Below are positions 1-64,000 of a stretch of 64,000 bases of DNA, piece after piece. The translations under genes were made by a program, and so were the position numbers. Numbering within the stretch: the stretch's first letter is position 1; the number at the start of each line of letters is the position of its first letter. Origin of the DNA: Pseudomonadota bacterium. Its GTDB lineage: Bacteria; Myxococcota; JACRCW01; JAFGSX01. Below the pieces are notes generated by a model. It was not told the DNA's origin. It was given only the letters and a program-made list of their open reading frames with translations, and did no database searches. The DNA lies in the NCBI GenBank assembly GCA_043821645.1, contig JBDRCO010000134.1:32001-96000 (forward strand), in the 5' to 3' direction.

Positions 1-1493
1 CGGGCGTCCGGGACGGTGAGCTGCAGACCCCGGAGCACTCCCTCGGCCTCGAAGGACGCGCGGACCTTGCCACTCTCAACCTGGGATGACCTGCCCGGCG
101 CACCCGGTCGCAGGGTCGTCTCCACCTCGACCTCGCCGTCGCGGATCTTGGTAGGTCCCAGGCTCAGGCGATCCTGTGCACCCTCGCCTGTGCCAGGACG
201 GGTCGCCTCGAAACCCTCGAGCGTGGCCTGCACATTGCTCAATCGCGTCGACAGCACCACGCTGCCGTCGCGCCGGGTCGCCGAGCTCACGTGCACTGTG
301 GCCTCGCCCGGGCCCGTCTTGAGGGCCTGCCCGTCCTGGTTCAGGGCCACGCTATCCACGCGCACCCGACCCTCGAGCGTTGCCCGGGATGCGTCGCCCG
401 AGAGCCGCAGGTGGCTCCCGCTGGCCAGATCGATGCGCGCACTGCCAGCGTCGATCATATCGTCCTTGAGGGTGACCTGGCCGACATTGAAGCGCAGGCG
501 ATCGAGCTGGAGCACACCCTCGGGCATGGGCGGGGTCTCGCTGCGGTCGCTGCGGGACCCGCGCGCAGAGGCAGGCGTTGCCTGGGTGCTGGACCCATCG
601 GCGAAACCGGACACCAGATCCTTGACCTCGAAACGTCCGCGCTTGCTGATGTTGAGATCGAAGAAGCCGCCGATGTCGGCCTTGAACTGCACCTGTGCCT
701 CGCCGCGATCGCGGAGGTAGGCGCCGCGGCCGGTCAGCCACAGCGGGAGGTCCGCAGGAGGATCGATCTCGACCTTGCAGCCGCCGCCGGTGTCCCGGCC
801 TCGCGCGTCCCGCGCAGGGACCAGCTCGCCGTCGCGCACCTGCATCTGCACGCGCATCACGGTGTTGGGCTCGATGCTGAAGGACACCCCCCGGGCCTTG
901 TAACGGCCGGCCTTGAGGGGGATCTCGACCTGCAGGTCGCCGTCCTTGACCGCGCCCACCAGCTGCAGACCGTCCACGCCACGCAGCTTGGCCGGGCTCA
1001 GGTCCTGCAGGCTGTCGACCAGCTTGTTGTCCACCTGGTCGAAGGGGTTCCAGCTCGAGGGCGTATTCGGCGCCGGGCTCGCGGCGGTGCGGGAGTCGCT
1101 GTCCAGGTTCTTCTTGGCGCTGAGCAGACCGAGGGCGCCGTTGCCGCGCAGGCTTCCGGTGGTGTTGAGCTCGGGCTGCACGGTCGCGGGATCGCGGCCG
1201 AGGGTACGGCGCTGTGGCGTGGTGCTGGCGTCGACCCCGCTGGTGGTCTCGGGTCGCACCCTGGGGACAGGGCTCGTGGACGGTGCCGTGGAGGCCCGCG
1301 GTAACTCGAGCCGCTGCCCGGTTCGAATGCGGTCGGGATCGGTGATGCCAGGATTGGCAGCCAGGAGCTGTTGCAGGGTGACGCCGTGACGGCGCGCGAT
1401 GCCGCTCAGGGTATCGCCCTTCTGGACCTGAATGGTCTGCTCGCCAGAAGGGCGCTGGGGAGCGCTGGAGCCCGAGGTCTTGCGAACCGCCAT
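1..1493 (-). CDS. LysM-domain protein (N-terminal LysM, long beta-rich C-terminal region); runs off the left edge
   Basis: Not in the ORF track because no stop lies in the window. Manual translation from ATG at 1493 gives MAVRKTSGSSAPQRPSGEQTIQVQKGDTLSGIARRHGVTLQQLLAANPGITDPDRIRTGQRLELP, a canonical LysM motif. The frame stays open to the window start, with a purine-rich RBS upstream. Confidence 0.85.
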   Translation of the reverse strand, partial: MAVRKTSGSSAPQRPSGEQTIQVQKGDTLSGIARRHGVTLQQLLAANPGITDPDRIRTGQRLELPRASTAPSTSPVPRVRPETTSGVDASTTPQRRTLGRDPATVQPELNTTGSLRGNGALGLLSAKKNLDSDSRTAASPAPNTPSSWNPFDQVDNKLVDSLQDLSPAKLRGVDGLQLVGAVKDGDLQVEIPLKAGRYKARGVSFSIEPNTVMRVQMQVRDGELVPARDARGRDTGGGCKVEIDPPADLPLWLTGRGAYLRDRGEAQVQFKADIGGFFDLNISKRGRFEVKDLVSGFADGSSTQATPASARGSRSDRSETPPMPEGVLQLDRLRFNVGQVTLKDDMIDAGSARIDLASGSHLRLSGDASRATLEGRVRVDSVALNQDGQALKTGPGEATVHVSSATRRDGSVVLSTRLSNVQATLEGFEATRPGTGEGAQDRLSLGPTKIRDGEVEVETTLRPGAPGRSSQVESGKVRASFEAEGVLRGLQLTVPDA

Positions 1494-1597
1494 CCTGCCC
1501 TCGTCACCCGCCCTGCACGTTGACCAAAGACCGTCCCTCACAGGGTTATATCCCTCAGCCATATAAGTTGGCTCAGGGATGGGTGTGGTGCGATCCC

Positions 1598-2512
1598 TCA
1601 GGGGCAGGTGCAGATCTGATCGATGACGCAATCGGACAGGATGGGAAGGTCCAGATCGTCCACACGTCCATCGCAGTTGGCGTCGCAATTGCTGCGTGGG
1701 CATCGTGGATGATCCTCGGCGAAACCGGCGGGATCGTCCCGGCATTGCGCGAAGGCAGCGATGTCAGGCGAGCCCAGGCGGCGGTTGCAGTCGGCATCGC
1801 CGCGAAGCCCCACGGGGGGTGCAGCCTGAACACCACCATCCGGGAGTTGGCAGCAGGCTGGCTCGCCTGCACAGTAGTTGGCCAGCAACAGGCTCAGATC
1901 TGTCAGATCGACGATGCCGTTCCCGTCGAGGTCGCCCTCTTGCTCCCCTGTCAGCCCGTAATCGGCGAGCAGGCGGTCGAGGTCCAGCTCGTCGACGCAG
2001 CCATCGCCATTGAGATCACCCGTGAGCCCGAAAGGCGCACAGCGGTCCTGGGGTCGGCCCAGAGGATCTCCCGTCTGGGCCAGGGCCGGGCAGGGCTGCG
2101 TCTGCAGCTGGGTGCGCCATACCCGGTCGCCAGCCCCGCAGGTCTGGTTGTCGTCCACGTCGAGAAACGCGTCGACCAGGTAGCGGCGGCCCTGCAGCAC
2201 GGCGAAGGGATGGCGCTGGTCCACGCGCTGATCGCGCACAGGAGCCTCGAAGCGGGCCAGCACGGCGAGATCTCTCGCGTCGCGCACGACCACCTGGATC
2301 ACGGCGCCCTCGGCATCGCCCAGCTCGCGGATGGCGAGGCGCAGGGCGTCGCATATGGGCTCCCCGTCACGAGGCTGTCGGCAGTAGCCCAGCGCGCGAT
2401 CGCACCGGGAAAACGCAGGGCACTCCCCGTCGCTGGCGCACAGGGTCACCGCGATCTGGGGCTTGCAGCTGGTGAGGACAAACACGAGGGTGCAGAGTCC
2501 GAGGCGAAGCAT
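1598..2512 (-). CDS. Cys-rich lipoprotein with dockerin-like (DxDxDG Ca-binding) repeats
   Basis: Lipobox-like VLTSC. Repeats GDLNGDGCVDELDL, GDLDGNGIVDLTDLSLLL, GDADCNRRLGSPDI and CDANCDGRVDDLDL. Confidence 0.75.
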   Translation of the reverse strand: MLRLGLCTLVFVLTSCKPQIAVTLCASDGECPAFSRCDRALGYCRQPRDGEPICDALRLAIRELGDAEGAVIQVVVRDARDLAVLARFEAPVRDQRVDQRHPFAVLQGRRYLVDAFLDVDDNQTCGAGDRVWRTQLQTQPCPALAQTGDPLGRPQDRCAPFGLTGDLNGDGCVDELDLDRLLADYGLTGEQEGDLDGNGIVDLTDLSLLLANYCAGEPACCQLPDGGVQAAPPVGLRGDADCNRRLGSPDIAAFAQCRDDPAGFAEDHPRCPRSNCDANCDGRVDDLDLPILSDCVIDQICTCP

Positions 2513-2568
2513 GGGTCCATGAGCTCCCTGGCGCGAGGTTCGGGGCGCGCCGGGTGTTCGGGTGCCGC

Positions 2569-3963
2569 TCAGCCCTGAGCGCTGCGCGCGTCAGAGCGTC
2601 GAGTGATCGCATCAAAGGCGAGCAAACACACCAGGGCCACTGCGCCGATGGCCGCGAAAACATACCAGATGTAGTGCGCGTGCGCGTAGGCCTCGGGCAG
2701 CGCTGTCCCGTATTGCAGGGCCAGGGTGTGCGCCTGATGCTGTGCCAGCGGCAGCGTCGAGGGATCCGGGCAGAAGGCATCGAGCAGGTAGCCCGACAGC
2801 ACGAAGCCGACGGACCAGGCAAAGAAGGTGTGCAGGTGCGAGTAGCCCATGTACAGACCCTCCTCGCCCGGAGGGGCCTGCTTGCTGGCGTACTCGAGAA
2901 AGCGTGGGCTCAAGAAACACTCAGCCAGACCCTGCAGGCCAATGCCCACGACGAGACACAGGGTGATGGGGTGCACGGTGGTTCCCAGCAGGGGGATGCT
3001 GGTACCTGTCATGGCCTCGAGTATCGGACTGAGCGCGATGGACAGCGCCGTGAACGGGATGATGGCGAGACCGATGCCAATCGAGGCCACCGGCCGGACC
3101 CGGCGCACCAGCTGCGTGATGACGATGGCCATGGCCACCACCACCGCGGGATTGATGTTGGCGATCCACTCGGGCCTGGCATGCTCGCCCACCGTGCGCA
3201 GGATGTACTTGGGCATGGAGGCGTAGACCTGGCCCTGGATGATCCAGAACCCGGCAACGATGAAGATGAGCGCCATGAAGCGGCCATTGCGCAGCACCGT
3301 TGCGAAGCCGCGGGCGATCTCGGCGTAGCTCTTGCGCTCGCCGTCGTGGGAGTCGATGCCCCTGTAAAACAGCAGCACCACGATCACGCCCAGCAAGCCC
3401 ATGAATGCGGAGTAGTAGCTGACGTACTCGAGGCCGAGCATGGTGCGCAGCGGATAGGCGATGGTCTTGCCGGTGAAGGAGCCGATGTTGACCACGGTGT
3501 AGAAGATCGAAAAGGCTCGAGCGCGGTTATGCTCGTCGCTGCTCCGGGCTGCAGTGCCGCTGATCACGGGCTTGACCAGGGCACCACCGAGCAGGATCAC
3601 GGTGAGCGAGACCACCGCCATCACCTGAATGCCTCCCGCTCCGAGCAACGCGCGCGCGAGGGTCGTGCCGAAGAATCCCAGCATGGCGTAGCCCACGGTG
3701 AGCAGCGAGAAGGCAAGGACGAGTGCCAGGCGAAAGCCCACCCGATCTGCCCAGGCCCCGGCGAAGGGTGGGACCAGATAAATGACCGCGGCAAAGTAGG
3801 CTGCGACCCAGCCGGCGCCGACGTCACTGAAACCATAGTTGCGGGTCAGGTACACCACCAGGCCGATGAACACGCCGTAGTAGGCGGCGCGCTCGAACAG
3901 CTCAACCACGTTGGCGGCCCAGAAGTGGCGCGGGAAGCGCCAGGTGCCGGTGCTCTCGCTCAT
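2569..3963 (-). CDS. MFS transporter, POT/PTR (proton-dependent oligopeptide) type
   Basis: ExxER motif (VELFERAAYYG), GAWADRVG loop motif, AFSIFYTVVNIGS PTR-like signature, many hydrophobic helices. Confidence 0.85.
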   Translation of the reverse strand: MSESTGTWRFPRHFWAANVVELFERAAYYGVFIGLVVYLTRNYGFSDVGAGWVAAYFAAVIYLVPPFAGAWADRVGFRLALVLAFSLLTVGYAMLGFFGTTLARALLGAGGIQVMAVVSLTVILLGGALVKPVISGTAARSSDEHNRARAFSIFYTVVNIGSFTGKTIAYPLRTMLGLEYVSYYSAFMGLLGVIVVLLFYRGIDSHDGERKSYAEIARGFATVLRNGRFMALIFIVAGFWIIQGQVYASMPKYILRTVGEHARPEWIANINPAVVVAMAIVITQLVRRVRPVASIGIGLAIIPFTALSIALSPILEAMTGTSIPLLGTTVHPITLCLVVGIGLQGLAECFLSPRFLEYASKQAPPGEEGLYMGYSHLHTFFAWSVGFVLSGYLLDAFCPDPSTLPLAQHQAHTLALQYGTALPEAYAHAHYIWYVFAAIGAVALVCLLAFDAITRRSDARSAQG

Positions 3964-4281
3964 GTCCTTGGTTCGACCTTTCTGCGCACCGGTACCCGGG
4001 CGCTGGACGAAGGGCTGCTATAGCAGAGCATTCCTTGGAGCAGCACCCCCATTCGAGGACACGCCCGGGGAGCGTCCATGATATGCATGAGCTCTGCTCG
4101 TCGAGAACGGGTCTTCATGCCCCGGTCGTCCAGCACGATGATGCCTGGTCCCACGGCGATCGTGGGGACCGGGTGACACCGGGAACTCCTGCCGGTGTTG
4201 AAGGTGTGGTATCCTTTTCTCTTTCGGTGGGGACGGAGATTCATTGTGCGATATCGGTCCCCCCGCGGGTCTCTCTCGGTG

Positions 4282-5823
4282 ATGCTGACCATCCTGCTCA
4301 TGGTATCTGGCCTGTGCTCGTCTGTTGCCGCGGCCGACCTGTCAGAGGAGGCGAGGACGCGCCTGGACCTCGAGGAGCTGACCCTCGCCGAGGCCGAGCT
4401 GCACGAGGCCATGGTCGAGCTGCTGGCGCCCGGTGAGCTGCTGAGCAAGGCGGTGAGCCAGCACCGGGTTCTGTCCCGCCACGATCAGCAGATCCTGCTG
4501 CAACGCTGGAAACGCGCCCGCACGGCCATGGACAGGGTCGACGCCGTGGCGCGCCTCACCACCATGGCGCTGGCCTCCTCGCCCCTGTGCCAGGACGCTC
4601 TGTGTCACGAACGCGCCGCCCTGGGGGCCGTGGCTCGCCTGACCAAGCTCGTGCATGGCACTGGCCTGCTGGTCCTGCTGCGGGCCGCTCCGAAACTTCA
4701 AGTCACACTCGATGACGAGTCGTCACAGTTCGGTCAGCGCGGGGGCGAAGCGGGGCGCTTCCGGGATCAGGTCTACGACGCCCGGGACCTGAGCCTGTTG
4801 CTCGGCTATGCGCGCACACGGGCGGCGCACATGAGTGGATTGTATGCACGCCACGGTCAGCACACCGTGGATCGCGAGCGCTGGTTGCTGCACTTCTGGA
4901 TCCGCCACAGCGGGCTCATCGAGAACGCGCTCACCGGAACCGACGCTGGCAATGCCTGGTTCGACGCCACCCTCACCGAGCGCGTGCGGGGATTTCTGGA
5001 CCAGGCCGCCAAGGAGATCACGCGACCGCTCGCACGGGTCTTCGGACGCACCAAGGTGATCCGGCCGGGCCGCTACCTCATCGCTCTCGAGCAGGCCGAG
5101 GTCATGGTCACGCAGCTCGAGCCTGGTGACATCGTGCTCGAGAAGACCCAGGGTTACCTGTGCAACTGGTTCATCAAAGGCTACTGGGGTCACGCGATGC
5201 TCTACCTCGGTAGCTATGACGAGGCGATGGCAGCCTTCGACGCTCCCGAGCTGCGTGCGGCGTTTGCAGCGCGCGGCGCCCGCGACTTCGAGGACTACCT
5301 GATCCAGCATGCGCCCGAGGCTGCGCGTGCCTGGCGCAGTGGACGTGATCCTGGCGGCCGCGAGATGCGTTTCATCGAGGGTGATGGCATCGCGGGTCAG
5401 GTCGTGTTCAGCTCGACCGCCCAGGCCATGGACGCCGACTCGCTCGCCGCGTTGCGGCCTCGGCTGAGCCGTCTCGACAAGGCCCTGGCCATCGCCGACG
5501 CCCTGACCTACTGGCAGCGGGCCTTCGACTATGCCCTGGATCTCAGCACCGACAGCGCCCTCATGTGCACCGAGCTGGTGGCGCGCGCCTATGCCGCCGA
5601 GCCCGGCAAGCAGGGGCTGACCCTGCCTGCGCGCTCCATTGGCGGCGGACGCTTCATGGTCATTCCCAGCGACATCGCGGAGCAGTACGCGCGCGACGTG
5701 GCACACCCCGGACGCCAGCTGGATTTCGTGTATTTGCTGCGCGCCGACGAGGTCCACGAGCGCAGTACCGTGGGATCCGAGGTCGAGTTCCGGGGGTCCG
5801 CCGACTGGAAGACCTTGCTGTGA
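4282..5823 (+). CDS. Secreted permuted papain-like NlpC/P60 amidase (YiiX/YebB family) with helical N-terminal extension
   Basis: Signal peptide from ATG 4282 (track start 4195). Motifs LEPGDIVL, GYWGHAMLYLG (His) and FDY..DLSTDSALMCTELVARAY (Cys after His = permuted order). Confidence 0.75.
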   Translation: MLTILLMVSGLCSSVAAADLSEEARTRLDLEELTLAEAELHEAMVELLAPGELLSKAVSQHRVLSRHDQQILLQRWKRARTAMDRVDAVARLTTMALASSPLCQDALCHERAALGAVARLTKLVHGTGLLVLLRAAPKLQVTLDDESSQFGQRGGEAGRFRDQVYDARDLSLLLGYARTRAAHMSGLYARHGQHTVDRERWLLHFWIRHSGLIENALTGTDAGNAWFDATLTERVRGFLDQAAKEITRPLARVFGRTKVIRPGRYLIALEQAEVMVTQLEPGDIVLEKTQGYLCNWFIKGYWGHAMLYLGSYDEAMAAFDAPELRAAFAARGARDFEDYLIQHAPEAARAWRSGRDPGGREMRFIEGDGIAGQVVFSSTAQAMDADSLAALRPRLSRLDKALAIADALTYWQRAFDYALDLSTDSALMCTELVARAYAAEPGKQGLTLPARSIGGGRFMVIPSDIAEQYARDVAHPGRQLDFVYLLRADEVHERSTVGSEVEFRGSADWKTLL

Positions 5824-5833
5824 CGACGGTGCT

Positions 5834-7465
5834 CTAGGCGCGCGCGCGCGCCAGCTTGAGCTTGTTCTTTGCCATCGTCCCCAGCTTCTTGCGACCGGCC
5901 TGCTTGACCACCTGGGCAAGCAGTTCCTCGCCCCAGGGGCTGTCCTGCTCCACGAAGTGGAAGCCCAGGTAGTACAGCTGCTCGAGTCCCACGCTTTTGT
6001 CCTTGCGCAGGGCGCTGCCGAGATCGAAATCCCGAAGCGCGAGCTGGTTGAACAGGCGCAGGGCCTCGTCGTCTTGGCGCGCCGTCGGGTGGGTGTCGAG
6101 CTTGCTGTGGCCGAGCTCCAGCACCGCCAGGGCCAGTCTGTCCTCGTCGCTGGCGCAGTTGTCGTGACACAGCGCCCGTAGAACCTGTTGTGCCAGGTCG
6201 AGCTTCTTGGCCTTGCGCAGGGCCTTGGCCAGGTCGCGTAGAGCCTGCCCGGTCTTGTCCGCGTCAACGGTGCGCACCAGATCCAGTGCTGCCTTCCAGC
6301 CTCCAGCGCCCTCGCGCAGCCGCGCAATGGCAGCGTCGAGCAGTTTCTGGCGTTGCGCGGGGGTGAGCTTCTCGAGGTGATGCCGCAGCACGCCGCGGAT
6401 CATCCACATGCGATCCGTGTCGTCGATGGCGAGCAGGATCTTGACCAGCTCGGGCACGGCGTCGGGTCGCTTCTCGAGCAGGCTGGCCACCAGGGACGCG
6501 CGCCCCTCGTCGGCGTCGCCGATCACGTGTGCCAGCACCTTCGCGGTGTGGGGGTCGATCTGGCGCGCCAGTTGCTCGAGGGCAAAGCGCGCGCGCTCCA
6601 GGTCGCGGTGGCGGGCAATCTTCTCGAGCAGGGGGGCGCGCTCCGCGGGGAGCTCGATGCCCCCCAGGGTCATCAGCGCGGTCTGGGCAAGCTGCCGGTC
6701 CGGGGCCAGGGCCGCGTCCGCCAGGACCTCCACCACTCGACCCAGGTCCTGCTTCGCCGTGACAGCGAAGCGCAGCCCGATCACCGCTTCCTGCCGAGCC
6801 GAGGGTGGTGCCTCGCGATTGCCGGCAAATTCCAGCAATGTCGCGGTGGCCCGGGGGTCCTCGATCTGGCCCAGGATGCGCAGGGTCGCCGCCAGGGGCA
6901 CAGCCGGAAGGGGACTGAGCTTGCTCAGCTTCTTGATGAAGCTCTCGGCTTGCTTGAGGTACTGGGTGCGCTCGGGTCGCGAGGCGTCCTTGATCTGCTG
7001 CCGCAGCTCGCGCGTCGCCGATCGGGCCACCTCCTCGCTCGCGTTCTCGAGGCTGGCCAGCAAGGCTCCAAAGGCGGCCTTGCCTCCCACCTGGGCCAAG
7101 ATCGCGTCCAGGGCGCGGCGCTCGTCGGTACCCGCCTCGGCAGCGCGCTTCTCCAGCTCGCCCACCACGCTCTCCCCGAAGGAGGTGATGGTGGCGATGG
7201 CCGCCTCGCGCAGACTGGCGTCACGCTCTCCCAGGAGCTGCGCCAGCCGGGGGAGGGCCTTGCGTGCGCCGAGGCGCCCCAGGGTTTGCACGGCGAGCAG
7301 CCGCACACGAGGACTCTCGTCGTCCAGACGGCGGACCAAGGCCTCGACACAGGCCGTGCTCTTGATCTCGAGCTCGCCCAGCACGACGATGGCAGCGGTG
7401 CGCTTCTCGTCTTCCGGGTCACCGAGCAACGCGATGATGCGATCGACAGGATCCTTGCTGGCCAT
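5834..7465 (-). CDS. HEAT-repeat protein
   Basis: Repeated L.D....VR..A...LG.L units, RBS GGAGGG upstream, Leu/Ala-rich helical sequence. Confidence 0.8.
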   Translation of the reverse strand: MASKDPVDRIIALLGDPEDEKRTAAIVVLGELEIKSTACVEALVRRLDDESPRVRLLAVQTLGRLGARKALPRLAQLLGERDASLREAAIATITSFGESVVGELEKRAAEAGTDERRALDAILAQVGGKAAFGALLASLENASEEVARSATRELRQQIKDASRPERTQYLKQAESFIKKLSKLSPLPAVPLAATLRILGQIEDPRATATLLEFAGNREAPPSARQEAVIGLRFAVTAKQDLGRVVEVLADAALAPDRQLAQTALMTLGGIELPAERAPLLEKIARHRDLERARFALEQLARQIDPHTAKVLAHVIGDADEGRASLVASLLEKRPDAVPELVKILLAIDDTDRMWMIRGVLRHHLEKLTPAQRQKLLDAAIARLREGAGGWKAALDLVRTVDADKTGQALRDLAKALRKAKKLDLAQQVLRALCHDNCASDEDRLALAVLELGHSKLDTHPTARQDDEALRLFNQLALRDFDLGSALRKDKSVGLEQLYYLGFHFVEQDSPWGEELLAQVVKQAGRKKLGTMAKNKLKLARARA

Positions 7466-7575
7466 GGTGCCCTCCCGGGGTCTCGAATTATTGTCGGCCG
7501 AGCCAGGCGCTGCCTAGACCCATTCGTGCGCGCAGGGGCCTCGACCGCCAGAGGCGGACCTGACAGGCTTGTGTT

Positions 7576-9726
7576 GTGACCGAGCCACTGATGTTTTTTG
7601 CCACCTGCCCCCGCGGCCTCGCCGGCTTGCTCGGCGACGAGCTGCGTGCGCTGGGGGCGCTCTCGGTGCGCGTCCGGCCCGCCGGCGTGGATTTCGACGG
7701 CGAGATGGAGCTCGGCTATCGCGCCTGTCTCTGGTCGCGCCTGGCGAGCCGCATTTTGCTGCGCATCGGACAGTTCGAGAGCCCTGACGAGGATGCGCTG
7801 TACGCTGCCACGCGGGCGGTGGACTGGAGCGGGCACCTCGCACCGGGGCGCAGCTTTGCCGTCGATGTCACGGCGACGCGTGCTCCCTACCGCAATACCC
7901 ACTTCGTGGCGCTGCGGGTCAAGGACGCCGTGGTGGATGCGCTGCGCGAGCTGCGCGGCGAACGCCCGGATGTGGATACGCACGAGCCCGACCTGCGTCT
8001 GCACCTGCACCAGCACAGCACCCTGGCTGCGCTCTACGTGGATCTGTCCGGCGACAGCCTGCACCGGAGAGGCTACCGGGCCCAGGCGGGAGAAGCGCCA
8101 CTCAAAGAGAACGTGGCGGCCGCTCTTCTCGTGCGCGCAGGCTGGCCACGCCTGGCCAGGGAGGGCGCGCCGCTCGTCGACCCCATGTGCGGCTCCGGGA
8201 CTTTTCTGATCGAGGCGGCGCTGATGGCCGCCGATGCCGCACCTGGTCTGCTGCGCCCACGCTTCGGTTTCGAGGGCTGGACCCGGCACGACAGCGCGCT
8301 GTGGGACAGGCTGCGCACCGAGGCCGAGGCGCGTCGTGACCTCGAGCGCCTCCCGACCCTGGCTGGCAGCGACCACGACGCACGAGCCATCGAGGCGGCA
8401 GCCGAGGGCCTGCACCGCGCCGGGCTCGACGGGCGCATCGCACTGCACTGCTGCGACCTCGCCGAGGCCCCGGGATATTCGCTCGAGCCGCTGGCACGGC
8501 CCGGCCTGGTCCTGGTCAATCCGCCCTACGGTGAGCGCATGGGTTCACGTCGCGAGGTTGAGGCTCTGTACCCGCGCCTGGGCCAGGTCCTGCGCGAGCG
8601 CTTCGCGGGCTGGAGCGCGGGGGTCCTCACCACGGACGATGCGCTGGCCTCCTTGCTGGGTCTGCGCCCGCGCCGTCGTCACGCCGTGGCAAACGGCGCC
8701 CTGGACTGCCAGTTTCTTGAATTCGATCTGCTCGCGGTCGAGGCGCGCCAGCAACGGGCTGAGCAGGCCGGACAGAAACGCCGCGACAGGGAGAGCGCCG
8801 CCCTGGAGAGCGCCTTTGCCCACCGTCTGAAGAAGAACCAGAAGAAGCTTGGACCCTGGGCCAGATCGCAGCGCCTCGAGGCCTACCGGCTGTATGACGC
8901 CGACATCCCGGAGTACGCCGTCGCCGTGGATCGCTACGGCAACTGGCTGCACGTGCAGGAGTATGCCGCGCCGGCCACCGTCGACGAGGTGGCAGCGCGT
9001 CGCCGACTCGACGAGATCCTGGCTGCGGTTCCGGCGGTCTGTGGCGTCGAGCCCGGGCACATGGTGCTCAAGCGGCGTGAACGCCAGCGCGGACCGCGCC
9101 AGTATCAGAAGCTGGGGGAGGGCGGGGAGAGCATGGTGGTGCGGGAGCGCGACCTGCGCTTCGAGATCAATCTGTCCGACCACCTGGACAGTGGCCTGTT
9201 CCTCGACGGACGCGAGCTTCGTGCGCTGGTGGGTTCCCTGGCTCGAGACCAGCGCGTGCTCAACCTCTTCGCCTACACCGGCAGCGCCACCGTGGCCGCC
9301 GCGGTGGGGGGCGCCCGGAGCAGCACCAGCGTCGATCTGTCACGCACCTACCTGGACTGGGCCCAGCGCAACCTGGACCTCAATGGCCACGGGCGGGGTC
9401 CGCATCGCCTGCAGCAGGCCGACTGCCTGAGCTGGCTGTCGCAGGCGCGTGAGCAGTACGACTTGATCTACCTCGACCCGCCGACCTTCTCGACGTCCAA
9501 GCGCATGGCGGACACCCTCGACGTGCAGCGCGACCACGTGGACCTCATCCGCAAGGCCCTGCGCCTGCTGGCACCCCAGGGTCAGCTGATCTTCGTGTGC
9601 AATGCCCGCCGCTTCAAGCTGGACACCGCGTCTCTGGATGACGTGAGCATCGAGGAATGGACCGCGCGCACCGTGCCTCGCGACTTTAGACGACGGCCGC
9701 ACCGCAGCTGGCGGATCACCCGCTGA
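7576..9726 (+). CDS. rlmKL: Bifunctional 23S rRNA m2G2445/m7G2069 methyltransferase RlmKL
   Basis: THUMP region followed by PLKENVAAALL, DPMCGSGT and NPPYGER. The second MTase has YRLYDADIPEY, DSGLFLD, VLNLFAYTG and DPPTFS. Length 716 aa is typical. Confidence 0.95.
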   Translation: MTEPLMFFATCPRGLAGLLGDELRALGALSVRVRPAGVDFDGEMELGYRACLWSRLASRILLRIGQFESPDEDALYAATRAVDWSGHLAPGRSFAVDVTATRAPYRNTHFVALRVKDAVVDALRELRGERPDVDTHEPDLRLHLHQHSTLAALYVDLSGDSLHRRGYRAQAGEAPLKENVAAALLVRAGWPRLAREGAPLVDPMCGSGTFLIEAALMAADAAPGLLRPRFGFEGWTRHDSALWDRLRTEAEARRDLERLPTLAGSDHDARAIEAAAEGLHRAGLDGRIALHCCDLAEAPGYSLEPLARPGLVLVNPPYGERMGSRREVEALYPRLGQVLRERFAGWSAGVLTTDDALASLLGLRPRRRHAVANGALDCQFLEFDLLAVEARQQRAEQAGQKRRDRESAALESAFAHRLKKNQKKLGPWARSQRLEAYRLYDADIPEYAVAVDRYGNWLHVQEYAAPATVDEVAARRRLDEILAAVPAVCGVEPGHMVLKRRERQRGPRQYQKLGEGGESMVVRERDLRFEINLSDHLDSGLFLDGRELRALVGSLARDQRVLNLFAYTGSATVAAAVGGARSSTSVDLSRTYLDWAQRNLDLNGHGRGPHRLQQADCLSWLSQAREQYDLIYLDPPTFSTSKRMADTLDVQRDHVDLIRKALRLLAPQGQLIFVCNARRFKLDTASLDDVSIEEWTARTVPRDFRRRPHRSWRITR

Positions 9727-10183
9727 GCGTGGTTCCCGCGCGCTTGCGCCGCACGTAGAGCTGCTTGCGCACGCGGGCCACCTCGGCTCCGTCGTCGTCG
9801 CGCACCGTCACGTCGAACCAGGGAAGATACTTCTGTCCATCGGCCGTGTGTCGCCGCATGTCCTCGATGGCATCCTCGCCGATCTCGAACAGCGCGTGCA
9901 CCGAGCCACGCCCGGGCGCCACGAACTCTATCTGCGCGGCCTTGTCCCACACCACGTAGTCCCGTCCCAGGTTCTGCAACGCCATGATCATGAAGAAGGG
10001 ATCCGTCATCGCGTACAGACTGCCGCCAAACTGCGTGCGCACGTAGTTCCGGTTGTACCAGCGCAGCCGCATGTGCACCCGGATGCGTCGCCAGTCCGGC
10101 GCAATCTCGTCGACATGGATACCCGCGCCCAGGTAGGGGGGGTAGATGTTGAAGACCACTCGAAGCAGCCGGGGGTCTGTCAT
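9716..10183 (-). CDS. DUF4442 / hotdog-fold (thioesterase-like) protein
   Basis: FNIYPPYLGAGI, NRNYVRTQFGGSLYAMTDPFFM and YVVWDKAAQIEF motifs. Start re-set to MTDPRLL at 10183. Confidence 0.85.
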   Translation of the reverse strand: MTDPRLLRVVFNIYPPYLGAGIHVDEIAPDWRRIRVHMRLRWYNRNYVRTQFGGSLYAMTDPFFMIMALQNLGRDYVVWDKAAQIEFVAPGRGSVHALFEIGEDAIEDMRRHTADGQKYLPWFDVTVRDDDGAEVARVRKQLYVRRKRAGTTLSG

Positions 10184-10284
10184 GTCCGGCTCCGTGTAGC
10201 CTCTGCGGGCTGGATGCGGTGAAGGGACGCGGCCCCGCTCGCAGCCGTTCTTTTCCCGGATGCCACCTTTCCAGGAACCCTTGC

Positions 10285-10833
10285 TCAGGTCAGCTTGCGG
10301 GCGTCGGCGAGCAACTGCTTGATGGACGACAGCTTGTTGGTGAGCTGAAACAGCCTGGCCTCTCCGCCACCAAGCTGCGCGGCGTTGGTGAACTCCGTCA
10401 AGGCCTTCTGAACCTTTTTGTCCCACGCGGCCAGGTCCTTGGCCTCGTCGGCGACGCGCTGCATCAGGCGTGTGTGGCCGCGCTCAACCTCGTCGATGAC
10501 AGCGCGATCCAGGCGTCGCTTGATCTCGACCACGTCAAAGATCTTCTTGAACAGCGCATTGGCGTCGGCCATGTCCTCGGGCTTGACCTCGGGCTCGGGC
10601 GCCTTGGGCTTCTTGACCTCTGCCGCCTCCCCGTCGGCCTTGGCCACTTTTTTGGGAGCGGCCTTGGTCTCACCCTTGGGCGCGGCGGGCTCCGTCTTCT
10701 CCGCGGCGGCCTTTGCTTCATCTTCTGTCTTGGCCGGCTCCACCTTTTCTTCGGCAGTCCTGGCTCCAGCGGGGCTGTCCTGGTCCGTTCCTGCGGTCGC
10801 GCTCACTGCCTTGGGTTCGGTCTCGTTGCTCAT
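10285..10833 (-). CDS. Hypothetical protein, A/K/E/P-rich disordered N-terminus with helical C-terminal domain
   Basis: Codon usage looks coding, AAGGAG RBS precedes MSNETE, and it fills the gap between neighbours. Confidence 0.65.
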   Translation of the reverse strand: MSNETEPKAVSATAGTDQDSPAGARTAEEKVEPAKTEDEAKAAAEKTEPAAPKGETKAAPKKVAKADGEAAEVKKPKAPEPEVKPEDMADANALFKKIFDVVEIKRRLDRAVIDEVERGHTRLMQRVADEAKDLAAWDKKVQKALTEFTNAAQLGGGEARLFQLTNKLSSIKQLLADARKLT

Positions 10834-10999
10834 GGACAGCTCCTTGCCAGGTTTGCCCGTTGTTCTTGCCGTGAAGCGCACACGCTGGCAAGTGTGGTGC
10901 TCGGCGATCGCCCTGTGCTTGACACGGCGACCGGCGCGGGTAGGTTACACGCGCTCCAGTGTGAATTGCACGCAAGGACCCCAACGCCACGGCGAGAAC

Positions 11000-13930
11000 A
11001 TGCCACGTTTCCTCACGATCTTGCTCGCGCTGCTGCTCGCGATCCCGGTCTGGGCCCAGCTCGAACCGCAACCGGGAGAGCGCGAGCTGCAGCAGATCCA
11101 GACGGCCCCCAAGCTGGTCGCGGCGCCCACCGTGGTCAAGGAGGTCCAGCCTGAATTTCCCGAGGAGGAGAAGCAGGCCGGCCGCAGCGGTGCCGTGGTG
11201 CTGCGCCTCACCGTCGACGACAGGGGCTTGGTGGACAGGGTGGAGGTGCTCGAGAGCGCAGGACCCTTCTTTGACTGGTCCGCCTTGGGCGCGGGCACAC
11301 AGCTCATCCTGAGTCCGGCGCTGTTCGTCCTGCAACCGATCGAGGGCGACACCTGGCCCCTGTGCGAGGAACTCGACGACGAGCAACTGGACCAGGGCGC
11401 GAAGTGCGCCGAGAGCTTCAGCGCCCCGGTGCAGCTCGACTACCGCATGAACTTCGAGCTGATGGCGCCGCCGGAGCCACCGCCCGAGCGGCCCAAGCCA
11501 CAGACCGGCCGCATCGTGGGTATCGTGCGCGAAGCGGGCAGCAAGCGCCCCCTCGAAGGTGTCGAGGTGGTCATCGACGTGCAGGGGACCGTGGACGAGG
11601 CCTTCACGCCGGAGGACCTGGCCGCCCTGAGCGCCCTCACCGACAAGGACGGCGTGTTTCGCATCGAGGATGTGCCCGTGGGCACGCACAAGGTGCGCCT
11701 GGCCCTGTCCAGCTACGAGCCCGCCGACGAAGAGGAGACCTTCTCCGGTGACGTCGAGAACCAGGTCATCTACTACCTGGTGGCGCGCTCCTACAGCAAG
11801 TTCACCACGGTGGTCAGGGTCAAGCGGCCCGCCAAGGAAGTGACCAAGGTCGCCCTGCAGCGCGAGGAGGTGACCAAGGTGCCGGGCACCTTCGGCGATC
11901 CTTTGCGCGTCATCGAGAACCTTCCCGGGCTGGCGCGCTCGGGCGTCATCGGTGGCGCATTGCTGGTGCGCGGCGCCAATGCCGAGGACTCCGCCGTCTA
12001 CTTCGACTCGGTCGAGATCCCGGTGCTGTACCACTTCGGCGGGCTGACCTCGGTCATCAACGCCGAGTTCCTCGAGGACATCAACTTCTACCCGGGTGGC
12101 TTTGGCGCCCGCTATGGACGTGCCACCGCCGGCATCGTCGACGTGGACAGCCGCGAGCTTGGCATGGAGACCTTTCGCGGCACCGGTGAGGTGGACCTGC
12201 TGGACTCGGGCTTCTTCTTTGCCGGGCCCATCGACATCGGGGCCGTCGTCGGCATGGAGCCGGCACCGCCCGGACCCTCGCCGCAGAAGATCACCTTCGC
12301 CGCCGCGGCGCGCCGCAGCTACATCGACGCCCTGCTGCCCTTCGTCATCGAGACCGTCCTGCCCCAGGACCAGGCCGTGCTCACGGCCTCGCCCATCTAC
12401 TGGGACTACCAGACCAAGGTCGAGTACCGACCCCACGTGGATCACCGGGCCTCGATCATGGCCTTCGGCTCGGACGACAACCTCAAGATCATCGCCCGCG
12501 GAGGCGCCGAGGACGCGGCCCAGGCCTTCAACCTGGCCTTGCACAACCAGTTCCACCGGCTGGTGGGCCGCTACGACGTGCAGCTGGGGCCACGCCTCAA
12601 GAACCAGCTGATCATGTCGGGTGGCTACACCGGCGTCGAGATCGGCGCTGACGCCAACGCGGCGCTGGCCGCCGGCGGCGTCATCGACGTGTGGTCCGCG
12701 GCGCTGCGCGACGAGCTGACCTACAACCCGCTGCAGGGCGTCGAGCTGGTGGCGGGCCTGGACATGGGCTACGGCGCCTACGCGATCAACTTCAACATCC
12801 CCTTCTCGCCCACGGTCAACACCTACCCGCGCCTGCTGCCCAACCTCCAGGGCAGCACCAGCATCACCGAGGAGGGTTCGCAGACTCTGCCCGGCTGGTA
12901 TGTGGAGGCCAGGCTCGGGCCGCTGGCGGGTCTGACCCTGATCCCGGGCTACCGCTTCGACATGTACCTGTTCAACGACCAGCAGCGCTTCTCCACCGAG
13001 CCGCGCCTGACCGCGCGCTGGCAGGTGGCCAAGGACACCACGCTCAAGGCCGCCTTCGGCGTGTACGAGCAGCTGCCGCAGCCCTTCCAGTTGGGCGAAG
13101 ACTACGGCAACCCCTTGCTCACGCTGCCGCGCGCCCTGCATTACATCGTGGGCTACGAGCACAAGCTGACCGAGGCCCTCAACATCTCGCTCGAGCTGTA
13201 TTTCAACGATCGCGACCGGCAGGTGACCTCGTCGGACAAGATCACGGTGACCGGCGATGGCGGCATCGACCTCGAGTTCTACAACAACAAGGGCATCGGC
13301 CGCTCTTACGGCGCCGAGGTGCTGTTGCGCCACGAGCTGAGCCGCGACTTCTACGGCTGGGTCGCCTACACCCTGGCGCGCTCCGAGGAGCGCGACCTCA
13401 ACGTGGCGCAGGCGGCGGACGGCAGCTACGAGATCGACAAGATCGCGCCCTGGATCATCACCGGCACCGACCAGACCCACATCCTGACCGTGGTCGGCCA
13501 GTACCGGCCCACCATCCCCGACGTGCCGAGCTGGGCCTTCGGCCTGGGTGGCGGCACCTCGCCCGACTGGCTGCGCGACGCCTGGCGCGTGGTGGCCAAG
13601 GACTGGTCAGTGGGCGGGCGCTTCCGCCTGGTCACCGGTGACCCCATGACCCCGGTGCGCTTTGCCCAGCACGACCTGGACCAGGACGGCTGGGACGCGG
13701 TGCGCGGGGCCGCGCGCTCGGATCGCATGCCAACCTTCAACCAGCTGGACGTGCGCTTGGACCGCAAGGTGGTCTTTGACAACTTCGTGCTCAACTTCTA
13801 CCTGGACCTGCTCAACGCCTACAACATGGCCAACGTCGAGAGCATCATCAGCGACTACCGCTACCGCAAGCAGGTCCCACTGACGGGCCTGCCCATCATC
13901 CCCGTCGTGGGCGTGCAGGGGGAGTTCTGA
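11000..13930 (+). CDS. TonB-dependent receptor fused to N-terminal TonB-C and carboxypeptidase-regulatory-like domains (myxobacterial type)
   Basis: Signal peptide MPRFLTILLALLLAIPVWA and TonB-C (PEFPEE...GAVVLRLTVDDRG). Plug motifs PGTFGDPLRVIENLPG, IPVLYHFGG and YPGGFGARYG. C-terminal Phe (VGVQGEF). Confidence 0.9.
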   Translation: MPRFLTILLALLLAIPVWAQLEPQPGERELQQIQTAPKLVAAPTVVKEVQPEFPEEEKQAGRSGAVVLRLTVDDRGLVDRVEVLESAGPFFDWSALGAGTQLILSPALFVLQPIEGDTWPLCEELDDEQLDQGAKCAESFSAPVQLDYRMNFELMAPPEPPPERPKPQTGRIVGIVREAGSKRPLEGVEVVIDVQGTVDEAFTPEDLAALSALTDKDGVFRIEDVPVGTHKVRLALSSYEPADEEETFSGDVENQVIYYLVARSYSKFTTVVRVKRPAKEVTKVALQREEVTKVPGTFGDPLRVIENLPGLARSGVIGGALLVRGANAEDSAVYFDSVEIPVLYHFGGLTSVINAEFLEDINFYPGGFGARYGRATAGIVDVDSRELGMETFRGTGEVDLLDSGFFFAGPIDIGAVVGMEPAPPGPSPQKITFAAAARRSYIDALLPFVIETVLPQDQAVLTASPIYWDYQTKVEYRPHVDHRASIMAFGSDDNLKIIARGGAEDAAQAFNLALHNQFHRLVGRYDVQLGPRLKNQLIMSGGYTGVEIGADANAALAAGGVIDVWSAALRDELTYNPLQGVELVAGLDMGYGAYAINFNIPFSPTVNTYPRLLPNLQGSTSITEEGSQTLPGWYVEARLGPLAGLTLIPGYRFDMYLFNDQQRFSTEPRLTARWQVAKDTTLKAAFGVYEQLPQPFQLGEDYGNPLLTLPRALHYIVGYEHKLTEALNISLELYFNDRDRQVTSSDKITVTGDGGIDLEFYNNKGIGRSYGAEVLLRHELSRDFYGWVAYTLARSEERDLNVAQAADGSYEIDKIAPWIITGTDQTHILTVVGQYRPTIPDVPSWAFGLGGGTSPDWLRDAWRVVAKDWSVGGRFRLVTGDPMTPVRFAQHDLDQDGWDAVRGAARSDRMPTFNQLDVRLDRKVVFDNFVLNFYLDLLNAYNMANVESIISDYRYRKQVPLTGLPIIPVVGVQGEF

Positions 13931-15099
13931 TGCGTACCACCCTTCTCCCGCTGCTGCTCGTGGTCAGCGCGGCCGCTGGCTGCATCGACCTGGACACCCA
14001 GTACGAACTCAAGGACTTGCGCATCCTGGCCATGCGGCTCGACCCGCCAGAGGTGCTGTACTCGCCCTTCCTGTCCCTGCCCGCAGATCAGCGCCCGCCC
14101 GCGGCGTTCCGGCCGCCGCCGCCCTTCCCACCGGCCGAGCAGGAGCTGACCGCCACGGTGCTGGCCGTGGACCCGCGCAGCGACGCGCCCGTCGAGTTCA
14201 CCAGCTTCGTCTGCCCGCTCGACAGCAACAACGACTGCCGCAACTACGTGGTGCCCGAGGATCTCGCCCGGACCGAGCGCGAGCCCGAGGCGCTGCAGCA
14301 AGCCCTGGCGCCGCTGGTGACCCGCCGCACGACGAGCGTGCCCACCACCGACGACGGCGGCACCCTGCAGGGCGAACTCGGGCGCTTCGCGTTCAGCGAG
14401 CGCGCCATCGAGTACATCCTGCCGCACGAGCCAAGCGGCGCGGCCTTCATCCTGCTGCAGCAGCTGGGGCGAATCGTGACCTACGCCGAGCGCGAGGGCA
14501 TCCGCGAGGTCGCGTTCCGGCGCATCCCCTTCGGTCCCTACCTCGACCTGAGCTTCCTGCCGCCCGACGTGCAGACTGCCTTCGAGGACTTCCTGGGCAT
14601 TGACGTGTGCACGGCGGAGCAGACCGCGGCCAGGGACCCGAGCTGCCTGTGGCAGGCCACGGCCAACCGCAACCCGGTCATCGAGGAGATGCGCATCTCG
14701 CGCGATACCACCATCAAACCCGTGTATGACGAGGCCGGGCTCGACAGCCGCGAGGTTGGCGAGGTCGTCAGCGGCCCCATCGCGCTGGCGCCGGGCGAGG
14801 AGATCCGGCTGTGGCCGGTGCTCGCCGCCGACGTGCGCGAGGCCTACCAGTCGCTCAACTTCGACCTCCAGACCTCGTCGCTGAACCTGCAGAACTACGT
14901 CGAGGACATGGCCATCAGCTGGTACGCGACGCGCGACTTCCCGGTGCCGCCCGTCACCGACCTCACCCTGTCCCTGGGTTACAGCGCGACCTACGTCTAC
15001 CCCGAGGTCGATCCCCCCGACGAGGTGCGCATCTATCTGGTCGTGCTCGACCAGCGCGGGGGGGTGGCCTGGCAGATGGTGGTGCTGACCCGGGGATGA
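13930..15099 (+). CDS. Lipoprotein partner of the TonB-dependent receptor
   Basis: TGATG overlap with the receptor gene, lipobox AAGC, LRILAMRLDPPE and C-terminal VVLDQRGGVAW motifs. Confidence 0.8.
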   Translation: MRTTLLPLLLVVSAAAGCIDLDTQYELKDLRILAMRLDPPEVLYSPFLSLPADQRPPAAFRPPPPFPPAEQELTATVLAVDPRSDAPVEFTSFVCPLDSNNDCRNYVVPEDLARTEREPEALQQALAPLVTRRTTSVPTTDDGGTLQGELGRFAFSERAIEYILPHEPSGAAFILLQQLGRIVTYAEREGIREVAFRRIPFGPYLDLSFLPPDVQTAFEDFLGIDVCTAEQTAARDPSCLWQATANRNPVIEEMRISRDTTIKPVYDEAGLDSREVGEVVSGPIALAPGEEIRLWPVLAADVREAYQSLNFDLQTSSLNLQNYVEDMAISWYATRDFPVPPVTDLTLSLGYSATYVYPEVDPPDEVRIYLVVLDQRGGVAWQMVVLTRG

Positions 15100-15190
15100 A
15101 TCCTGCCCGGGCTCTCCCCTGGGCCCTTGCGCTCGCCCCGGGCGACGATGATAGGGTCATGGCACCTCTCACGGCCTGGAGCGCCGCGCG

Positions 15191-15379
15191 ATGACCACGA
15201 CACCGCAGAACGTGCCTGTACTCGATACCGTGCCCGCGTGCCTCGCCGTCATCGAGGATCCAGCCCACGCGGAAGAACACGCGAGCGCGGTGGCTCAGGA
15301 CAGCGATCCCCTCGACGACCCTGCGCTGCACAGGCTGGCCAGCCTGACCCGGAACGAACTCAAGGCGCTGTTCAAGTAG
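15191..15379 (+). CDS. Small acidic hypothetical protein (62 aa)
   Basis: GGAG RBS upstream, co-directional with the TBDR operon, no recognisable motif. Confidence 0.4.
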   Translation: MTTTPQNVPVLDTVPACLAVIEDPAHAEEHASAVAQDSDPLDDPALHRLASLTRNELKALFK

Positions 15380-15562
15380 CCGAACACAGGTGCCGCTACC
15401 CTCCCATCGGGCACCGGGCTACAGCCCGGGAGGCGATCTGCGGACAGGTTGCGGGCGGGCAGGAATGGCGCTCAGCCCTCGGCGACCCCACCGCGCACCG
15501 AGACCAGCCCAGCCTCGATCCGGCGCAGCCTGAGGCGGGTCCCTGCCCGCACCGTTCGCCCC

Positions 15563-15593
15563 AAAAAAAACGCCAGGCGTGAAACCTGGCGTT
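15563..15593 (-). terminator. Rho-independent terminator of tRNA-Thr
   Basis: Minus strand AACGCCAGG-TTTCACG-CCTGGCGTT followed by a T run, just downstream of the tRNA CCA. Confidence 0.85.
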
Positions 15594-15599
15594 GTCCCG

Positions 15600-15675
15600 T
15601 GGAGCCGGCTGTCGGAATCGAACCGACCACCTGCTGATTACGAATCAGCTGCTCTACCGAATGAGCTAAGCCGGC
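15600..15675 (-). tRNA. tRNA-Thr (anticodon CGT), CCA encoded
   Basis: GCCGGCTTAGCTCATTCGGTAGAGCAGCTGATTCGTAATCAGCAGGTGGTCGGTTCGATTCCGACAGCCGGCTCCA forms a full cloverleaf with a TTCGA T-loop. Confidence 0.97.
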
Positions 15676-15784
15676 ACAGTAAATCGGCGGGCATACATAA
15701 AGGCGCACCCGGGCGATGTCAACGATCGTGCGTCCGGGGGTTCCTTGCTTGACCGCCCACCTGTGGCCCCAGGATGATCACGAC

Positions 15785-16576
15785 GTGAGGGACGAACTCC
15801 ATCTGCACTACGATTCCGCCGCCCAGGTCGCCGTGCGCTTGCCCGCGGCGGGCCTGGGGAACCGTGCCCTGGCCTACCTGGTCGACCTGGGCATCGTGGG
15901 CACGGTCTGGCTGGCGCTGGCCCTGGTGGTCACGGCCTTGAGCGACGGCTGGCTGGATCAGCTGCTGGGCCTCGGCGGCATGGGCCAGGCCGCGCTGGTT
16001 GTGGCCGCCCTGGCGCTCACCACGGGCTACGACATCGTCTTCGAGCTGCTGTGGGACGGTCAGACGCCAGGCAAGCGGCTGCTCGGGCTGCGCGTGCTCC
16101 GGCTTGACGGCGGGCGCGTGGGTCTTGCCGAGTCCGCTGCGCGCAACGTGCTGAGGCTGGTGGACCTGCTGCCCGCGGGCTACGGGGTGGGCATTCTCTG
16201 CATGGCCCTGAACCGTCAGCAGCGACGTCTCGGTGACCTGGTATCTGGCTGCACGGTCACCCGTGAACATGCCATTGACCTGGACGCCCTGAGCGGACCC
16301 TCGGCGGGCATGCAGGTACAGGTCGAAGCCGCCATGCTGCAGCGTGCGCGCCTGGTTCGCGTCGAGGTGGACGCGTTCACCCTGCTCGCAGATTTCCTGG
16401 CGCGGCGCGAGCTTCTGATCCCCGAGGCGCGGTTGCGCGTGTCTCGTGCGCTCGCCGCCAGCTTCCGTGTCGAGGTGCTGGGTGACGACGATGCACCAGG
16501 TGAACTTCCGGGGGCGCGGGCCGAACAGGTCGTGGCGGCGGTGCTGCAGGCGAGTCCAGGCAGGGATCCGTCGTGA
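15785..16576 (+). CDS. RDD family membrane protein
   Basis: AGLGNRALAYLVD, GQTPGKRLLGLRV and RRLGDLVSG motifs. Likely GTG start at 15785 (track start 15716). Confidence 0.88.
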   Translation: MRDELHLHYDSAAQVAVRLPAAGLGNRALAYLVDLGIVGTVWLALALVVTALSDGWLDQLLGLGGMGQAALVVAALALTTGYDIVFELLWDGQTPGKRLLGLRVLRLDGGRVGLAESAARNVLRLVDLLPAGYGVGILCMALNRQQRRLGDLVSGCTVTREHAIDLDALSGPSAGMQVQVEAAMLQRARLVRVEVDAFTLLADFLARRELLIPEARLRVSRALAASFRVEVLGDDDAPGELPGARAEQVVAAVLQASPGRDPS

Positions 16577-17580
16577 GCGAGCCCTTGCATCGCTATGTCA
16601 CGCGTCGGCGCAGCGAGTGGGATCAGCTCGAGCGGGTGCTCGACGGTGTGTCACGACGTCGAGGGCAGGTCGCCATCGCCGAGCTCCACCTGGCCCTGGC
16701 GCTGTCCCGGGCGGTCGCTGCCGACCTCGCGGTCTGCCAGCAGCGCTATCCCGGCAGCAGCGTCGAGAACCACGTGGCAGGCCTGGTGGCCGCAGCAGAT
16801 CGCATGTTGCAGGGGAGCACGCCGCACCGGCCCTGGAAGAACATCCTTGGCTTCGTGCGCAGCGTATGGCCTGCCCTGGTGTGGAAACACCGAGGCGTCG
16901 TCGGCCTGTCGGCCGCGGTGATCGTCAGCGGTGTGGTCCTCGGACTGCTGGTGACCTGGACCGACGTCAGCATGGGCGAAGCCCTGGCTGGTCCTGGCAT
17001 CGCCGCCAGCATCGAGCGCGGTGATGTGTGGACCGACCCCGTCGAGGAACAGGGTCAGCACGCCGCCATGTCCGCCTTCATCTTCACCAACAACATCCGG
17101 GTCAGCCTGGCCGCTTTTGCCCTGGGGCTCGCCTTCGGGTTGGGCGCGCTGCTGCTGCTGCTGTTCAACGGCCTGCACCTGGGTGCCGTGGTGGCCCTCA
17201 CCGGCCAGGATCCCGCAGTGCAGCGTGGTCTGCTCGACTTCATCGCGGCCCACGGTCCCGTCGAACTCAGTCTCATCGCCATTGCCGGCGGGGCCGGAAT
17301 GTGGCTCGGCAGCGCGCTCATCGACCCGGGACAGCGCCCTCGCAGTGAGGTTCTGCGTGAGCGAGGCCGCGAGGCGGTGCTGCTGGTGGTAGGTTGCGCA
17401 CCCTGGTTCGTGGCCATCGGTCTGGTCGAGGGCTTCGTGTCTCCGGGCCACCTGGTGCCTACTCCGCTCAAGGTGGCACTGGGACTGGGCGCGCTGGTGG
17501 CGCTGGGCTGGTGGATACGGTCCACAGGTCTTGCGGCGGCGGTGGACGACCCGGCTCGGGGTGCCCGCAACGAGTTGTGA
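16573..17580 (+). CDS. SpoIIM / DUF95 family membrane protein
   Basis: IFTNNIRV, LLFNG, HGPVELSLIAIAGGAG and GLVEGFVSP motifs. GTGA overlap with the RDD gene. Confidence 0.88.
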   Translation: MSEPLHRYVTRRRSEWDQLERVLDGVSRRRGQVAIAELHLALALSRAVAADLAVCQQRYPGSSVENHVAGLVAAADRMLQGSTPHRPWKNILGFVRSVWPALVWKHRGVVGLSAAVIVSGVVLGLLVTWTDVSMGEALAGPGIAASIERGDVWTDPVEEQGQHAAMSAFIFTNNIRVSLAAFALGLAFGLGALLLLLFNGLHLGAVVALTGQDPAVQRGLLDFIAAHGPVELSLIAIAGGAGMWLGSALIDPGQRPRSEVLRERGREAVLLVVGCAPWFVAIGLVEGFVSPGHLVPTPLKVALGLGALVALGWWIRSTGLAAAVDDPARGARNEL

Positions 17581-17692
17581 TCCCACCTTCGATTCAGTAT
17601 TAATGGGCGTCTAGCGAGGCTTCAGGCGCTGCGATGCCGGTCCGAGTTCGGCGTGCCTGGGTTCTGCGCGTCGACCATCCAAGGAGAGAAGC

Positions 17693-20600
17693 ATGTCATT
17701 CGGGAGCAGTGTGGTGCGTGCGTGGGTTCGCAAGGTCCACCTGATGATGCCGCTATGGGCCGTGCTGGGCATGGCACTCGCCTCACAGGCGCGGGCACAG
17801 GTCACGCTGATCCAGAATATCTCGCCCCAACCCAACGAGCTCGCCGTGAGCCCGAGCGCCGAGGTGCAGGTCACCTACAACAACAACATCGACTTCGGTA
17901 CCGTGAACGCCGCGACGGTATCGCTGTACGGACGTTATTCTGGAAGGCTGGCGGCGTCCTATGGCGGAACCGGACCCACGATCATCGTCACGCCCAACCT
18001 CAGCTTCTTCCCAGGCTCTCGCATCTCGGTCACCATCACGGATGGTATCAAGAACATCGGGGGCGATCCTGGGCGACCCTTCGCCTGGTCCTTCACCACC
18101 GACGTGCTCGGTGGCAATTCGCTCTACGACTCGGGGCAGACCCTGAGCAACCAGCTGAGCTACGCCGTGGCGCTCGGCGATCTCGATGCAGACGGCGACC
18201 TCGACGCCTTCGTGGCGCACAGCGGCACGGATCATGCGGTCTACCTCAACAACGGTTCCGGCGTGCTGACCGACAGCGGCTGGGTCCTGGCCAACACGGG
18301 CCTGGCGACGGGAGTCGCCCTGGGTGACATGGACGGCGACGGTCTGGTCGACGCCGTGGTCAGCGTGTCTGGCGCAGCCAATCAACTCTGGTTCGGCAGT
18401 GGATCAGGCTTCTCACTCTCCAGCTTCGGCTCCACTGAAAAGAGCACCGACGTGGCCCTGGCCGATCTGGACAACGACGGCGACCTGGACGCGTTCGTGA
18501 CCAACGACGAGCCCCTCCTCTATGGCGACAGGGTGTGGGTGAACGACGGAGCTGGAGTTCTCTCGCAGCAGACCTATGACCCGGCTCCTCTGGGTGGGCC
18601 GACCTACGCCATAGAACTCGGGAGCGGCAACGCGAATTACTGTTCGGACCCGCCAGGCGCGCTGCGTTCCGTGACGACTCCCTATAACCGCAGTGACGCC
18701 GTGGCGCTGGGGGACATCAACGGCGATGGCTGGATCGATGCAGTGGTGGCCGACCTCGGCCGCACGGCCACGGTCTGGCTCAACTATAGCGGCAAGATGT
18801 TCGGCGACTGCCCCTCGCCCCAGAATCCTTTTACGGCAAGCTTCCCGTCTTCACAGGGACAGGGCGTGGCGCTCGGCGACATCGACGGCGACGGCGACCT
18901 GGACCTCTTCATCGCCCGGGGCGGGCTGACCTCGCGTGCCAACATGCTGTGGCTCAACAACGGCAGCGGCACGTTCACCAACACGCTGCAGAACCTGGGC
19001 AGCAAGGACAGCTACGACGTCGAGCTGGCCGACATCGACGCCGACGGCGACCTGGATGCCGTGGTGGCCAACTCGGATTTCACCGCGACCAACAGCTCCA
19101 ACGATGTGTGGATCAACAATGGCTCCGGCAACTTTGGGTTGACGCCCCTGCAGACCATGATAGGCGCAGGCAAGAATTACGAGCAGACCTATGGGCTGGA
19201 TCTGGGTGACCTCGACAACGATGGCGATCTGGATGCTGTCTTCGCCAACATCGGAGTGTTCCCCTTCAACACCGACGGAGTCTGGCTCAACAACACCTCA
19301 CCTGTGGTGTCCGTGAACACCGGCGCCTCAGTTGATGAAGGTAGCACTGTCACCATTAGCACGGCTCGCCTGGCCTTTACCGACGTCGACGACGTCGACA
19401 CGGCCCTGACCTACACAATGACCGTCATCCCGGTCAACGGCACCCTCGAGCGCAGTGCTGTGAATCTCGGCGTGGGGTCGCAGTTCACCCAGGCCGACAT
19501 CAACAGCAATGTCGTGGTCTACCGCCACAACGGCAGCGAGACCACGGGCGACCTGTTCAAGTTCAGGGTGGCGGATCCCCGGGGAGCGCAGACCACCGAG
19601 AACACCTTCAATGTCACGGTCATCGCGGTCAACGACGTGCCTCAGGTGGGTGTCAACCAGGGCTTGACCGTGGCCGAGGGTGGCACGGCGACCATCACCA
19701 ACACGATGTTGCGCGCCACCGACGCGGATCACCCCGATCCGGCCGTGCTCACCTTCACCGTCACGGGTCCGCCTCCGCTGGGCGCCGTGCTGCGCCAGGG
19801 AAGTCCGACCACCACCTTCACCCAGGATGACATCAACAACAACCGGGTGAGCTATCGCCACGACGGTGGCGAGGCAGCATCGGATGCCTTCACCTTCACG
19901 GTGCGGGACAACGGGACGCCACCCGGGGTCACCGCGCCGCAGGTGTTCAACGTCACCGTGACGCCGGTCAACGATCCCCCGACCGTCGCCGTGAACAACG
20001 GCGCGACCGTCCTGGAAAACGCGACCGTGATCATCACCAGCGCCATGCTGCAGGCCGCCGATCCCGACAACACCGCCAACGAGCTGTCCTTCGTGGTGCA
20101 GCAGGTCCCGGTCAACGGCGATCTCTTCAATGGCTCGGACAAGCTCTCCCAGAGCGGCACCTTCACCCAGGCGGACGTCAACACCAACAAGATCACCTAC
20201 GTCCACAGCGGGAGCGAGACCCTCACGGACAGCTTCCGATTCACCATCCGCGACTTTGGCGGCCAGACAGCACCGGCCGAGACCTTTGCCATCGTGGTCA
20301 CGCCCGTGAACGACGCACCCGTGGTCACGGTCAATTCCGGACTCAGCGTGGCCGAAGGGGGGACGGCGACCATAGGTCAGTCGCGGTTGCTGACCACCGA
20401 CGTGGACATCCCCGCCCAGACCCTGACCTACACCATCACCCAGCTGCCGACCAACGGCACCCTGCGCATCGGTTCCACGGCGATCCTGCTCAACGGCACC
20501 TTCACCCAGGCCGAGATCAACGCCAACAGCTTCAACTACCAGCACAATGGCAGCGCCACGAGTTCGGACAGCTTCCGCTTCCGCGTTGCGGATAACGGAA

Positions 20601-23600
20601 CGCCGACCATGCAGACCGCCGAGACGATCTTCGGCATCAGCGTTGGCGCGGTGAACGATCCCCCGCAGATCACTTTGAACACAGGAGCCAGCTTGGCCGA
20701 AGGTGCCGCCGTGTTCCTGACCGGTGCCATGCTCGACTCCACAGACCAGGAAGATGACCTGGCCGGGATTCCGCTGACCTACACCCTGCTCACGCTCCCG
20801 ACCCGGGGCACCCTGCGTGATGGGCAGCAGAACCTCATCGTCGGCTCGACTTTCGTGCAGACCAAGCTCGACAGCGGCAACGTCATTTCCTACGAGCACA
20901 ACGGCAGCGAGACCGTCAGCGACAGCTTCCAGGTCGTGGTCAAGGACAGCCAGGGGCTGTCGTCGGGCTCGGCGACCTTCGTCATCACCATTACCGCCGT
21001 CAACGATGTGCCCCGGGTGGTGGCCAACCTGGGTCTGACCCTGGGTGAAGGAGCGACGTCCACCATCACGTCCACAGCTCTGCGAGCGACGGACGACGAC
21101 AATAACGACGCGGATCTGATCTACACCGTGTCACAGATCCCCGCGTACGGCGCGCTGCAGCGCGACACGACGACGCTGGCGATCAACGGCACCTTCACCC
21201 AGGGTGATGTCGACACCGGAAAGGTCACCTACGTGCACAACGGCACGGAGAACTTCGCCGACGCCTTCCACTTCACGGTGCGCGATACTGCAACGCCCAC
21301 CTACGGGGAGACCGCCAGCCAGACCTTTGCCATCACCATCACGGCCATCAACGACGCTCCTGTGATGGTGGCGAATAACGGGCTGGTGCTCGACGAGGGG
21401 AGCCAGGCCATCATCACGGACGCGGACCTGGCCGCGAGCGACGTGGATAATCTACCCTCCACACTCGTGTATGTCGTTTTACAGGCCCCACTCAACGGCA
21501 CGCTGCGCAATGGCAACACGGCTTTGACCACCAACAGCACCTTCACCCAGGGCCACATCAATGCAGGCAACATCAACTACCTGCACAGTGGCAGCGAGAC
21601 CTTGATCGACACCTTCCTGTTCGTGGTGCGCGATGCGGGCGGAGCCTCGGCTCCCAGTGGGACCTTCAACATCACGATCATGGCCGTGGACGATCCTCCC
21701 GTGATCGTGCGCAGCCTCGGCCTCACCCTGGCCGAGGGCGCGCTCGCAGCCGTACTCAACACAAGCCTGCAAACCACGGATGCGGACAACACACCCACGG
21801 AGCTGAGCTACCGACTCACGGCAGTTCCCCTCAACGGCAGCCTGACAAGCAACGCGGCGCCTCTGGTGATCAATGACAGCTTCACCCAGCAGGAGGTGGA
21901 TGACGGCGTGGTCGCCTACCAGCACGACGGTGGTGAGACCCTGTCGGACAGTTTCCGCTACCGCGTGACCGACGGCTTCAACACCAGCACCGAGCGCAGC
22001 TACGCCTTCACCGTGACCGCGGTCAACGACACGCCTGACATCGGTATCAACTCGGGGCTCACTGTGTCCCAGGGCGGCACGGCACCCATCACCAACACCC
22101 TGCTGGCCGCGACAGACCAGGACAATATCGACTCGAGTTTACAGTATCGCCTGATCACGGCGCCGGTGAATGGCACGCTGCGGGTTGGTAGCACGGCGCT
22201 GGCGGTCAACGGCACCTTCCTGCAGAGCGATATCGATGCGGGCAATCTGACCTACGAGAACACCAACATCGTCGCGACCACCGACACCTTCCGCATCTCG
22301 GTGACGGATGGCACGGCCACCTCACCGGCCGTCAACTTCAATATCGTACTTTCGGACACGAACTTCCCGCCCTCGGTGGTCAACAACAACCCGGCGACCG
22401 TGCTCGAGGGAGGCACCCTGGTTGTGGGACCGAGCCTGCTGAGCCACACCGACGTGGACAACGACGACGCAACCCTGGTGTACACGGTCACCGTGGCGCC
22501 CGTGAACGGTATCCTGTACCGCAACGTGACACCGCTCGGCATGAACGATGTGTTCACGCAGGATCAGGTCAACCGCGGGCGCGTGACCTACGTGCACAGC
22601 GGCAGCGAGACCACCGCGGACTCCTTCACCTTCACGGTCGAGGACAACTCGGGTGTGCCCATCGCACCGGCCGACTTCATCATCAGCGTCACACCGGTCA
22701 ACGACCTGCCGGTGCAGGTCAACAACAACCTGCTGACCCTCGACGAGGGAGCCACGGCCACCATCACCACGGCGCTTCTCTCCTACAGTGACGTCGAGCA
22801 GGCCGCGTCCAGTCTGACCTACCGGCTGCTCCTGGCGCCTTCCAACGGGACCCTGTTGCTCGGCTCGACACCCATCCTGACCAACGGGACCTTCACCCAG
22901 GCCCAGATCAACCAGAACGCGCTGCGCTACATGCACTCAGGCAGCGAGACCTCGGACGACAGCTTCAGCTTCGTGGTCACGGACGGTTTCGATACCACCA
23001 GCGACGAGCTGTTCCTGATCGTGGTCAACCCGGTCAACGACGCGCCCGTGATCACACGACACACCGTCACCTTCGTGACCGAGGGGCTCACGGAGATCGT
23101 AGACAACTCGACCCTGCGGGCCACCGATGCCGACGACGACGATGCCCTGCTGCGCTTCACGCTGACGGTGCCGCCCAGTCACGGCCAGTTGCTCCTGACC
23201 GGGGCACCGCTGGCTGTCAACGACACCTTCACGCAGGGCGACGTCAATGCCCTCAGCCTCGTCATCACCAATGATGGTGGGGAAGCCTCGTCCGACAGCT
23301 TCTCGGTGGTGGTGCGCGATCCGAGCAATGCGGTGTACCCGAGCTCGGGCAGCCAGGTGATGTCCGTCACCATCCGCGCCGTCAACGATCCACCCGTCGT
23401 GGTCGCCAACACCGGAGCCACCGTCGTCGCCGGGCAGAACGTCACCATCACGAGCAGCATGCTACGCGCCACGGATGCCGACGACAGCAATGCCAGCCTG
23501 ATCTACACCATCACCCAGGTGCCTCAGCACGGCAGACTGCGCAACAACATCACCAATGTGCAGGCGGGGTCGCGCGTGCTGCAAAGCGAGATCGATGCCA

Positions 23601-25111
23601 ACAGGCTCGTGTACATCCACGGCGGTGACGAGGCGATTGCGGACAGCTTCGGGTTCAGGGTCAAGGACCCCAACAACAGCGAACTCGCCGAGATGTTCTT
23701 CGACATCACCATCAATGCAGTCAACGATCCTCCGCGGGTGGTGCAGAACACAGGGCGCACCATCGAGGAGGGAGCGCCCTTCACCCTCAACGCCACCCTG
23801 CTGAGCGCGACGGATCCCGACAACGACGACACGGCGCTCGTGTTCACGCTGCAGGTCCCGCCGACCCACGGCAGCCTGCTGCTCGTCAGCACCGCGGTGG
23901 CCACCAACGGAACCTTCACCCAGGGCGACATCGACGCTGGCCGGATGAGCTACCAGCACGATGGCAGTGAATCGAGTTCCGACAGCTTCACCTTCGTGGT
24001 CTCGGACCCGCTGGGGGCCAGCTCGGCCTCGACGGTCTTCGCCATCGTGGTCAACCCGGTCAATGACATGCCCACCATCATCAACAACGGTCTGACCGTG
24101 AACGAGGGCGCGCGCATGGTGATACCCACCACCGCGCTCAGTGCCCAGGATGTGGACAGCGACGTGCCTTCTCTTGTCTACACCCTGGTGTCCGCGCCTA
24201 TCCATGGCACGCTGTTCGCCGGACTTGCGCCGGTGACACCGGGCAACACCTTCTCGCAGAACACCATTTCGACCAGCAACCTTGCCTACCTGAATGACGG
24301 AGCGGAGTTCGCCTCGGACAGCTTCGTGTTTCGGGTGCGCGACAGCGGCAATGCCGAGACGGTCAACACGACCTTCACCATCACCATCTTCCCGGTCAAC
24401 GACGCGCCGGTAGTGGGGACCATCCCGGACCAGACCGTCATGACCGGGGCCAGCTTCACGTCTTTTGATCTCGACGACTTCGTGACCGACGTGGATAACA
24501 CCGCATCGGAGCTGACCTGGTCGGTGAGCGGAAACAGCAACCTCAACGTCACCATCAGCGCGACCAATGTGGTCAACCTGGTCGAGGCCAGCACGGGATG
24601 GGTGGGGGCCGAGGTCCTGACCTTCACCGTCGACGATGGCACCGATACGGCCTCCGCCGCCGCGACCTTCACGATCACGGCGACGCCCAACCAGGCGCCC
24701 AATTTCGTGGATCCCACACCGGCCGGTGTACTCACCGTCGAGGTGGGTCAGGAGTTGGCGTTCACGGTGCTGGCCGAGGACCCGGACGGTGACACGCTGA
24801 CCTACGGTGCCCAGGTGCTGCCCATCGGCGCGACCTTCAGCACCACGAGCGGTGCCTTCCAGTGGTTCCCCCTGACCCAGCACATCGGATCCTGGCCGGT
24901 GACCCTGACCGCGCAGGATCTCGACCACACCGCGTCCCGGGCCATCGTGATCGACGTCGTCGCGGCGCCGGTGGCCGATGCCGGCGTGGTCGACGCCGGG
25001 CCACCCGTCGAGGAAGGTTGCGGCTGCAGCGCCCCGGCCCGCGGTGGGCGAGGCGTGCTTGCTGTCCTGGTGGTCCTGGGTCTTGTGCTGCGCCGTCGCC
25101 GACAGAGCTGA
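17693..25111 (+). CDS. Giant surface adhesin: Ig-like (Big_5) + FG-GAP/VCBS propeller + 15 CSPG/cadherin-like repeats + Ig-like + MYXO-CTERM
   Basis: Signal peptide and repeated GDLDxDGDLD units. Fifteen ~115-aa repeats carry FTQ.DI....V.Y.H.GSET..DSF.F.V.D ... VND. C-terminus EEGCGCS-hydrophobic-RRRR. Confidence 0.9.
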   Translation: MSFGSSVVRAWVRKVHLMMPLWAVLGMALASQARAQVTLIQNISPQPNELAVSPSAEVQVTYNNNIDFGTVNAATVSLYGRYSGRLAASYGGTGPTIIVTPNLSFFPGSRISVTITDGIKNIGGDPGRPFAWSFTTDVLGGNSLYDSGQTLSNQLSYAVALGDLDADGDLDAFVAHSGTDHAVYLNNGSGVLTDSGWVLANTGLATGVALGDMDGDGLVDAVVSVSGAANQLWFGSGSGFSLSSFGSTEKSTDVALADLDNDGDLDAFVTNDEPLLYGDRVWVNDGAGVLSQQTYDPAPLGGPTYAIELGSGNANYCSDPPGALRSVTTPYNRSDAVALGDINGDGWIDAVVADLGRTATVWLNYSGKMFGDCPSPQNPFTASFPSSQGQGVALGDIDGDGDLDLFIARGGLTSRANMLWLNNGSGTFTNTLQNLGSKDSYDVELADIDADGDLDAVVANSDFTATNSSNDVWINNGSGNFGLTPLQTMIGAGKNYEQTYGLDLGDLDNDGDLDAVFANIGVFPFNTDGVWLNNTSPVVSVNTGASVDEGSTVTISTARLAFTDVDDVDTALTYTMTVIPVNGTLERSAVNLGVGSQFTQADINSNVVVYRHNGSETTGDLFKFRVADPRGAQTTENTFNVTVIAVNDVPQVGVNQGLTVAEGGTATITNTMLRATDADHPDPAVLTFTVTGPPPLGAVLRQGSPTTTFTQDDINNNRVSYRHDGGEAASDAFTFTVRDNGTPPGVTAPQVFNVTVTPVNDPPTVAVNNGATVLENATVIITSAMLQAADPDNTANELSFVVQQVPVNGDLFNGSDKLSQSGTFTQADVNTNKITYVHSGSETLTDSFRFTIRDFGGQTAPAETFAIVVTPVNDAPVVTVNSGLSVAEGGTATIGQSRLLTTDVDIPAQTLTYTITQLPTNGTLRIGSTAILLNGTFTQAEINANSFNYQHNGSATSSDSFRFRVADNGTPTMQTAETIFGISVGAVNDPPQITLNTGASLAEGAAVFLTGAMLDSTDQEDDLAGIPLTYTLLTLPTRGTLRDGQQNLIVGSTFVQTKLDSGNVISYEHNGSETVSDSFQVVVKDSQGLSSGSATFVITITAVNDVPRVVANLGLTLGEGATSTITSTALRATDDDNNDADLIYTVSQIPAYGALQRDTTTLAINGTFTQGDVDTGKVTYVHNGTENFADAFHFTVRDTATPTYGETASQTFAITITAINDAPVMVANNGLVLDEGSQAIITDADLAASDVDNLPSTLVYVVLQAPLNGTLRNGNTALTTNSTFTQGHINAGNINYLHSGSETLIDTFLFVVRDAGGASAPSGTFNITIMAVDDPPVIVRSLGLTLAEGALAAVLNTSLQTTDADNTPTELSYRLTAVPLNGSLTSNAAPLVINDSFTQQEVDDGVVAYQHDGGETLSDSFRYRVTDGFNTSTERSYAFTVTAVNDTPDIGINSGLTVSQGGTAPITNTLLAATDQDNIDSSLQYRLITAPVNGTLRVGSTALAVNGTFLQSDIDAGNLTYENTNIVATTDTFRISVTDGTATSPAVNFNIVLSDTNFPPSVVNNNPATVLEGGTLVVGPSLLSHTDVDNDDATLVYTVTVAPVNGILYRNVTPLGMNDVFTQDQVNRGRVTYVHSGSETTADSFTFTVEDNSGVPIAPADFIISVTPVNDLPVQVNNNLLTLDEGATATITTALLSYSDVEQAASSLTYRLLLAPSNGTLLLGSTPILTNGTFTQAQINQNALRYMHSGSETSDDSFSFVVTDGFDTTSDELFLIVVNPVNDAPVITRHTVTFVTEGLTEIVDNSTLRATDADDDDALLRFTLTVPPSHGQLLLTGAPLAVNDTFTQGDVNALSLVITNDGGEASSDSFSVVVRDPSNAVYPSSGSQVMSVTIRAVNDPPVVVANTGATVVAGQNVTITSSMLRATDADDSNASLIYTITQVPQHGRLRNNITNVQAGSRVLQSEIDANRLVYIHGGDEAIADSFGFRVKDPNNSELAEMFFDITINAVNDPPRVVQNTGRTIEEGAPFTLNATLLSATDPDNDDTALVFTLQVPPTHGSLLLVSTAVATNGTFTQGDIDAGRMSYQHDGSESSSDSFTFVVSDPLGASSASTVFAIVVNPVNDMPTIINNGLTVNEGARMVIPTTALSAQDVDSDVPSLVYTLVSAPIHGTLFAGLAPVTPGNTFSQNTISTSNLAYLNDGAEFASDSFVFRVRDSGNAETVNTTFTITIFPVNDAPVVGTIPDQTVMTGASFTSFDLDDFVTDVDNTASELTWSVSGNSNLNVTISATNVVNLVEASTGWVGAEVLTFTVDDGTDTASAAATFTITATPNQAPNFVDPTPAGVLTVEVGQELAFTVLAEDPDGDTLTYGAQVLPIGATFSTTSGAFQWFPLTQHIGSWPVTLTAQDLDHTASRAIVIDVVAAPVADAGVVDAGPPVEEGCGCSAPARGGRGVLAVLVVLGLVLRRRRQS

Positions 25112-25214
25112 AGACCCGGCTTGCCCGGAGGAGGCGCGGGATCGCGGGATGCGGTCCCGTGTCCTCGTTCAGTCCAGCTTGATCAGGTCCAATGTGTCTT
25201 GAGCGACAACCTGC

Positions 25215-26360
25215 TCACGCAGCGTCGAGGGCTGCCAGCAAGCGCTCGATGTCCGCCTCGTTGTTGAACGCGTGTGGGCTGACGCGGATCGCCTGCCCCG
25301 CCCGGCGGGCGACAGCCACGCGGTGCTGGCGCAGGCTCAGCATCGCGGCTTCGACGCTCCCTGACGGTGCGAAGGTGACGATGGGACTGCGGTCGGCGCG
25401 CTGCGTGTCACTGAGCACCCTGCCGCCTCGTTTTTGCACGGCCAGGGCGATGCGGTCGCTGAGATGCAGGGCTGAGACGTGCAAGTTGGCGATGCCGAGT
25501 TCGAGCAAGAGCTCCACCGAGGCGGCTCCGGCCAGCGCTCCGAACAGCGGAGGCGAGCCAGGCTCGAAGCGGCGAGCATTGGGACGCGGCAGGCGGTCGA
25601 GATCGACGGCATCCTCGGGCTCGCCATAGGTGAAGGTGCCCTGGACCACTGGAGTGAGTTGCTCCGCACGGCCCGGTGCCAGGGCCAGCAGGCCGTGCCC
25701 CACGGGTCCGCACAGCCACTTGTGGGTTCCACCGCAGACCGCATCCACCCCCAGCGCGGCCAGGTCGAAGGGGATCACTCCCAGACCCTGTATGGCGTCG
25801 ACGACCAGCCAGGCGCCGTGACGGCGACAGGCCTCGGCCACCCGGTTGAGCTCGGTCATGGCCCCGGTTTGCCACTGCACCCAAGACACGGCCACCACCC
25901 GGGTACGCGGCCCCATGGCAGCAATCAACTGGCCCGTGTCGACGGTAAAGTCCGGTCCGGACGCCACCGTGACCACCCGCGCACCCGCGCGTCGGGCCGC
26001 CGCGTGCCAGGGGTAGGCGTTGGACGGGTACTCCTGGTCCCAGGTGACGATCTCGTCGTCCGCGCGCAGATCGAGACCCATGGCCACGTAGGAGATGGCT
26101 GCCGCGCAGGTGGGCACCATGGCGACGTCGTCAGGAGCGGCGCCGACCAGGCGCGCGAAGCTGGCCCGCGCGTGGGCATAGTCCTGCCGCCAGTGCTCGA
26201 TGGCGAAGCTGCCATGTCTGGCCAGTGCCGTGCACAGCCGCTCCCCGGTTCCCCGGGCTACCCGCAGCATGGGGGCGACCCCGGCGTTGTTGAGGTGCAC
26301 TTCGGTCGGGTCGAGGTCGAGGCCCGCGCGCAGCCGGGCGCTCACGTCAGCGAGGGACAT
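25215..26360 (-). CDS. Class V PLP-dependent aminotransferase / cysteine desulfurase-like protein
   Basis: HLNNAGVAP, VVDAIQGLG, GGTHKWLCGPVG (PLP lysine) and IRVSPHAFN motifs. Confidence 0.9.
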   Translation of the reverse strand: MSLADVSARLRAGLDLDPTEVHLNNAGVAPMLRVARGTGERLCTALARHGSFAIEHWRQDYAHARASFARLVGAAPDDVAMVPTCAAAISYVAMGLDLRADDEIVTWDQEYPSNAYPWHAAARRAGARVVTVASGPDFTVDTGQLIAAMGPRTRVVAVSWVQWQTGAMTELNRVAEACRRHGAWLVVDAIQGLGVIPFDLAALGVDAVCGGTHKWLCGPVGHGLLALAPGRAEQLTPVVQGTFTYGEPEDAVDLDRLPRPNARRFEPGSPPLFGALAGAASVELLLELGIANLHVSALHLSDRIALAVQKRGGRVLSDTQRADRSPIVTFAPSGSVEAAMLSLRQHRVAVARRAGQAIRVSPHAFNNEADIERLLAALDAA

Positions 26361-28083
26361 TGGCGCTCTCCTGAAGCTTCGGGATGGGCGCCGTGGCTTC
26401 GTCGGCCAGCAGGGCTCCGTCCGCGTTTTGAAAACGCCGCCTCACGGTGGCGGGCTGATCGCCATGCCGCAGCAGGGCGAAGCGCAGGCGGCCAGCCAGG
26501 GACAGCAGGGACAGGGCCGGGATCTGGACGCAGGCTAGGAGCGACATCGCCACCACGAGCCACGGGCGAGCCCTCCACAGTTCCGCCACGAAGGACCGCC
26601 AGCGTCGCTGGAAGCCGGATCCCCGGAACAGCAGGCCACTGGCCAGCGCCATGGGCAGCACCGATCTGACCATGCGCTCCAGGGCCCGCGCACGTCGACG
26701 CAGGGCCTCGTCATCGCTGTGCGCGAGGTCCCGCGCCCCCTGCCACAGGTTGTGACAGAGGCGGAAGGGCCAGGGGCCTCCCTCGTCGACGAGACGGCGA
26801 TAGGTGGAGCGCACCAGCCCGTCCACTTGCGCCATGTCGAAATGCTTGAACGCGAAGTTGCTGCGCGCGGCACCATCGTCCTGGTAGCGGTAGCCGTCGA
26901 TCAAGCGTCCCTCGCGGCGAATGCGCTGCCACAGCGGCGTGCCGGGCACCGGGTGCAGGGGCACGATCTGATAGAAGGTCGGGTTGAGCCCCACGAAGGC
27001 GTCGAGCTCGGCGCCGATGTTCTCGGGGGTGTGCCCGTCCCAGCCCACGACCATGGATCCGAGGGTGTTGATCCCGGCCCGGTGCAGCTTCTCGAACAGC
27101 TCCGCCACGTTTCCCTGGCGCTTGTCCAGGGACTCTCCGTCGAGGATCTCGCGCCGGAAGGACTCGACACCGACGAAGATGGTACCGACGCCACAGCGAA
27201 CCAGTTCGCTCACGCTGTACTGCGCGATCGAGCGCACCGAGGAGAAGATCGTGAGCAGCAGGGGACGCTGTGCCAGTTCCCGGTCCTGTTCCATGCACCG
27301 CATGAAGGTCAGAACCTGCTCTCTGTCGTCGAGAAAATTCTCGCTGTAGACGATGGCCGAGCGCGCTCGCGGGTGGCGCCCGGCTTGCTCGCGGATCACT
27401 TGGTACAGGCCCTCTCCGACGGCGATGGGGATCTTGCAGCGCGCGAAGTGGCTGGAGGTCGCGCAGAACACGCAGCCATTGCGACAGCCGAGCTCGCTGA
27501 CGAAGGCCAGCTGGTCATAGATCGAGACGCGGGACCGGAACACGCCGTTGGTGGTCGGCACCAGATCCTGCCGCAGAGGCGACTCGCCCCGCACGCCCCA
27601 GCGCCGGGCCAGGTAGTCCCGCAGGAAACTCAGGCCCTCGCCGCGGCAGATGTGATCGACCCTGCTGGCGATCTCCTGTTCGATGCCGAAGTGCTCGTCG
27701 AAGATCGCGGTGCCGTACCCGCCAAGAATGATCTCGAGGTGGGGATGTCGGGTGCGCAACCAGGTCACCATCTCGAGCACCTTGCCCGTCAGCACCACCG
27801 TGAAGCTGATGGCGACGACGTCGTAGGCCCCGCGGTCGATCTCGCGGGTAAAATCCTTCCAGGTGGGGTTTTCCAGCACCACGGCGTCGACGGGCAGGTT
27901 CTGCGCCAGGAAGTGCAGGGGATGCCAGCTGTGCAGCTGACGAAGCTGAAACAGGCCCTGATCGAGGGTGTTGCGATAGTAGAAGTAATCGATGTTGTCG
28001 TCGTCGACACTGGCCTTGGCATAGGGCAGATGGGGTGACACGAAGAGGAAGCGCGGCACCCGTGGCGCCGGAGGCGTGTTCAT
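26347..28083 (-). CDS. Radical SAM protein with N-terminal cobalamin-binding-like domain and hydrophobic C-terminus
   Basis: CxxxCxxC (GCRNGCVFC), YDVVAISF...IILGGYG, FVGVES and PVPGTPLW motifs. Start set at the ATGA overlap with the upstream gene. Confidence 0.85.
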   Translation of the reverse strand: MNTPPAPRVPRFLFVSPHLPYAKASVDDDNIDYFYYRNTLDQGLFQLRQLHSWHPLHFLAQNLPVDAVVLENPTWKDFTREIDRGAYDVVAISFTVVLTGKVLEMVTWLRTRHPHLEIILGGYGTAIFDEHFGIEQEIASRVDHICRGEGLSFLRDYLARRWGVRGESPLRQDLVPTTNGVFRSRVSIYDQLAFVSELGCRNGCVFCATSSHFARCKIPIAVGEGLYQVIREQAGRHPRARSAIVYSENFLDDREQVLTFMRCMEQDRELAQRPLLLTIFSSVRSIAQYSVSELVRCGVGTIFVGVESFRREILDGESLDKRQGNVAELFEKLHRAGINTLGSMVVGWDGHTPENIGAELDAFVGLNPTFYQIVPLHPVPGTPLWQRIRREGRLIDGYRYQDDGAARSNFAFKHFDMAQVDGLVRSTYRRLVDEGGPWPFRLCHNLWQGARDLAHSDDEALRRRARALERMVRSVLPMALASGLLFRGSGFQRRWRSFVAELWRARPWLVVAMSLLACVQIPALSLLSLAGRLRFALLRHGDQPATVRRRFQNADGALLADEATAPIPKLQESANVPR

Positions 28084-29363
28084 GTGCATGGCCTGCTCGC
28101 TTCCCCCACCCACAGCAGCATGAGATCACACAGGTTGGTCCCGGTGGGCCCGCTGACGATCTCGGCTCCCACCGAGGCGAGCAGGGGACCACTGTCGGCG
28201 TCGCGCAGCGCTTGCGCCACGGCGTCGTCGTCCACGTCGCGCAGCGTGCACTCGTCGAGCACGGCCCCCGCCACCAGGCCGCGACCATCCACTCCGTCGC
28301 TGCCTGCGGCGAGCATGCACCAGGGACGCTCGAGGTGGCGAAGCCTGGCGGCCACGGCCAGGGCCAGGTGGCGTGCACGCCCCCCATGCCCCGGATGGGT
28401 GGGCAGCTCCACGGTGAATTCACCCGCCTGCACGCGCAGAAGATTCGCGGGCGCGCGCTGCGCCCAGCCCACGAGATCCTCGACCAGGGCCTGGATCGAT
28501 CCGGTCACCAGCGTGGCCTCGGCCTCGACGTGCAGCGCGTGCTCCCGGGCGCGCCGGGCGGCGCGATCACGGAGCAACGCGGGAGTTGCCAGGGCCATCC
28601 AGTGCACGTGGTCCAGCCGCGAATCCCCGGGCCTCGGGTTCTCTTCGAAGGCACCCCGCAGGCCGTTGTGCAGGTGGGTGATCACCGGGCGGGGGACCTC
28701 CGCACCCAGATCCAGGGTCTCGATGGTCTCGACGGCGTCGCGGTAAGAGGTCGGGTCCCCGACCGCTGGCCCGGACCCGACGTCGTGCGGTCCGCCGCCG
28801 ACCACGTCGACAAGAGCCAGACAGAGCACCGGGCGCGGGCGCGCGGCGAGTGCCAGACGGCCACCCTGTATCTGCGACAGATGGCGTCGCACGGTGTTGA
28901 TCTGCGTGATGTCAGCCCCTCGCCTGGCCAGCAGCTGCTGCGTTGCGACCAGGTCCGGCAGGCTGAGGCCATCGACGGGATCACACCAGGCGGCACTGGC
29001 GCCCCCGGACAGCGCGATCAGCACGGGGGTATCATCAGGAGTTTGCGCCAGCACCCGGCGGGCATGGCGCGCAGCGGTGACACTGCCGGGGGTGGGCAGG
29101 GGATGGCCGACCTCGAGCACGACGCAGCCTGTCGGGGCCGGTGCCGTCGCCGACGGGGTGTACACGGCGCTTCCGTACACTACCTCGGCAACGAGGTTCA
29201 CCAGGCCTCGAGCCATGGGCAGGGCGGCCTTGCCCACCGCGAGCAGAAGTGGGGTACGGCCCTGGCAATGCGCGTGGACGGCCCCAAAATGGGGCGGCAG
29301 CAAGGAAGCGGGTTCGACGTCTGCCACGGCCTCGCGGTAGATGTGGCTGAGGATTCGCGGCAT
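28080..29363 (-). CDS. Glycerate kinase type 2 (DUF4147 + MOFRL)
   Basis: AVGKAA..MA, GHPLP, ALSGGASA, GADITQINTVRRHLSQIQGGRLA, GSDGVDG and GPTGTNLCD motifs. Confidence 0.9.
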   Translation of the reverse strand: MPRILSHIYREAVADVEPASLLPPHFGAVHAHCQGRTPLLLAVGKAALPMARGLVNLVAEVVYGSAVYTPSATAPAPTGCVVLEVGHPLPTPGSVTAARHARRVLAQTPDDTPVLIALSGGASAAWCDPVDGLSLPDLVATQQLLARRGADITQINTVRRHLSQIQGGRLALAARPRPVLCLALVDVVGGGPHDVGSGPAVGDPTSYRDAVETIETLDLGAEVPRPVITHLHNGLRGAFEENPRPGDSRLDHVHWMALATPALLRDRAARRAREHALHVEAEATLVTGSIQALVEDLVGWAQRAPANLLRVQAGEFTVELPTHPGHGGRARHLALAVAARLRHLERPWCMLAAGSDGVDGRGLVAGAVLDECTLRDVDDDAVAQALRDADSGPLLASVGAEIVSGPTGTNLCDLMLLWVGEASRPCT

Positions 29364-29481
29364 GCTGCCCATGAAGCGACGATACCTTGATATTTCGTCG
29401 AGGGAACGGTTAGCATCGCAGACGAAAGCCAGCACCATCCCGGACCACCCACCGGCGGGCCGGCAACGCGGAGGATGGAAG

Positions 29482-30078
29482 ATGCCGAGCGACAAGCGCC
29501 ACCGTCGGTCCACCTACGTGATCGACAGGCGGTTCCAGTTCAAGTACACGGCGATCATCGTCCTGATCGGAGCCGTGATCGCGCTGGTCAGCGCGTACTT
29601 CATCTACCAGGCCTGGAGGGAGAACACCGAACTGCTGGCCATCAGCCAGGTCATTGCGGGCGAGATCAATCGCCGCGAGAGCACCAAGGTGTTCTGGGCC
29701 GTGGGTATCTTCGTGGTGCTCGAGGTGGTGGGGCTCTTCTTGTGGGGCATCCTGGTGACCCACCGCATCGCCGGGCCGCTGTACATCATCGATCGCTACC
29801 TGGGTGCGCTCCGCTCCGGCATCTACCCGGACATGCGGCCGCTGCGCCGCCACGACGAACTGCAACAGTTCTTCGAGAGCTTCTCCTCGACCGTCGATGC
29901 TTTTCGCGAACGCGATCAGAAGGAACTCGAGATCGTCGAGCAGGTCTTGACCCAGCTGCCTGCCGGCGAGCTCAAGGAGGCGCTGCAGCAGGTGCGAGAT
30001 CGCAAGAAGGCCTCGCTGCATCAGGCCGACGATCCTGCGCCCGCGGCCACCGCTCCCGCCCCTTCCACCGCCAGCTGA
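29482..30078 (+). CDS. Two-TM membrane protein with HAMP-like domain
   Basis: RRSTYVIDRRFQFKY followed by two TM helices, then THRIAGPLY....LRRHDELQ. Start at MPSDKR. Confidence 0.75.
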   Translation: MPSDKRHRRSTYVIDRRFQFKYTAIIVLIGAVIALVSAYFIYQAWRENTELLAISQVIAGEINRRESTKVFWAVGIFVVLEVVGLFLWGILVTHRIAGPLYIIDRYLGALRSGIYPDMRPLRRHDELQQFFESFSSTVDAFRERDQKELEIVEQVLTQLPAGELKEALQQVRDRKKASLHQADDPAPAATAPAPSTAS

Positions 30079-30265
30079 CCCTCCGCATCCGGTCACCGCT
30101 TCCTCAACAGCCAGCGCAGACGCTGCTTGCGTCCACTTCTCCCGTCGCCACTGTGGCTCGCTGACACGCCTCTCGCGGCGGCACGACAGGTATCTTCGCC
30201 TGAGGCCGCGCCTCCCATCCCAGCAGGCACAGAGGTTGTCTACCGGCGATAGGTCGTGGGCTGGG

Positions 30266-31297
30266 CTACTTGCGCAGGATCTTGAGGACGGCGTCGAGGA
30301 TGTTTCGCAGTCGCTCGTTGTCGGTGCGGGAGCGCAGACGGACGATCTTGGGAACGGCCTTCGAGGCTCCTGCGTCGGCTAGGGCAAGTGCCGCGGCTCC
30401 CTGGATAAAGGGATCCGGGTCGTCCAGCAGTTCCTCGAGGGTCGCGCTGCCGAGGAGACCGCCGGTCACTCCGAGCAGGCGGATTGCGCGCGCCCGGTCA
30501 GCGCGCGTTTCCCCCTGGCGCGCCTCGTCGACAAGATCGTCGAGGTCGAGCAGGTTCTTCATGCTGGTGATGGAGGTGCGGAGTTCGTGCCGGACCGACT
30601 CTTCCTCGCCAGCGCGGTCATAGGCGTCCGCCAGAGCATCCACCACATCCTCGGCCGGGAAGCCCGCGAGCAAGCGGGCCGCGCTCGCTCGAACCTCGGC
30701 GTCCTCGGACTGCAGGGCAGGCAGCAACGCGCTCCGTGCCCGCTCGGCCGGGATCGCCGCCAGGACCTTCTCCACCTCGGCACGACGGCGGGGATCCGGT
30801 AGCACCTCGATCAGGACCTGTATCGCCTCGTCGTCACCACGAGCTGCGAGCTGCTTGATGCGAATGAAGGCGAGCGTCTGCTCGCGCTCACGACCCTCGA
30901 TCAGGTGCAGGCGGAAGGCCGCCACCACGCCTTCACCCTGGACCTCGCCCAGCGCCTTTTCGGAGAGCGATTGCACCAGGGAATCCGCGTCGCCCAGGGC
31001 CTGGAACAGGGGCCCCACCACCTTCTTGCCACCGATGAAACCCAGGGCGCTCGCCGAGGCGCCGCGCACAGCATAGGAATCATCGGCGCCCAGAGCTTCG
31101 ATCAGCGGTTGGGTCGCACGCTCATCGCGCAGCCGCCCGAGCACGGCGGCCGCCTGTGTGCGCACGCGGAAGCTGTCCGAGTTCTGCAGCTTGTCGATGA
31201 GGAGGGGCACAGGATCGCTCTGAGCTCGCGCAGCCGGCACCAGCAGCGCCATCAGGACACAGGAGGTGACTGTCCAGGCGCGCCAGCTGCGTTTCAC
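30266..31297 (-). CDS. Secreted HEAT-repeat protein
   Basis: Signal peptide (PAARA|QSD) and repeats VRTQAAAVLG, VRGASASALG and VRASAARLL. Confidence 0.8.
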   Translation of the reverse strand: MKRSWRAWTVTSCVLMALLVPAARAQSDPVPLLIDKLQNSDSFRVRTQAAAVLGRLRDERATQPLIEALGADDSYAVRGASASALGFIGGKKVVGPLFQALGDADSLVQSLSEKALGEVQGEGVVAAFRLHLIEGREREQTLAFIRIKQLAARGDDEAIQVLIEVLPDPRRRAEVEKVLAAIPAERARSALLPALQSEDAEVRASAARLLAGFPAEDVVDALADAYDRAGEEESVRHELRTSITSMKNLLDLDDLVDEARQGETRADRARAIRLLGVTGGLLGSATLEELLDDPDPFIQGAAALALADAGASKAVPKIVRLRSRTDNERLRNILDAVLKILRK

Positions 31298-31451
31298 GGC
31301 GTCGTCTCCTCTTCACTCACCATACATCATGGACAGGGATCCGCGCAAAAATCAGCCATGAGGTTGTTGGCTGGCACAGCGCGTGTGCTCGTCCAGGAAC
31401 CCTGGCGAGGACCGAGGTCCCACCCTCTCCCGGGTCCCTGGGGGGCGGAGG

Positions 31452-32852
31452 CTAGCGGAAGAACAGGAAGGTGATGAGCACGAAGGTGGGGATCAGGATG
31501 GCCCCGGACCAGGCCATGTAGCCGAAGAAGCTGGGGGTCTTGAGGCCGACCTCGTCGCTGATGGCCTTGACCATGAAGTTGGGACCGTTGCCGATGTAGG
31601 TGTTGGCCCCCATGAACACAGCTCCGACCGAGATCGCGGCCAGGATGTCCTCGCCCGAGGGTTTGCCCTCACTTCCGGGGAAGGCAATGAGGGTATGCAG
31701 GTTCATGGCATCGGTACCGAGGTAGCCCGAGGCGACAGAGGTGAAGGTGAGGTAGGTCGGGGCGTTGTCCAGGAACGACGACAGCATGCCCGTGGCCCAG
31801 AAGAAGTGCCACGGTCTGTGCAAGGGGAGATCGGGGCCCTTGGCCTCGAGGATGAGCAGGGCCGGAACCATGGCCACGAAGATCCCGACGAAGAGCACGG
31901 CCACCTCGGTGATGGCGTGGAACGAGAACTGGTTGTCCGCGCGAGGCTTCTTGGGGCCCGCAAAGTAGGACAGGAGTCCCAGCCCGACCATGCCGAGCTC
32001 GCGCAGGGGTATCCCGATGTGGTTGTCCGGTGCGCGCAGGATCCCGGGGAGGAAGAGCACGCAGAGGATCACGCCGCCAAGAAGCAGAAAATTGACCGCG
32101 CCGCTCACGCGCAGTGGTACGACGTGGGTCGCGTCGTAGCGGATGTCCTCGGGGTTCTCCTTCTTGTACGCGCGGCTGTCGATGACGAAGAAGATCGTGA
32201 GCACGATCAGTAACCCGACAGCCCATTCGAGCCAGAGCTTGAAGGTCCAGGCGAAGGGCACGCCCCGCAGGAATCCCAGGAACAGCGGAGGGTCACCCAG
32301 GGGTGTGAGCATGCCGCCCATGTTGGCCACGGTGAAGATGAAGAAGATCGGGATGTGTCGCGTGTTCTTGCGCTCAGAGTTGGTGCGCAGCAGGGGGCGG
32401 ATCAGCAGCATGGCTGCGCCGGTGGTGCCAATGAAGCTGGCCAGCACCGAGCCCAGCGACAGGAAGAGCAGGTTGTTGCGCGGTGTGGCCTTGATGTCGC
32501 CCTTGAGGAAAATCCCGCCCGAGATCACGAACAGGGACCCGAGCAGGATGATGAAGTCCATGTACTCGAACAGCGAGTGCACCAGGGCGTGCCAGTTGGT
32601 CGTCAGCAGGTAGATGGCCATGGGCACGCCGAACAGTGCCGCCACGATGCCCTTGTTGCGGTTGTGCTCCCACCAGTGCGGGATCACCAGGGGCAGCACG
32701 GCGATGCACAGCAGCAGTCCGGCAAAGGGCAGCACCAGCAGCGGGGACATGTGTGCCCCCGCGTGGCCCTCGCTGGCCAGGGCAGAACCGGGCCAGAGCG
32801 TGACCATGGCGCAGGCAAGCAGGGACAGCGCATGCAGCGGGCGGAACCTCAT
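31452..32852 (-). CDS. Putative sodium:proton antiporter (IT superfamily, CitMHS_2-like)
   Basis: IGTTGAAMLLIRP, LTPLGDPPLFLGFLRGVPF, SSFLDNAPTYL and GANTYIGNGPNFMVK motifs. Start MRFRPL after GAGGAG. Confidence 0.88.
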   Translation of the reverse strand: MRFRPLHALSLLACAMVTLWPGSALASEGHAGAHMSPLLVLPFAGLLLCIAVLPLVIPHWWEHNRNKGIVAALFGVPMAIYLLTTNWHALVHSLFEYMDFIILLGSLFVISGGIFLKGDIKATPRNNLLFLSLGSVLASFIGTTGAAMLLIRPLLRTNSERKNTRHIPIFFIFTVANMGGMLTPLGDPPLFLGFLRGVPFAWTFKLWLEWAVGLLIVLTIFFVIDSRAYKKENPEDIRYDATHVVPLRVSGAVNFLLLGGVILCVLFLPGILRAPDNHIGIPLRELGMVGLGLLSYFAGPKKPRADNQFSFHAITEVAVLFVGIFVAMVPALLILEAKGPDLPLHRPWHFFWATGMLSSFLDNAPTYLTFTSVASGYLGTDAMNLHTLIAFPGSEGKPSGEDILAAISVGAVFMGANTYIGNGPNFMVKAISDEVGLKTPSFFGYMAWSGAILIPTFVLITFLFFR

Positions 32853-33065
32853 GCTCGTCTCCTCGTGGCGATGCGGTGGACGCAGGTGACGCATCTGCTG
32901 GTTTTCATATCGTGCTACGCGAGACCCGGCAGCGCAGCGAGCCATTCCTATCCCGAGGCGGGTGCTTGAGCCGACCCGGCCTCCATGTCATCCTGTCGCG
33001 CATCCTAGAAGGGAGCGCGCAGCGAGGAAAGCTCTTTGCGACGCGCGTTCTGCTGGAGGCTCGCC

Positions 33066-33518
33066 GTGAAGGCATTCCATCGTATCCTGGCCTGCACCGA
33101 CTTCTCGACACCTGGCAACGCGGCCATCGAGGCGGCGATCGGGCTGTGCAAGGACAGCGGGACCACACTGATCCTGGTGCATGTTCTCGACGCGCCGCCG
33201 CCGGTCAATCCCATGTATGCGCACTACTACACGACGGGGGCGCTCGATCCGGCCCAGCGCGCCCAAGCCGAGGCCGAGGCCACCAAGGCCCTGCTCGACA
33301 TGGTGCCGCAGGCGCTGCGGAGCCTCGGAGTCCAGGTCGAGGTGCGCATCGGGCACGGTCTCCCCGTCGACGAGATCCAGCGCCTCGCCGATGCCGAGAA
33401 AGCGGACATGCTGGTGGTCGGCACCCAGGGCCACACGGGGCTGGCCGCGCTGATCCTGGGCAGCGTGGTGGACCGCATCGTGCGCCTGGCCAAGTGTCCG
33501 GTGCTGGTGGTGCGCTGA
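33066..33518 (+). CDS. Universal stress protein
   Basis: ILACTDFS and ADMLVVGTQGHTG....LGSV..RIVR.AKCPVLVVR motifs. GTG start after GGAGG. Confidence 0.92.
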   Translation: MKAFHRILACTDFSTPGNAAIEAAIGLCKDSGTTLILVHVLDAPPPVNPMYAHYYTTGALDPAQRAQAEAEATKALLDMVPQALRSLGVQVEVRIGHGLPVDEIQRLADAEKADMLVVGTQGHTGLAALILGSVVDRIVRLAKCPVLVVR

Positions 33519-33537
33519 AGATCCTGCCGTACGCGAA

Positions 33538-35067
33538 CTAGACGAAGATGTAGGCACCCTCGAGCGCGTTGTCGGGCTTGTTGACCTCGTTGGTGCCATC
33601 GAACTCGTGGCGACTGCCCCAGGCGTCGGTGAAGGTCTCGCCGTCGACGGTGTCCACGTACACGGCGTGTCCGTTGCCAAAGGCCACGACGCCGCTCTGG
33701 CCCTCGATGTCGTCGACGTCAATGCGCTTCACCTGGTCCTGCAAGCCCAGGTAGTGCGGGACCTCGGCGGTGTTCTCGCCATTGGCCAGGGAGCGAAGCG
33801 CCTCGGCGTAGGTCTGCGATCCCTCGTGTCCCAGCTCCTGCGCCCGCTTGGCCATGACCGCGTAGCACAGGGTGGCGTAGGAGCGCGCCTCGGGGCTATC
33901 GCCCTGGTAGTGGGCGCCGGTGGCCGCGGCCTCCAGCTCCTCGCGGCTCACCGCGACCTCCGAGCCGTCCTGCAGGGTCACCCGGTAGCCGCCGTCGTCG
34001 GTGCGCTCGGCGTCCTTGAAAACGTCGCTGCCGTAGCGATCCATCGCGGCCTTGATGACCGCCGTCGAGGCGCAGTTGCCTCTATCGGTCTGGCGCACGC
34101 CCTCGAACAGGTCGGCGTCGTCGAAACCCTGCCCGCTCTCGAGCACGCGCTGCAGGGCCTGGTCATCGCTCTGGGTCCACTGTCGCCCGGTCTCGGGGGT
34201 GGGGCTGTACTGGATGTTGCGGATGTCCTGCATGGCGATGTGGCCGTCCCGGCGATCACCCCGCCCCACGTCGAGAGCGTTGAACAGGTTGTCGTTGTCG
34301 AGGATGGCCTGGGCGGTATCGCGCAGTTCCTGTGGTGCGCTGTCGTCGGCCGCGACGATCTCGAGATCACGGCGGCTGATGATGCCGTCGGTCTTGCCGT
34401 CCTTGGCCGCGTCCACGAGATCGAAGTTTGCCTGGCGGCCCAGCACGTCGGCGACCTCATCCAGGGTGGGGCCACCCGGGCTGGCTGCTTGTTCCGAGAT
34501 CACGCGGTCGAGGTCCTTTTTGCTGAACACCCGGTCGACGCGCGGCCCGCCCGCGACATCCAGCGCGTTCAGGGCATTGGGGTCGGCCAGAAACTGCTGC
34601 GCAGCGGCGCGCAGGGACCAGGACGCGCTCGGGTCCGCGGCCACGGCCTGCAGGTCGGCCAGACCGAACGTGCCGTCGCGGCTGCCACCGGCGGCGGTGT
34701 CCAGACGATCCAGGTTGTCCCGCAAGATCTTGGCAGCGCGGCCGAGGTCCATGGTGGGCGTGCCGTCGTAGCCTGGCGGCGTGCTCGTGGTCGGGCTGGC
34801 GCTGGTGTTACTCAGGCCGCGTCGCAGGCTGTTCCGGCGCAGACGCGTGGGCGGCGGAGGTTCGCTCGCCTGGTCCTGGGCAAAGGAGCGCACGATCTGC
34901 GCGCTATGCCCCGGGGCGGGTCTGGTATCGAGCTTGTCGCGGTGCAGGGTACTGGCGAGGGTGCTTTGAACTCGGCTCGGCGCTGGCCGGATCGAGGGTG
35001 ACCCGGGGCTGGTGGCAATGCGCTGGGCCCTCGGCTGACTTTTCGAGCTGACCTTGTGGATGCTCAT
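33538..35067 (-). CDS. Hypothetical protein with EF-hand-like repeats and a C-terminal papain-like (Cys-His-Asp) domain
   Basis: S/P-rich N-terminus with no Sec signal. Repeats D.A.....DG.I/F...DL, then QTDRGNCAS...GHAVYV...TDAWG. Confidence 0.65.
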   Translation of the reverse strand: MSIHKVSSKSQPRAQRIATSPGSPSIRPAPSRVQSTLASTLHRDKLDTRPAPGHSAQIVRSFAQDQASEPPPPTRLRRNSLRRGLSNTSASPTTSTPPGYDGTPTMDLGRAAKILRDNLDRLDTAAGGSRDGTFGLADLQAVAADPSASWSLRAAAQQFLADPNALNALDVAGGPRVDRVFSKKDLDRVISEQAASPGGPTLDEVADVLGRQANFDLVDAAKDGKTDGIISRRDLEIVAADDSAPQELRDTAQAILDNDNLFNALDVGRGDRRDGHIAMQDIRNIQYSPTPETGRQWTQSDDQALQRVLESGQGFDDADLFEGVRQTDRGNCASTAVIKAAMDRYGSDVFKDAERTDDGGYRVTLQDGSEVAVSREELEAAATGAHYQGDSPEARSYATLCYAVMAKRAQELGHEGSQTYAEALRSLANGENTAEVPHYLGLQDQVKRIDVDDIEGQSGVVAFGNGHAVYVDTVDGETFTDAWGSRHEFDGTNEVNKPDNALEGAYIFV

Positions 35068-35120
35068 GGTGTCGTTCCTGCCAGGTGCCCATCTGTGTAT
35101 GACATCAACCGACAGGTGGG

Positions 35121-35128
35121 ATATCGGC
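35121..35128 (-). promoter_or_regulatory. Possible sigma28-like -10 element (GCCGATAT)
   Basis: Close match to the GCCGATAA/T consensus about 55 nt upstream of the 35067 start. No clear TAAA -35. Confidence 0.3.
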
Positions 35129-35291
35129 GTCAGAGGGGCTAAGGTCTCGAAAAAAAACGAGGACTCGGTCGGATGACCGATGCTTCAGAGCCGTCGCGGC
35201 AGCCCGGTGACGCGGCCGACCATCAGACAGTTATTCAATGAATACGGGTGGCTGAGAGGTCAATCCGACTGGAAAGTGCTGGAGTGGGCGA

Positions 35292-36752
35292 TCAGGTGCT
35301 CGCCGGGGCCCGGTGGCCGCGACCTCGGCGGCGGCGCGGGCGGCGAGTCTCGCCGGTGGCAGCGGGTGAGCTCGAGGCCGAACCTGTCTCGGCCCGGGGC
35401 CGCGGGTTGCCGGTGGCCCGCTGTGGGCTGCGAGGATCAAAGCGCGGCTTGGCAGCTGGCCGTGGCCACTGGGTTCCCTGTCCCGCCCTGCCGGTGCGCA
35501 GCGGCGTGCCCTGGCCCCGGCGATCTGCCTTGGCCGCTGAGCGTGCGCGCTCCTCGGCACGCCGGGCGCGAATTGCGGCGATGCACTCGCCGATGGGGAT
35601 CTCGAGGCGCCAGCTCGAGCGTGCGTTGTAGTCAAAGCCGTCGATACGGCGCCGCTGCAGGCTCTTGCCTACCGCGCGCTCGATGGCTGCCAGCTCGCTG
35701 GCCTCGTCGGGCGAGGCGAGGGTCAGGGCATCGCCGGTGGAGCTGGCGCGCGCGGTGCGCCCCACCCGGTGGATGTAGTCGTCGGCCTGCACGGGCACGT
35801 CGAAGTTGACCACGAAGGGCAGCGCCTCGACGTCGATGCCGCGGGCCGCGATATCGGTGGCGACCAGCACACGCAGATTGCCGCTCTTGAAGCTGGCCAG
35901 CACGGCCTCGCGCTGAGGCTGGCTGCGGTTGCCGTGGATGCGCTCGCAGGGCACTCCGGCACCCACCAGGAACTCGGCCAGACGGTTGGCGCGGTGCTTG
36001 GTCCGGGTGAACACCAGGGCGGTGCCGACCTCGTCCCGGCGCAGCAGCTCGAGCAGCAGCGCGGGCTTGAGCTGCTCGGGCACGGGGAGCACGGTCTGGC
36101 GCACACCGGTCGCCGGCGCGGAGCGGCGCTCGACGTCGATGCGCACGGGATCGTGCAGCAATTCGCGACTGAGGCTGACGATGGGCGCGGGCAGGGTGGC
36201 GGAGAACAGCAGGTTCTGGCGCTGTGCGGGCAAGGCCCTGAGGATGCGCTTGACGTCGGGCAAGAATCCCATGTCGAGCATGCGGTCGGCCTCGTCCAGC
36301 ACCAGCACTTCGACGCCATCGAGGCGGCACCAGGGCTGCTGCATGTGGTCGAGAAGCCGCCCCGGGGTGGCCACCACAACGTTGACTCCGGCGCGCAGGG
36401 CACGCTCCTGGGGGCCAGGCTTGACGCCACCGAACACCGCCGCCGAGGTGACCTGGGTATGGCGGCCCAGGGCGTTCAGGTGCTCCTCGACCTGGGCTGC
36501 GAGCTCGCGGGTGGGGGTCAGGATCAGGGCGCGGGTGCCCTGGCCCGGCTGACGGTGCAGACGCTGCAAGATGGGCAGCGCGAAGGCTGCGGTCTTGCCG
36601 CTTCCGGTCATGGCGCAGGCGAGCACATCGCGACCGGCCAGGCCTGGGGGCAGGGCCTTGTCCTGGATGGGGGTGGGCTCGGTGAAGCCGAGGTCCTCGA
36701 TGGCCTGCATCAAGACGGGGTCGAGGGAGAGATCTGAAAAACGTTGAGACAC
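35292..36752 (-). CDS. DEAD-box RNA helicase (RhlE-like)
   Basis: Q motif PTPIQ, then TGSGKT, PTRELA, TPGRL, DEAD, SAT, ARGID and HRVGRTAR. GTG start after AAGGA; basic C-terminal tail. Confidence 0.95.
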   Translation of the reverse strand: MSQRFSDLSLDPVLMQAIEDLGFTEPTPIQDKALPPGLAGRDVLACAMTGSGKTAAFALPILQRLHRQPGQGTRALILTPTRELAAQVEEHLNALGRHTQVTSAAVFGGVKPGPQERALRAGVNVVVATPGRLLDHMQQPWCRLDGVEVLVLDEADRMLDMGFLPDVKRILRALPAQRQNLLFSATLPAPIVSLSRELLHDPVRIDVERRSAPATGVRQTVLPVPEQLKPALLLELLRRDEVGTALVFTRTKHRANRLAEFLVGAGVPCERIHGNRSQPQREAVLASFKSGNLRVLVATDIAARGIDVEALPFVVNFDVPVQADDYIHRVGRTARASSTGDALTLASPDEASELAAIERAVGKSLQRRRIDGFDYNARSSWRLEIPIGECIAAIRARRAEERARSAAKADRRGQGTPLRTGRAGQGTQWPRPAAKPRFDPRSPQRATGNPRPRAETGSASSSPAATGETRRPRRRRGRGHRAPAST

Positions 36753-37029
36753 TGTACAAATCCTTGGAGCACGCGCCTTCACGAGGCGAAGTGCCCGAGC
36801 TGAGTTCCGGCTGATTGGAGGAACGGGAGACTTGCCGGGGAGGCTGCCGTCCGGGCCCAATGGACCCTGCATCTGATCCAGACGCGACACCAAGATGAAG
36901 GGTGTCTGTCCAGACCGTGGCGCACTTCGTGCACATCGCACCGCGCCTGTCGAGCCATATATCGCCCGGGCGGCGCCGCGCAGCTCCACGCCAGGGGGTC
37001 TCGAGATCTCGTCGGGCGCGCGACGGGGT

Positions 37030-38319
37030 TCAGGGCCTGGCGGTCAGGGCGCGCTCGACCGCATCCTCGAACACCGCCAGGGGCTTGGCGCCGAAGATCA
37101 CCTCATCGTTGATGACGAACGAGGGCGTGCCACGGAGTCCGGCAGCCCGCGCCTGCTCCTGGTGGCGCGCCAGCATGGCGCCGACCTCGGGACCCGCGGC
37201 ATCGCGGCGCAGCCTCTCGACGTCGAGCCCCAGGCTCGCGGCGCGCCCGAGGACACTGGCGTCGTCGAGGGCGTCCTGGTGGGCGAACAGATCATCGTGA
37301 AGATCGAAGAAGCGCCCCTGAAGGTGCGCAGCCAGGGCCCAGCGCGCCGCGCTCGTGGCATGGGTGTGAAAGGGTAGGGGGTTCATCATCAGGCACACGC
37401 GCAGACGCTTGGGGTAGCGATCCTCGAGGGCGTCAACCGTCTGCTTGGCCATCCCACAGTAGGGGCACTCGAAGTCGGTGAAGGCGACCAGCGTGACCGG
37501 GGCATCCAGCGGGCCACGACAGGGATCCTCGCCGGCGACCGTCACTCCGCCCACCACCCGGGTCCGGCCGGGATCGGCGCTCTGGCCCTGGTGCATCGCC
37601 TGCTGTAGCGCCTGGTACACCAGCGGTCTTGACACACCGGCGGCGAGAGCCAGGTCCGCGTCGCGCAGGGCCAGGCTGAAGGCCTGCTCGAAATCCTCGA
37701 AGGGGCGCATGCCCACCACGCGGTGGCCATTGAAGAAGAAGGTCGGCGTTCCCTTGACCCCGAGCGCCACGGCCTGCTCCTCGTCCCTGTCCACCGCCGC
37801 CAGCACGTCGTCACTCAGGCGATCGCGATCGAAGCGCTCGACGTCGACTCCCGCGTGCCGGGCATGCTGCTGCAGGTCCTCCGCGCCGAGGGCATGCTGG
37901 TGCGCAAAGGCCTTGTCGTGAAAGGGCCAGAACCGACCCTGGCGCTGCGCCGCCACGGCGGCCTCGGCGGCATCCCGGGCGAAGAAGTGCAGGGGCAGCG
38001 GTCGGTGCTTGAAGCACACGCGGAGCTCGCCGGGGTGCTGCTGCTCGAGGGTGTACAGGGTCTCCTGGGCGCGGGCGCAGTGGCTGCATTCGAAGTCCGA
38101 GAACTCGACCACCGTGACCCTCGCATCGACAGCACCGCGGCAGGGTGCCTCACCGAGTTCCACGGCGCGTCGTTCAGGATCTGCTGGCAGCTGCAGTGGC
38201 CGCGGAGCAGAGAGGGTCGCGGGCGTCGGCGAGGCGGACTCGGGAGTGGTCGCGCAGGCCAGGGCGATCCAGGGCAGGAGCCCGCTCGCCCAGACCAGCG
38301 TTCGTCGGAGGCGGGGCAT
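37030..38319 (-). CDS. Lipoprotein with two tandem DsbA/thioredoxin_4 domains
   Basis: Lipobox ALAC, active sites FSDFECSHC and FTDFECPYC, two GTP cis-Pro loops. Confidence 0.9.
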   Translation of the reverse strand: MPRLRRTLVWASGLLPWIALACATTPESASPTPATLSAPRPLQLPADPERRAVELGEAPCRGAVDARVTVVEFSDFECSHCARAQETLYTLEQQHPGELRVCFKHRPLPLHFFARDAAEAAVAAQRQGRFWPFHDKAFAHQHALGAEDLQQHARHAGVDVERFDRDRLSDDVLAAVDRDEEQAVALGVKGTPTFFFNGHRVVGMRPFEDFEQAFSLALRDADLALAAGVSRPLVYQALQQAMHQGQSADPGRTRVVGGVTVAGEDPCRGPLDAPVTLVAFTDFECPYCGMAKQTVDALEDRYPKRLRVCLMMNPLPFHTHATSAARWALAAHLQGRFFDLHDDLFAHQDALDDASVLGRAASLGLDVERLRRDAAGPEVGAMLARHQEQARAAGLRGTPSFVINDEVIFGAKPLAVFEDAVERALTARP

Positions 38320-38413
38320 CACGGGAACTCCTCTTATGAGGTGGTGGACGGGGCACCACAGCCGGGCTGAGCGCTCTGCTGGGCTCGCCCGACCACGATC
38401 GCGCAGCACAGGA

Positions 38414-40135
38414 TCAGGGGCAGGCGTCGAGGCCAAACACGGTGTTGACACGCCCTGCGGTGGGGGCGCCCCGGGAATGGCACCAGTTGCTGTCGAGATC
38501 CGGCGCGTCCGGGTTCAGGCGCTCGGCCGACACGCCCTCGACGAAGTTGTGGCTCTGGTTGTAAAGGCCCGCGGGTGCGCTGTAGCTGGTGACCAGGGGC
38601 GCCGCGGGATCATCGTCGGCACCCTGAAACAGGCCAATGGCCTTGCGCGTACTCTCGCTGTTCTCGATCCCGGACAGCAGGGTCGTGCGTGAGGTGCTCT
38701 CGTCGGTGAGCAGCAACGCCGCCTGGGGCACACCCAGGCTCACGGCGTCAAAACGATCACGTGCTCCCACCACCGCGTAGTTGCCGGGAGCCAGGGTGGT
38801 GGGGCCTCCGCTCGCCATGGGTGCCAGATTCATGGAGGCCGAGCCGTCGAGCTTGCGTAGGCTGAAGGCCGCGAGGTCGTAGCTCTCGCTCTCCGAGGCG
38901 TTGAAGATCTCGATGAACTCGTAGTAGGGCTCCGACTCGCCCGCCGGGCCTGGCATGGGGTTGGGATAGACCTCGTTGAGCACGAGCCGGGGCAGGCGCT
39001 GCGTGGTCAGCGGGTAAGGACCATTGATCAGTGGCGGGTTTGCGTAGGCGTCCAGGGACTCCACCGCGTAGTAGTAGGTGCGGCCGTTGCTCCCTCCGAG
39101 ATCGAGGCCGTCCACCACCACCACGTGCGCACAGCGCCGGGCGGCGCCCGAACCTTCGCAGCGCGAGGCCGGGACACCCACCACGCGTCGGGTCATGGCG
39201 CTGGCCGAATCACCGATGCGAACCACCGAGGTCGAGGGCTCATCGGTCTCCCAGCGAATGTCCGCGCTGTCCTCTGAGGCCACGGCGAGTGGTCCGCTGG
39301 TCAGCCGCGGAGGCGACAGGTCGGGCTGGGGCAAGGCTTGCAGGCCGCGGGAGTAGGCGACCAGGGGGACCCCATCCTCGTCGGTGATCGCACTGGTGGC
39401 GCGGAGTGTGTAAAGCGCGGCCGGGCACAAGGTGTAGCAGGCGCCACCGAGGTCCCCCAGGCGCAGGGTGGCCCGGGTTCGCTCGGCGTTCAGTTCGACG
39501 GCCTGTATCTCGGGTGTGGTGCCCGCGCCGTCCGCGACCAGGTTCAAGGACTGGTGGTTCACGCCGTACACGGGCTGGTCGAACTCGACCACGAGGGTGC
39601 GCAAGTTGGGCGGCACCTCTGCCGGGTTGCCACCGGGCAGGTCGGTGCTCACGACCTGGGGCGCACCGTCGTCGGTGACGAAGTCGTAGCGGAAGTGACT
39701 GGCCAGTCCGTCGTAGCCGACCAGCGGGTTGTTGTTCTCGTCGCTGACCTTCTCGCTGATGACCAGGGTCAGCTCGGTCGAGGGGGGCATGGGGTCGACT
39801 GGTGTCAGGCGCACGGTGGTGCTCCCGTCGGTGACGGCGAGGGTCAGCTCGAGGTGAGCCCGCGACAGGGGCGGATTGTTGAGATCGGAGATGAAGCTGT
39901 CGGTGACGCTGCTGGTCTCGGCGATGACGAGGTAGTCCGTGGTCAGGCGCAGCTTGGACATCGGCTCGCTGAAGCGGACCTCGAGGCTGTCGGTGGTGCG
40001 CACGGCGCGCGCGCCCGGCGATACCCCCACGACCCGCGGCGGAATGGCGTCTCCCGCGTCGATGTTGGTGTCGGGCAGACAGGCGCCGACCAGGAGGCCG
40101 GGCGTCACGAGCAAGACGGCGAATGCGGATCGCAT
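38414..40135 (-). CDS. Lipoprotein with Ig-like (Big_5) domains, an FN3-like domain and a C-terminal lamin-tail domain
   Basis: Lipobox VGAC, then VRFSEPM, VEFDQPV and WETDEPS. LTD motif LVLNEVYPNP....EFIEIFN and terminal TAGRVN. Confidence 0.8.
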   Translation of the reverse strand: MRSAFAVLLVTPGLLVGACLPDTNIDAGDAIPPRVVGVSPGARAVRTTDSLEVRFSEPMSKLRLTTDYLVIAETSSVTDSFISDLNNPPLSRAHLELTLAVTDGSTTVRLTPVDPMPPSTELTLVISEKVSDENNNPLVGYDGLASHFRYDFVTDDGAPQVVSTDLPGGNPAEVPPNLRTLVVEFDQPVYGVNHQSLNLVADGAGTTPEIQAVELNAERTRATLRLGDLGGACYTLCPAALYTLRATSAITDEDGVPLVAYSRGLQALPQPDLSPPRLTSGPLAVASEDSADIRWETDEPSTSVVRIGDSASAMTRRVVGVPASRCEGSGAARRCAHVVVVDGLDLGGSNGRTYYYAVESLDAYANPPLINGPYPLTTQRLPRLVLNEVYPNPMPGPAGESEPYYEFIEIFNASESESYDLAAFSLRKLDGSASMNLAPMASGGPTTLAPGNYAVVGARDRFDAVSLGVPQAALLLTDESTSRTTLLSGIENSESTRKAIGLFQGADDDPAAPLVTSYSAPAGLYNQSHNFVEGVSAERLNPDAPDLDSNWCHSRGAPTAGRVNTVFGLDACP

Positions 40136-40154
40136 GGCAGGACCTCTCGAACTC

Positions 40155-41012
40155 TCAGTAGGGGTCGCGGCCTATCGACTTGAGCCGGCTGGAGAACTCT
40201 CCTCCGGTCAGGGCGTCGATGTCCGCGGTCAGCTCCTGCAGCCGGAGCTCCTTGCGCACGCGGTCGGCCATCTCGGTCGGCGGGGCGAGGTCGACCTCGA
40301 TCTGCAGGCGCCGCCGCTCGAAGTAGCGCCGGGTGACCTCGTCCAGCACGTCGTCACGGTAGCGTTGCAGGCGCAGCGCCTCGCGGTTGACCTTGGGCTC
40401 CTCGGGATCGAACACGGCCCGGTCCAGGTCCCAGCGTGCACGCAGGCGCATCTGCCAGTTGTCGTACTTGTACTTGGCAAAGCGATCGGGTTGGCCCACC
40501 TCCTCGAACACGCGCTCGGTGCTGTCCCAGTCCTTGACCAGGGCAGCCTCGAACTGTGGCGCGAAGGCACGGTTGGCGGCCCGGGCGCGCCAGCCGTCGA
40601 TGCGGTCCGGGTGTGCACGCGCATAGGCCACCGCGGAATCCTGCACCTCGCGGATGCTGGGTTCGCCCGCGTAGGGCTTGAGGGCGGCACGCACCTGGGA
40701 GCTGGTGACGGTGCTGCCCGGTCGCACGACCAGGGCCTGATCCTTGCCCAGCGTGATCTGACCCCGGAGCTTGGCCACCGTGCCCGCCGAGATCCCCTGC
40801 ACACGTGTCAGCTCCTCGACGCTCTCGAAGGGCCCGTTGCGGTCGCGGTCGCTGACGATCTCCTCGGCCAGCTTAGGGCCGATGCCGGGGAGGGACTGCA
40901 GCTCGGACGCTCCGGCAGTGTTGATGTCGATGGTCTGGCCCCAGGCCAGGGCACTGACCAGCGTCGCGGCAAGCAGGGCGCATGGTCGAGAGCAGGTTCG
41001 GAATCGTGCCAT
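40155..41012 (-). CDS. Secreted ComEA-type helix-hairpin-helix protein fused to a TolC-repeat-like C-terminal domain
   Basis: Signal peptide and IDINTA...ELQSLPGIGPKLAEEIV.DR..NGPF.SVEELTRVQGI (HHH_3). The C-terminal ~170 aa are paralogous to those of the neighbouring gene. Start after GAGGAG. Confidence 0.85.
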   Translation of the reverse strand: MARFRTCSRPCALLAATLVSALAWGQTIDINTAGASELQSLPGIGPKLAEEIVSDRDRNGPFESVEELTRVQGISAGTVAKLRGQITLGKDQALVVRPGSTVTSSQVRAALKPYAGEPSIREVQDSAVAYARAHPDRIDGWRARAANRAFAPQFEAALVKDWDSTERVFEEVGQPDRFAKYKYDNWQMRLRARWDLDRAVFDPEEPKVNREALRLQRYRDDVLDEVTRRYFERRRLQIEVDLAPPTEMADRVRKELRLQELTADIDALTGGEFSSRLKSIGRDPY

Positions 41013-41050
41013 CTCGTTCTCCTCGAGCGGACACCTGCCGGGCGTCCGGT

Positions 41051-43009
41051 TCAATCCACCTTGATGTTGCGGCTCCGCGCAGGGTGCGCATCATCGTCGT
41101 GCGCGTCGTCGACACGCGTTGTTCCGTCGTAGGAGACCCCGAGCACCGTCTCGGCGCCGCGTGCCCGAGCCTCCCGGGAGAAGTAGCCACCGGTGCTGGC
41201 ATCGAGCTGGGCGGTGTACTCGAGCAGCTTGAGCAGACGGCGGGCCTCGATGGCGGTCTCGCGCGATCGCCGGGCCACGACCTGGGCCAGGGACCGCTGG
41301 CGCGCGGTGTAGGCGCGCATCACCCGCGATGTGATCTTGTCCCGGCGGCTGGCCAGCCTGCCCTCCTCGCGGCTCACGGCGGTCGCCTGTGAAGGAGCCA
41401 GGATGGCGTCGAAGTCCCAGCTCAGGGTTGCCCAGGCGGAGGTCACGACGCGCGAGCGCTGGTACATGGGCTCCTGGTCGTAGATATCGCCGTAAAAGTC
41501 CGCGAACTCATCCAGCACCTCGAGGCCCTGGGTCCCGCCGAGGCCCCAGCCTATACCGTCGTCCCGCACACGCAGATGGCGAGCCACGACATCGACGCGG
41601 GGCAGGGCGGCGGCCAGCTGTGCCCGCTGCAGCTCCCACTGTGCGCGCCGGGCCTCGACGCGATCGTAGGTGATGGCAGCCTGGACCACCTCATCGAGGG
41701 TTGGCTCGCGCTTGACCACGTCCTCATAGCGACGGCGGATCAGCTTGATGCCGCTCTGACCCGAGCCCTTGATGCGCCGGAACAGTCCGCGATCGGTGGC
41801 AGCCCAGAGCACCTGGGTGGCACGGCCATCCAGCGACACGTCCACCGCACCGTGCACGTCGCCTTCTGCCAGCAGGTTGGTGACCTCCCCGCGCTTGGGA
41901 TGAAGCAGGTACAGGCCGCGCCGGGCCGCGATGGCCACCGGACCGCTGGGCTGGGCGCTCACCACCACGCGTTCGATCTGATCGTGCTCCCCCAGATCGA
42001 CGGGTGTGAACAGGCTCTCTCCCATGCCAGCGCGCAGCAGGTCTCGGCCGGTGCCAACGTACAGGTCGTGGTGGTGCGGGTCGTACGCCACGCTGGACAC
42101 GGGCTGGTCGCGATCACCTCCTGCCAGCAACTGCAGCAGGTAGGTGCGCCCGGCGTCATCGCTCCGGTAGAGGCCCTGTTCCGTGCCAACCAGGACGGTG
42201 CTGGTGGCGTCCGGGAGCATGAGCACGCACAGGGCGGCCTCGTGACCGGGGTGACCTGGAAGCGCTGTCCAGCTGAAGCCGCCATCGAGGCTCTCGAGGG
42301 CGCCTGCGCGGGTCGCCACGATCAGGTGCGTCGGGATGGCGGGGTTGATCGCAACATCGCGCACGTCGAGAGCGCCGCGGCCATGGGGCAGGGGCACGGC
42401 GTCGAAATGATCTCCACGATCGATCGAACGGAACAGGCCCATGGGCGTGGCTGCGTAGACCACATCGGGGTCGCCCGGGGCGAAGCGCAGGGTGCGCACA
42501 CCAGGCAAGGTGCGTGCGAAGACCGGCTTCTCCTCTCCGGAGAAGGATCCGTCTGGCAGGTTGTCGTCTTCCTCGAGGTCGAGTTCGCCCGCGGGCAGAC
42601 CATCGTCCAGCTCGACCTCTTCTTCCTCCTCTTCTGCCACCTCGTCGCTGTCCAGATCCTCGCGATCCACGGTCTCGTCGCCGGTGCGAGAGGCCTCGTC
42701 GTCCGCCAGGTCCTGCAGCTGGTCCTCGAGCCTGTCCCGGTCCGCTCCGCTCAGCTGGTCGCCGGGAAGACCGAAGCGAAAACTCAACACGATGCGCCAG
42801 GTCTCGCCGCCATCATCGGTCTTGAAGACCCGCCCATCGACACCGGCCAGGGCCAGGTCCCCGTCGCGGGGATGCACGGCCACGGCGGTGATGCGGTCGG
42901 TCTCGAGACCGTAGGTGAGGTCTGCCAGGTGATAGGCGTCTGCCGCGCCGAGGGACAGCACCCACAGCCAGGCTCCCAGTACCGCCCCCATGCGCCACAG
43001 CCGTCTCAT
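41051..43009 (-). CDS. Secreted BNR/Asp-box beta-propeller protein with an acidic insert and a TolC-repeat-like C-terminal domain
   Basis: Asp boxes KTDDGGETW, RSIDRGDHF, ESLDGGFSW and RSDDAGRTY. C-terminal EPTLDEV...ALPRV...LSWDFD...LDASTGGYF. Confidence 0.8.
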   Translation of the reverse strand: MRRLWRMGAVLGAWLWVLSLGAADAYHLADLTYGLETDRITAVAVHPRDGDLALAGVDGRVFKTDDGGETWRIVLSFRFGLPGDQLSGADRDRLEDQLQDLADDEASRTGDETVDREDLDSDEVAEEEEEEVELDDGLPAGELDLEEDDNLPDGSFSGEEKPVFARTLPGVRTLRFAPGDPDVVYAATPMGLFRSIDRGDHFDAVPLPHGRGALDVRDVAINPAIPTHLIVATRAGALESLDGGFSWTALPGHPGHEAALCVLMLPDATSTVLVGTEQGLYRSDDAGRTYLLQLLAGGDRDQPVSSVAYDPHHHDLYVGTGRDLLRAGMGESLFTPVDLGEHDQIERVVVSAQPSGPVAIAARRGLYLLHPKRGEVTNLLAEGDVHGAVDVSLDGRATQVLWAATDRGLFRRIKGSGQSGIKLIRRRYEDVVKREPTLDEVVQAAITYDRVEARRAQWELQRAQLAAALPRVDVVARHLRVRDDGIGWGLGGTQGLEVLDEFADFYGDIYDQEPMYQRSRVVTSAWATLSWDFDAILAPSQATAVSREEGRLASRRDKITSRVMRAYTARQRSLAQVVARRSRETAIEARRLLKLLEYTAQLDASTGGYFSREARARGAETVLGVSYDGTTRVDDAHDDDAHPARSRNIKVD

Positions 43010-43155
43010 CGGTCCTCTGTATTCGCGTCGTCGACGAACTCGCGCTGCTTGAGCGTACGGGAGCCGAGGTCCCGACGTCAACTGGCGCAAGGGTCTCCCA
43101 CGATTCTGGCCTTGAGAGAGGTGAATGGACGTCGCGGCCGCGCTACAGTGATTCC

Positions 43156-44367
43156 ATGCGTCTCCCTTTCACTCTGGTCGCGCTTGTGTCGGCAGCCTGT
43201 GCGCCACCGCCACAGCTGGTGGCCGTGGAGCCCACCCAGGGACCCACCGCGCAGGAGGTGGCCCTTGTGGTGACCGGGCACGACCTGGTGCCTGGCCTGA
43301 CGCTCGAACTCGTGGGTCAAGCCTTTCGATTCGCGCTCCGCGTCGACGAGGTGGCTGCGGACCAGGTGCGGGCCGTCATCCCTGCGGGAGTGGACGCTGC
43401 CCGCTACGACCTGGTGGTCCGCAATCCAGACGGCGCAGACGACAGGCTGGCCGCGGCCTACCAGGCGGTGGACGCGGTGCTCACGGTGGTGGTGCTGGAT
43501 GTGGGGCAGGGCGCGTCTCTGCTCGCGGTGGGCAGCGACGGCAGCAGCCTGCTGGTGGATGGGGGCAAGGAGGGACGCGCCGCCTCGGTGTTGCGCCCGG
43601 CATTGGCGCGCTACAGCCAGGGCCAACTCGATACGGTGGTGGTCACCCATTTTGACGTGGACCACATGGGTGGCATCGCTGAGTGGATGGAGGGGCCGGA
43701 TGGCCTGGCCGGGACGGACGACGATCCCGCGCTCCCGGGCGGGCTGTGGGACAACGGCGGAGCAGCGGACTGCACCACCGACATCTGCCGGCGCTACCGC
43801 GTGGCCGCCGCCGGTCGCGCGCACACCATCGTGCCGGGACAGACCTTCGCCCTTGGCGCGGCCTCGGCGCGCTGCGTGATCGTGGGTGGCCACATCGAGG
43901 GTGGGCCACAGCTCAGCCCGGCCGATGACAATGCGTCCAGCGTCGGGCTGCTGTTCGAGATGGCTGGGAAAAGAGTGCTGGTGAGTGGCGACCTGCCTGG
44001 CGGTGGCCTGGGAAGCCAGGACTTCGAGACGCCCCTGGCGCAGGTCCTCGGGCCCATCGACGTGTGGCACCTCAACCACCACGGATCCGCAACAGCCACG
44101 GCCCAGAGCGCGCTCGACCTGCATGCCCCACGGCTCGCCCTGATCCCCGTCGACACCGATAACGCGTACTGCCACCCCGCCCAGGAGGTGGTGGACAGGC
44201 TGCAGGTGCGCGCGCTGCCGGTGTACCTCACGGGGGCTGGCACGGTCACACCCTCGACGGCCTGTCCTCAGACCACGCAGCTCGGACCGCAGATGAAGGT
44301 TGTCGGGGAGATCCGGCTCGAGATCGACGCCGCGGGCGCGCTGACGGTCAACGGCGCGCCGCTCTGA
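43156..44367 (+). CDS. Lipoprotein: Ig/IPT-like domain + ComEC/Rec2-type metallo-beta-lactamase (putative nuclease)
   Basis: Lipobox SAAC, then LDVGQG, LVDGG, THFDVDHMGG, N..S, GDL, HHGS and N.YCHP. No Competence membrane domain. Confidence 0.85.
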   Translation: MRLPFTLVALVSAACAPPPQLVAVEPTQGPTAQEVALVVTGHDLVPGLTLELVGQAFRFALRVDEVAADQVRAVIPAGVDAARYDLVVRNPDGADDRLAAAYQAVDAVLTVVVLDVGQGASLLAVGSDGSSLLVDGGKEGRAASVLRPALARYSQGQLDTVVVTHFDVDHMGGIAEWMEGPDGLAGTDDDPALPGGLWDNGGAADCTTDICRRYRVAAAGRAHTIVPGQTFALGAASARCVIVGGHIEGGPQLSPADDNASSVGLLFEMAGKRVLVSGDLPGGGLGSQDFETPLAQVLGPIDVWHLNHHGSATATAQSALDLHAPRLALIPVDTDNAYCHPAQEVVDRLQVRALPVYLTGAGTVTPSTACPQTTQLGPQMKVVGEIRLEIDAAGALTVNGAPL

Positions 44368-47056
44368 ACCGTCGGGAGCGGTGCCAGGTACCCACCAGGA
44401 GGATCAGGAGCCATAGCCCGGATGCGGGGCGGCTCGCGGTGCAGTCACAACCCTCGGCGGCAGCGGGATCCAGGGCGGCCCCGGGTTCTGCGAGCGGACG
44501 ATTCCCCTTGGCAGTGGGCCAGCGCGGAGGGATGGCGCCCTGGCTCCAGTGTGCGACATTGCCTGCCTCGTCCAGGACCTCGACCTCGATGTGGTGAGTG
44601 CTCGGTGGAGCGCCGTCGAGCCTGATGGGATCGAGTCCAGTCTGGGAATGAACCCTCGTCCCATCCACCCGGACCTGGAGCCGCAGATCCTCGTCGGGGG
44701 TGACCCCGTCGTGGGCGACGACCTGAAGCAGGCGGCCCGCCCTGTCGAGGCTCACCTGCAGCGTCGGGGCCACGGGATCCACGATCACCTCGAGCACGGC
44801 CGGGCTGAGATCCAGGGTCGACGGTGCGCCCACGCGGCGTCCGCGCACCTCGATGCGGTGCCGGCCCATCAGCTGCAGCAGGGGGTCGGTCACGTGCAGC
44901 ACCTGCCCGCGGTGGAAGGGGCGCCAGAAGCCCCCGTCAACGCGGTGGCTGAACTCCAGGTCATCCCCGTCGTGATCGCGCGCACTCACGTCGAGTTCGA
45001 GCAGTGGCCCCTGCACGCCCTGCGGGCTGGAGACGTGAAAGGCCTCGGCCGCGGGTTGTTCGAAGCGGCGCACGCCGACCACGGTGTCGACGCTGTAGCG
45101 CAGGGGTGAGCCCACCTGCGCCGGGTCAAAGCGAAGGTTCGAGAAGATGCCCATGAACTCGAACACCGGGTTCCCCAGCGCGTCGACGACGGGAGTGCTG
45201 CCGTCCAGGCGCTGCTGCACTCCGCGAAGGGTCAGACCCTCGAGGGCGAAGCCCGCCAGGTCGGGCAGCGCGATGGTCTGGGTAAGGTCGGGGGCGAACT
45301 GGCCCAGCATGGCGCCAATGAGCGCGGGCACCGCGGCCTCGATGTCCTCGGGCGGATCGGTGAGCAACTCGCTGTTGAGCACCTGCACGTCCTGTATCCA
45401 GTCCTCGACGCCGCTGACCAGCACCAGCATGTTGCCCTGGCCGTCGTCGTCGAGGCCGATGCCGATGCGCAGGTTGGCGCGCATGGTCATGAAGCGCAGA
45501 TAGCGGTCGTCGACCAGACCGTACAGGTCCAGGTCCAGGTCGTGGGCGTGCAAGGTCAACAGCGGCTTGTCGAGGATGGTGCGGTTGGGGTCCGAGGGAT
45601 CCACGGCGGTGGTCCCCAGGCCGATGTCCGCGACGATGGGCGCGCGCGGCAAGATCTCGATGAGGGCGGGCTTGGCACCGCCCCGGGTGATGTTGCCCAG
45701 GGAGCTGGCCAGCAGCCCCAGGGCGCCGGTGTTGATGTACGATGACAGGCCCGAATCGATGCGCTGGCAAAAGGCGCCGGACTGCACCGCGCCGCGCGCC
45801 ACCTGGTCGAGCATGCGGTCTGCCACCGCGATGCCGACCATGAAGGGCGTGTCTGCGCCGGTCTCGGGGTGCGGTACGCTGTTGCCGAAGTTCAGGCGCG
45901 GGGGCACCGGGAGCGGTGTATCCATGGGGGGGACGCACAGGCTGGCCTGCACATCCGTGCCGCCGCGCATGCCCAGTTCGATACCCTCGGCCACGACCTC
46001 GGCGTAGCCTCCGGCAGCTATCGACACACCCACGGCTTCGGTGGCCTGGCCTGCGAAGGCGCCGAGCATGCCGGCGAGATCCATCCCGCCCTCGACGCCC
46101 ATGAGCGTGGGCACATAGCGACCGCCGGAGGCAAAGTGGCAGCGCTTGTCTCCGTCACAGGTGGTGGCCACGGCGGCTGTGCACTGGGCCGGTGGATCGC
46201 AGCTCTCGACCATGGCGTCGGTCATGGCGCCGGTGAGTGAGCTGTTGAGCTGATCGCGCAGGCTGTCCTCGAACAGGGGGAACAGCAGGGGCATGAGCAG
46301 CTCGGCCGCACCGCAGCCCAGCCAGCTCCCGATGCCGCCCGAACTCTTGATCTCGAGGTCGCTTTCCGAAAAGGGGATATCGGGATCGCCAAACTCCAGC
46401 TCCAGGCGCTGCAGCGGGTTGTCCGTTCGCATGTTCAGGTCCATCGCCATAGCGCGCTGCTTGCGCAGGATCTGCACGTCGCAGTCCGGAGCCGGGCTGA
46501 GGCAGCACCACGGACGACCCCAGCTGCAGTCGTCCTCGAGCACCAGGGGGAGCCAGGTCGAGTAGGCCTCGGTCTGCACGGTCACATCGATGGTCGCTGG
46601 CGCCGTGGGAGCCAGGGCCACCGAAAGCAGGTGCACGTAGGCCCGGCACTGATCGCTCGACGGGTTCTCGCAGATCGCGACTTTTTTCCAGCAGCCGCTG
46701 TCGGTGACACTGGACGGAACCTTGAAGCCGAGCACCGGCTGGACCACGCCGTTCTGCTCGCAGTGGCTGCCGTCGATGCAGCTCATGCCGCTGGGACAGG
46801 GAAGATAATCGGGACTGCTCGAATCGCAGGGGAAGGACGCGAAGCTCTGGATGATGGCCGGCAGGTTGCTCTCCAGGAAGGCCACGCCCGAGGGGGTGAG
46901 CCTGACCTGAGCCGCGCCATTGAACTTGCGCGATTCGGGGAAGGGCTGATCCAGGGGAGCCAGGCAGCCCCCGCAATCGGTGGCGCCACAGGCGCCGAGG
47001 CCAAGCGCGAGGGTCAGCAGACCCAGGCGCCGGACGAGTCCAGCTTTCACCGTCAT
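44348..47056 (-). CDS. Large Cys-rich lipoprotein with probable BPI/LBP (TULIP)-like region and MYXO-CTERM
   Basis: Lipobox LGAC, AAQVRLTPSGVAFLE (BPI N-terminus-like), FSHRVDGGFWRPF Ig-like module, C-terminal EGCDC-hydrophobic-RR tail. The fold call is inference. Confidence 0.65.
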   Translation of the reverse strand: MTVKAGLVRRLGLLTLALGLGACGATDCGGCLAPLDQPFPESRKFNGAAQVRLTPSGVAFLESNLPAIIQSFASFPCDSSSPDYLPCPSGMSCIDGSHCEQNGVVQPVLGFKVPSSVTDSGCWKKVAICENPSSDQCRAYVHLLSVALAPTAPATIDVTVQTEAYSTWLPLVLEDDCSWGRPWCCLSPAPDCDVQILRKQRAMAMDLNMRTDNPLQRLELEFGDPDIPFSESDLEIKSSGGIGSWLGCGAAELLMPLLFPLFEDSLRDQLNSSLTGAMTDAMVESCDPPAQCTAAVATTCDGDKRCHFASGGRYVPTLMGVEGGMDLAGMLGAFAGQATEAVGVSIAAGGYAEVVAEGIELGMRGGTDVQASLCVPPMDTPLPVPPRLNFGNSVPHPETGADTPFMVGIAVADRMLDQVARGAVQSGAFCQRIDSGLSSYINTGALGLLASSLGNITRGGAKPALIEILPRAPIVADIGLGTTAVDPSDPNRTILDKPLLTLHAHDLDLDLYGLVDDRYLRFMTMRANLRIGIGLDDDGQGNMLVLVSGVEDWIQDVQVLNSELLTDPPEDIEAAVPALIGAMLGQFAPDLTQTIALPDLAGFALEGLTLRGVQQRLDGSTPVVDALGNPVFEFMGIFSNLRFDPAQVGSPLRYSVDTVVGVRRFEQPAAEAFHVSSPQGVQGPLLELDVSARDHDGDDLEFSHRVDGGFWRPFHRGQVLHVTDPLLQLMGRHRIEVRGRRVGAPSTLDLSPAVLEVIVDPVAPTLQVSLDRAGRLLQVVAHDGVTPDEDLRLQVRVDGTRVHSQTGLDPIRLDGAPPSTHHIEVEVLDEAGNVAHWSQGAIPPRWPTAKGNRPLAEPGAALDPAAAEGCDCTASRPASGLWLLILLVGTWHRSRRFRAARR

Positions 47057-47186
47057 GCGCCACTCCAAGGCAGCGGACGTCGACTCCCGAGCACCGGCGG
47101 CACACGCAGGTGCCGCGAGCGCCAGAACCCGCCCGTCCTCACATCACCCAGAAGGTACCACAGCCGAGCGCCGGGCGCTCCATGGC

Positions 47187-49565
47187 TCATGGGAACGCGG
47201 GCATGTTGGGGTAGGTGCTGGTCTGAACGAGGTCCAGGCCGCCGGGATAGGCATAGCTGACGTAGTCGTCATAGCCATAGTTGAAGATGCCGAAGCGCTC
47301 GCCCCGGGCCTGCGGGTTGGCGGTGAGCACCGAGCTCATGGTGTGGGCGCCCCGGGCCAGGCGCAGGGTCATGCGCATGTAGCTGGTGCCCGCAATGGCC
47401 ACCGGGGCCTCGGCCAGGCAGTTGGTATTGGCTCCGGCCACGCAGGCGATGCCAGGCACCGTGGCGGCACCGTCGAGGAGGATGCTGCTGTTGGTGTTGT
47501 AGACCACGGTGACGTAGTCCACGTAGTAGGTGTCCGGCGTCAAGAACGAGTAGTCGTAGCGGTACTGCTCGACGGGGATGAGCTGTGACAGCGCGGGATC
47601 TCCGGCGTGGGAGCCGTAGGAGTTGAGACCCGTGGCCTCCTGACCGGCGAAGATCGCGCCGACCAGGATGGGCGCCTGGGCCATGATGCGAAAGCTGTCC
47701 TTGGAGCCGAACTCGCAGTAGCCACCCTCGTTGAGGATGAAGGACCCGTCGCTGGCCATGGGGCAGGTCGGGGTGCTGGCGGCGTGCGCTGCGGCCACAT
47801 CACCGGGCTTGGGGAGCACCTGGATGCGGTTGGTCGCCGCCGAGGAGACGAAGCGATAGTACATGCGCTCCTGGTTGGTGGCGCCGGTGGCCGTGTTGCG
47901 CATCTTGGGCATGGCGCCGATGTACTCGGTGCCCCAGGTCTCGATGGGCAGGAGCATCTCCTCCATGTGGTCGCAGGCCTCTTTCTTTTCCGGGATGTAG
48001 GCACACTCGTGCAGGCCGAACACACCGATGGGCTTGTCCGCGGCGACCAGCACGCCCGTGGGATCCGGTGCCGAGGTCTTGTACGCGGTCATCAGCTGGA
48101 ACACCTGGTTGGCGTTGAGGGTCAGGCGCAGCTCCTCGGGGTAGCTGCTGTCGTTGCCGAAGTTGGGCAGGCCGTTCTCGATCTTGAAGTCGTTGGACGC
48201 CTGGCCCGGACGCTTGCGCACGGCGATGCGGGTGCCGTCCTCGGCCGCGACCACGGCGAGACCGGCGGGAGCGGATGCCGCTTCATTCTGCTGCATGCCG
48301 AGGAAACCTGCCGACCAGGTACGGTGGGGGCCCGAGACCACGAAGTAGGCCTGGCGCCACGCCGTGGTGGGGATCAGCAGTGACGCGTCATTGGTGTAGG
48401 CGAAGTTGCAGCAGATGGGATTGAACAGGTAGGCACTCACCGGCAGCGACGCCACCAGGTGATAGCTCTTGTCGAACACGCCGGAGCCGTGGGCGATGTC
48501 GTTGGGCAGCAGCAAGGTGGCGATGCCACCGGCGGGCAAGGTGAGGTCCGCCGCACTCTGGCTGTCGACGTTGGTCGCATTGCTTCCCACCGAGATCTTG
48601 GAGTGGACGTCCTGCGGTGTTCCGGATCCTCCTGGCGCGCGGTCGGTGACGTGGCGCATGGGGGGGAGCGTCAGGGCGTTGCCGGAGGGACCGCTAAGGG
48701 TCAGGTGCACATCCTGGTCACTGGTGTTGGCCACCACGACGGCTGCGGGGAAGGGGTCCGAGCCGGCCCCGAGATCGCTGTCGATGTTGTTGTCGGTGAT
48801 GGCGAAGCGGTAGTCGCAGGCGATGTAGCTCTTGGTCACGGCGGCGAGGTCGCAGGCCGTGGCGCACAGCGCGCCGTCGGCGTGGGTGCTGTCGGTGACG
48901 CAGACCGCGCCCTGAGCTGTGTTGCAGTCCACGGGGTTGCTCGCAGCCGTGCCATAGGTGCCGCAGTCCGCGATGGTGTCGCTGTCGACGCAGAACTTGC
49001 GGCCCTCGGTGCAGACCACCTGCTGGCATGCGTCGCCCACGCAGACCTGGTCGGTGCGGCACTGGTCGTCGAAGATGGCGGTACCCGCGGGCGAGCAGCG
49101 GCGCACCTGGCGCGTGCCCTCGCTGATGCACTCGGTGACCGCGCCGGGCGTGCAGATCTGGGGCACGCACTCGCCGACGCCGGTGCAACCCGTGCCTGAG
49201 CCGCACGGATCGGAGCTGTAGTCCAGACCGGTCGCTGAGCACAGCTTGCGCTCACCGTCGCCACCACAGAAGTGGCTCAAAGGTACGCAGATGGTCGGCG
49301 CGCAGGTGCCGGACATGCAGGCGGTGCCACCCGGGCAGGGCTCGTCCATCTTGGCCGTGCCGTTGCCGTTGCAGGTCGACAGGGTGCTGGCGTCGAGGCA
49401 CGAGGTCGCGAAGGGGGTGCAGATCTGGTCCTTGCACTCACCGCCGAGACAGACCTGGGTGTCGCTGCACTTGCCTCCGCAGGCGTCCACCGGTTGTGGT
49501 GGCTCTGTCGGCTGGCAGGCCAGCAGCGCTGCACAAACAGTCAGGCAACCCATCCACCTCATCAT
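47187..49565 (-). CDS. Lipoprotein with Cys-rich repeats and an IgGFc-binding-protein N-terminal-type domain
   Basis: GGAGG RBS before MMRWMG and lipobox LLAC. C.P....C repeats, then KSYIACDY, FAYTNDASLLIP, ACDHMEEMLLP, GDPALSQLIPVEQY and YVSYAYPGG. Confidence 0.85.
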   Translation of the reverse strand: MMRWMGCLTVCAALLACQPTEPPQPVDACGGKCSDTQVCLGGECKDQICTPFATSCLDASTLSTCNGNGTAKMDEPCPGGTACMSGTCAPTICVPLSHFCGGDGERKLCSATGLDYSSDPCGSGTGCTGVGECVPQICTPGAVTECISEGTRQVRRCSPAGTAIFDDQCRTDQVCVGDACQQVVCTEGRKFCVDSDTIADCGTYGTAASNPVDCNTAQGAVCVTDSTHADGALCATACDLAAVTKSYIACDYRFAITDNNIDSDLGAGSDPFPAAVVVANTSDQDVHLTLSGPSGNALTLPPMRHVTDRAPGGSGTPQDVHSKISVGSNATNVDSQSAADLTLPAGGIATLLLPNDIAHGSGVFDKSYHLVASLPVSAYLFNPICCNFAYTNDASLLIPTTAWRQAYFVVSGPHRTWSAGFLGMQQNEAASAPAGLAVVAAEDGTRIAVRKRPGQASNDFKIENGLPNFGNDSSYPEELRLTLNANQVFQLMTAYKTSAPDPTGVLVAADKPIGVFGLHECAYIPEKKEACDHMEEMLLPIETWGTEYIGAMPKMRNTATGATNQERMYYRFVSSAATNRIQVLPKPGDVAAAHAASTPTCPMASDGSFILNEGGYCEFGSKDSFRIMAQAPILVGAIFAGQEATGLNSYGSHAGDPALSQLIPVEQYRYDYSFLTPDTYYVDYVTVVYNTNSSILLDGAATVPGIACVAGANTNCLAEAPVAIAGTSYMRMTLRLARGAHTMSSVLTANPQARGERFGIFNYGYDDYVSYAYPGGLDLVQTSTYPNMPAFP

Positions 49566-49653
49566 GATCGACCTCCACGCATGTCCGGGGCGCGAGCCTA
49601 GCACAGGGCTTGCGGGTGCGTCTGCAAGGCTCGGGGGTGGGGTGGGAGCAGGG

Positions 49654-51380
49654 CTAAAAGCGCACACAGCCTTCCATGGTCGCGCTCGCGCTGGCCCCGT
49701 AGCCCAGGTCGCCCTTGCCACTGAGTGCGCCCTTGACCATGTCGACCACGTCCATGCCGGCCTGGTAGGCGTCCATGGGCGAGTCGGTCTCGAACTCGCC
49801 ACCTTCCCAGCGCCCGGTGTTGGGGTTGTAGCGGTTCTCGATGTCGTAGCCGATGCCACCAGGAACATCGATGCCGCCCGACGAGCTGATGCCCGTGCAG
49901 CGCGACACGCGGAACTCGCCGTCGACCCCGTAACCCATGATCTCCAGGCCGCCCTCGGCCTTGACCGAGAAGTCGTTGCTCTCGCGGATGTCGCCAAAGG
50001 GGTCGAAGTCGAACCCATTGCCAACCCCCACACCCAGCTCGGCGCAGGCGGACAGGCCGTCCTCGTCCACGCATAGCTCGCCACCGCCGCCGACCACGGC
50101 AAAGAAGCTCCCGCCGACGCAGAACAAGCCCGTGGGGTCGGCGTGGCCCACGGGGTCGCTGCCTGCGTAGGCGTAGAGGTGGTACTGGCCGCCGTTGAAC
50201 AACTTGAGATCGGTGGAGGTGAAGCGGCCGGCCTCGGGGTCGTAGTCGCGCAGGCCCAGGCGCGTGAGGCCGGTCAGCGTGTCCTCGAGGCCGCCGCCGA
50301 AGCCCAGCACCACGTCCAGGGCCGGAGCGCTGTCCGCGAGCAGGCGGCCAAAGCTGTCGCGGTCCACGCGCTTGACGAGCGCGCCGCTTGCGTCGAACAC
50401 CGCGCGCACCGTGCCGACCTGGTCCGTGGCCAGGTAGTAGCGGGTGGCGCCGCGATCCATGGCCAGGGCAGCGCTCATGTCATCGTAGGTGTAGATCTGC
50501 AGGGTGTCGTCGGCCAGGCGCACGGCCAGCGGTCGCCACCAGGCGCCCGGCGTACCGTACAGCACCTGGACATCACCCGCAGCGTCGTGCCGGGAGACCC
50601 GGCGGCCCGCGCCGTCGTAACCGTAGTCCACGCTGTCGCTGCCCACCGTGGCCTCGAGCAGCTCACCGCGCACCCCGTACACGAAGCTGTCGCTGCCGCG
50701 CAGGGCCAGCTGCCCGTCGTCGTCGAGGGTGTAGTCCGCGCCTCCGACCATGGCGATGCGATCGCGCAGGTCATAGCTGCTGGTCTCGGCGCTGGCGCCG
50801 TCGTAGGCGCGCGAGGTGCGATTGCCGCGCGCGTCGTAGGTGTAGGTCTCGACCACGACGCTGTCGCGCGTCACCTGGACCAGGTGATCGAACTCGTCGT
50901 AGGCGTAGCTCCAGGTTGTGGTCACGCCGTCGAGCAGCTCGATCCGCTCGACCACGCGGTCCAGCAGGTCCAGCGTCAGGTCCAGCTGGTAGCGCACCAC
51001 GCTGCCCACGCTCAGGCTCTTGTGCACCAGCCGGCCGTACTCGTCGCGCCCCAGCACCAGCTCGGCCGCGGCGTCGTGCATGGCCGAGGCTGAACCCAGG
51101 GGCCCATCCCGCGCGATGGTCCAGTCGCCGTAACCGACGACGTGCAGCGCCGCATCGTAGGCCAGGCCCCAGTGCGCGCTGTCGCTGCCGCTGGTCAGAT
51201 CCATGGCGCTGGGAAGCATGAGCGTGTCGTAGCTCAGGTCGAGGCGACCCTGGGCGGCGCCGCGGCTCTCGATGGCCGTTGGCAGCCCGCCATCGCTGAA
51301 GTGCACCAGCGTGTGCGAGACGTCGCTGACCAGCGAGCGGAAGCTGATGGAGGAGGTCCCTCCGCAGCACGCTGCATCAC
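49654..51380 (-). CDS. C-terminal part of the teneurin-like YD/RHS protein: YD repeats, RHS core and 156-aa tip
   Basis: YD repeats (YAYDEFDHL, YTYDARGNR, YGYDGAGRR) and core RDYDPEAGRF...YAYAGSDPVGHADPTG. No good independent start; the frame is open up to the upstream gene end. Confidence 0.8.
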
Positions 51381-54300
51381 CCCTCGAGGCGCTGCTCGGT
51401 TTCGGGGCTGTCCAGGCCCGTCAGGTTGCCGCTGGCATCGCGCAGATACGAGATCACCCGGCCCGAGGGCAGGGTAACCGTGTGCAGCCGACCGCTCTGG
51501 TACTGCCGCGTCTCGCTGGCCCCCAGCGGCGCGTCGAAGCTGGCACGGCGACCCATGGGGGTGACGCCGAACTGGTAGCTCGCAGCACCGGGCAGGGTGA
51601 CGCCGGTGCGGCGGCCCAGGCCGTCGTGGGCAAAGCCAACGCTGTATCCCGACGGGCTGTCGGTGATCTGGTCGACCTGGCCAGCCTCATTGCGGCCGAG
51701 GCTGCGCGTGCGCCCTCCCGGCCCGGAGATGCTGCTGAGCTGCCCGCCAAGGTCGTAGCTGCGCGCGTGGACCTTGTCGCCCCAGGTGCTGCTCTGGCGC
51801 TGGCCGCTCTGCTCGCGCGCGAACAGCAGGGTCGCCAGGCCGTCGATGTCCACGCTCTCGGGCCGGCTGTCCAGGCCTCGCACGATCTGCGTCGCCCGGC
51901 CGTCGGCCGCGGTGAAGGTCAGGGTGCGCGTGGCCGCGACATACTCCGACGTCGAGGTCGAGGTCCCGCTCTGATAGGTCTCGCTGCGGCTGAGCAGCGC
52001 GCCGGTGCCGGGATCCACGACCGCCGTGCGCTGGGTGGTCAGGGTCATGCTGCGGCCGCCCGGCGTGGTCACGGTGAGCTGGCGCGGGAACAGCGCGTGC
52101 GCGCCGAGCAGGGGATCCGCGTCCAGCAGCAGGTCCACGCGGCTGCCGTCGGCCTCGCTGCGCTGCTCTTCGAGGCCCTGGGTCAGCACACTCAGCACGA
52201 GCTGCCCGTCGTCCAGGCGGGTGTAGCGTCGGCCCTCGTCGGCCAGGAACTCGATGCGGTGCTCGGTCTGACGCGGGCCCGGGCCGCTGATTGTCAGCAG
52301 TTTTTCGGCGGCGTCCTCGACCAGCGTGTAGCTGACGGAGCTGCCATCGGGCAGGGTCTGCGCGATGAGTGCGCCCCTGCCGTCGTAGGCGTAGCCGTGC
52401 ACACTGCCGTCGGGGTAGATGGCCTGCTGCACCAGCCCGCCGTCGTCATAGCTGAACGCATAGCTGCGACTTCCGGGCAGTGTGATCTGCGACAGGTAGC
52501 CGTTGGGGTCGAGCGCCAGCTCGGTGCGCTGGCCGCCTGGTGCAACAAAAGCCGTGGCGTTGCCTGCGCCGTCGCGCTCGATGTCAGTCCTCCCGCCGTC
52601 CATGTCGTCGATGTGGACCAGCCGTCCCTCGCTGTCGTAACTGAAACTGAGCAGGGTCTGACCACTGATCGCGTCGACGGTGCGCAGGTGGCGACCGCGG
52701 GCCTCGTCGAACACGTGATAGCGCGAACCGTCCGCGGATGGAGCGAGTGCCTCGTTGCTGCCAATCGCTGGCCCGCCGGGAACAGACTTCATGGCCGAGG
52801 GATCAGCCTGCAAACGGCGCACGACGCCGAAACCGATGTTGTACACGGCGCCGTCGGGCCCGGTGGTCACGTTGTCGGGGCTTTGGAAGGTGACGAAGCG
52901 GGCCAGGGTGCCCTCGCTCGATGTCCCCGTGCCGTTGTTTCCCGAGAATACCGAGACCACTCCGCCCTTGAGCCTGCTGATGGCGTGGCCGGTGCCGTTG
53001 CCACCGTTGCCCTGGGTGAAGTAGATGGTCCCGTCGGGAGCGCAGGCGATAGCTTGGCTCAGCAGCAGTTGCGCCGAGAGCGCCGGAGTGGGGGTGGCCG
53101 TGAAACCGCTGCCCTGTCCGCCCGCGATGGTGTCGATGCTCCCGTCGGGCCTCAGACGCAGCATCCGGTAACCGGTGTCGTGGCCAGTGATGATGCTACC
53201 GTCCGGGCATACCGCCATTCCCCAGGCTCCGGTCGTGAGCCCGGTGCCCTTTGACCGAGTCGCTGCGGCGACGAAGGTCGAGGTGCCGTTTCCGGCGAAG
53301 TGGTGCAGGATGCCGTCTTTGTCGATCGAGAACATCTTGCGGTTCCCACCATCTTTGTAGATCAGCGTGCCTCCCGGGGTGATGGCCCACTTCGCCACGT
53401 TGATGTTCGCGCCATCCGCGACCGCGCCGTCGGCGACCGCATGGCCGCCAAACATGTTCTGCTTGAACACCCGCCAGACCTTGCCCTGCGGGTCGAGCCG
53501 GTAGGCGTCGGATAGAATGCGGTAGAAGACGCTGCCGTCCGGGGCAGCCAGCAGGTGCGCTCCCTGGGTACCCCCATTCAGCGTGTGCGCGTCCATTCCT
53601 TGCACGAAATTGGCGTACGAGATGTCTCCCTCGCCGCCGAGGATTTGCATCTCACCGTTGGCATCGATCTCGACGAACACGTACCGGGTCCCTCGGATGC
53701 CGAAGCTCTTGGAGACCATGGCAACGACCTTGCCATCCGGCCTCACCACGACGTTGGCCGACTTGAAGCCGCCGCAATACTCGTTGGGCCATTCACCGCA
53801 GGTGAAGTGGCGGACCCGCTGCTTGCCACCGGGCACCACGGGACGGGTCGTACCATGGCCCTCGTACAGGATGCCGCCCTCGGGCGCGAAGTGGTGCTGA
53901 ACGTCCAGGTTCCACCCCCCCAGCCCCAGCGGTCGCTCGTCGGAGATGCCGTCGATGGCGACAGGAAAGGACGTGCGCAGGCCGGGCTGCTTCCACTTCG
54001 CGACCATTCCCTGACCTACGGGTGTGACCACCTCCCGGATCACGACGGAGTTGGCACTGAAGCTGTACTCCGTGTCCGTGGCGGGTTCCGCGAAGCTGGG
54101 GCTGTACCAGAAGGTCTTTGTCACGACAGCCGTCACCTGCCCGCTGACTGCGCGACCGTAAGCGTCATGCCCGTCCCAGGGCACCTCCACGACCAGCCCT
54201 GGCTGAGGTGCGTACAGGCCGTGCCATGTCCAGCCCAGGATATCGACGTCGATCTCGGCCTCGATGAGGTCCGGGTGCAGGTCGGCAGGGAAGACAGGGA

Positions 54301-56101
54301 CGACCAGCGGGGTCCTGCGACCTGGCACACGGTCGGTGACGTAGCTCAGCGCGAACGGCGTGCCGGCGATCGGGACCCGATCCTGCACCTTCTGCTCCAG
54401 CACATGCACGATGCAGCCGCCGCCCTTGCAGACATTCCCCGGATGACGACGCAGGTTGTAGGGGTCGTCGTGCAGATCATTCGGGTCGTCTGCGGGGTTC
54501 ATGTCTCTGGCCGGTTGCCAGTTGCAGTCAATGGGCGAGAAGTGCGTGACCGAGAAGCGCCACAGGCTCTGCCCGGGCTCGAACTGTTCGGCGATGCGGG
54601 CGCGCTCGGCGTCGGTGATGCCCAGGCCGCTGAGCTCGCCGGCCGTGGCCGGGCTGCCGCTGCCCGTGACGTCGAGCACGGCCAGGCCACTGGCCTCGGA
54701 CAGGACGCCGATCACGCGGCCATTGCGCTCCGGCACCCACATCGCGCGTGCTCGATCGTAGCTGCCCACCGGCACGCTGCCACCCACCGGGAAACCGAGG
54801 AAGTTGTCGACGTAGGCGATCACGGGCCTGTCGAACTCGACGCGCTGGGCGCCGGCTGCCATGGCTTCGTCCAGGCTCAGCTCGACGCAGTAGGTATAGG
54901 CGACGCCCGCGGGCAGATCGGCCGGCATGGCCTGCTGGCCGCCCAGGCCCACCGTGTACTCGGTGGCGCGCACTGAGATCGTCGACGGCAACGCCACGTG
55001 CGAGCCGTCAGGCATGATCATGTGGCCGCTGGTGCCGGACGCGAACAGCAGGCGCGCGCTGCGTGTCGCCGTGTCATCGGTCTGCACGCTGCTGGTCGCG
55101 ACCTGAAAGGCCTGGCTCGAGGTCAGATCCACTGTCGTGACCACCGGATCGGACTCGATCAGGCGCACGTCGTCGACGCCCAGCTCGCCGTGCCAGGGCA
55201 CGTCGATGGCTCGCTGCACCTCGAGCAGCCCGGCACCCTCGAACACGAGCGTGACCCGACCACCGCCGTTGACCACCAGGTCGTAACGGCCGTCGCTGCG
55301 GCTCAGGGTGAAGCCCAGCTGGTCGCTCTGGTGCGCGCTGACACGCACGCCGTGCCGGGGTGTGCCCGAGAGGTCGAGCACGCGGCCGCGCAGGATGGCC
55401 ATGCGCTGCTCCTCGATGGCGCCGTCGGCCACGCCGAACTGCACCGGGTCGGCTCCCAGCCACAAGAAGCTGTTGTCACGGAAGATGCTGTAGGGCTGCA
55501 GCGGCGGCCGCGGCGGTGCGATCAGGGCCGGGTCCGGTGGCTCGGGTGTGGCCGTGCAGGCGCCGGCCGAGCACCAGCTGTCCAGGGGGCAGGCCACCGC
55601 GTCGCCCCAGCGCAGCGCGCCCTGCACCCAGCCGCACACCTGCTCGGCGTTGCCCTGGCAGCGGGTCTGGCCATCGAAGTCGCAGGTCTCGGCGACGATC
55701 GCGTCCCCGCCCGCGGCGTCGGGAACCAAGGCATCTGCCTGCGCGCCATCGGCAGCCGCGGCATCGGCCTGTGCCGCATCGGCGGGCGGTGACGCATCGT
55801 CGAAGGCGGCATCGGGTGTCAGCGCGGCATCCGCGGTCGCGTGATCCGGGTTGACGACGTCCGTCATGCTGCCATCGCTCGCGCTATCCGGGGCGGAGGC
55901 ATCCGTACTGGAGCCATCCGGGCGGGCCGTGTCCGGGCTCGCCGTATCCGGAGTGGTGCTGTCCACCTGGGCGGCATCGGCACGCGCGGCATCGGCGGTG
56001 GGATGCCCCGCGTCGTCCGAGGGGGAGGGGCCGCCGCACTCGCAATGGGTGAGCAGGAACGCCAGGCATAGAGGAGCAAGAGCTCGATGCGTACACAGCA
56101 T
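51377..56101 (-). CDS. N-terminal part of a bacterial teneurin-like protein (lipoprotein signal, DA-rich linker, FN-plug, NHL propeller, YD shell); frameshifted from its C-terminus
   Basis: SRSDGRYDLVVNGGG, QDRVPIAGTPFALSY, WDGHDAYGR, LGGWNLDVQHH, NHL repeats (PDGS.., AGNG) and YD repeats. Stops abruptly inside the YD shell. Confidence 0.85.
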   Translation of the reverse strand: MLCTHRALAPLCLAFLLTHCECGGPSPSDDAGHPTADAARADAAQVDSTTPDTASPDTARPDGSSTDASAPDSASDGSMTDVVNPDHATADAALTPDAAFDDASPPADAAQADAAAADGAQADALVPDAAGGDAIVAETCDFDGQTRCQGNAEQVCGWVQGALRWGDAVACPLDSWCSAGACTATPEPPDPALIAPPRPPLQPYSIFRDNSFLWLGADPVQFGVADGAIEEQRMAILRGRVLDLSGTPRHGVRVSAHQSDQLGFTLSRSDGRYDLVVNGGGRVTLVFEGAGLLEVQRAIDVPWHGELGVDDVRLIESDPVVTTVDLTSSQAFQVATSSVQTDDTATRSARLLFASGTSGHMIMPDGSHVALPSTISVRATEYTVGLGGQQAMPADLPAGVAYTYCVELSLDEAMAAGAQRVEFDRPVIAYVDNFLGFPVGGSVPVGSYDRARAMWVPERNGRVIGVLSEASGLAVLDVTGSGSPATAGELSGLGITDAERARIAEQFEPGQSLWRFSVTHFSPIDCNWQPARDMNPADDPNDLHDDPYNLRRHPGNVCKGGGCIVHVLEQKVQDRVPIAGTPFALSYVTDRVPGRRTPLVVPVFPADLHPDLIEAEIDVDILGWTWHGLYAPQPGLVVEVPWDGHDAYGRAVSGQVTAVVTKTFWYSPSFAEPATDTEYSFSANSVVIREVVTPVGQGMVAKWKQPGLRTSFPVAIDGISDERPLGLGGWNLDVQHHFAPEGGILYEGHGTTRPVVPGGKQRVRHFTCGEWPNEYCGGFKSANVVVRPDGKVVAMVSKSFGIRGTRYVFVEIDANGEMQILGGEGDISYANFVQGMDAHTLNGGTQGAHLLAAPDGSVFYRILSDAYRLDPQGKVWRVFKQNMFGGHAVADGAVADGANINVAKWAITPGGTLIYKDGGNRKMFSIDKDGILHHFAGNGTSTFVAAATRSKGTGLTTGAWGMAVCPDGSIITGHDTGYRMLRLRPDGSIDTIAGGQGSGFTATPTPALSAQLLLSQAIACAPDGTIYFTQGNGGNGTGHAISRLKGGVVSVFSGNNGTGTSSEGTLARFVTFQSPDNVTTGPDGAVYNIGFGVVRRLQADPSAMKSVPGGPAIGSNEALAPSADGSRYHVFDEARGRHLRTVDAISGQTLLSFSYDSEGRLVHIDDMDGGRTDIERDGAGNATAFVAPGGQRTELALDPNGYLSQITLPGSRSYAFSYDDGGLVQQAIYPDGSVHGYAYDGRGALIAQTLPDGSSVSYTLVEDAAEKLLTISGPGPRQTEHRIEFLADEGRRYTRLDDGQLVLSVLTQGLEEQRSEADGSRVDLLLDADPLLGAHALFPRQLTVTTPGGRSMTLTTQRTAVVDPGTGALLSRSETYQSGTSTSTSEYVAATRTLTFTAADGRATQIVRGLDSRPESVDIDGLATLLFAREQSGQRQSSTWGDKVHARSYDLGGQLSSISGPGGRTRSLGRNEAGQVDQITDSPSGYSVGFAHDGLGRRTGVTLPGAASYQFGVTPMGRRASFDAPLGASETRQYQSGRLHTVTLPSGRVISYLRDASGNLTGLDSPETEQRLEG

Positions 56102-56392
56102 GCGGGACCTCTCTCGTTCTGGAATGGCACCGTGCGACGGGGACGGCCGAGCCAGACCGCGCGCCGTTTCATGAATCCTGGTCCATCTCCTTTGTCAGAG
56201 CCCGTGAAGCTCGCCAAGGACAAACACGCGGGTGCGTTGCAGGGTCCGCGAAGCGGCCTCCCTGGTACTCCAATCGCACAGCTCTAGGCTCGGCGATTTG
56301 CGCGCTTGACGACGAGGATGCGTTGACAAACCAGGTGCGGCTTGCCGTCATGCACGCACTGCTTTTTTCGCCAGGCGACACAGGAGCCGTGA

Positions 56393-57028
56393 ATGCCACG
56401 GATCTCGAAGGGCGGGTTCTCGTCGAGGGTGCTGGTGGCACTGGCCCTGTGTGCTGGGTGCGAGCCAGCAACGGTGGGTCAGGACGCCGCGAGCACCGAT
56501 CGCGCGTCGGCGCTCGATGCCGGACTTGCAGATGCGCTGACGGTCGACGGCCAGGGCATGGATGCCAACGCGAGCGATCACCTCAGCATCCAGGACAGCG
56601 CAAGAATCGATGGAGCCTCAAGCCAGGACGCCGTAGCTGGCGACACGGCGATGGCTGGCGATGGCAGTGCGCTGGATGCCGGGCATCCCGACGCCACCGC
56701 GGCCACGGATGCGTCGCTGGGCGTGGACCTGGGGCCCGCGAGCGATGCTGCGAGCGTCGACACGGCGCTCGAGCCCGACGCTGCGACAGCACTGGATGCC
56801 GCCACAACCATCGACGCCGCCACGGCGCAGGACGCAGGTCTTGCCGACACTGGTGGCGATGCCGGCAGCGGGGTCCACCTGAGCGGCGTGGGACCGGCCG
56901 CGAGCCAGGGGCTGGCCAGCTCGACACACTACCGGTTGCGGCTGGTGGTGGGAGGAGTGGGCGCCGGACCTGCGATGGGAACCAACGTCAACGCGCGACT
57001 CAGCGTGGGCGTGCCTCTGGCGCGTTGA
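56393..57028 (+). CDS. Asp-Ala-rich lipoprotein with short C-terminal beta domain
   Basis: AGGAG RBS, lipobox CAGC, DA/DAG repeats, C-terminal SSTHYRLRLVVGG. Confidence 0.7.
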   Translation: MPRISKGGFSSRVLVALALCAGCEPATVGQDAASTDRASALDAGLADALTVDGQGMDANASDHLSIQDSARIDGASSQDAVAGDTAMAGDGSALDAGHPDATAATDASLGVDLGPASDAASVDTALEPDAATALDAATTIDAATAQDAGLADTGGDAGSGVHLSGVGPAASQGLASSTHYRLRLVVGGVGAGPAMGTNVNARLSVGVPLAR

Positions 57029-57068
57029 GCCGTCACCCTGCATTCGAACCGCGGACGAGGAAGCATCG

Positions 57069-58154
57069 ATGCGTACCCAGCAGCCAAGAAAACTCTTCCC
57101 GTGTGCGACGACCAACGGACTGGCACTGGCGATGGTCGCGCTGACCACGAGTCCTGCGGCGCTGGCGGCGGTGCCTGACCTGCTGCCGGTGCAGGGCGTG
57201 CTGTCCGACGACGCGGGCGTGCCGCTGGCCGGTCCGGTCGATCTGCTGTTTGCGATCTATGACTCGGAGAGCGGCAGCAGCGAGCTGTTCAGCGAGGCGC
57301 TGAGCCAGGTTCCGCTGGACGGCGGGGCCTTTGCGGTCTCGCTGGGCGCGACGCAGCCTCTGTACCTGGCGGCGCTGGCCGGCGCGGGCGAGCTGTGGCT
57401 CGAGGTGTCGGTGGGTGGCGAGGTGCTGTCGCGGGTGCAGCTGCAGAGCGTGCCCTACGCGGTGAGTTCCTACAGCTGCGAGTCGCTGGGCGGGCTGGGT
57501 GCGTCGGACCTGGCGCTGGCCAGCCACAGCCACGCCGAGTACTCGCTGACGACGCATCTGCACGACGCGCGGTACATCCGCGCGGGTCAGCGCGACAGCG
57601 TCGGCCTGGCCATGATGTACGACGGCTCCGTGGGCACGGACGAGCTGATCGATGAATCCGTGACCACCGCCAAGCTGGGACTGGGCGCTGTGACCTCGGC
57701 CACGCTAGGTCTGGGCGCGGTGACCTCCGCCAACATCGGGGTGGACGAGGTGCAGGGGGCCAACCTGGCCCCGCGCGCGGTGACCTCGGGCAAGATCGCT
57801 ACCGACGCGGTCACCCGCAACCACATCCCGGACCACGAGCTACCGGCCAGCAAGCTCGAGGGTGGCGTGTTCAACCTCAAGACGAGCGTGCAGACGTATT
57901 CCGGATCCGTGCAGGTCGCACCCGGTCAGGTTCGCGAGGCCAAAGCCTCCTGCGCCGACGCCAATGACCTGCCCCTGTTCGGAGAATGTGTCACTGGAAG
58001 TGCTGAAAAAGTCGACCTCGTGAAGTTCAACTTCCTGGATGTGTCCAACGAGACAGCTGCGGCCTCGTACAACTGCGCGTTCCGCAGCTACGACACGGTT
58101 GCCACCATCTCGGTCGCGGCTCGCATCTACTGCCTGCCCGTGGACGGGCCGTGA
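57069..58154 (+). CDS. Secreted fibre-like protein with AVTSAKI-type decapeptide repeats and a Cys-containing C-terminal head
   Basis: Signal peptide and N-domain QGVLSDDAGVP..GPV.LLFAIYD...SVPYA. Also HSH/HDARY motif, 10-aa repeats and C-terminal ASC...GEC...YNC...IYC. Confidence 0.7.
   Translation: MRTQQPRKLFPCATTNGLALAMVALTTSPAALAAVPDLLPVQGVLSDDAGVPLAGPVDLLFAIYDSESGSSELFSEALSQVPLDGGAFAVSLGATQPLYLAALAGAGELWLEVSVGGEVLSRVQLQSVPYAVSSYSCESLGGLGASDLALASHSHAEYSLTTHLHDARYIRAGQRDSVGLAMMYDGSVGTDELIDESVTTAKLGLGAVTSATLGLGAVTSANIGVDEVQGANLAPRAVTSGKIATDAVTRNHIPDHELPASKLEGGVFNLKTSVQTYSGSVQVAPGQVREAKASCADANDLPLFGECVTGSAEKVDLVKFNFLDVSNETAAASYNCAFRSYDTVATISVAARIYCLPVDGP
57655..57830 (+). repeat. Degenerate 30-nt tandem repeats encoding (A/S)VT(S/T)AxL units
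   Basis: gtgaccaccgcc, gtgacctcggcc, gtgacctccgcc and gtgacctcgggc recur at multiples of 30 nt. Confidence 0.7.
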
Positions 58155-58243
58155 GGCGGCTGCCGATGGCATTGCTCCAGGTTGGCCTCTGACGACCAGG
58201 CCCCCACCGGGCAGACATTCCCTTCGCAAGGTTGCTCCGAGCT

Positions 58244-58272
58244 AAAAAAAAGCCGGCCTCGAAAGACCGGCT
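58244..58272 (-). terminator. Rho-independent terminator of tRNA-Cys
   Basis: Minus strand AGCCGGTCT-TTCG-AGGCCGGCT followed by a T run. Confidence 0.88.
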
Positions 58273-58286
58273 ACAGGAATCTGACA

Positions 58287-58358
58287 AGGCGCCGACCGGA
58301 TTCGAACCGGTGCATAATGGTTTTGCAGACCACTCCCTTACCACTTGGGTACGGCGCC
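58287..58358 (-). tRNA. tRNA-Cys (anticodon GCA), CCA not encoded
   Basis: GGCGCCGTACCCAAGTGGTAAGGGAGTGGTCTGCAAAACCATTATGCACCGGTTCGAATCCGGTCGGCGCCT forms a cloverleaf with a U73 discriminator typical of tRNA-Cys. Confidence 0.96.
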
Positions 58359-58418
58359 AGAGCCTGCAACTTGTAGCGCACCTGCGGCAACACTGGCAAG
58401 AGCTTCAGCGAGGGCTTT

Positions 58419-61400
58419 TTACTTGGTGTTGAAGCCCGGGGTGTCGTGATCAACGCGGGTCGTTCCCTCGTCGCCAAAGTCCTCGGCGCGCGCGGTCGGC
58501 GGTCCGAAGGGCGAACTGGCCCCGGGAACGGGCGCCGGAGCGGTGGGGCGCTGGGCAAGGGGCACGGTGGGCGCGGTCTCGGTCCGGTGCGCAGCAGCCG
58601 GGCTGGTCGGCTTGATGCCCGGGACCGGAAGCCCATGCTGCGTCAGCACGTGCGCCATCTCGGTGAGGCGGGCACGGGCCTTCTCCAGCTTGGCCGTGGC
58701 GTCGGCCCGGAGCTGATCGCGCTCGGCCTTGAGCCGATCGACAGCCTCGCGCAGGGTCTGTGCCTCGCCGGCCTGGGTCGGTCCTTGCGCCACCTGGGCC
58801 TCGAGTTCGCGCACCCGGGCCTCGAGGGCACTGACCTTCTTCAGGGCGGTCTTCTTGACCTGGTCGCGCTCGGTCTGGGTGAGTTCCAGCTTGCTCTGGA
58901 CGTCGCGCTGGGCCTGCTCGGCGCGCTTGATCTCATCGCGCAGCCCCTGCTCGCTGGCCTGGGCCTGACCGCGCAGCTGATCGCGCACCTGGGTGCTCTG
59001 TTGGCGGGCCTGGGCGAGCTCGGCCTCGAGCTGTTGACCCTTGGTCTCGGCGGCCTGGGCACGCTGCTTGAGCTGCTGGGCCATGCGCTTGAGTTCTTCG
59101 AGCTGACCCGCCTGCTGGGTCGCGAGCTCTCGAGACTGGGTCCCGGAGGAGGCCTGAGCCCGCGCATCTTCCAGGTCCACCTCGAGGCGATCGACCTGGC
59201 CCTGCAGCTCGGCCACGGAGGCGTTGAGTTCCGCCCGCTCGCGCTGCAGGTTTGCCCGCTGCTCCTCGGCTTCCTCGGCGCGGCGCAGGGTCTCGCTCAA
59301 GCTGGTTTCGGCTCGGGTCATCTCGTCACTGGAGCGGTTCACCGCCTCGCGCTCGACGCGAAGGGCGAGTTCCGTGGACTCGATGCGGGAGGCCGCTTCG
59401 CTGAGCTTCTGCTCCAGATCACCGACGCGGACCTTGAGGTCGTCGCGTTCCTGGGACAGGGCACCGAGCTTGGTGCGGGATTCCTGGGCCAGAGCCTGCC
59501 ACTTCTGCAGCTCGCCGCTGATCTGGGTGTGCTGCTGGGTCGCGCTCTCGCGCGTGGACTGCAGCTCGCTCTCGACCTGCGCCAGACGCTGGCTCTGCTC
59601 GGCGAGTTCCTGGCCCCGGACCTGACCCTCCTGCTGCAGCTCGGCAATGCGCTTCTCGCGCTGCTCCAGCCAGCGGTCGCGTTCGGCAACCGCCGCTCGA
59701 GCCTCCTCGATACTCTCCCCGGTCTCGACGAGCTTTTGCTCTGCCTCGCGCAGTCGCTGCTCGAGATCCTGCACCCGGGTCTCGGCACGCTTCTGGGTTT
59801 GCTGCAGTGCCGCGACCTGGCCGTCTCGCTCGCCGATGAGCTTCTCGGCGTCGTCACGCATGTTCAGGGCCTGGTTGAGCTTGCCCTCGAGATCCTTGAG
59901 GACCTGGCGCCGATCTTCGAGCTTCTCGTCACGCTCGTCGAGCAGTTCTTGCAAGGACAGGCGCTCGCTCCGCAGCGTCTCGATGCCCTGATCTCGCTCG
60001 GTGACGGCGGCCTCGAGGACCGCGACCCGCGCCTCGCGATCCGATAGTCTCTCCTGCGCCTCGCGCAGTTCGGTCTCCAGCACACTCCGCCGGGCGTCGA
60101 GTTCGGTCCTGGCCTGCTCGGTGCCGTGGAGCTTGTCGCGCAGCACGGCTTCACGCTGGGCCGCCTCGCTCTGCTGGCTCTCCAGCTCCCGCCGCTGCTC
60201 GTCGGCTTCGGCCAGCTGCGCATCCTGGTCCTGGATGCGCTCGCGGGCGTGCTCGAGCTGCCCGTCGAGGTGTCCCACGCGCTCACCGAGCCTGCCGATC
60301 TCGCTGCGGGCTCCCTCCAGCTGGGTGGTGAGCGACTCGCTCTGCTTGCGATTCTCGTCGAGAGCCGCGCTGGTCCGGGACAGTTCCGTCGAGGTACTGG
60401 TGAGGTCCTCGCGGGTTTCCTGTAGCAATTGTTTGCTGCTGGCCAGCTCACCGTCGAGGTGCACGATGCGCTCGTCGCGGTCGGCCAGATCGCGGGTACG
60501 CGCCGAGAGCTGCTGATCGAGGTCGCCGATGGTGCGTTCCCGGGCGTCCAGAGTGGCCTGGGTCTCGCCCAGGGCGGCCTCGCGCTGCCCCAGAGACTCC
60601 TCGAGGTAGGACACCTGGCTGTCGCGAGCGGCCAGGGTGGCCTCGAGATCGGCGATGCTACTGGCGCGTCGCTCCAGCTCCTCCTCGTGTTCGCGCAGGC
60701 GACGCTCGCGGTCCTCCAGGTTCTCGCGCAGCCGCTCGAGATCCGCCTCGTGGGCACGGACCGTCGCGGTCAGCTGCTCGACCTCCTCGCGCAGGGTGGC
60801 GACCTGGGTGGTGCGGTCGGCCAGGCCCCCCTCGAGCTCGGCGATGTGCTGGCCCCGCTCCTTGAGTTCTCCCTCGAGCTGGGCGTTCTCGATGTCCAGC
60901 TCGGTGATCTGCTCGTCCCGCTCGGCCAGGGTGTTGGAGAGCGAACGAATGTTCTCCTCGTGCTCGGCCAGGCTCTGGTCGCGGCTGCGGACCTCCTCGC
61001 TCCGTCTGGCCTCGAGGGTCTGCAAGGCCTGCTGCGACTCCTCAAGGTGAGCGCCAAGCTCCTCGCTGCGGAATTCTTGTTCGGCGAGGCGCGACGCCAG
61101 GTCGTTGTTGCCCTCGGTGAGGCGTGCGATCTCGGCGCGCAGTTCCTGCTCCATTGCCAGGGCGCGCTGGGTGGTGGCGAGGGCGCGCACCTGGGCGTGG
61201 TGCAGGTCGTCTTCGAGCAGCATCACCAGCTGCTCGGCGGCCAGGACCTGGCGATCGTGCTCGACCTGCAGTTCGGCGTGGCGCGCCTGGGCCTGCATGA
61301 GGTGAACGGCGAGCGACAGGATCTCGCGATCGCGCTCGCGCAGCATGGCGACGTCGTCACGGGTGTCGATCCGAACCTTGCGGCCCAGGGCCTCGAGGCT

Positions 61401-62759
61401 GACCTGGAACCAGCGCAGTTGCTCCTCGAGAGCGGATTCTCGCTCCAGGGCGTCCTGCGCCACGAGGTCCGCACGTGCTCGCTCGCTCGACAGGTGGTGC
61501 TGCAGGTCCTCGATCTGCCCGCGCTGTGCCTGGAGCACGGGCAGGACAGCCTGGCGCTCGTCGACGACGAGGGTGCGGAGGTCGGCAATCTCCGCGTCCA
61601 TGTGATCGAGGCGCCGCTCCCGGGCAACGATCCGCTCCTCGTGCTCACGCAGATCGCCACGCACCGTGGAGATCTCCGCACCCATCTCCTCGCGCACCGT
61701 CGCGAGCATGGCGCGCGTGTGCTCCAGCTCCGCCTGCAGGGTGCGGTAGCTGGCCTCCCAGTCGAAGATCCGGCCCACCAGCTCGTTCTTCTGGGCTTCG
61801 GCCTTTCCCAGCAGCTCCCGGCGCTCGGTCTTGAGCTGGTGGATCTCCTTTTCCTTGCTGGCGACGACCTCGATCAGATCCTTCTCGAGGATGACCCGCT
61901 CCTCGACCAGGCCATCGATCGAGGCACCAAGTTCGCGCTCCTTCTCGGCCAGGGCTTGCTTGGTCTCGTCCAGCTCCCGCGAGAGCTCGCGAATTCGAAG
62001 CAGGTAGCCCTCGACCTCGATGTCCTTGGCCTGGATGCGTGCCTCGACGGCCGCGATCTCCTGCTCCTTGACCTTCCACAGCTGAGACAGGCGCACCAGG
62101 TCGCGTTCGCGCTCCTTGAGCTTGCGGCGCAGGAACAGCATCTTCTCGTCGGGGCCTGAGAAACTGCCCGAGGATAGGGGCGTCAAGGCCGGGGGACCCG
62201 CCTCGCCGCTGCTCTCTCCGCCTTGCAGCGACGAGAAAACATCGTCGATGAACTGCATATCGTCGGCATTGAGCACGCCGCCCCGCGATGGAACGGCCGG
62301 GGTCGGAAGCGAGCTCAGGGTCGGCCCCGCGTACGCAGGATCCGGGCTCTCGTGGATCTCGGGTTCGTCGGAAGCTTGCTGTGCCGCCTCGTCGAACAGG
62401 CGAGCCACGGACTGCACCAGATCGTCGCGGGACAGCGGCAGAAACAGGTAGGCGTTCGCGGCCTGAGCTCCGGCGCGGTGCTTGTCGATGGCGTCCGGGG
62501 TGGCATCGCTGGTGGTGAGCAGGATGGGTAGATGCTTGCCCGAGGCCTGGCGCCGGAGTCGAGACACGACGGCGAAGCCGCTCTGACCCTCGCGCTCGTG
62601 GCGCAAGATCAGGAGTTCAGGACGCTGCTTCTCCACCTCTGCCAGAACGTCGTTGGAGCTGGCGAGTTGAACGGCATACTGCTCATCCTGAAGAATGGCA
62701 GCCTGTTGCATCGCCAGCTCAACGTCGGGCTCAGCGATGAGGATGCGTCGTTGTGTCAT
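58419..62759 (-). CDS. AglZ-like protein: N-terminal pseudo-receiver domain + very long coiled coil
   Basis: RILIAE...PELLIL...SGFAV...LPILLTT..AT....KH...ANAYL receiver fold followed by >1100 aa of heptad-rich E/Q/L/R sequence. Size and architecture match the myxobacterial gliding protein AglZ; orthology not verified. Confidence 0.75.
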   Translation of the reverse strand: MTQRRILIAEPDVELAMQQAAILQDEQYAVQLASSNDVLAEVEKQRPELLILRHEREGQSGFAVVSRLRRQASGKHLPILLTTSDATPDAIDKHRAGAQAANAYLFLPLSRDDLVQSVARLFDEAAQQASDEPEIHESPDPAYAGPTLSSLPTPAVPSRGGVLNADDMQFIDDVFSSLQGGESSGEAGPPALTPLSSGSFSGPDEKMLFLRRKLKERERDLVRLSQLWKVKEQEIAAVEARIQAKDIEVEGYLLRIRELSRELDETKQALAEKERELGASIDGLVEERVILEKDLIEVVASKEKEIHQLKTERRELLGKAEAQKNELVGRIFDWEASYRTLQAELEHTRAMLATVREEMGAEISTVRGDLREHEERIVARERRLDHMDAEIADLRTLVVDERQAVLPVLQAQRGQIEDLQHHLSSERARADLVAQDALERESALEEQLRWFQVSLEALGRKVRIDTRDDVAMLRERDREILSLAVHLMQAQARHAELQVEHDRQVLAAEQLVMLLEDDLHHAQVRALATTQRALAMEQELRAEIARLTEGNNDLASRLAEQEFRSEELGAHLEESQQALQTLEARRSEEVRSRDQSLAEHEENIRSLSNTLAERDEQITELDIENAQLEGELKERGQHIAELEGGLADRTTQVATLREEVEQLTATVRAHEADLERLRENLEDRERRLREHEEELERRASSIADLEATLAARDSQVSYLEESLGQREAALGETQATLDARERTIGDLDQQLSARTRDLADRDERIVHLDGELASSKQLLQETREDLTSTSTELSRTSAALDENRKQSESLTTQLEGARSEIGRLGERVGHLDGQLEHARERIQDQDAQLAEADEQRRELESQQSEAAQREAVLRDKLHGTEQARTELDARRSVLETELREAQERLSDREARVAVLEAAVTERDQGIETLRSERLSLQELLDERDEKLEDRRQVLKDLEGKLNQALNMRDDAEKLIGERDGQVAALQQTQKRAETRVQDLEQRLREAEQKLVETGESIEEARAAVAERDRWLEQREKRIAELQQEGQVRGQELAEQSQRLAQVESELQSTRESATQQHTQISGELQKWQALAQESRTKLGALSQERDDLKVRVGDLEQKLSEAASRIESTELALRVEREAVNRSSDEMTRAETSLSETLRRAEEAEEQRANLQRERAELNASVAELQGQVDRLEVDLEDARAQASSGTQSRELATQQAGQLEELKRMAQQLKQRAQAAETKGQQLEAELAQARQQSTQVRDQLRGQAQASEQGLRDEIKRAEQAQRDVQSKLELTQTERDQVKKTALKKVSALEARVRELEAQVAQGPTQAGEAQTLREAVDRLKAERDQLRADATAKLEKARARLTEMAHVLTQHGLPVPGIKPTSPAAAHRTETAPTVPLAQRPTAPAPVPGASSPFGPPTARAEDFGDEGTTRVDHDTPGFNTK

Positions 62760-62962
62760 CGTCGCCTACTGCTCCGTCCGGATCGCCTGCACCATATCAT
62801 GTGCCTGCGGGCCCGCCCAAGCACCAACCTTCTCGACGGAAGGCAACAGGGGCGCTGAAATGGATCGGATCGGACCGCGCATCGTAAATTGCACCGCGGT
62901 GAGGCCTTTGGTAGCGTGCGCCGAGAGGCAGCGGCCGTCACAGAAGACCGCTCGATCCCAGC

Positions 62963-64000
62963 ATGGAAGCAGCGCTTGCAAAACTGCTCGTCGACGAGGG
63001 CGGCATCGCAGCCGAGCGGCTCGATGAGGCCGTGCGGCGCAATGCCCAGCACGGTGGGCGAATCGACACCTACCTGCTCGAGCTGGGCCTGATCGACGAG
63101 GCGAGGCTGACCGAGCTGCTGGCGCGAGCCTACAATCTGCCTCCGGCCGACTTCCGAGCCCTGGTCAAGGTGGACCTGCAGGCCCTGCGCGTGCTTCCGT
63201 CCAGGGTCGCGGAGCGCTGCCAGATCTTTCCCTTCCTGCTTCAGGGTACGGATCTGCATGTCCTGGCACCTGGACCGCCCGACATGATGCTGCTCGAAGA
63301 GATCGGCGAGATGGTCGGACGTACGGTGGTGCCCCACGTGGCCACCGAGTACCGCATCGCGCGTGCCCTCTCGCACTTCTACGGGCTGCCCATCCCGGTG
63401 CGCTTCGCCACCCTGGAGCGCGTCGCCGAGGGCCGTCCCGTCTCCGCCACGGCAGACGCCGACGTGGGTGGTCGTGCCACCGGATCCGCGGACACGCCTG
63501 TCGAAGCCGCGCGCTGGCCCCTGGACAGGGCGCTCGCCCACCTGGCTGCCGCGCGCGATCGCGATGCTGTCATCGACGTCATCCTGACCTATGGCAAGAG
63601 CTTCGTGGAATGTGCGGCCCTGCTCGGCGTGCACGCGGGGCGCGCCGTGGGCTGGCAGGCCGTGGGGGCCGCCGCCACACCGGAGTCCCTGCGCGCCATG
63701 GCGCTCGCCCTCGACGAGCCCTCGGCCCTGCGCACGGTCATCGACACCACAGCCCCGTACCTGGGCAAGTTTGGAGCCGGACCCGTCCACGATACCTTGC
63801 TCGAGGTTCTCGGCCGACCGCGTCCGCGCACCGTCGTGCTCTACCCTGTGCTGGTGGCCGGTCGCGTGATCGCCATCTTTTACGGCGACAACGGCAAGCG
63901 AGCTTTGCGCACCGGCGATCTCGCGGACCTGCTGGCTTTCTGTGCCCGCATCGGGGCGGCCTTCGAGAATGTCATCCTCGCTCGCAAACGGCAGCCGCCA
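62963..64000 (+). CDS. MshEN/GspE-N-terminal-domain protein with GAF-like region (FrgA-like); runs off the right edge
   Basis: Not in the ORF track. Manual translation gives MEAALAKLLVDEGGIAAERLDEAVRRNAQHGGRIDTYLLELGLIDEARL..., later LAAARDRDAVID...VVLYPVLVAGRVIAIFYGDNG...AAFENVILARK. Confidence 0.75.
   Translation, partial: MEAALAKLLVDEGGIAAERLDEAVRRNAQHGGRIDTYLLELGLIDEARLTELLARAYNLPPADFRALVKVDLQALRVLPSRVAERCQIFPFLLQGTDLHVLAPGPPDMMLLEEIGEMVGRTVVPHVATEYRIARALSHFYGLPIPVRFATLERVAEGRPVSATADADVGGRATGSADTPVEAARWPLDRALAHLAAARDRDAVIDVILTYGKSFVECAALLGVHAGRAVGWQAVGAAATPESLRAMALALDEPSALRTVIDTTAPYLGKFGAGPVHDTLLEVLGRPRPRTVVLYPVLVAGRVIAIFYGDNGKRALRTGDLADLLAFCARIGAAFENVILARKRQPP

Follow-up and report, generated by a model that had tools for sequence, protein, structure and literature searches.

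A conserved envelope gene module with half-TolC-like, ComEA-type and ComEC-type domains in the Myxococcota: a possible role in DNA capture

Gene content of the locus

The window (the whole analysed stretch of 64,000 nucleotides, from an uncultured myxobacterium-like genome) holds four genes of interest, which codon-position GC supports as real and which lie where they were originally predicted. Together with their domains and flanking genes they are as follows.

37030..38319, minus strand: tandem DsbA-like thioredoxin lipoprotein (DSBA 6e-42, two stretches), directly downstream of the LTD gene
38414-40135, minus strand: Big_5 + LTD lipoprotein gene (573 aa)
38726-38992, minus strand: LTD of this lipoprotein (1.4e-6)
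39716-40051, minus strand: Big_5 of this lipoprotein (2e-14)
40155-41012, minus strand: HhH fusion gene (285 aa; the ORF extends to 41054)
40158..40715, minus strand: C-terminal half-TolC-like domain of the HhH protein (residues 100-285)
40752..40937, minus strand: ComEA-type tandem helix-hairpin-helix (HhH) domain (residues 26-87)
41051-43009, minus strand: propeller protein gene (652 aa; the ORF extends to 43090; GC3 0.81)
41135..41764, minus strand: C-terminal half-TolC-like domain of the propeller protein (residues 416-625)
41768..42934, minus strand: beta-propeller domain (residues 26-414, from DSSP strands and the pLDDT profile)
42530-42772, minus strand: disordered acidic insert of the propeller (residues 80-160; pLDDT <50 over 105-158)
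43156-44367, plus strand: ComEC-type MBL lipoprotein gene (403 aa), divergently transcribed
43480-44250, plus strand: MBL domain (residues 109-365; Lactamase_B 2.7e-13)
44348..47056, minus strand: 902-aa lipoprotein without family assignment, convergent with the MBL gene

Inspection of the N-termini indicates export for all four proteins: two carry a lipobox-like Cys behind a hydrophobic N-terminus (LLVGAC, VSAAC) and the other two begin with signal peptides whose ends are AxA-like. The propeller and HhH genes are adjacent, with a 4 bp overlap frequent in relatives, and the arrangement exceeds chance because it recurs in many genomes. The DsbA-like lipoprotein gene is possibly co-transcribed with the LTD gene; its position is likewise filled in locus L001 only. 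The 902-aa lipoprotein gave no Pfam or NCBIfam match; its family adjoins the module in 8 of 56 loci and it is a possible accessory member. A resemblance of its predicted (Atlas) model to LBP/BPI/CETP-fold clusters is no more than a lead.

Domains of the four proteins

The HhH fusion has 353 near-length homologues (E<=1e-3, coverage 91-100%, identity about 45-85%) and an AF2 model with a pLDDT of 84.8. Its N-terminal domain matches HHH_3 (3e-21) and TIGR00426, the ComEA HhH region, with 62.1 bits (cut-off 53.1), and VIA-align places it on Geobacillus stearothermophilus ComEA (8dss) with Z 13.8, rmsd 0.9 A and 43% identity over 65 residues. The domain scores on PsbU too, with a Z of about 6. In the first hairpin G43, G45 and K47 are invariant or nearly so, and most family members have a degenerate second hairpin. 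ComEA binds double-stranded DNA non-specifically.

The propeller protein consists of a signal peptide, a predicted propeller of about seven blades (counted from DSSP strands of the model) and the C-terminal half-TolC-like domain. Its AF2 model (pLDDT 78.3) matches GH74/Ycf48/WD40 folds by Foldseek with E from 1e-13 to 1e-10, and searches with the sequence gave sub-threshold matches only. The insert is D/E-rich, variable in sequence and present in 19/19 aligned homologues, where an LP(E/D)GS-like motif ends it; full-length homologues are P0122-P0129.

The LTD of the lipoprotein scores 29.1 bits, under the cut-off of 34.3; it was matched in 10 of 14 members of the family (best 6e-20) and is thereby confirmed for the family. 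The MBL protein combines a weak IPT/TIG-like N-domain with an MBL domain whose best PDB relatives are the MBL domains of ComEC (9ic4, 1.7e-13; 30bt, 6e-12). The motifs DVGQG, LVDGG, THxDxDHxGG, SGD and HHGS align with ComEC, those of the metal site being intact, and the Competence channel domain (PF03772) was not found in the protein. Phosphorylcholine esterases Pce/CbpE are matched as well (E ~1e-3), the ComEC domains being better by at least eight orders of magnitude. The domain calls of the original prediction (ComEA-type HhH, beta-propeller, Big_5 with LTD, ComEC-type MBL without the channel) hold for all four genes, including the two domains of DNA-handling type.

The shared C-terminal domain

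At their C-termini the propeller and HhH proteins carry domains, each about 185 aa, that are paralogues of one another and that no Pfam or NCBIfam model covers: hhalign joins the two at 99.8% (E 2e-29, 186 columns) and tblastn gives cross-matches between them in every locus. For both, the AF2 models agree on the predicted topology of one TolC repeat with an amphipathic beta-hairpin. The HhH protein would have a helix at 120-150, a hairpin at 153-169/177-193, a long helix at 204-242 and a helix at 248-269; the propeller protein would have helices, a long hairpin at 471-485/516-530 with an inserted loop, and then long helices at 540-579 and 585-606. Hydrophobic residues alternate along both strands (150-162 and 186-196 in the HhH protein), a Trp is invariant (W194), and Pro is kept at both strand-helix junctions (P152 in 81/82, P203 in 69/82). 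Each strand runs for 15-17 residues and shows W/F positions reminiscent of an aromatic girdle; the tips vary and are rich in D/N, and the helices are highly charged (RRYFERRRLQ, KELRLQELTAD). Such an amphipathic pattern would suit a lipid-facing barrel and equally a small soluble one whose core is hydrophobic.

Compared by hhalign with 39 OEP repeats, a 118-sequence alignment of the C-domain reached a probability of 86.9% (P 4e-6) over 81 columns, which is only part of the domain's approximately 185; with members from other phyla included it reached 90.0%. Reversed alignments gave 0.4-0.5%, twenty column shuffles at most 0.5%, unrelated alignments at most 0.1% and Skp/OmpH 0.3%. Subfamilies taken singly match the same OEP columns at 76.9, 48.4, 86.5 and 46.1%, the second value being that of the propeller subfamily (P 1.8e-4). 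Profile comparisons with shallow alignments, run first, had given 0.2% and 2.6%. Among 20 family members Pfam/NCBIfam found no OEP match at E<=10, and a PF02321 scan of the genome itself did not match the C-domain proteins.

In structural comparison, chains of TolC, TOprJ1, OprJ, OprN, CusC and OprM cover 155-170 residues of the C-domain at Z 5.2-5.5, values (about 5.4) that lie in the range of common arrangements. Residues 116-278 of the model superpose on TolC 21-215 with an rmsd of 5.4 A, and Foldseek E values to OMF chains are 0.03-0.4. An unbiased VIA search ranks helical bundles (Z 6-8) above every TolC chain, the bundles spanning only about 95 residues. Co-folding three copies of each C-domain with ESMFold2 scored 0.56 ('weak support'; runs 0.54, 0.56 and 0.58, best of three controls 0.00), with at least 87% of contacts agreeing between runs and a partner pLDDT of at least 62. 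Of 157 solved complexes 116 attain the co-fold mark, as do 2 of 215 mismatched pairs, and scores up to 0.60 comprise only 18 of the 157 together with both passing mismatches; our runs used custom alignments, the job differs in kind from those of the calibration, and the score contains no barrel geometry. From the profiles and models, the C-domain is probably related to the TolC/outer-membrane-factor repeat, as an unannotated single-repeat form remotely similar to the OEP repeats, and the half-TolC domain that had been proposed for both proteins finds its support here.

Distribution and genomic context

The C-domain family comprises 3740 clusters at 50% identity and occurs in three forms: stand-alone, HhH-fused and propeller-fused. 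HHH_3 is fused to it in 16 of 100 scanned representatives. Of the 401 genomes sampled in the phylum, 139 contain the domain, and judging by the names of records it extends to Omnitrophota, Nitrospirota and others. The conserved core in the phylum is a C-domain gene with an LTD lipoprotein directly downstream (36/56 loci); the same 56 loci include stand-alone forms in 30, HhH in 16, propeller in 19 and MBL in 9, and the last three are lineage-specific additions to the core. All 14 loci whose upstream sequence is available have a propeller gene immediately upstream of the HhH gene; the LTD gene follows the HhH gene in 11 of 16, the divergent MBL gene is present in 8 of 10, and the MBL lipoprotein occurs in 6 of the 9 loci of the same architecture class. 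The co-occurrence on which the original prediction depended is therefore present, since the gene set is conserved; the four-gene module is nevertheless one elaborated variant, the phylum-wide core being the C-domain protein and the LTD lipoprotein. In other phyla a single propeller-C-domain gene was found in 80/80 loci, where an HMM search detected no relatives of the HhH fusion, LTD or MBL proteins. Because most members have neither an HhH domain nor a nearby MBL gene, the ancestral function was possibly without a DNA role.

In 14 of 56 loci, drawn from several families, the genes (yebC)-ruvCAB come no more than 1 kb after the module; polA adjoins it in 3. In a set of 26 loci from other phyla, 6 have polA downstream with a TPR gene in between; upstream, 2 carry a UvrA-like gene and 3 a ComM-like one. 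These loci are related and were chosen for diversity, not at random, and the neighbours are housekeeping genes, so that the adjacency of ruvCAB, polA and uvrA may be inherited synteny.

The original prediction had the module working without a secretin; as a property of the genome this does not hold, for two secretin genes are present. Other HHH_3 proteins are encoded as well, so a canonical uptake route may exist here. The ComEC channel domain (PF03772) had no match in this 94.7%-complete genome. It occurs in 368 of 401 genomes of the phylum, a tally that includes G195 (flagged unpublished), among them a family-level relative of this genome and module-carrying families (f18, 10/11; f15, 57/67; f10, 16/21). 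In family f11, with genomes of about 9 Mb, the C-domain was found in 0/172 sampled genomes and ComEC in 161/172, which makes ComEC independent of the module.

Proposed role and alternatives

We propose, with somewhat less than even confidence, that the module forms a TolC-like outer-membrane assembly holding a DNA receptor beside a nuclease, and that its most likely role is the capture and processing of DNA at the envelope. Six half-repeats would together make a 12-stranded barrel in the outer membrane, continued by a helical tunnel in the periplasm, as in TolC; three copies of each paralogue would supply them here, and a homo-hexamer in single-gene lineages. TolC topology would put the HhH and propeller N-domains in the periplasm, below the outer membrane, so the label of a 'surface' capture system, as first suggested, is unsupported. 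The HhH domain would behave like ComEA in binding double-stranded DNA non-specifically, cleavage of that DNA would fall to the MBL lipoprotein, as it does to the C-terminal domain of ComEC, and the LTD lipoprotein would be the constant partner of the C-domain anchor. The DNA may serve nucleotide scavenging or be handed over to uptake and recombination. We infer DNA binding, nuclease activity and any transport by the module; passage of DNA through the barrel itself is speculative. The literature searched contained no description of such a system, and the module suggests a new mode in which DNA is held and processed at the cell envelope.

A rather unlikely alternative is a general outer-membrane anchor or scaffold without a DNA role. 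The C-domain would then tether a variety of domains in the periplasm and work with the Big_5/LTD lipoprotein in envelope structure or surface display, the HhH being structural or polyanion-binding as in PsbU and the MBL having a different phosphodiester as its substrate, such as one in a glycan or in a polymer of the teichoic-acid type. The phylum core of C-domain and LTD only, the 30/56 stand-alone forms without HhH, the lone propeller-C-domain gene in 80/80 loci of other phyla, and the PsbU and Pce/CbpE matches all agree with it. The HhH domain is, however, far nearer to ComEA than to PsbU, the MBL is by a wide margin closest to the ComEC nuclease domains and keeps their motifs, and separate lineages have the module beside ruvCAB, polA, comM-like and uvrA-like genes. 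We consider it improbable that the module is a dedicated route for natural transformation, with DNA passing through the half-TolC barrel and not a secretin, a ComEA-like ratchet, trimming by the MBL and hand-over to ComEC. Both domain types are present, the ComEC channel is widespread in the phylum, including in the carrier families f18, f15 and f10, and a ComM-like gene is adjacent in 3/26 loci elsewhere; but this genome gave no PF03772 match, its secretins and other HHH_3 proteins point to a possible canonical route, f11 has ComEC and no C-domain, and a lumen of TolC size would be tight for duplex DNA.

The helix/beta-hairpin/helix topology is common to prefoldin- and Skp-like chaperones, and the C-domain could in principle oligomerise into a soluble 'jellyfish' in the periplasm (a small beta-barrel as body, coiled coils as arms), which multimerises the HhH and propeller domains and makes no membrane channel. 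The charged helices and the rank of helical bundles in the unbiased fold search agree with this, but the profile match to 30 Skp/OmpH sequences is 0.3% against 87-90% to OEP repeats, the strand length, the girdle-like W/F pattern and the variable tips speak against it too, and TolC-family chains span the whole domain where the bundles match about 95 residues; we judge it quite improbable. TolC-family proteins are exit ducts, and the module might likewise export, for example, the nuclease, the LTD protein or matrix DNA, with the fused domains as adaptors. An FHA/HlyD-like protein is encoded a few kb downstream of the module in locus L009; it lies, however, on the opposite strand, past ruvB, and in close relatives only, and no conserved inner-membrane transporter or adaptor was found beside the module in 56 + 26 loci, which leaves export very improbable.

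Comparison with known systems

The putative assembly resembles TolC and other outer-membrane factors (OEP, PF02321) in the predicted order of helix up, two long barrel strands, long helix down and return helix, in the amphipathic hairpin with Pro at both strand-helix junctions, in the 87-90% profile similarity to OEP columns about 27-113, and in the OMF chains that span the whole C-domain. It differs in having one repeat per polypeptide where TolC has two fused repeats, the module using two paralogous genes instead, so that a 12-stranded barrel needs six chains and not three. The OEP HMM misses the C-domain, the proteins carry an N-terminal HhH or propeller, the helices are far more charged, and an adaptor or transporter partner is not evident.

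With ComEA the fusion shares the tandem HhH, above the TIGR00426 cut-off and close to the G. stearothermophilus protein (43% identity, 0.9 A), whereas it scores only 65 bits against the cut-off of 152 of the full-length ComEA model, the second hairpin is degenerate in most relatives, and in place of the N-terminal membrane anchor or oligomerisation domain of ComEA stands a C-terminal half-TolC-like domain. Nuclease activity is reported for the C-terminal MBL domain of ComEC in two studies (PMC8579336, PMC12455585). The MBL domains of ComEC are the nearest PDB relatives of our lipoprotein and their motif set aligns, but the latter is a stand-alone lipoprotein with an Ig-like N-domain and without the OB fold or Competence channel, it reaches 61 bits against the TIGR00361 cut-off of 190, and the Asp of G-Q-G-D is Ala (DVGQGAS).

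ExeM, of the ExeM/NucH type, is described as an LTD-bearing extracellular nuclease (PMC6085458), and both cases have a lamin-tail domain on an exported protein in a DNA-degrading context. The LTD protein of the module, in contrast, has no nuclease domain of its own, the nuclease being the separate MBL lipoprotein, and is the constant neighbour of a half-TolC-like gene. Uptake by a secretin (PilQ) and type IV pilus likewise combines an outer-membrane conduit with a periplasmic DNA-binding ratchet, as proposed here, whereas the module contains no secretin, pilin or ATPase gene and joins its receptor covalently to the putative outer-membrane component; transport itself is putative.

Genes and domains of the module

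Four genes were called in the span from codon-position GC:

38414-40135, minus strand: LTD lipoprotein gene
40155-41012, minus strand: HhH fusion gene
41051-43009, minus strand: propeller protein gene
43156-44367, plus strand: divergent MBL lipoprotein gene

The minus-strand trio is spaced by 19-38 bp, or overlaps instead if the HhH gene starts at an upstream TTG. A scan of 36800-44600 gave no promoter-like site, and the sole terminator-like site there falls within the LTD gene, with shuffles giving as many. By inspection, two of the products have lipobox-like N-termini and two have signal peptides, a pattern that is kept in relatives.

The HhH protein matches HHH_3 at 3e-21 (PF12836, 75.7 bits; cut-off 27) and passes the ComEA HhH-region model TIGR00426 (62.1 bits; cut-off 53.1), and its HhH domain aligns structurally to 8dss with a Z of 13.8. 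It falls short of the full-length ComEA model TIGR01259 (65.2 bits against 152.35), matching model positions 57-120 only. The LTD lipoprotein carries Big_5 (2e-14) and an LTD match of 29.1 bits, under the cut-off of 34.3; among 14 aligned members of its family, 10 match LTD (PF00932, best 6.2e-20) and 12 match Big_5. The MBL protein matches Lactamase_B (50.7 bits; cut-off 22.7), and among solved structures it is closest to the ComEC nuclease domains 9ic4 (1.7e-13) and 30bt (6e-12). Aligned to these two structures it keeps the DVGQG, LVDGG, THxDxDHxGG, SGD/SAD, and HHGS motifs. No match to the Competence channel domain (PF03772) was found in this protein, and the ComEC/Rec2 equivalog TIGR00361 was not reached (61.3 bits against 190.05). 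Nuclease activity of this ComEC domain is reported in PMC8579336 and PMC12455585, and ExeM is the subject of PMC6085458.

Sequence matches of the propeller protein are weak and below cut-off (Sortilin-Vps10, 23.4 against 33; F510_1955, 72 against 175). Its AF2 model (pLDDT 78.3) has about seven blades, counted from DSSP strands, and matches GH74, Ycf48, and WD40 structures at E 1e-13 to 1e-10, while homologues carry PF14870, PF15902, and PF02012; the model thereby predicts a BNR-type propeller fold. Residues 80-160 (window positions 42530-42772, minus strand) form a long, disordered, and strongly acidic insert between blades. This insert is present in all 19 aligned propeller homologues, where its sequence is variable and an LP(E/D)GS-like motif is conserved at its end; a role as DNA mimic or as cation binder is conceivable.

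A shared C-terminal domain resembling one TolC repeat

The propeller protein and the HhH fusion end in a common domain of about 185 residues, hereafter the C-domain. The two C-termini cross-match by tblastn in every locus, and their profiles align with 99.8% probability (E 2e-29, 186 columns), which identifies them, at the level of sequence, as paralogous. In the AF2 models of both, the order is a helix, a beta-hairpin with strands of 15-17 residues, a helix that runs back over about 39 residues, and a return helix. One TolC repeat is laid out in this way. According to column statistics both strands alternate hydrophobic positions; they carry an invariant Trp close to the inner end and have polar, variable, D/N/T-rich tips, and Pro is conserved at both strand-helix junctions. 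Each chain has one hairpin in the AF2 models of both proteins, and a single C-terminal stretch of the domain per chain was found in all of the best 150 of 3740 representatives.

Annotation resources gave no name for the domain: no Pfam or NCBIfam model covers it (Pfam was run for 20 members with E<=10 allowed and for 100 representatives), a sequence-profile search of the PDB returned no match, and the ESM Atlas returned unnamed Myxococcota clusters only. The outer-membrane efflux protein model OEP (PF02321) likewise matches none of 20 family members, even with E<=10 allowed, and a scan of the own genome with it gave 15 matches elsewhere and none on the contig of the window. We compared profiles directly, using real OEP repeats drawn from the own genome and 40 others, and 118 C-domain sequences merged from three architectures. 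The hhalign probability was 0.2% and 2.6% with shallow alignments and 23.8% for the merged alignment against 10 OEP repeats; it was 86.9% (P 4e-6, 81 columns) for the 118-sequence alignment against 39 OEP repeats, and 90.0% (P 1.6e-6) after adding members from other phyla. Four subfamilies taken singly gave 76.9, 48.4, 86.5, and 46.1%, all within OEP columns of about 27-113 and in the same register. Controls stayed low: 0.4-0.5% for reversed alignments, at most 0.5% for 20 column shuffles, at most 0.1% for three unrelated alignments, and 0.3% for 30 Skp/OmpH sequences. Profile-profile comparison thus points to remote homology of the C-domain with the repeat of outer-membrane factors (OMF).

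Structural searches are less decisive. Foldseek against the PDB paired the C-domain with OprN, OprJ, CmeC, OprM, and TolC at E 0.03-0.4, none better than 0.03, and TolC-family chains were absent from the top 50 of an unbiased VIA structure search. In a second-look structural alignment, TolC, TOprJ1, OprJ, OprN, CusC, and OprM span 155-170 C-domain residues with Z 5.2-5.5, unremarkable alone, and rmsd 5.4-8.7 A; model residues 116-278 align with TolC 21-215, the first half of TolC. Taken together, the evidence that the C-domain is a diverged single OMF-type repeat is good but not conclusive.

Co-folding of the two C-domains as a 3+3 assembly scored 0.56 (runs 0.54, 0.56, and 0.58; best of three controls 0.00) in a job with custom alignments that is unlike the calibration of the tool. 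Of 157 solved complexes, 116 attain the mark used for such scores, as do 2 of 215 mismatches, and scores up to 0.60 within the mark comprise 18 of the 157 solved complexes together with both passing mismatches. The runs share at least 87% of contacts, with a partner pLDDT of at least 62. The prediction lends weak support to a 3+3 co-assembly, and the 4-bp overlap of the two paralogue genes that is frequent in relatives fits their co-expression.

Distribution and gene neighbourhoods

The HhH fusion has 353 near-length homologues. Of 401 genomes sampled in the phylum, 139 have a match to the C-domain. The matches cover 68 of 154 genera and are distributed unevenly over the families: none of 172 genomes in f11, 51 of 67 in f15, 15 of 21 in f10 (genomes of 1-2.5 Mb), and all 11 in f18. 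Among the carriers are several with a complete genome of 4-6 Mb in one contig. A profile of 16 C-domains retrieved 3740 representative clusters at E<=1e-3, of which 2791 at <=1e-10 and 714 at <=1e-30. Pfam assigned 16 of 100 representatives to HHH_3 and 21 to propeller families, gave one stray match, and left 62 with nothing. The 298 long homologues found at E<=1e-3 have the propeller-C-domain architecture, and their source names include Omnitrophica, Nitrospirae, Deferribacteres, and Thermodesulfobacteriota. Among 120 long homologues listed, four carry an LTD within the same ORF. Three proteins of about 750 aa (P0257, P0306, and P0336) have, in that order, an LTD, a PEP-CTERM motif at about 190-214, a propeller, and a C-domain; the internal PEP-CTERM suggests that two genes were merged in the ORF call or that the motif serves as a signal-anchor. 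In f15 genomes, about a dozen of the C-domain matches carry a flag for one internal TGA; since the HMM match in one of them (L212) stops ahead of the flagged region, these flags may reflect read-through past the stop of a shorter gene.

Seventeen genome loci truly encode a relative of the HhH fusion, two further loci being spurious short matches. Wherever upstream sequence is available (14 loci), the gene directly upstream encodes a propeller-C-domain protein. Directly downstream, 11 of 16 loci have an LTD-family gene (missing in L002, L003, L004, L006, and L012), and a divergent MBL gene occurs in 8 of the 10 loci with enough flank (missing in L005 and L015). We then scored with HMMs 56 loci, one per carrier genome, picked from the 139 for family diversity and not randomly. 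The C-domain proteins come in three architecture classes, and the loci were sorted as follows.

Locus classes among the 56 scored loci, with adjacency of an LTD-family gene
Class A, propeller-C-domain and HhH-C-domain genes, as in the window: 9 loci, LTD adjacent in 8 of 9
Class B, propeller-C-domain gene and C-domain gene without HhH: 10 loci, LTD adjacent in 1 of 10
Class C, HhH-C-domain gene alone: 7 loci, LTD adjacent in 2 of 7
Class D, stand-alone C-domain gene: 30 loci, LTD adjacent in 25 of 30

Overall an LTD-family gene is adjacent in 36 of the 56 loci and an MBL gene is within the flank in 9, six of which are class A, so that the widely shared pair is the C-domain with the LTD lipoprotein. 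The original prediction of a four-gene system is thus borne out in that the set recurs around the HhH fusion, but it is no phylum-wide core; it is an elaborated form of this pair. The main rival to a DNA-related function starts from the same pair: the C-domain would be a general envelope anchor, to which DNA-related parts were added later. The prevalence of stand-alone C-domain genes sits well with such an anchor; the HhH and MBL domains, and the neighbours described next, speak for a role with DNA.

In 14 of the 56 loci, from several families, (yebC)-ruvC(-ruvA-ruvB) lies at most 1 kb downstream of the module. Co-oriented with the module, the ruv operon comes directly after its LTD or C-domain gene in L007, L008, L009, L013, L014, L016, L038, L040, L189, L193, L196, L206, L215, and L218, and yebC comes after a stand-alone C-domain gene in L031 and L199. 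In the three small-genome loci examined (L032, L033, and L045; 1-2.5 Mb, GC 0.45-0.48) polA adjoins the HhH-C-domain gene. From other phyla, 530 propeller-C-domain relatives were found and 80 metagenome loci kept, with one full C-domain gene per locus. HMMs for the HhH fusion, for the LTD and MBL proteins, and for the family of the 902-aa lipoprotein of the window (the 906-aa family) found no relative beside any of these 80 genes; these HMMs are Myxococcota-derived and may miss distant forms. Pfam analysis of 65 neighbouring genes in 26 of the loci revealed a TPR gene and then polA downstream in six (L103, L109, L121, L129, L143, and L149), a UvrA-like gene directly upstream in two (L083 and L087) plus one partial, a ComM/Mg-chelatase-like gene directly upstream in three (L118, L133, and L135), ribonucleotide reductase in one, and ftsQ-ftsA in two. 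Such neighbours have housekeeping roles, and the loci share ancestry, which makes the adjacency no more than suggestive, although it agrees in direction with what the HhH and MBL domains indicate.

Competence context

The own genome (94.7% complete) has five HHH_3 matches and two secretins, and no match to PF03772. We dropped this absence as evidence against a hand-over to ComEC, since 368 of the 401 genomes sampled in the phylum carry PF03772 (a tally that includes G195, flagged unpublished), among them the same-family relative G029 and most carrier families; for the same reason the absence may stem from a gap in the assembly. Module and ComEC did not show a complementary distribution when the sampled genomes were checked for one. 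From this distribution, the module is neither a substitute for ComEC nor bound to it, and it may hand DNA over to ComEC.

Surroundings of the module in the window

Directly after the LTD gene lies a lipoprotein with two DsbA-like thioredoxin domains (37030-38319, minus strand), which has an equivalent in L001 only; the abundance of Cys in the LTD and MBL proteins makes a dedicated disulfide oxidoreductase plausible. The 902-aa lipoprotein (44348-47056, minus strand), whose family occurs in 8 of the 56 loci, has no Pfam or NCBIfam match. Its ESM Atlas model resembles eukaryotic LBP/BPI/CETP-fold clusters (TM 0.73-0.76 over query residues of about 14-650). At its C-terminal end a Cys-rich stretch precedes a hydrophobic helix and basic residues, an arrangement that looks MYXO-CTERM-like, a call that no model match backs. 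Upstream on the same strand (47187-56101, minus) are an IgGFc-binding-domain protein (971-aa ORF) and a pair of RHS/teneurin YD-shell ORFs (550 and 1574 aa); together these look like a surface or polymorphic-toxin-type locus; in L001, too, an IgGFc-binding gene adjoins the 906-aa gene. Farther away, a 2472-aa ORF (17693-25111, plus strand) has a strong coding GC3 of 0.85 in the ORF table.

Interpretation and comparison with known systems

From these data we infer that the C-domains would insert in the outer membrane as a six-hairpin barrel, made of 3+3 chains here, with the HhH domain and the propeller placed in the periplasm, and that the module would bind and cleave DNA; passage of DNA through the barrel is speculative. 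The most far-reaching reading, which we consider unlikely in its entirety, is a widespread family of single-repeat TolC-like outer-membrane channels, homo-hexameric in most phyla, that would serve as a secretin-independent DNA conduit with a ComEA-like ratchet and a ComEC-like nuclease, genomically coupled to yebC-ruvCAB, polA, and comM-like and uvrA-like genes, the two-paralogue hetero-hexamers of some Myxococcota being a living intermediate of TolC duplication. The C-domain proteins would form a large unannotated branch of the TolC superfamily (the 3740 clusters are at 50% identity) that would build a channel from half-size subunits, and the two-paralogue lineages would give a direct view of a possible origin of the two-repeat TolC protomer. 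The module, its ComEC-type nuclease, and the placement beside ruvCAB and polA together yield a testable account of how the envelope could hold and process DNA, in lineages of predatory or sediment bacteria to which DNA may plausibly serve as a nutrient or repair template. Genetics would be feasible if the carriers with complete genomes are cultured isolates.

To our knowledge, the HhH fusion would be the first ComEA-type DNA receptor in covalent linkage with a component of the outer membrane, and full-text literature searches gave no description of the C-domain family, of the gene set, or of such a fusion. The HhH fusion has the tandem HhH DNA-binding region of ComEA but not its full-length architecture; the MBL lipoprotein shares its fold and metal-site motifs with ComEC/Rec2 but gave no match to the channel domain; and TolC and other OMF proteins carry two tandem repeats per chain, giving 12 strands in the trimer, whereas the C-domain proteins carry a single one.
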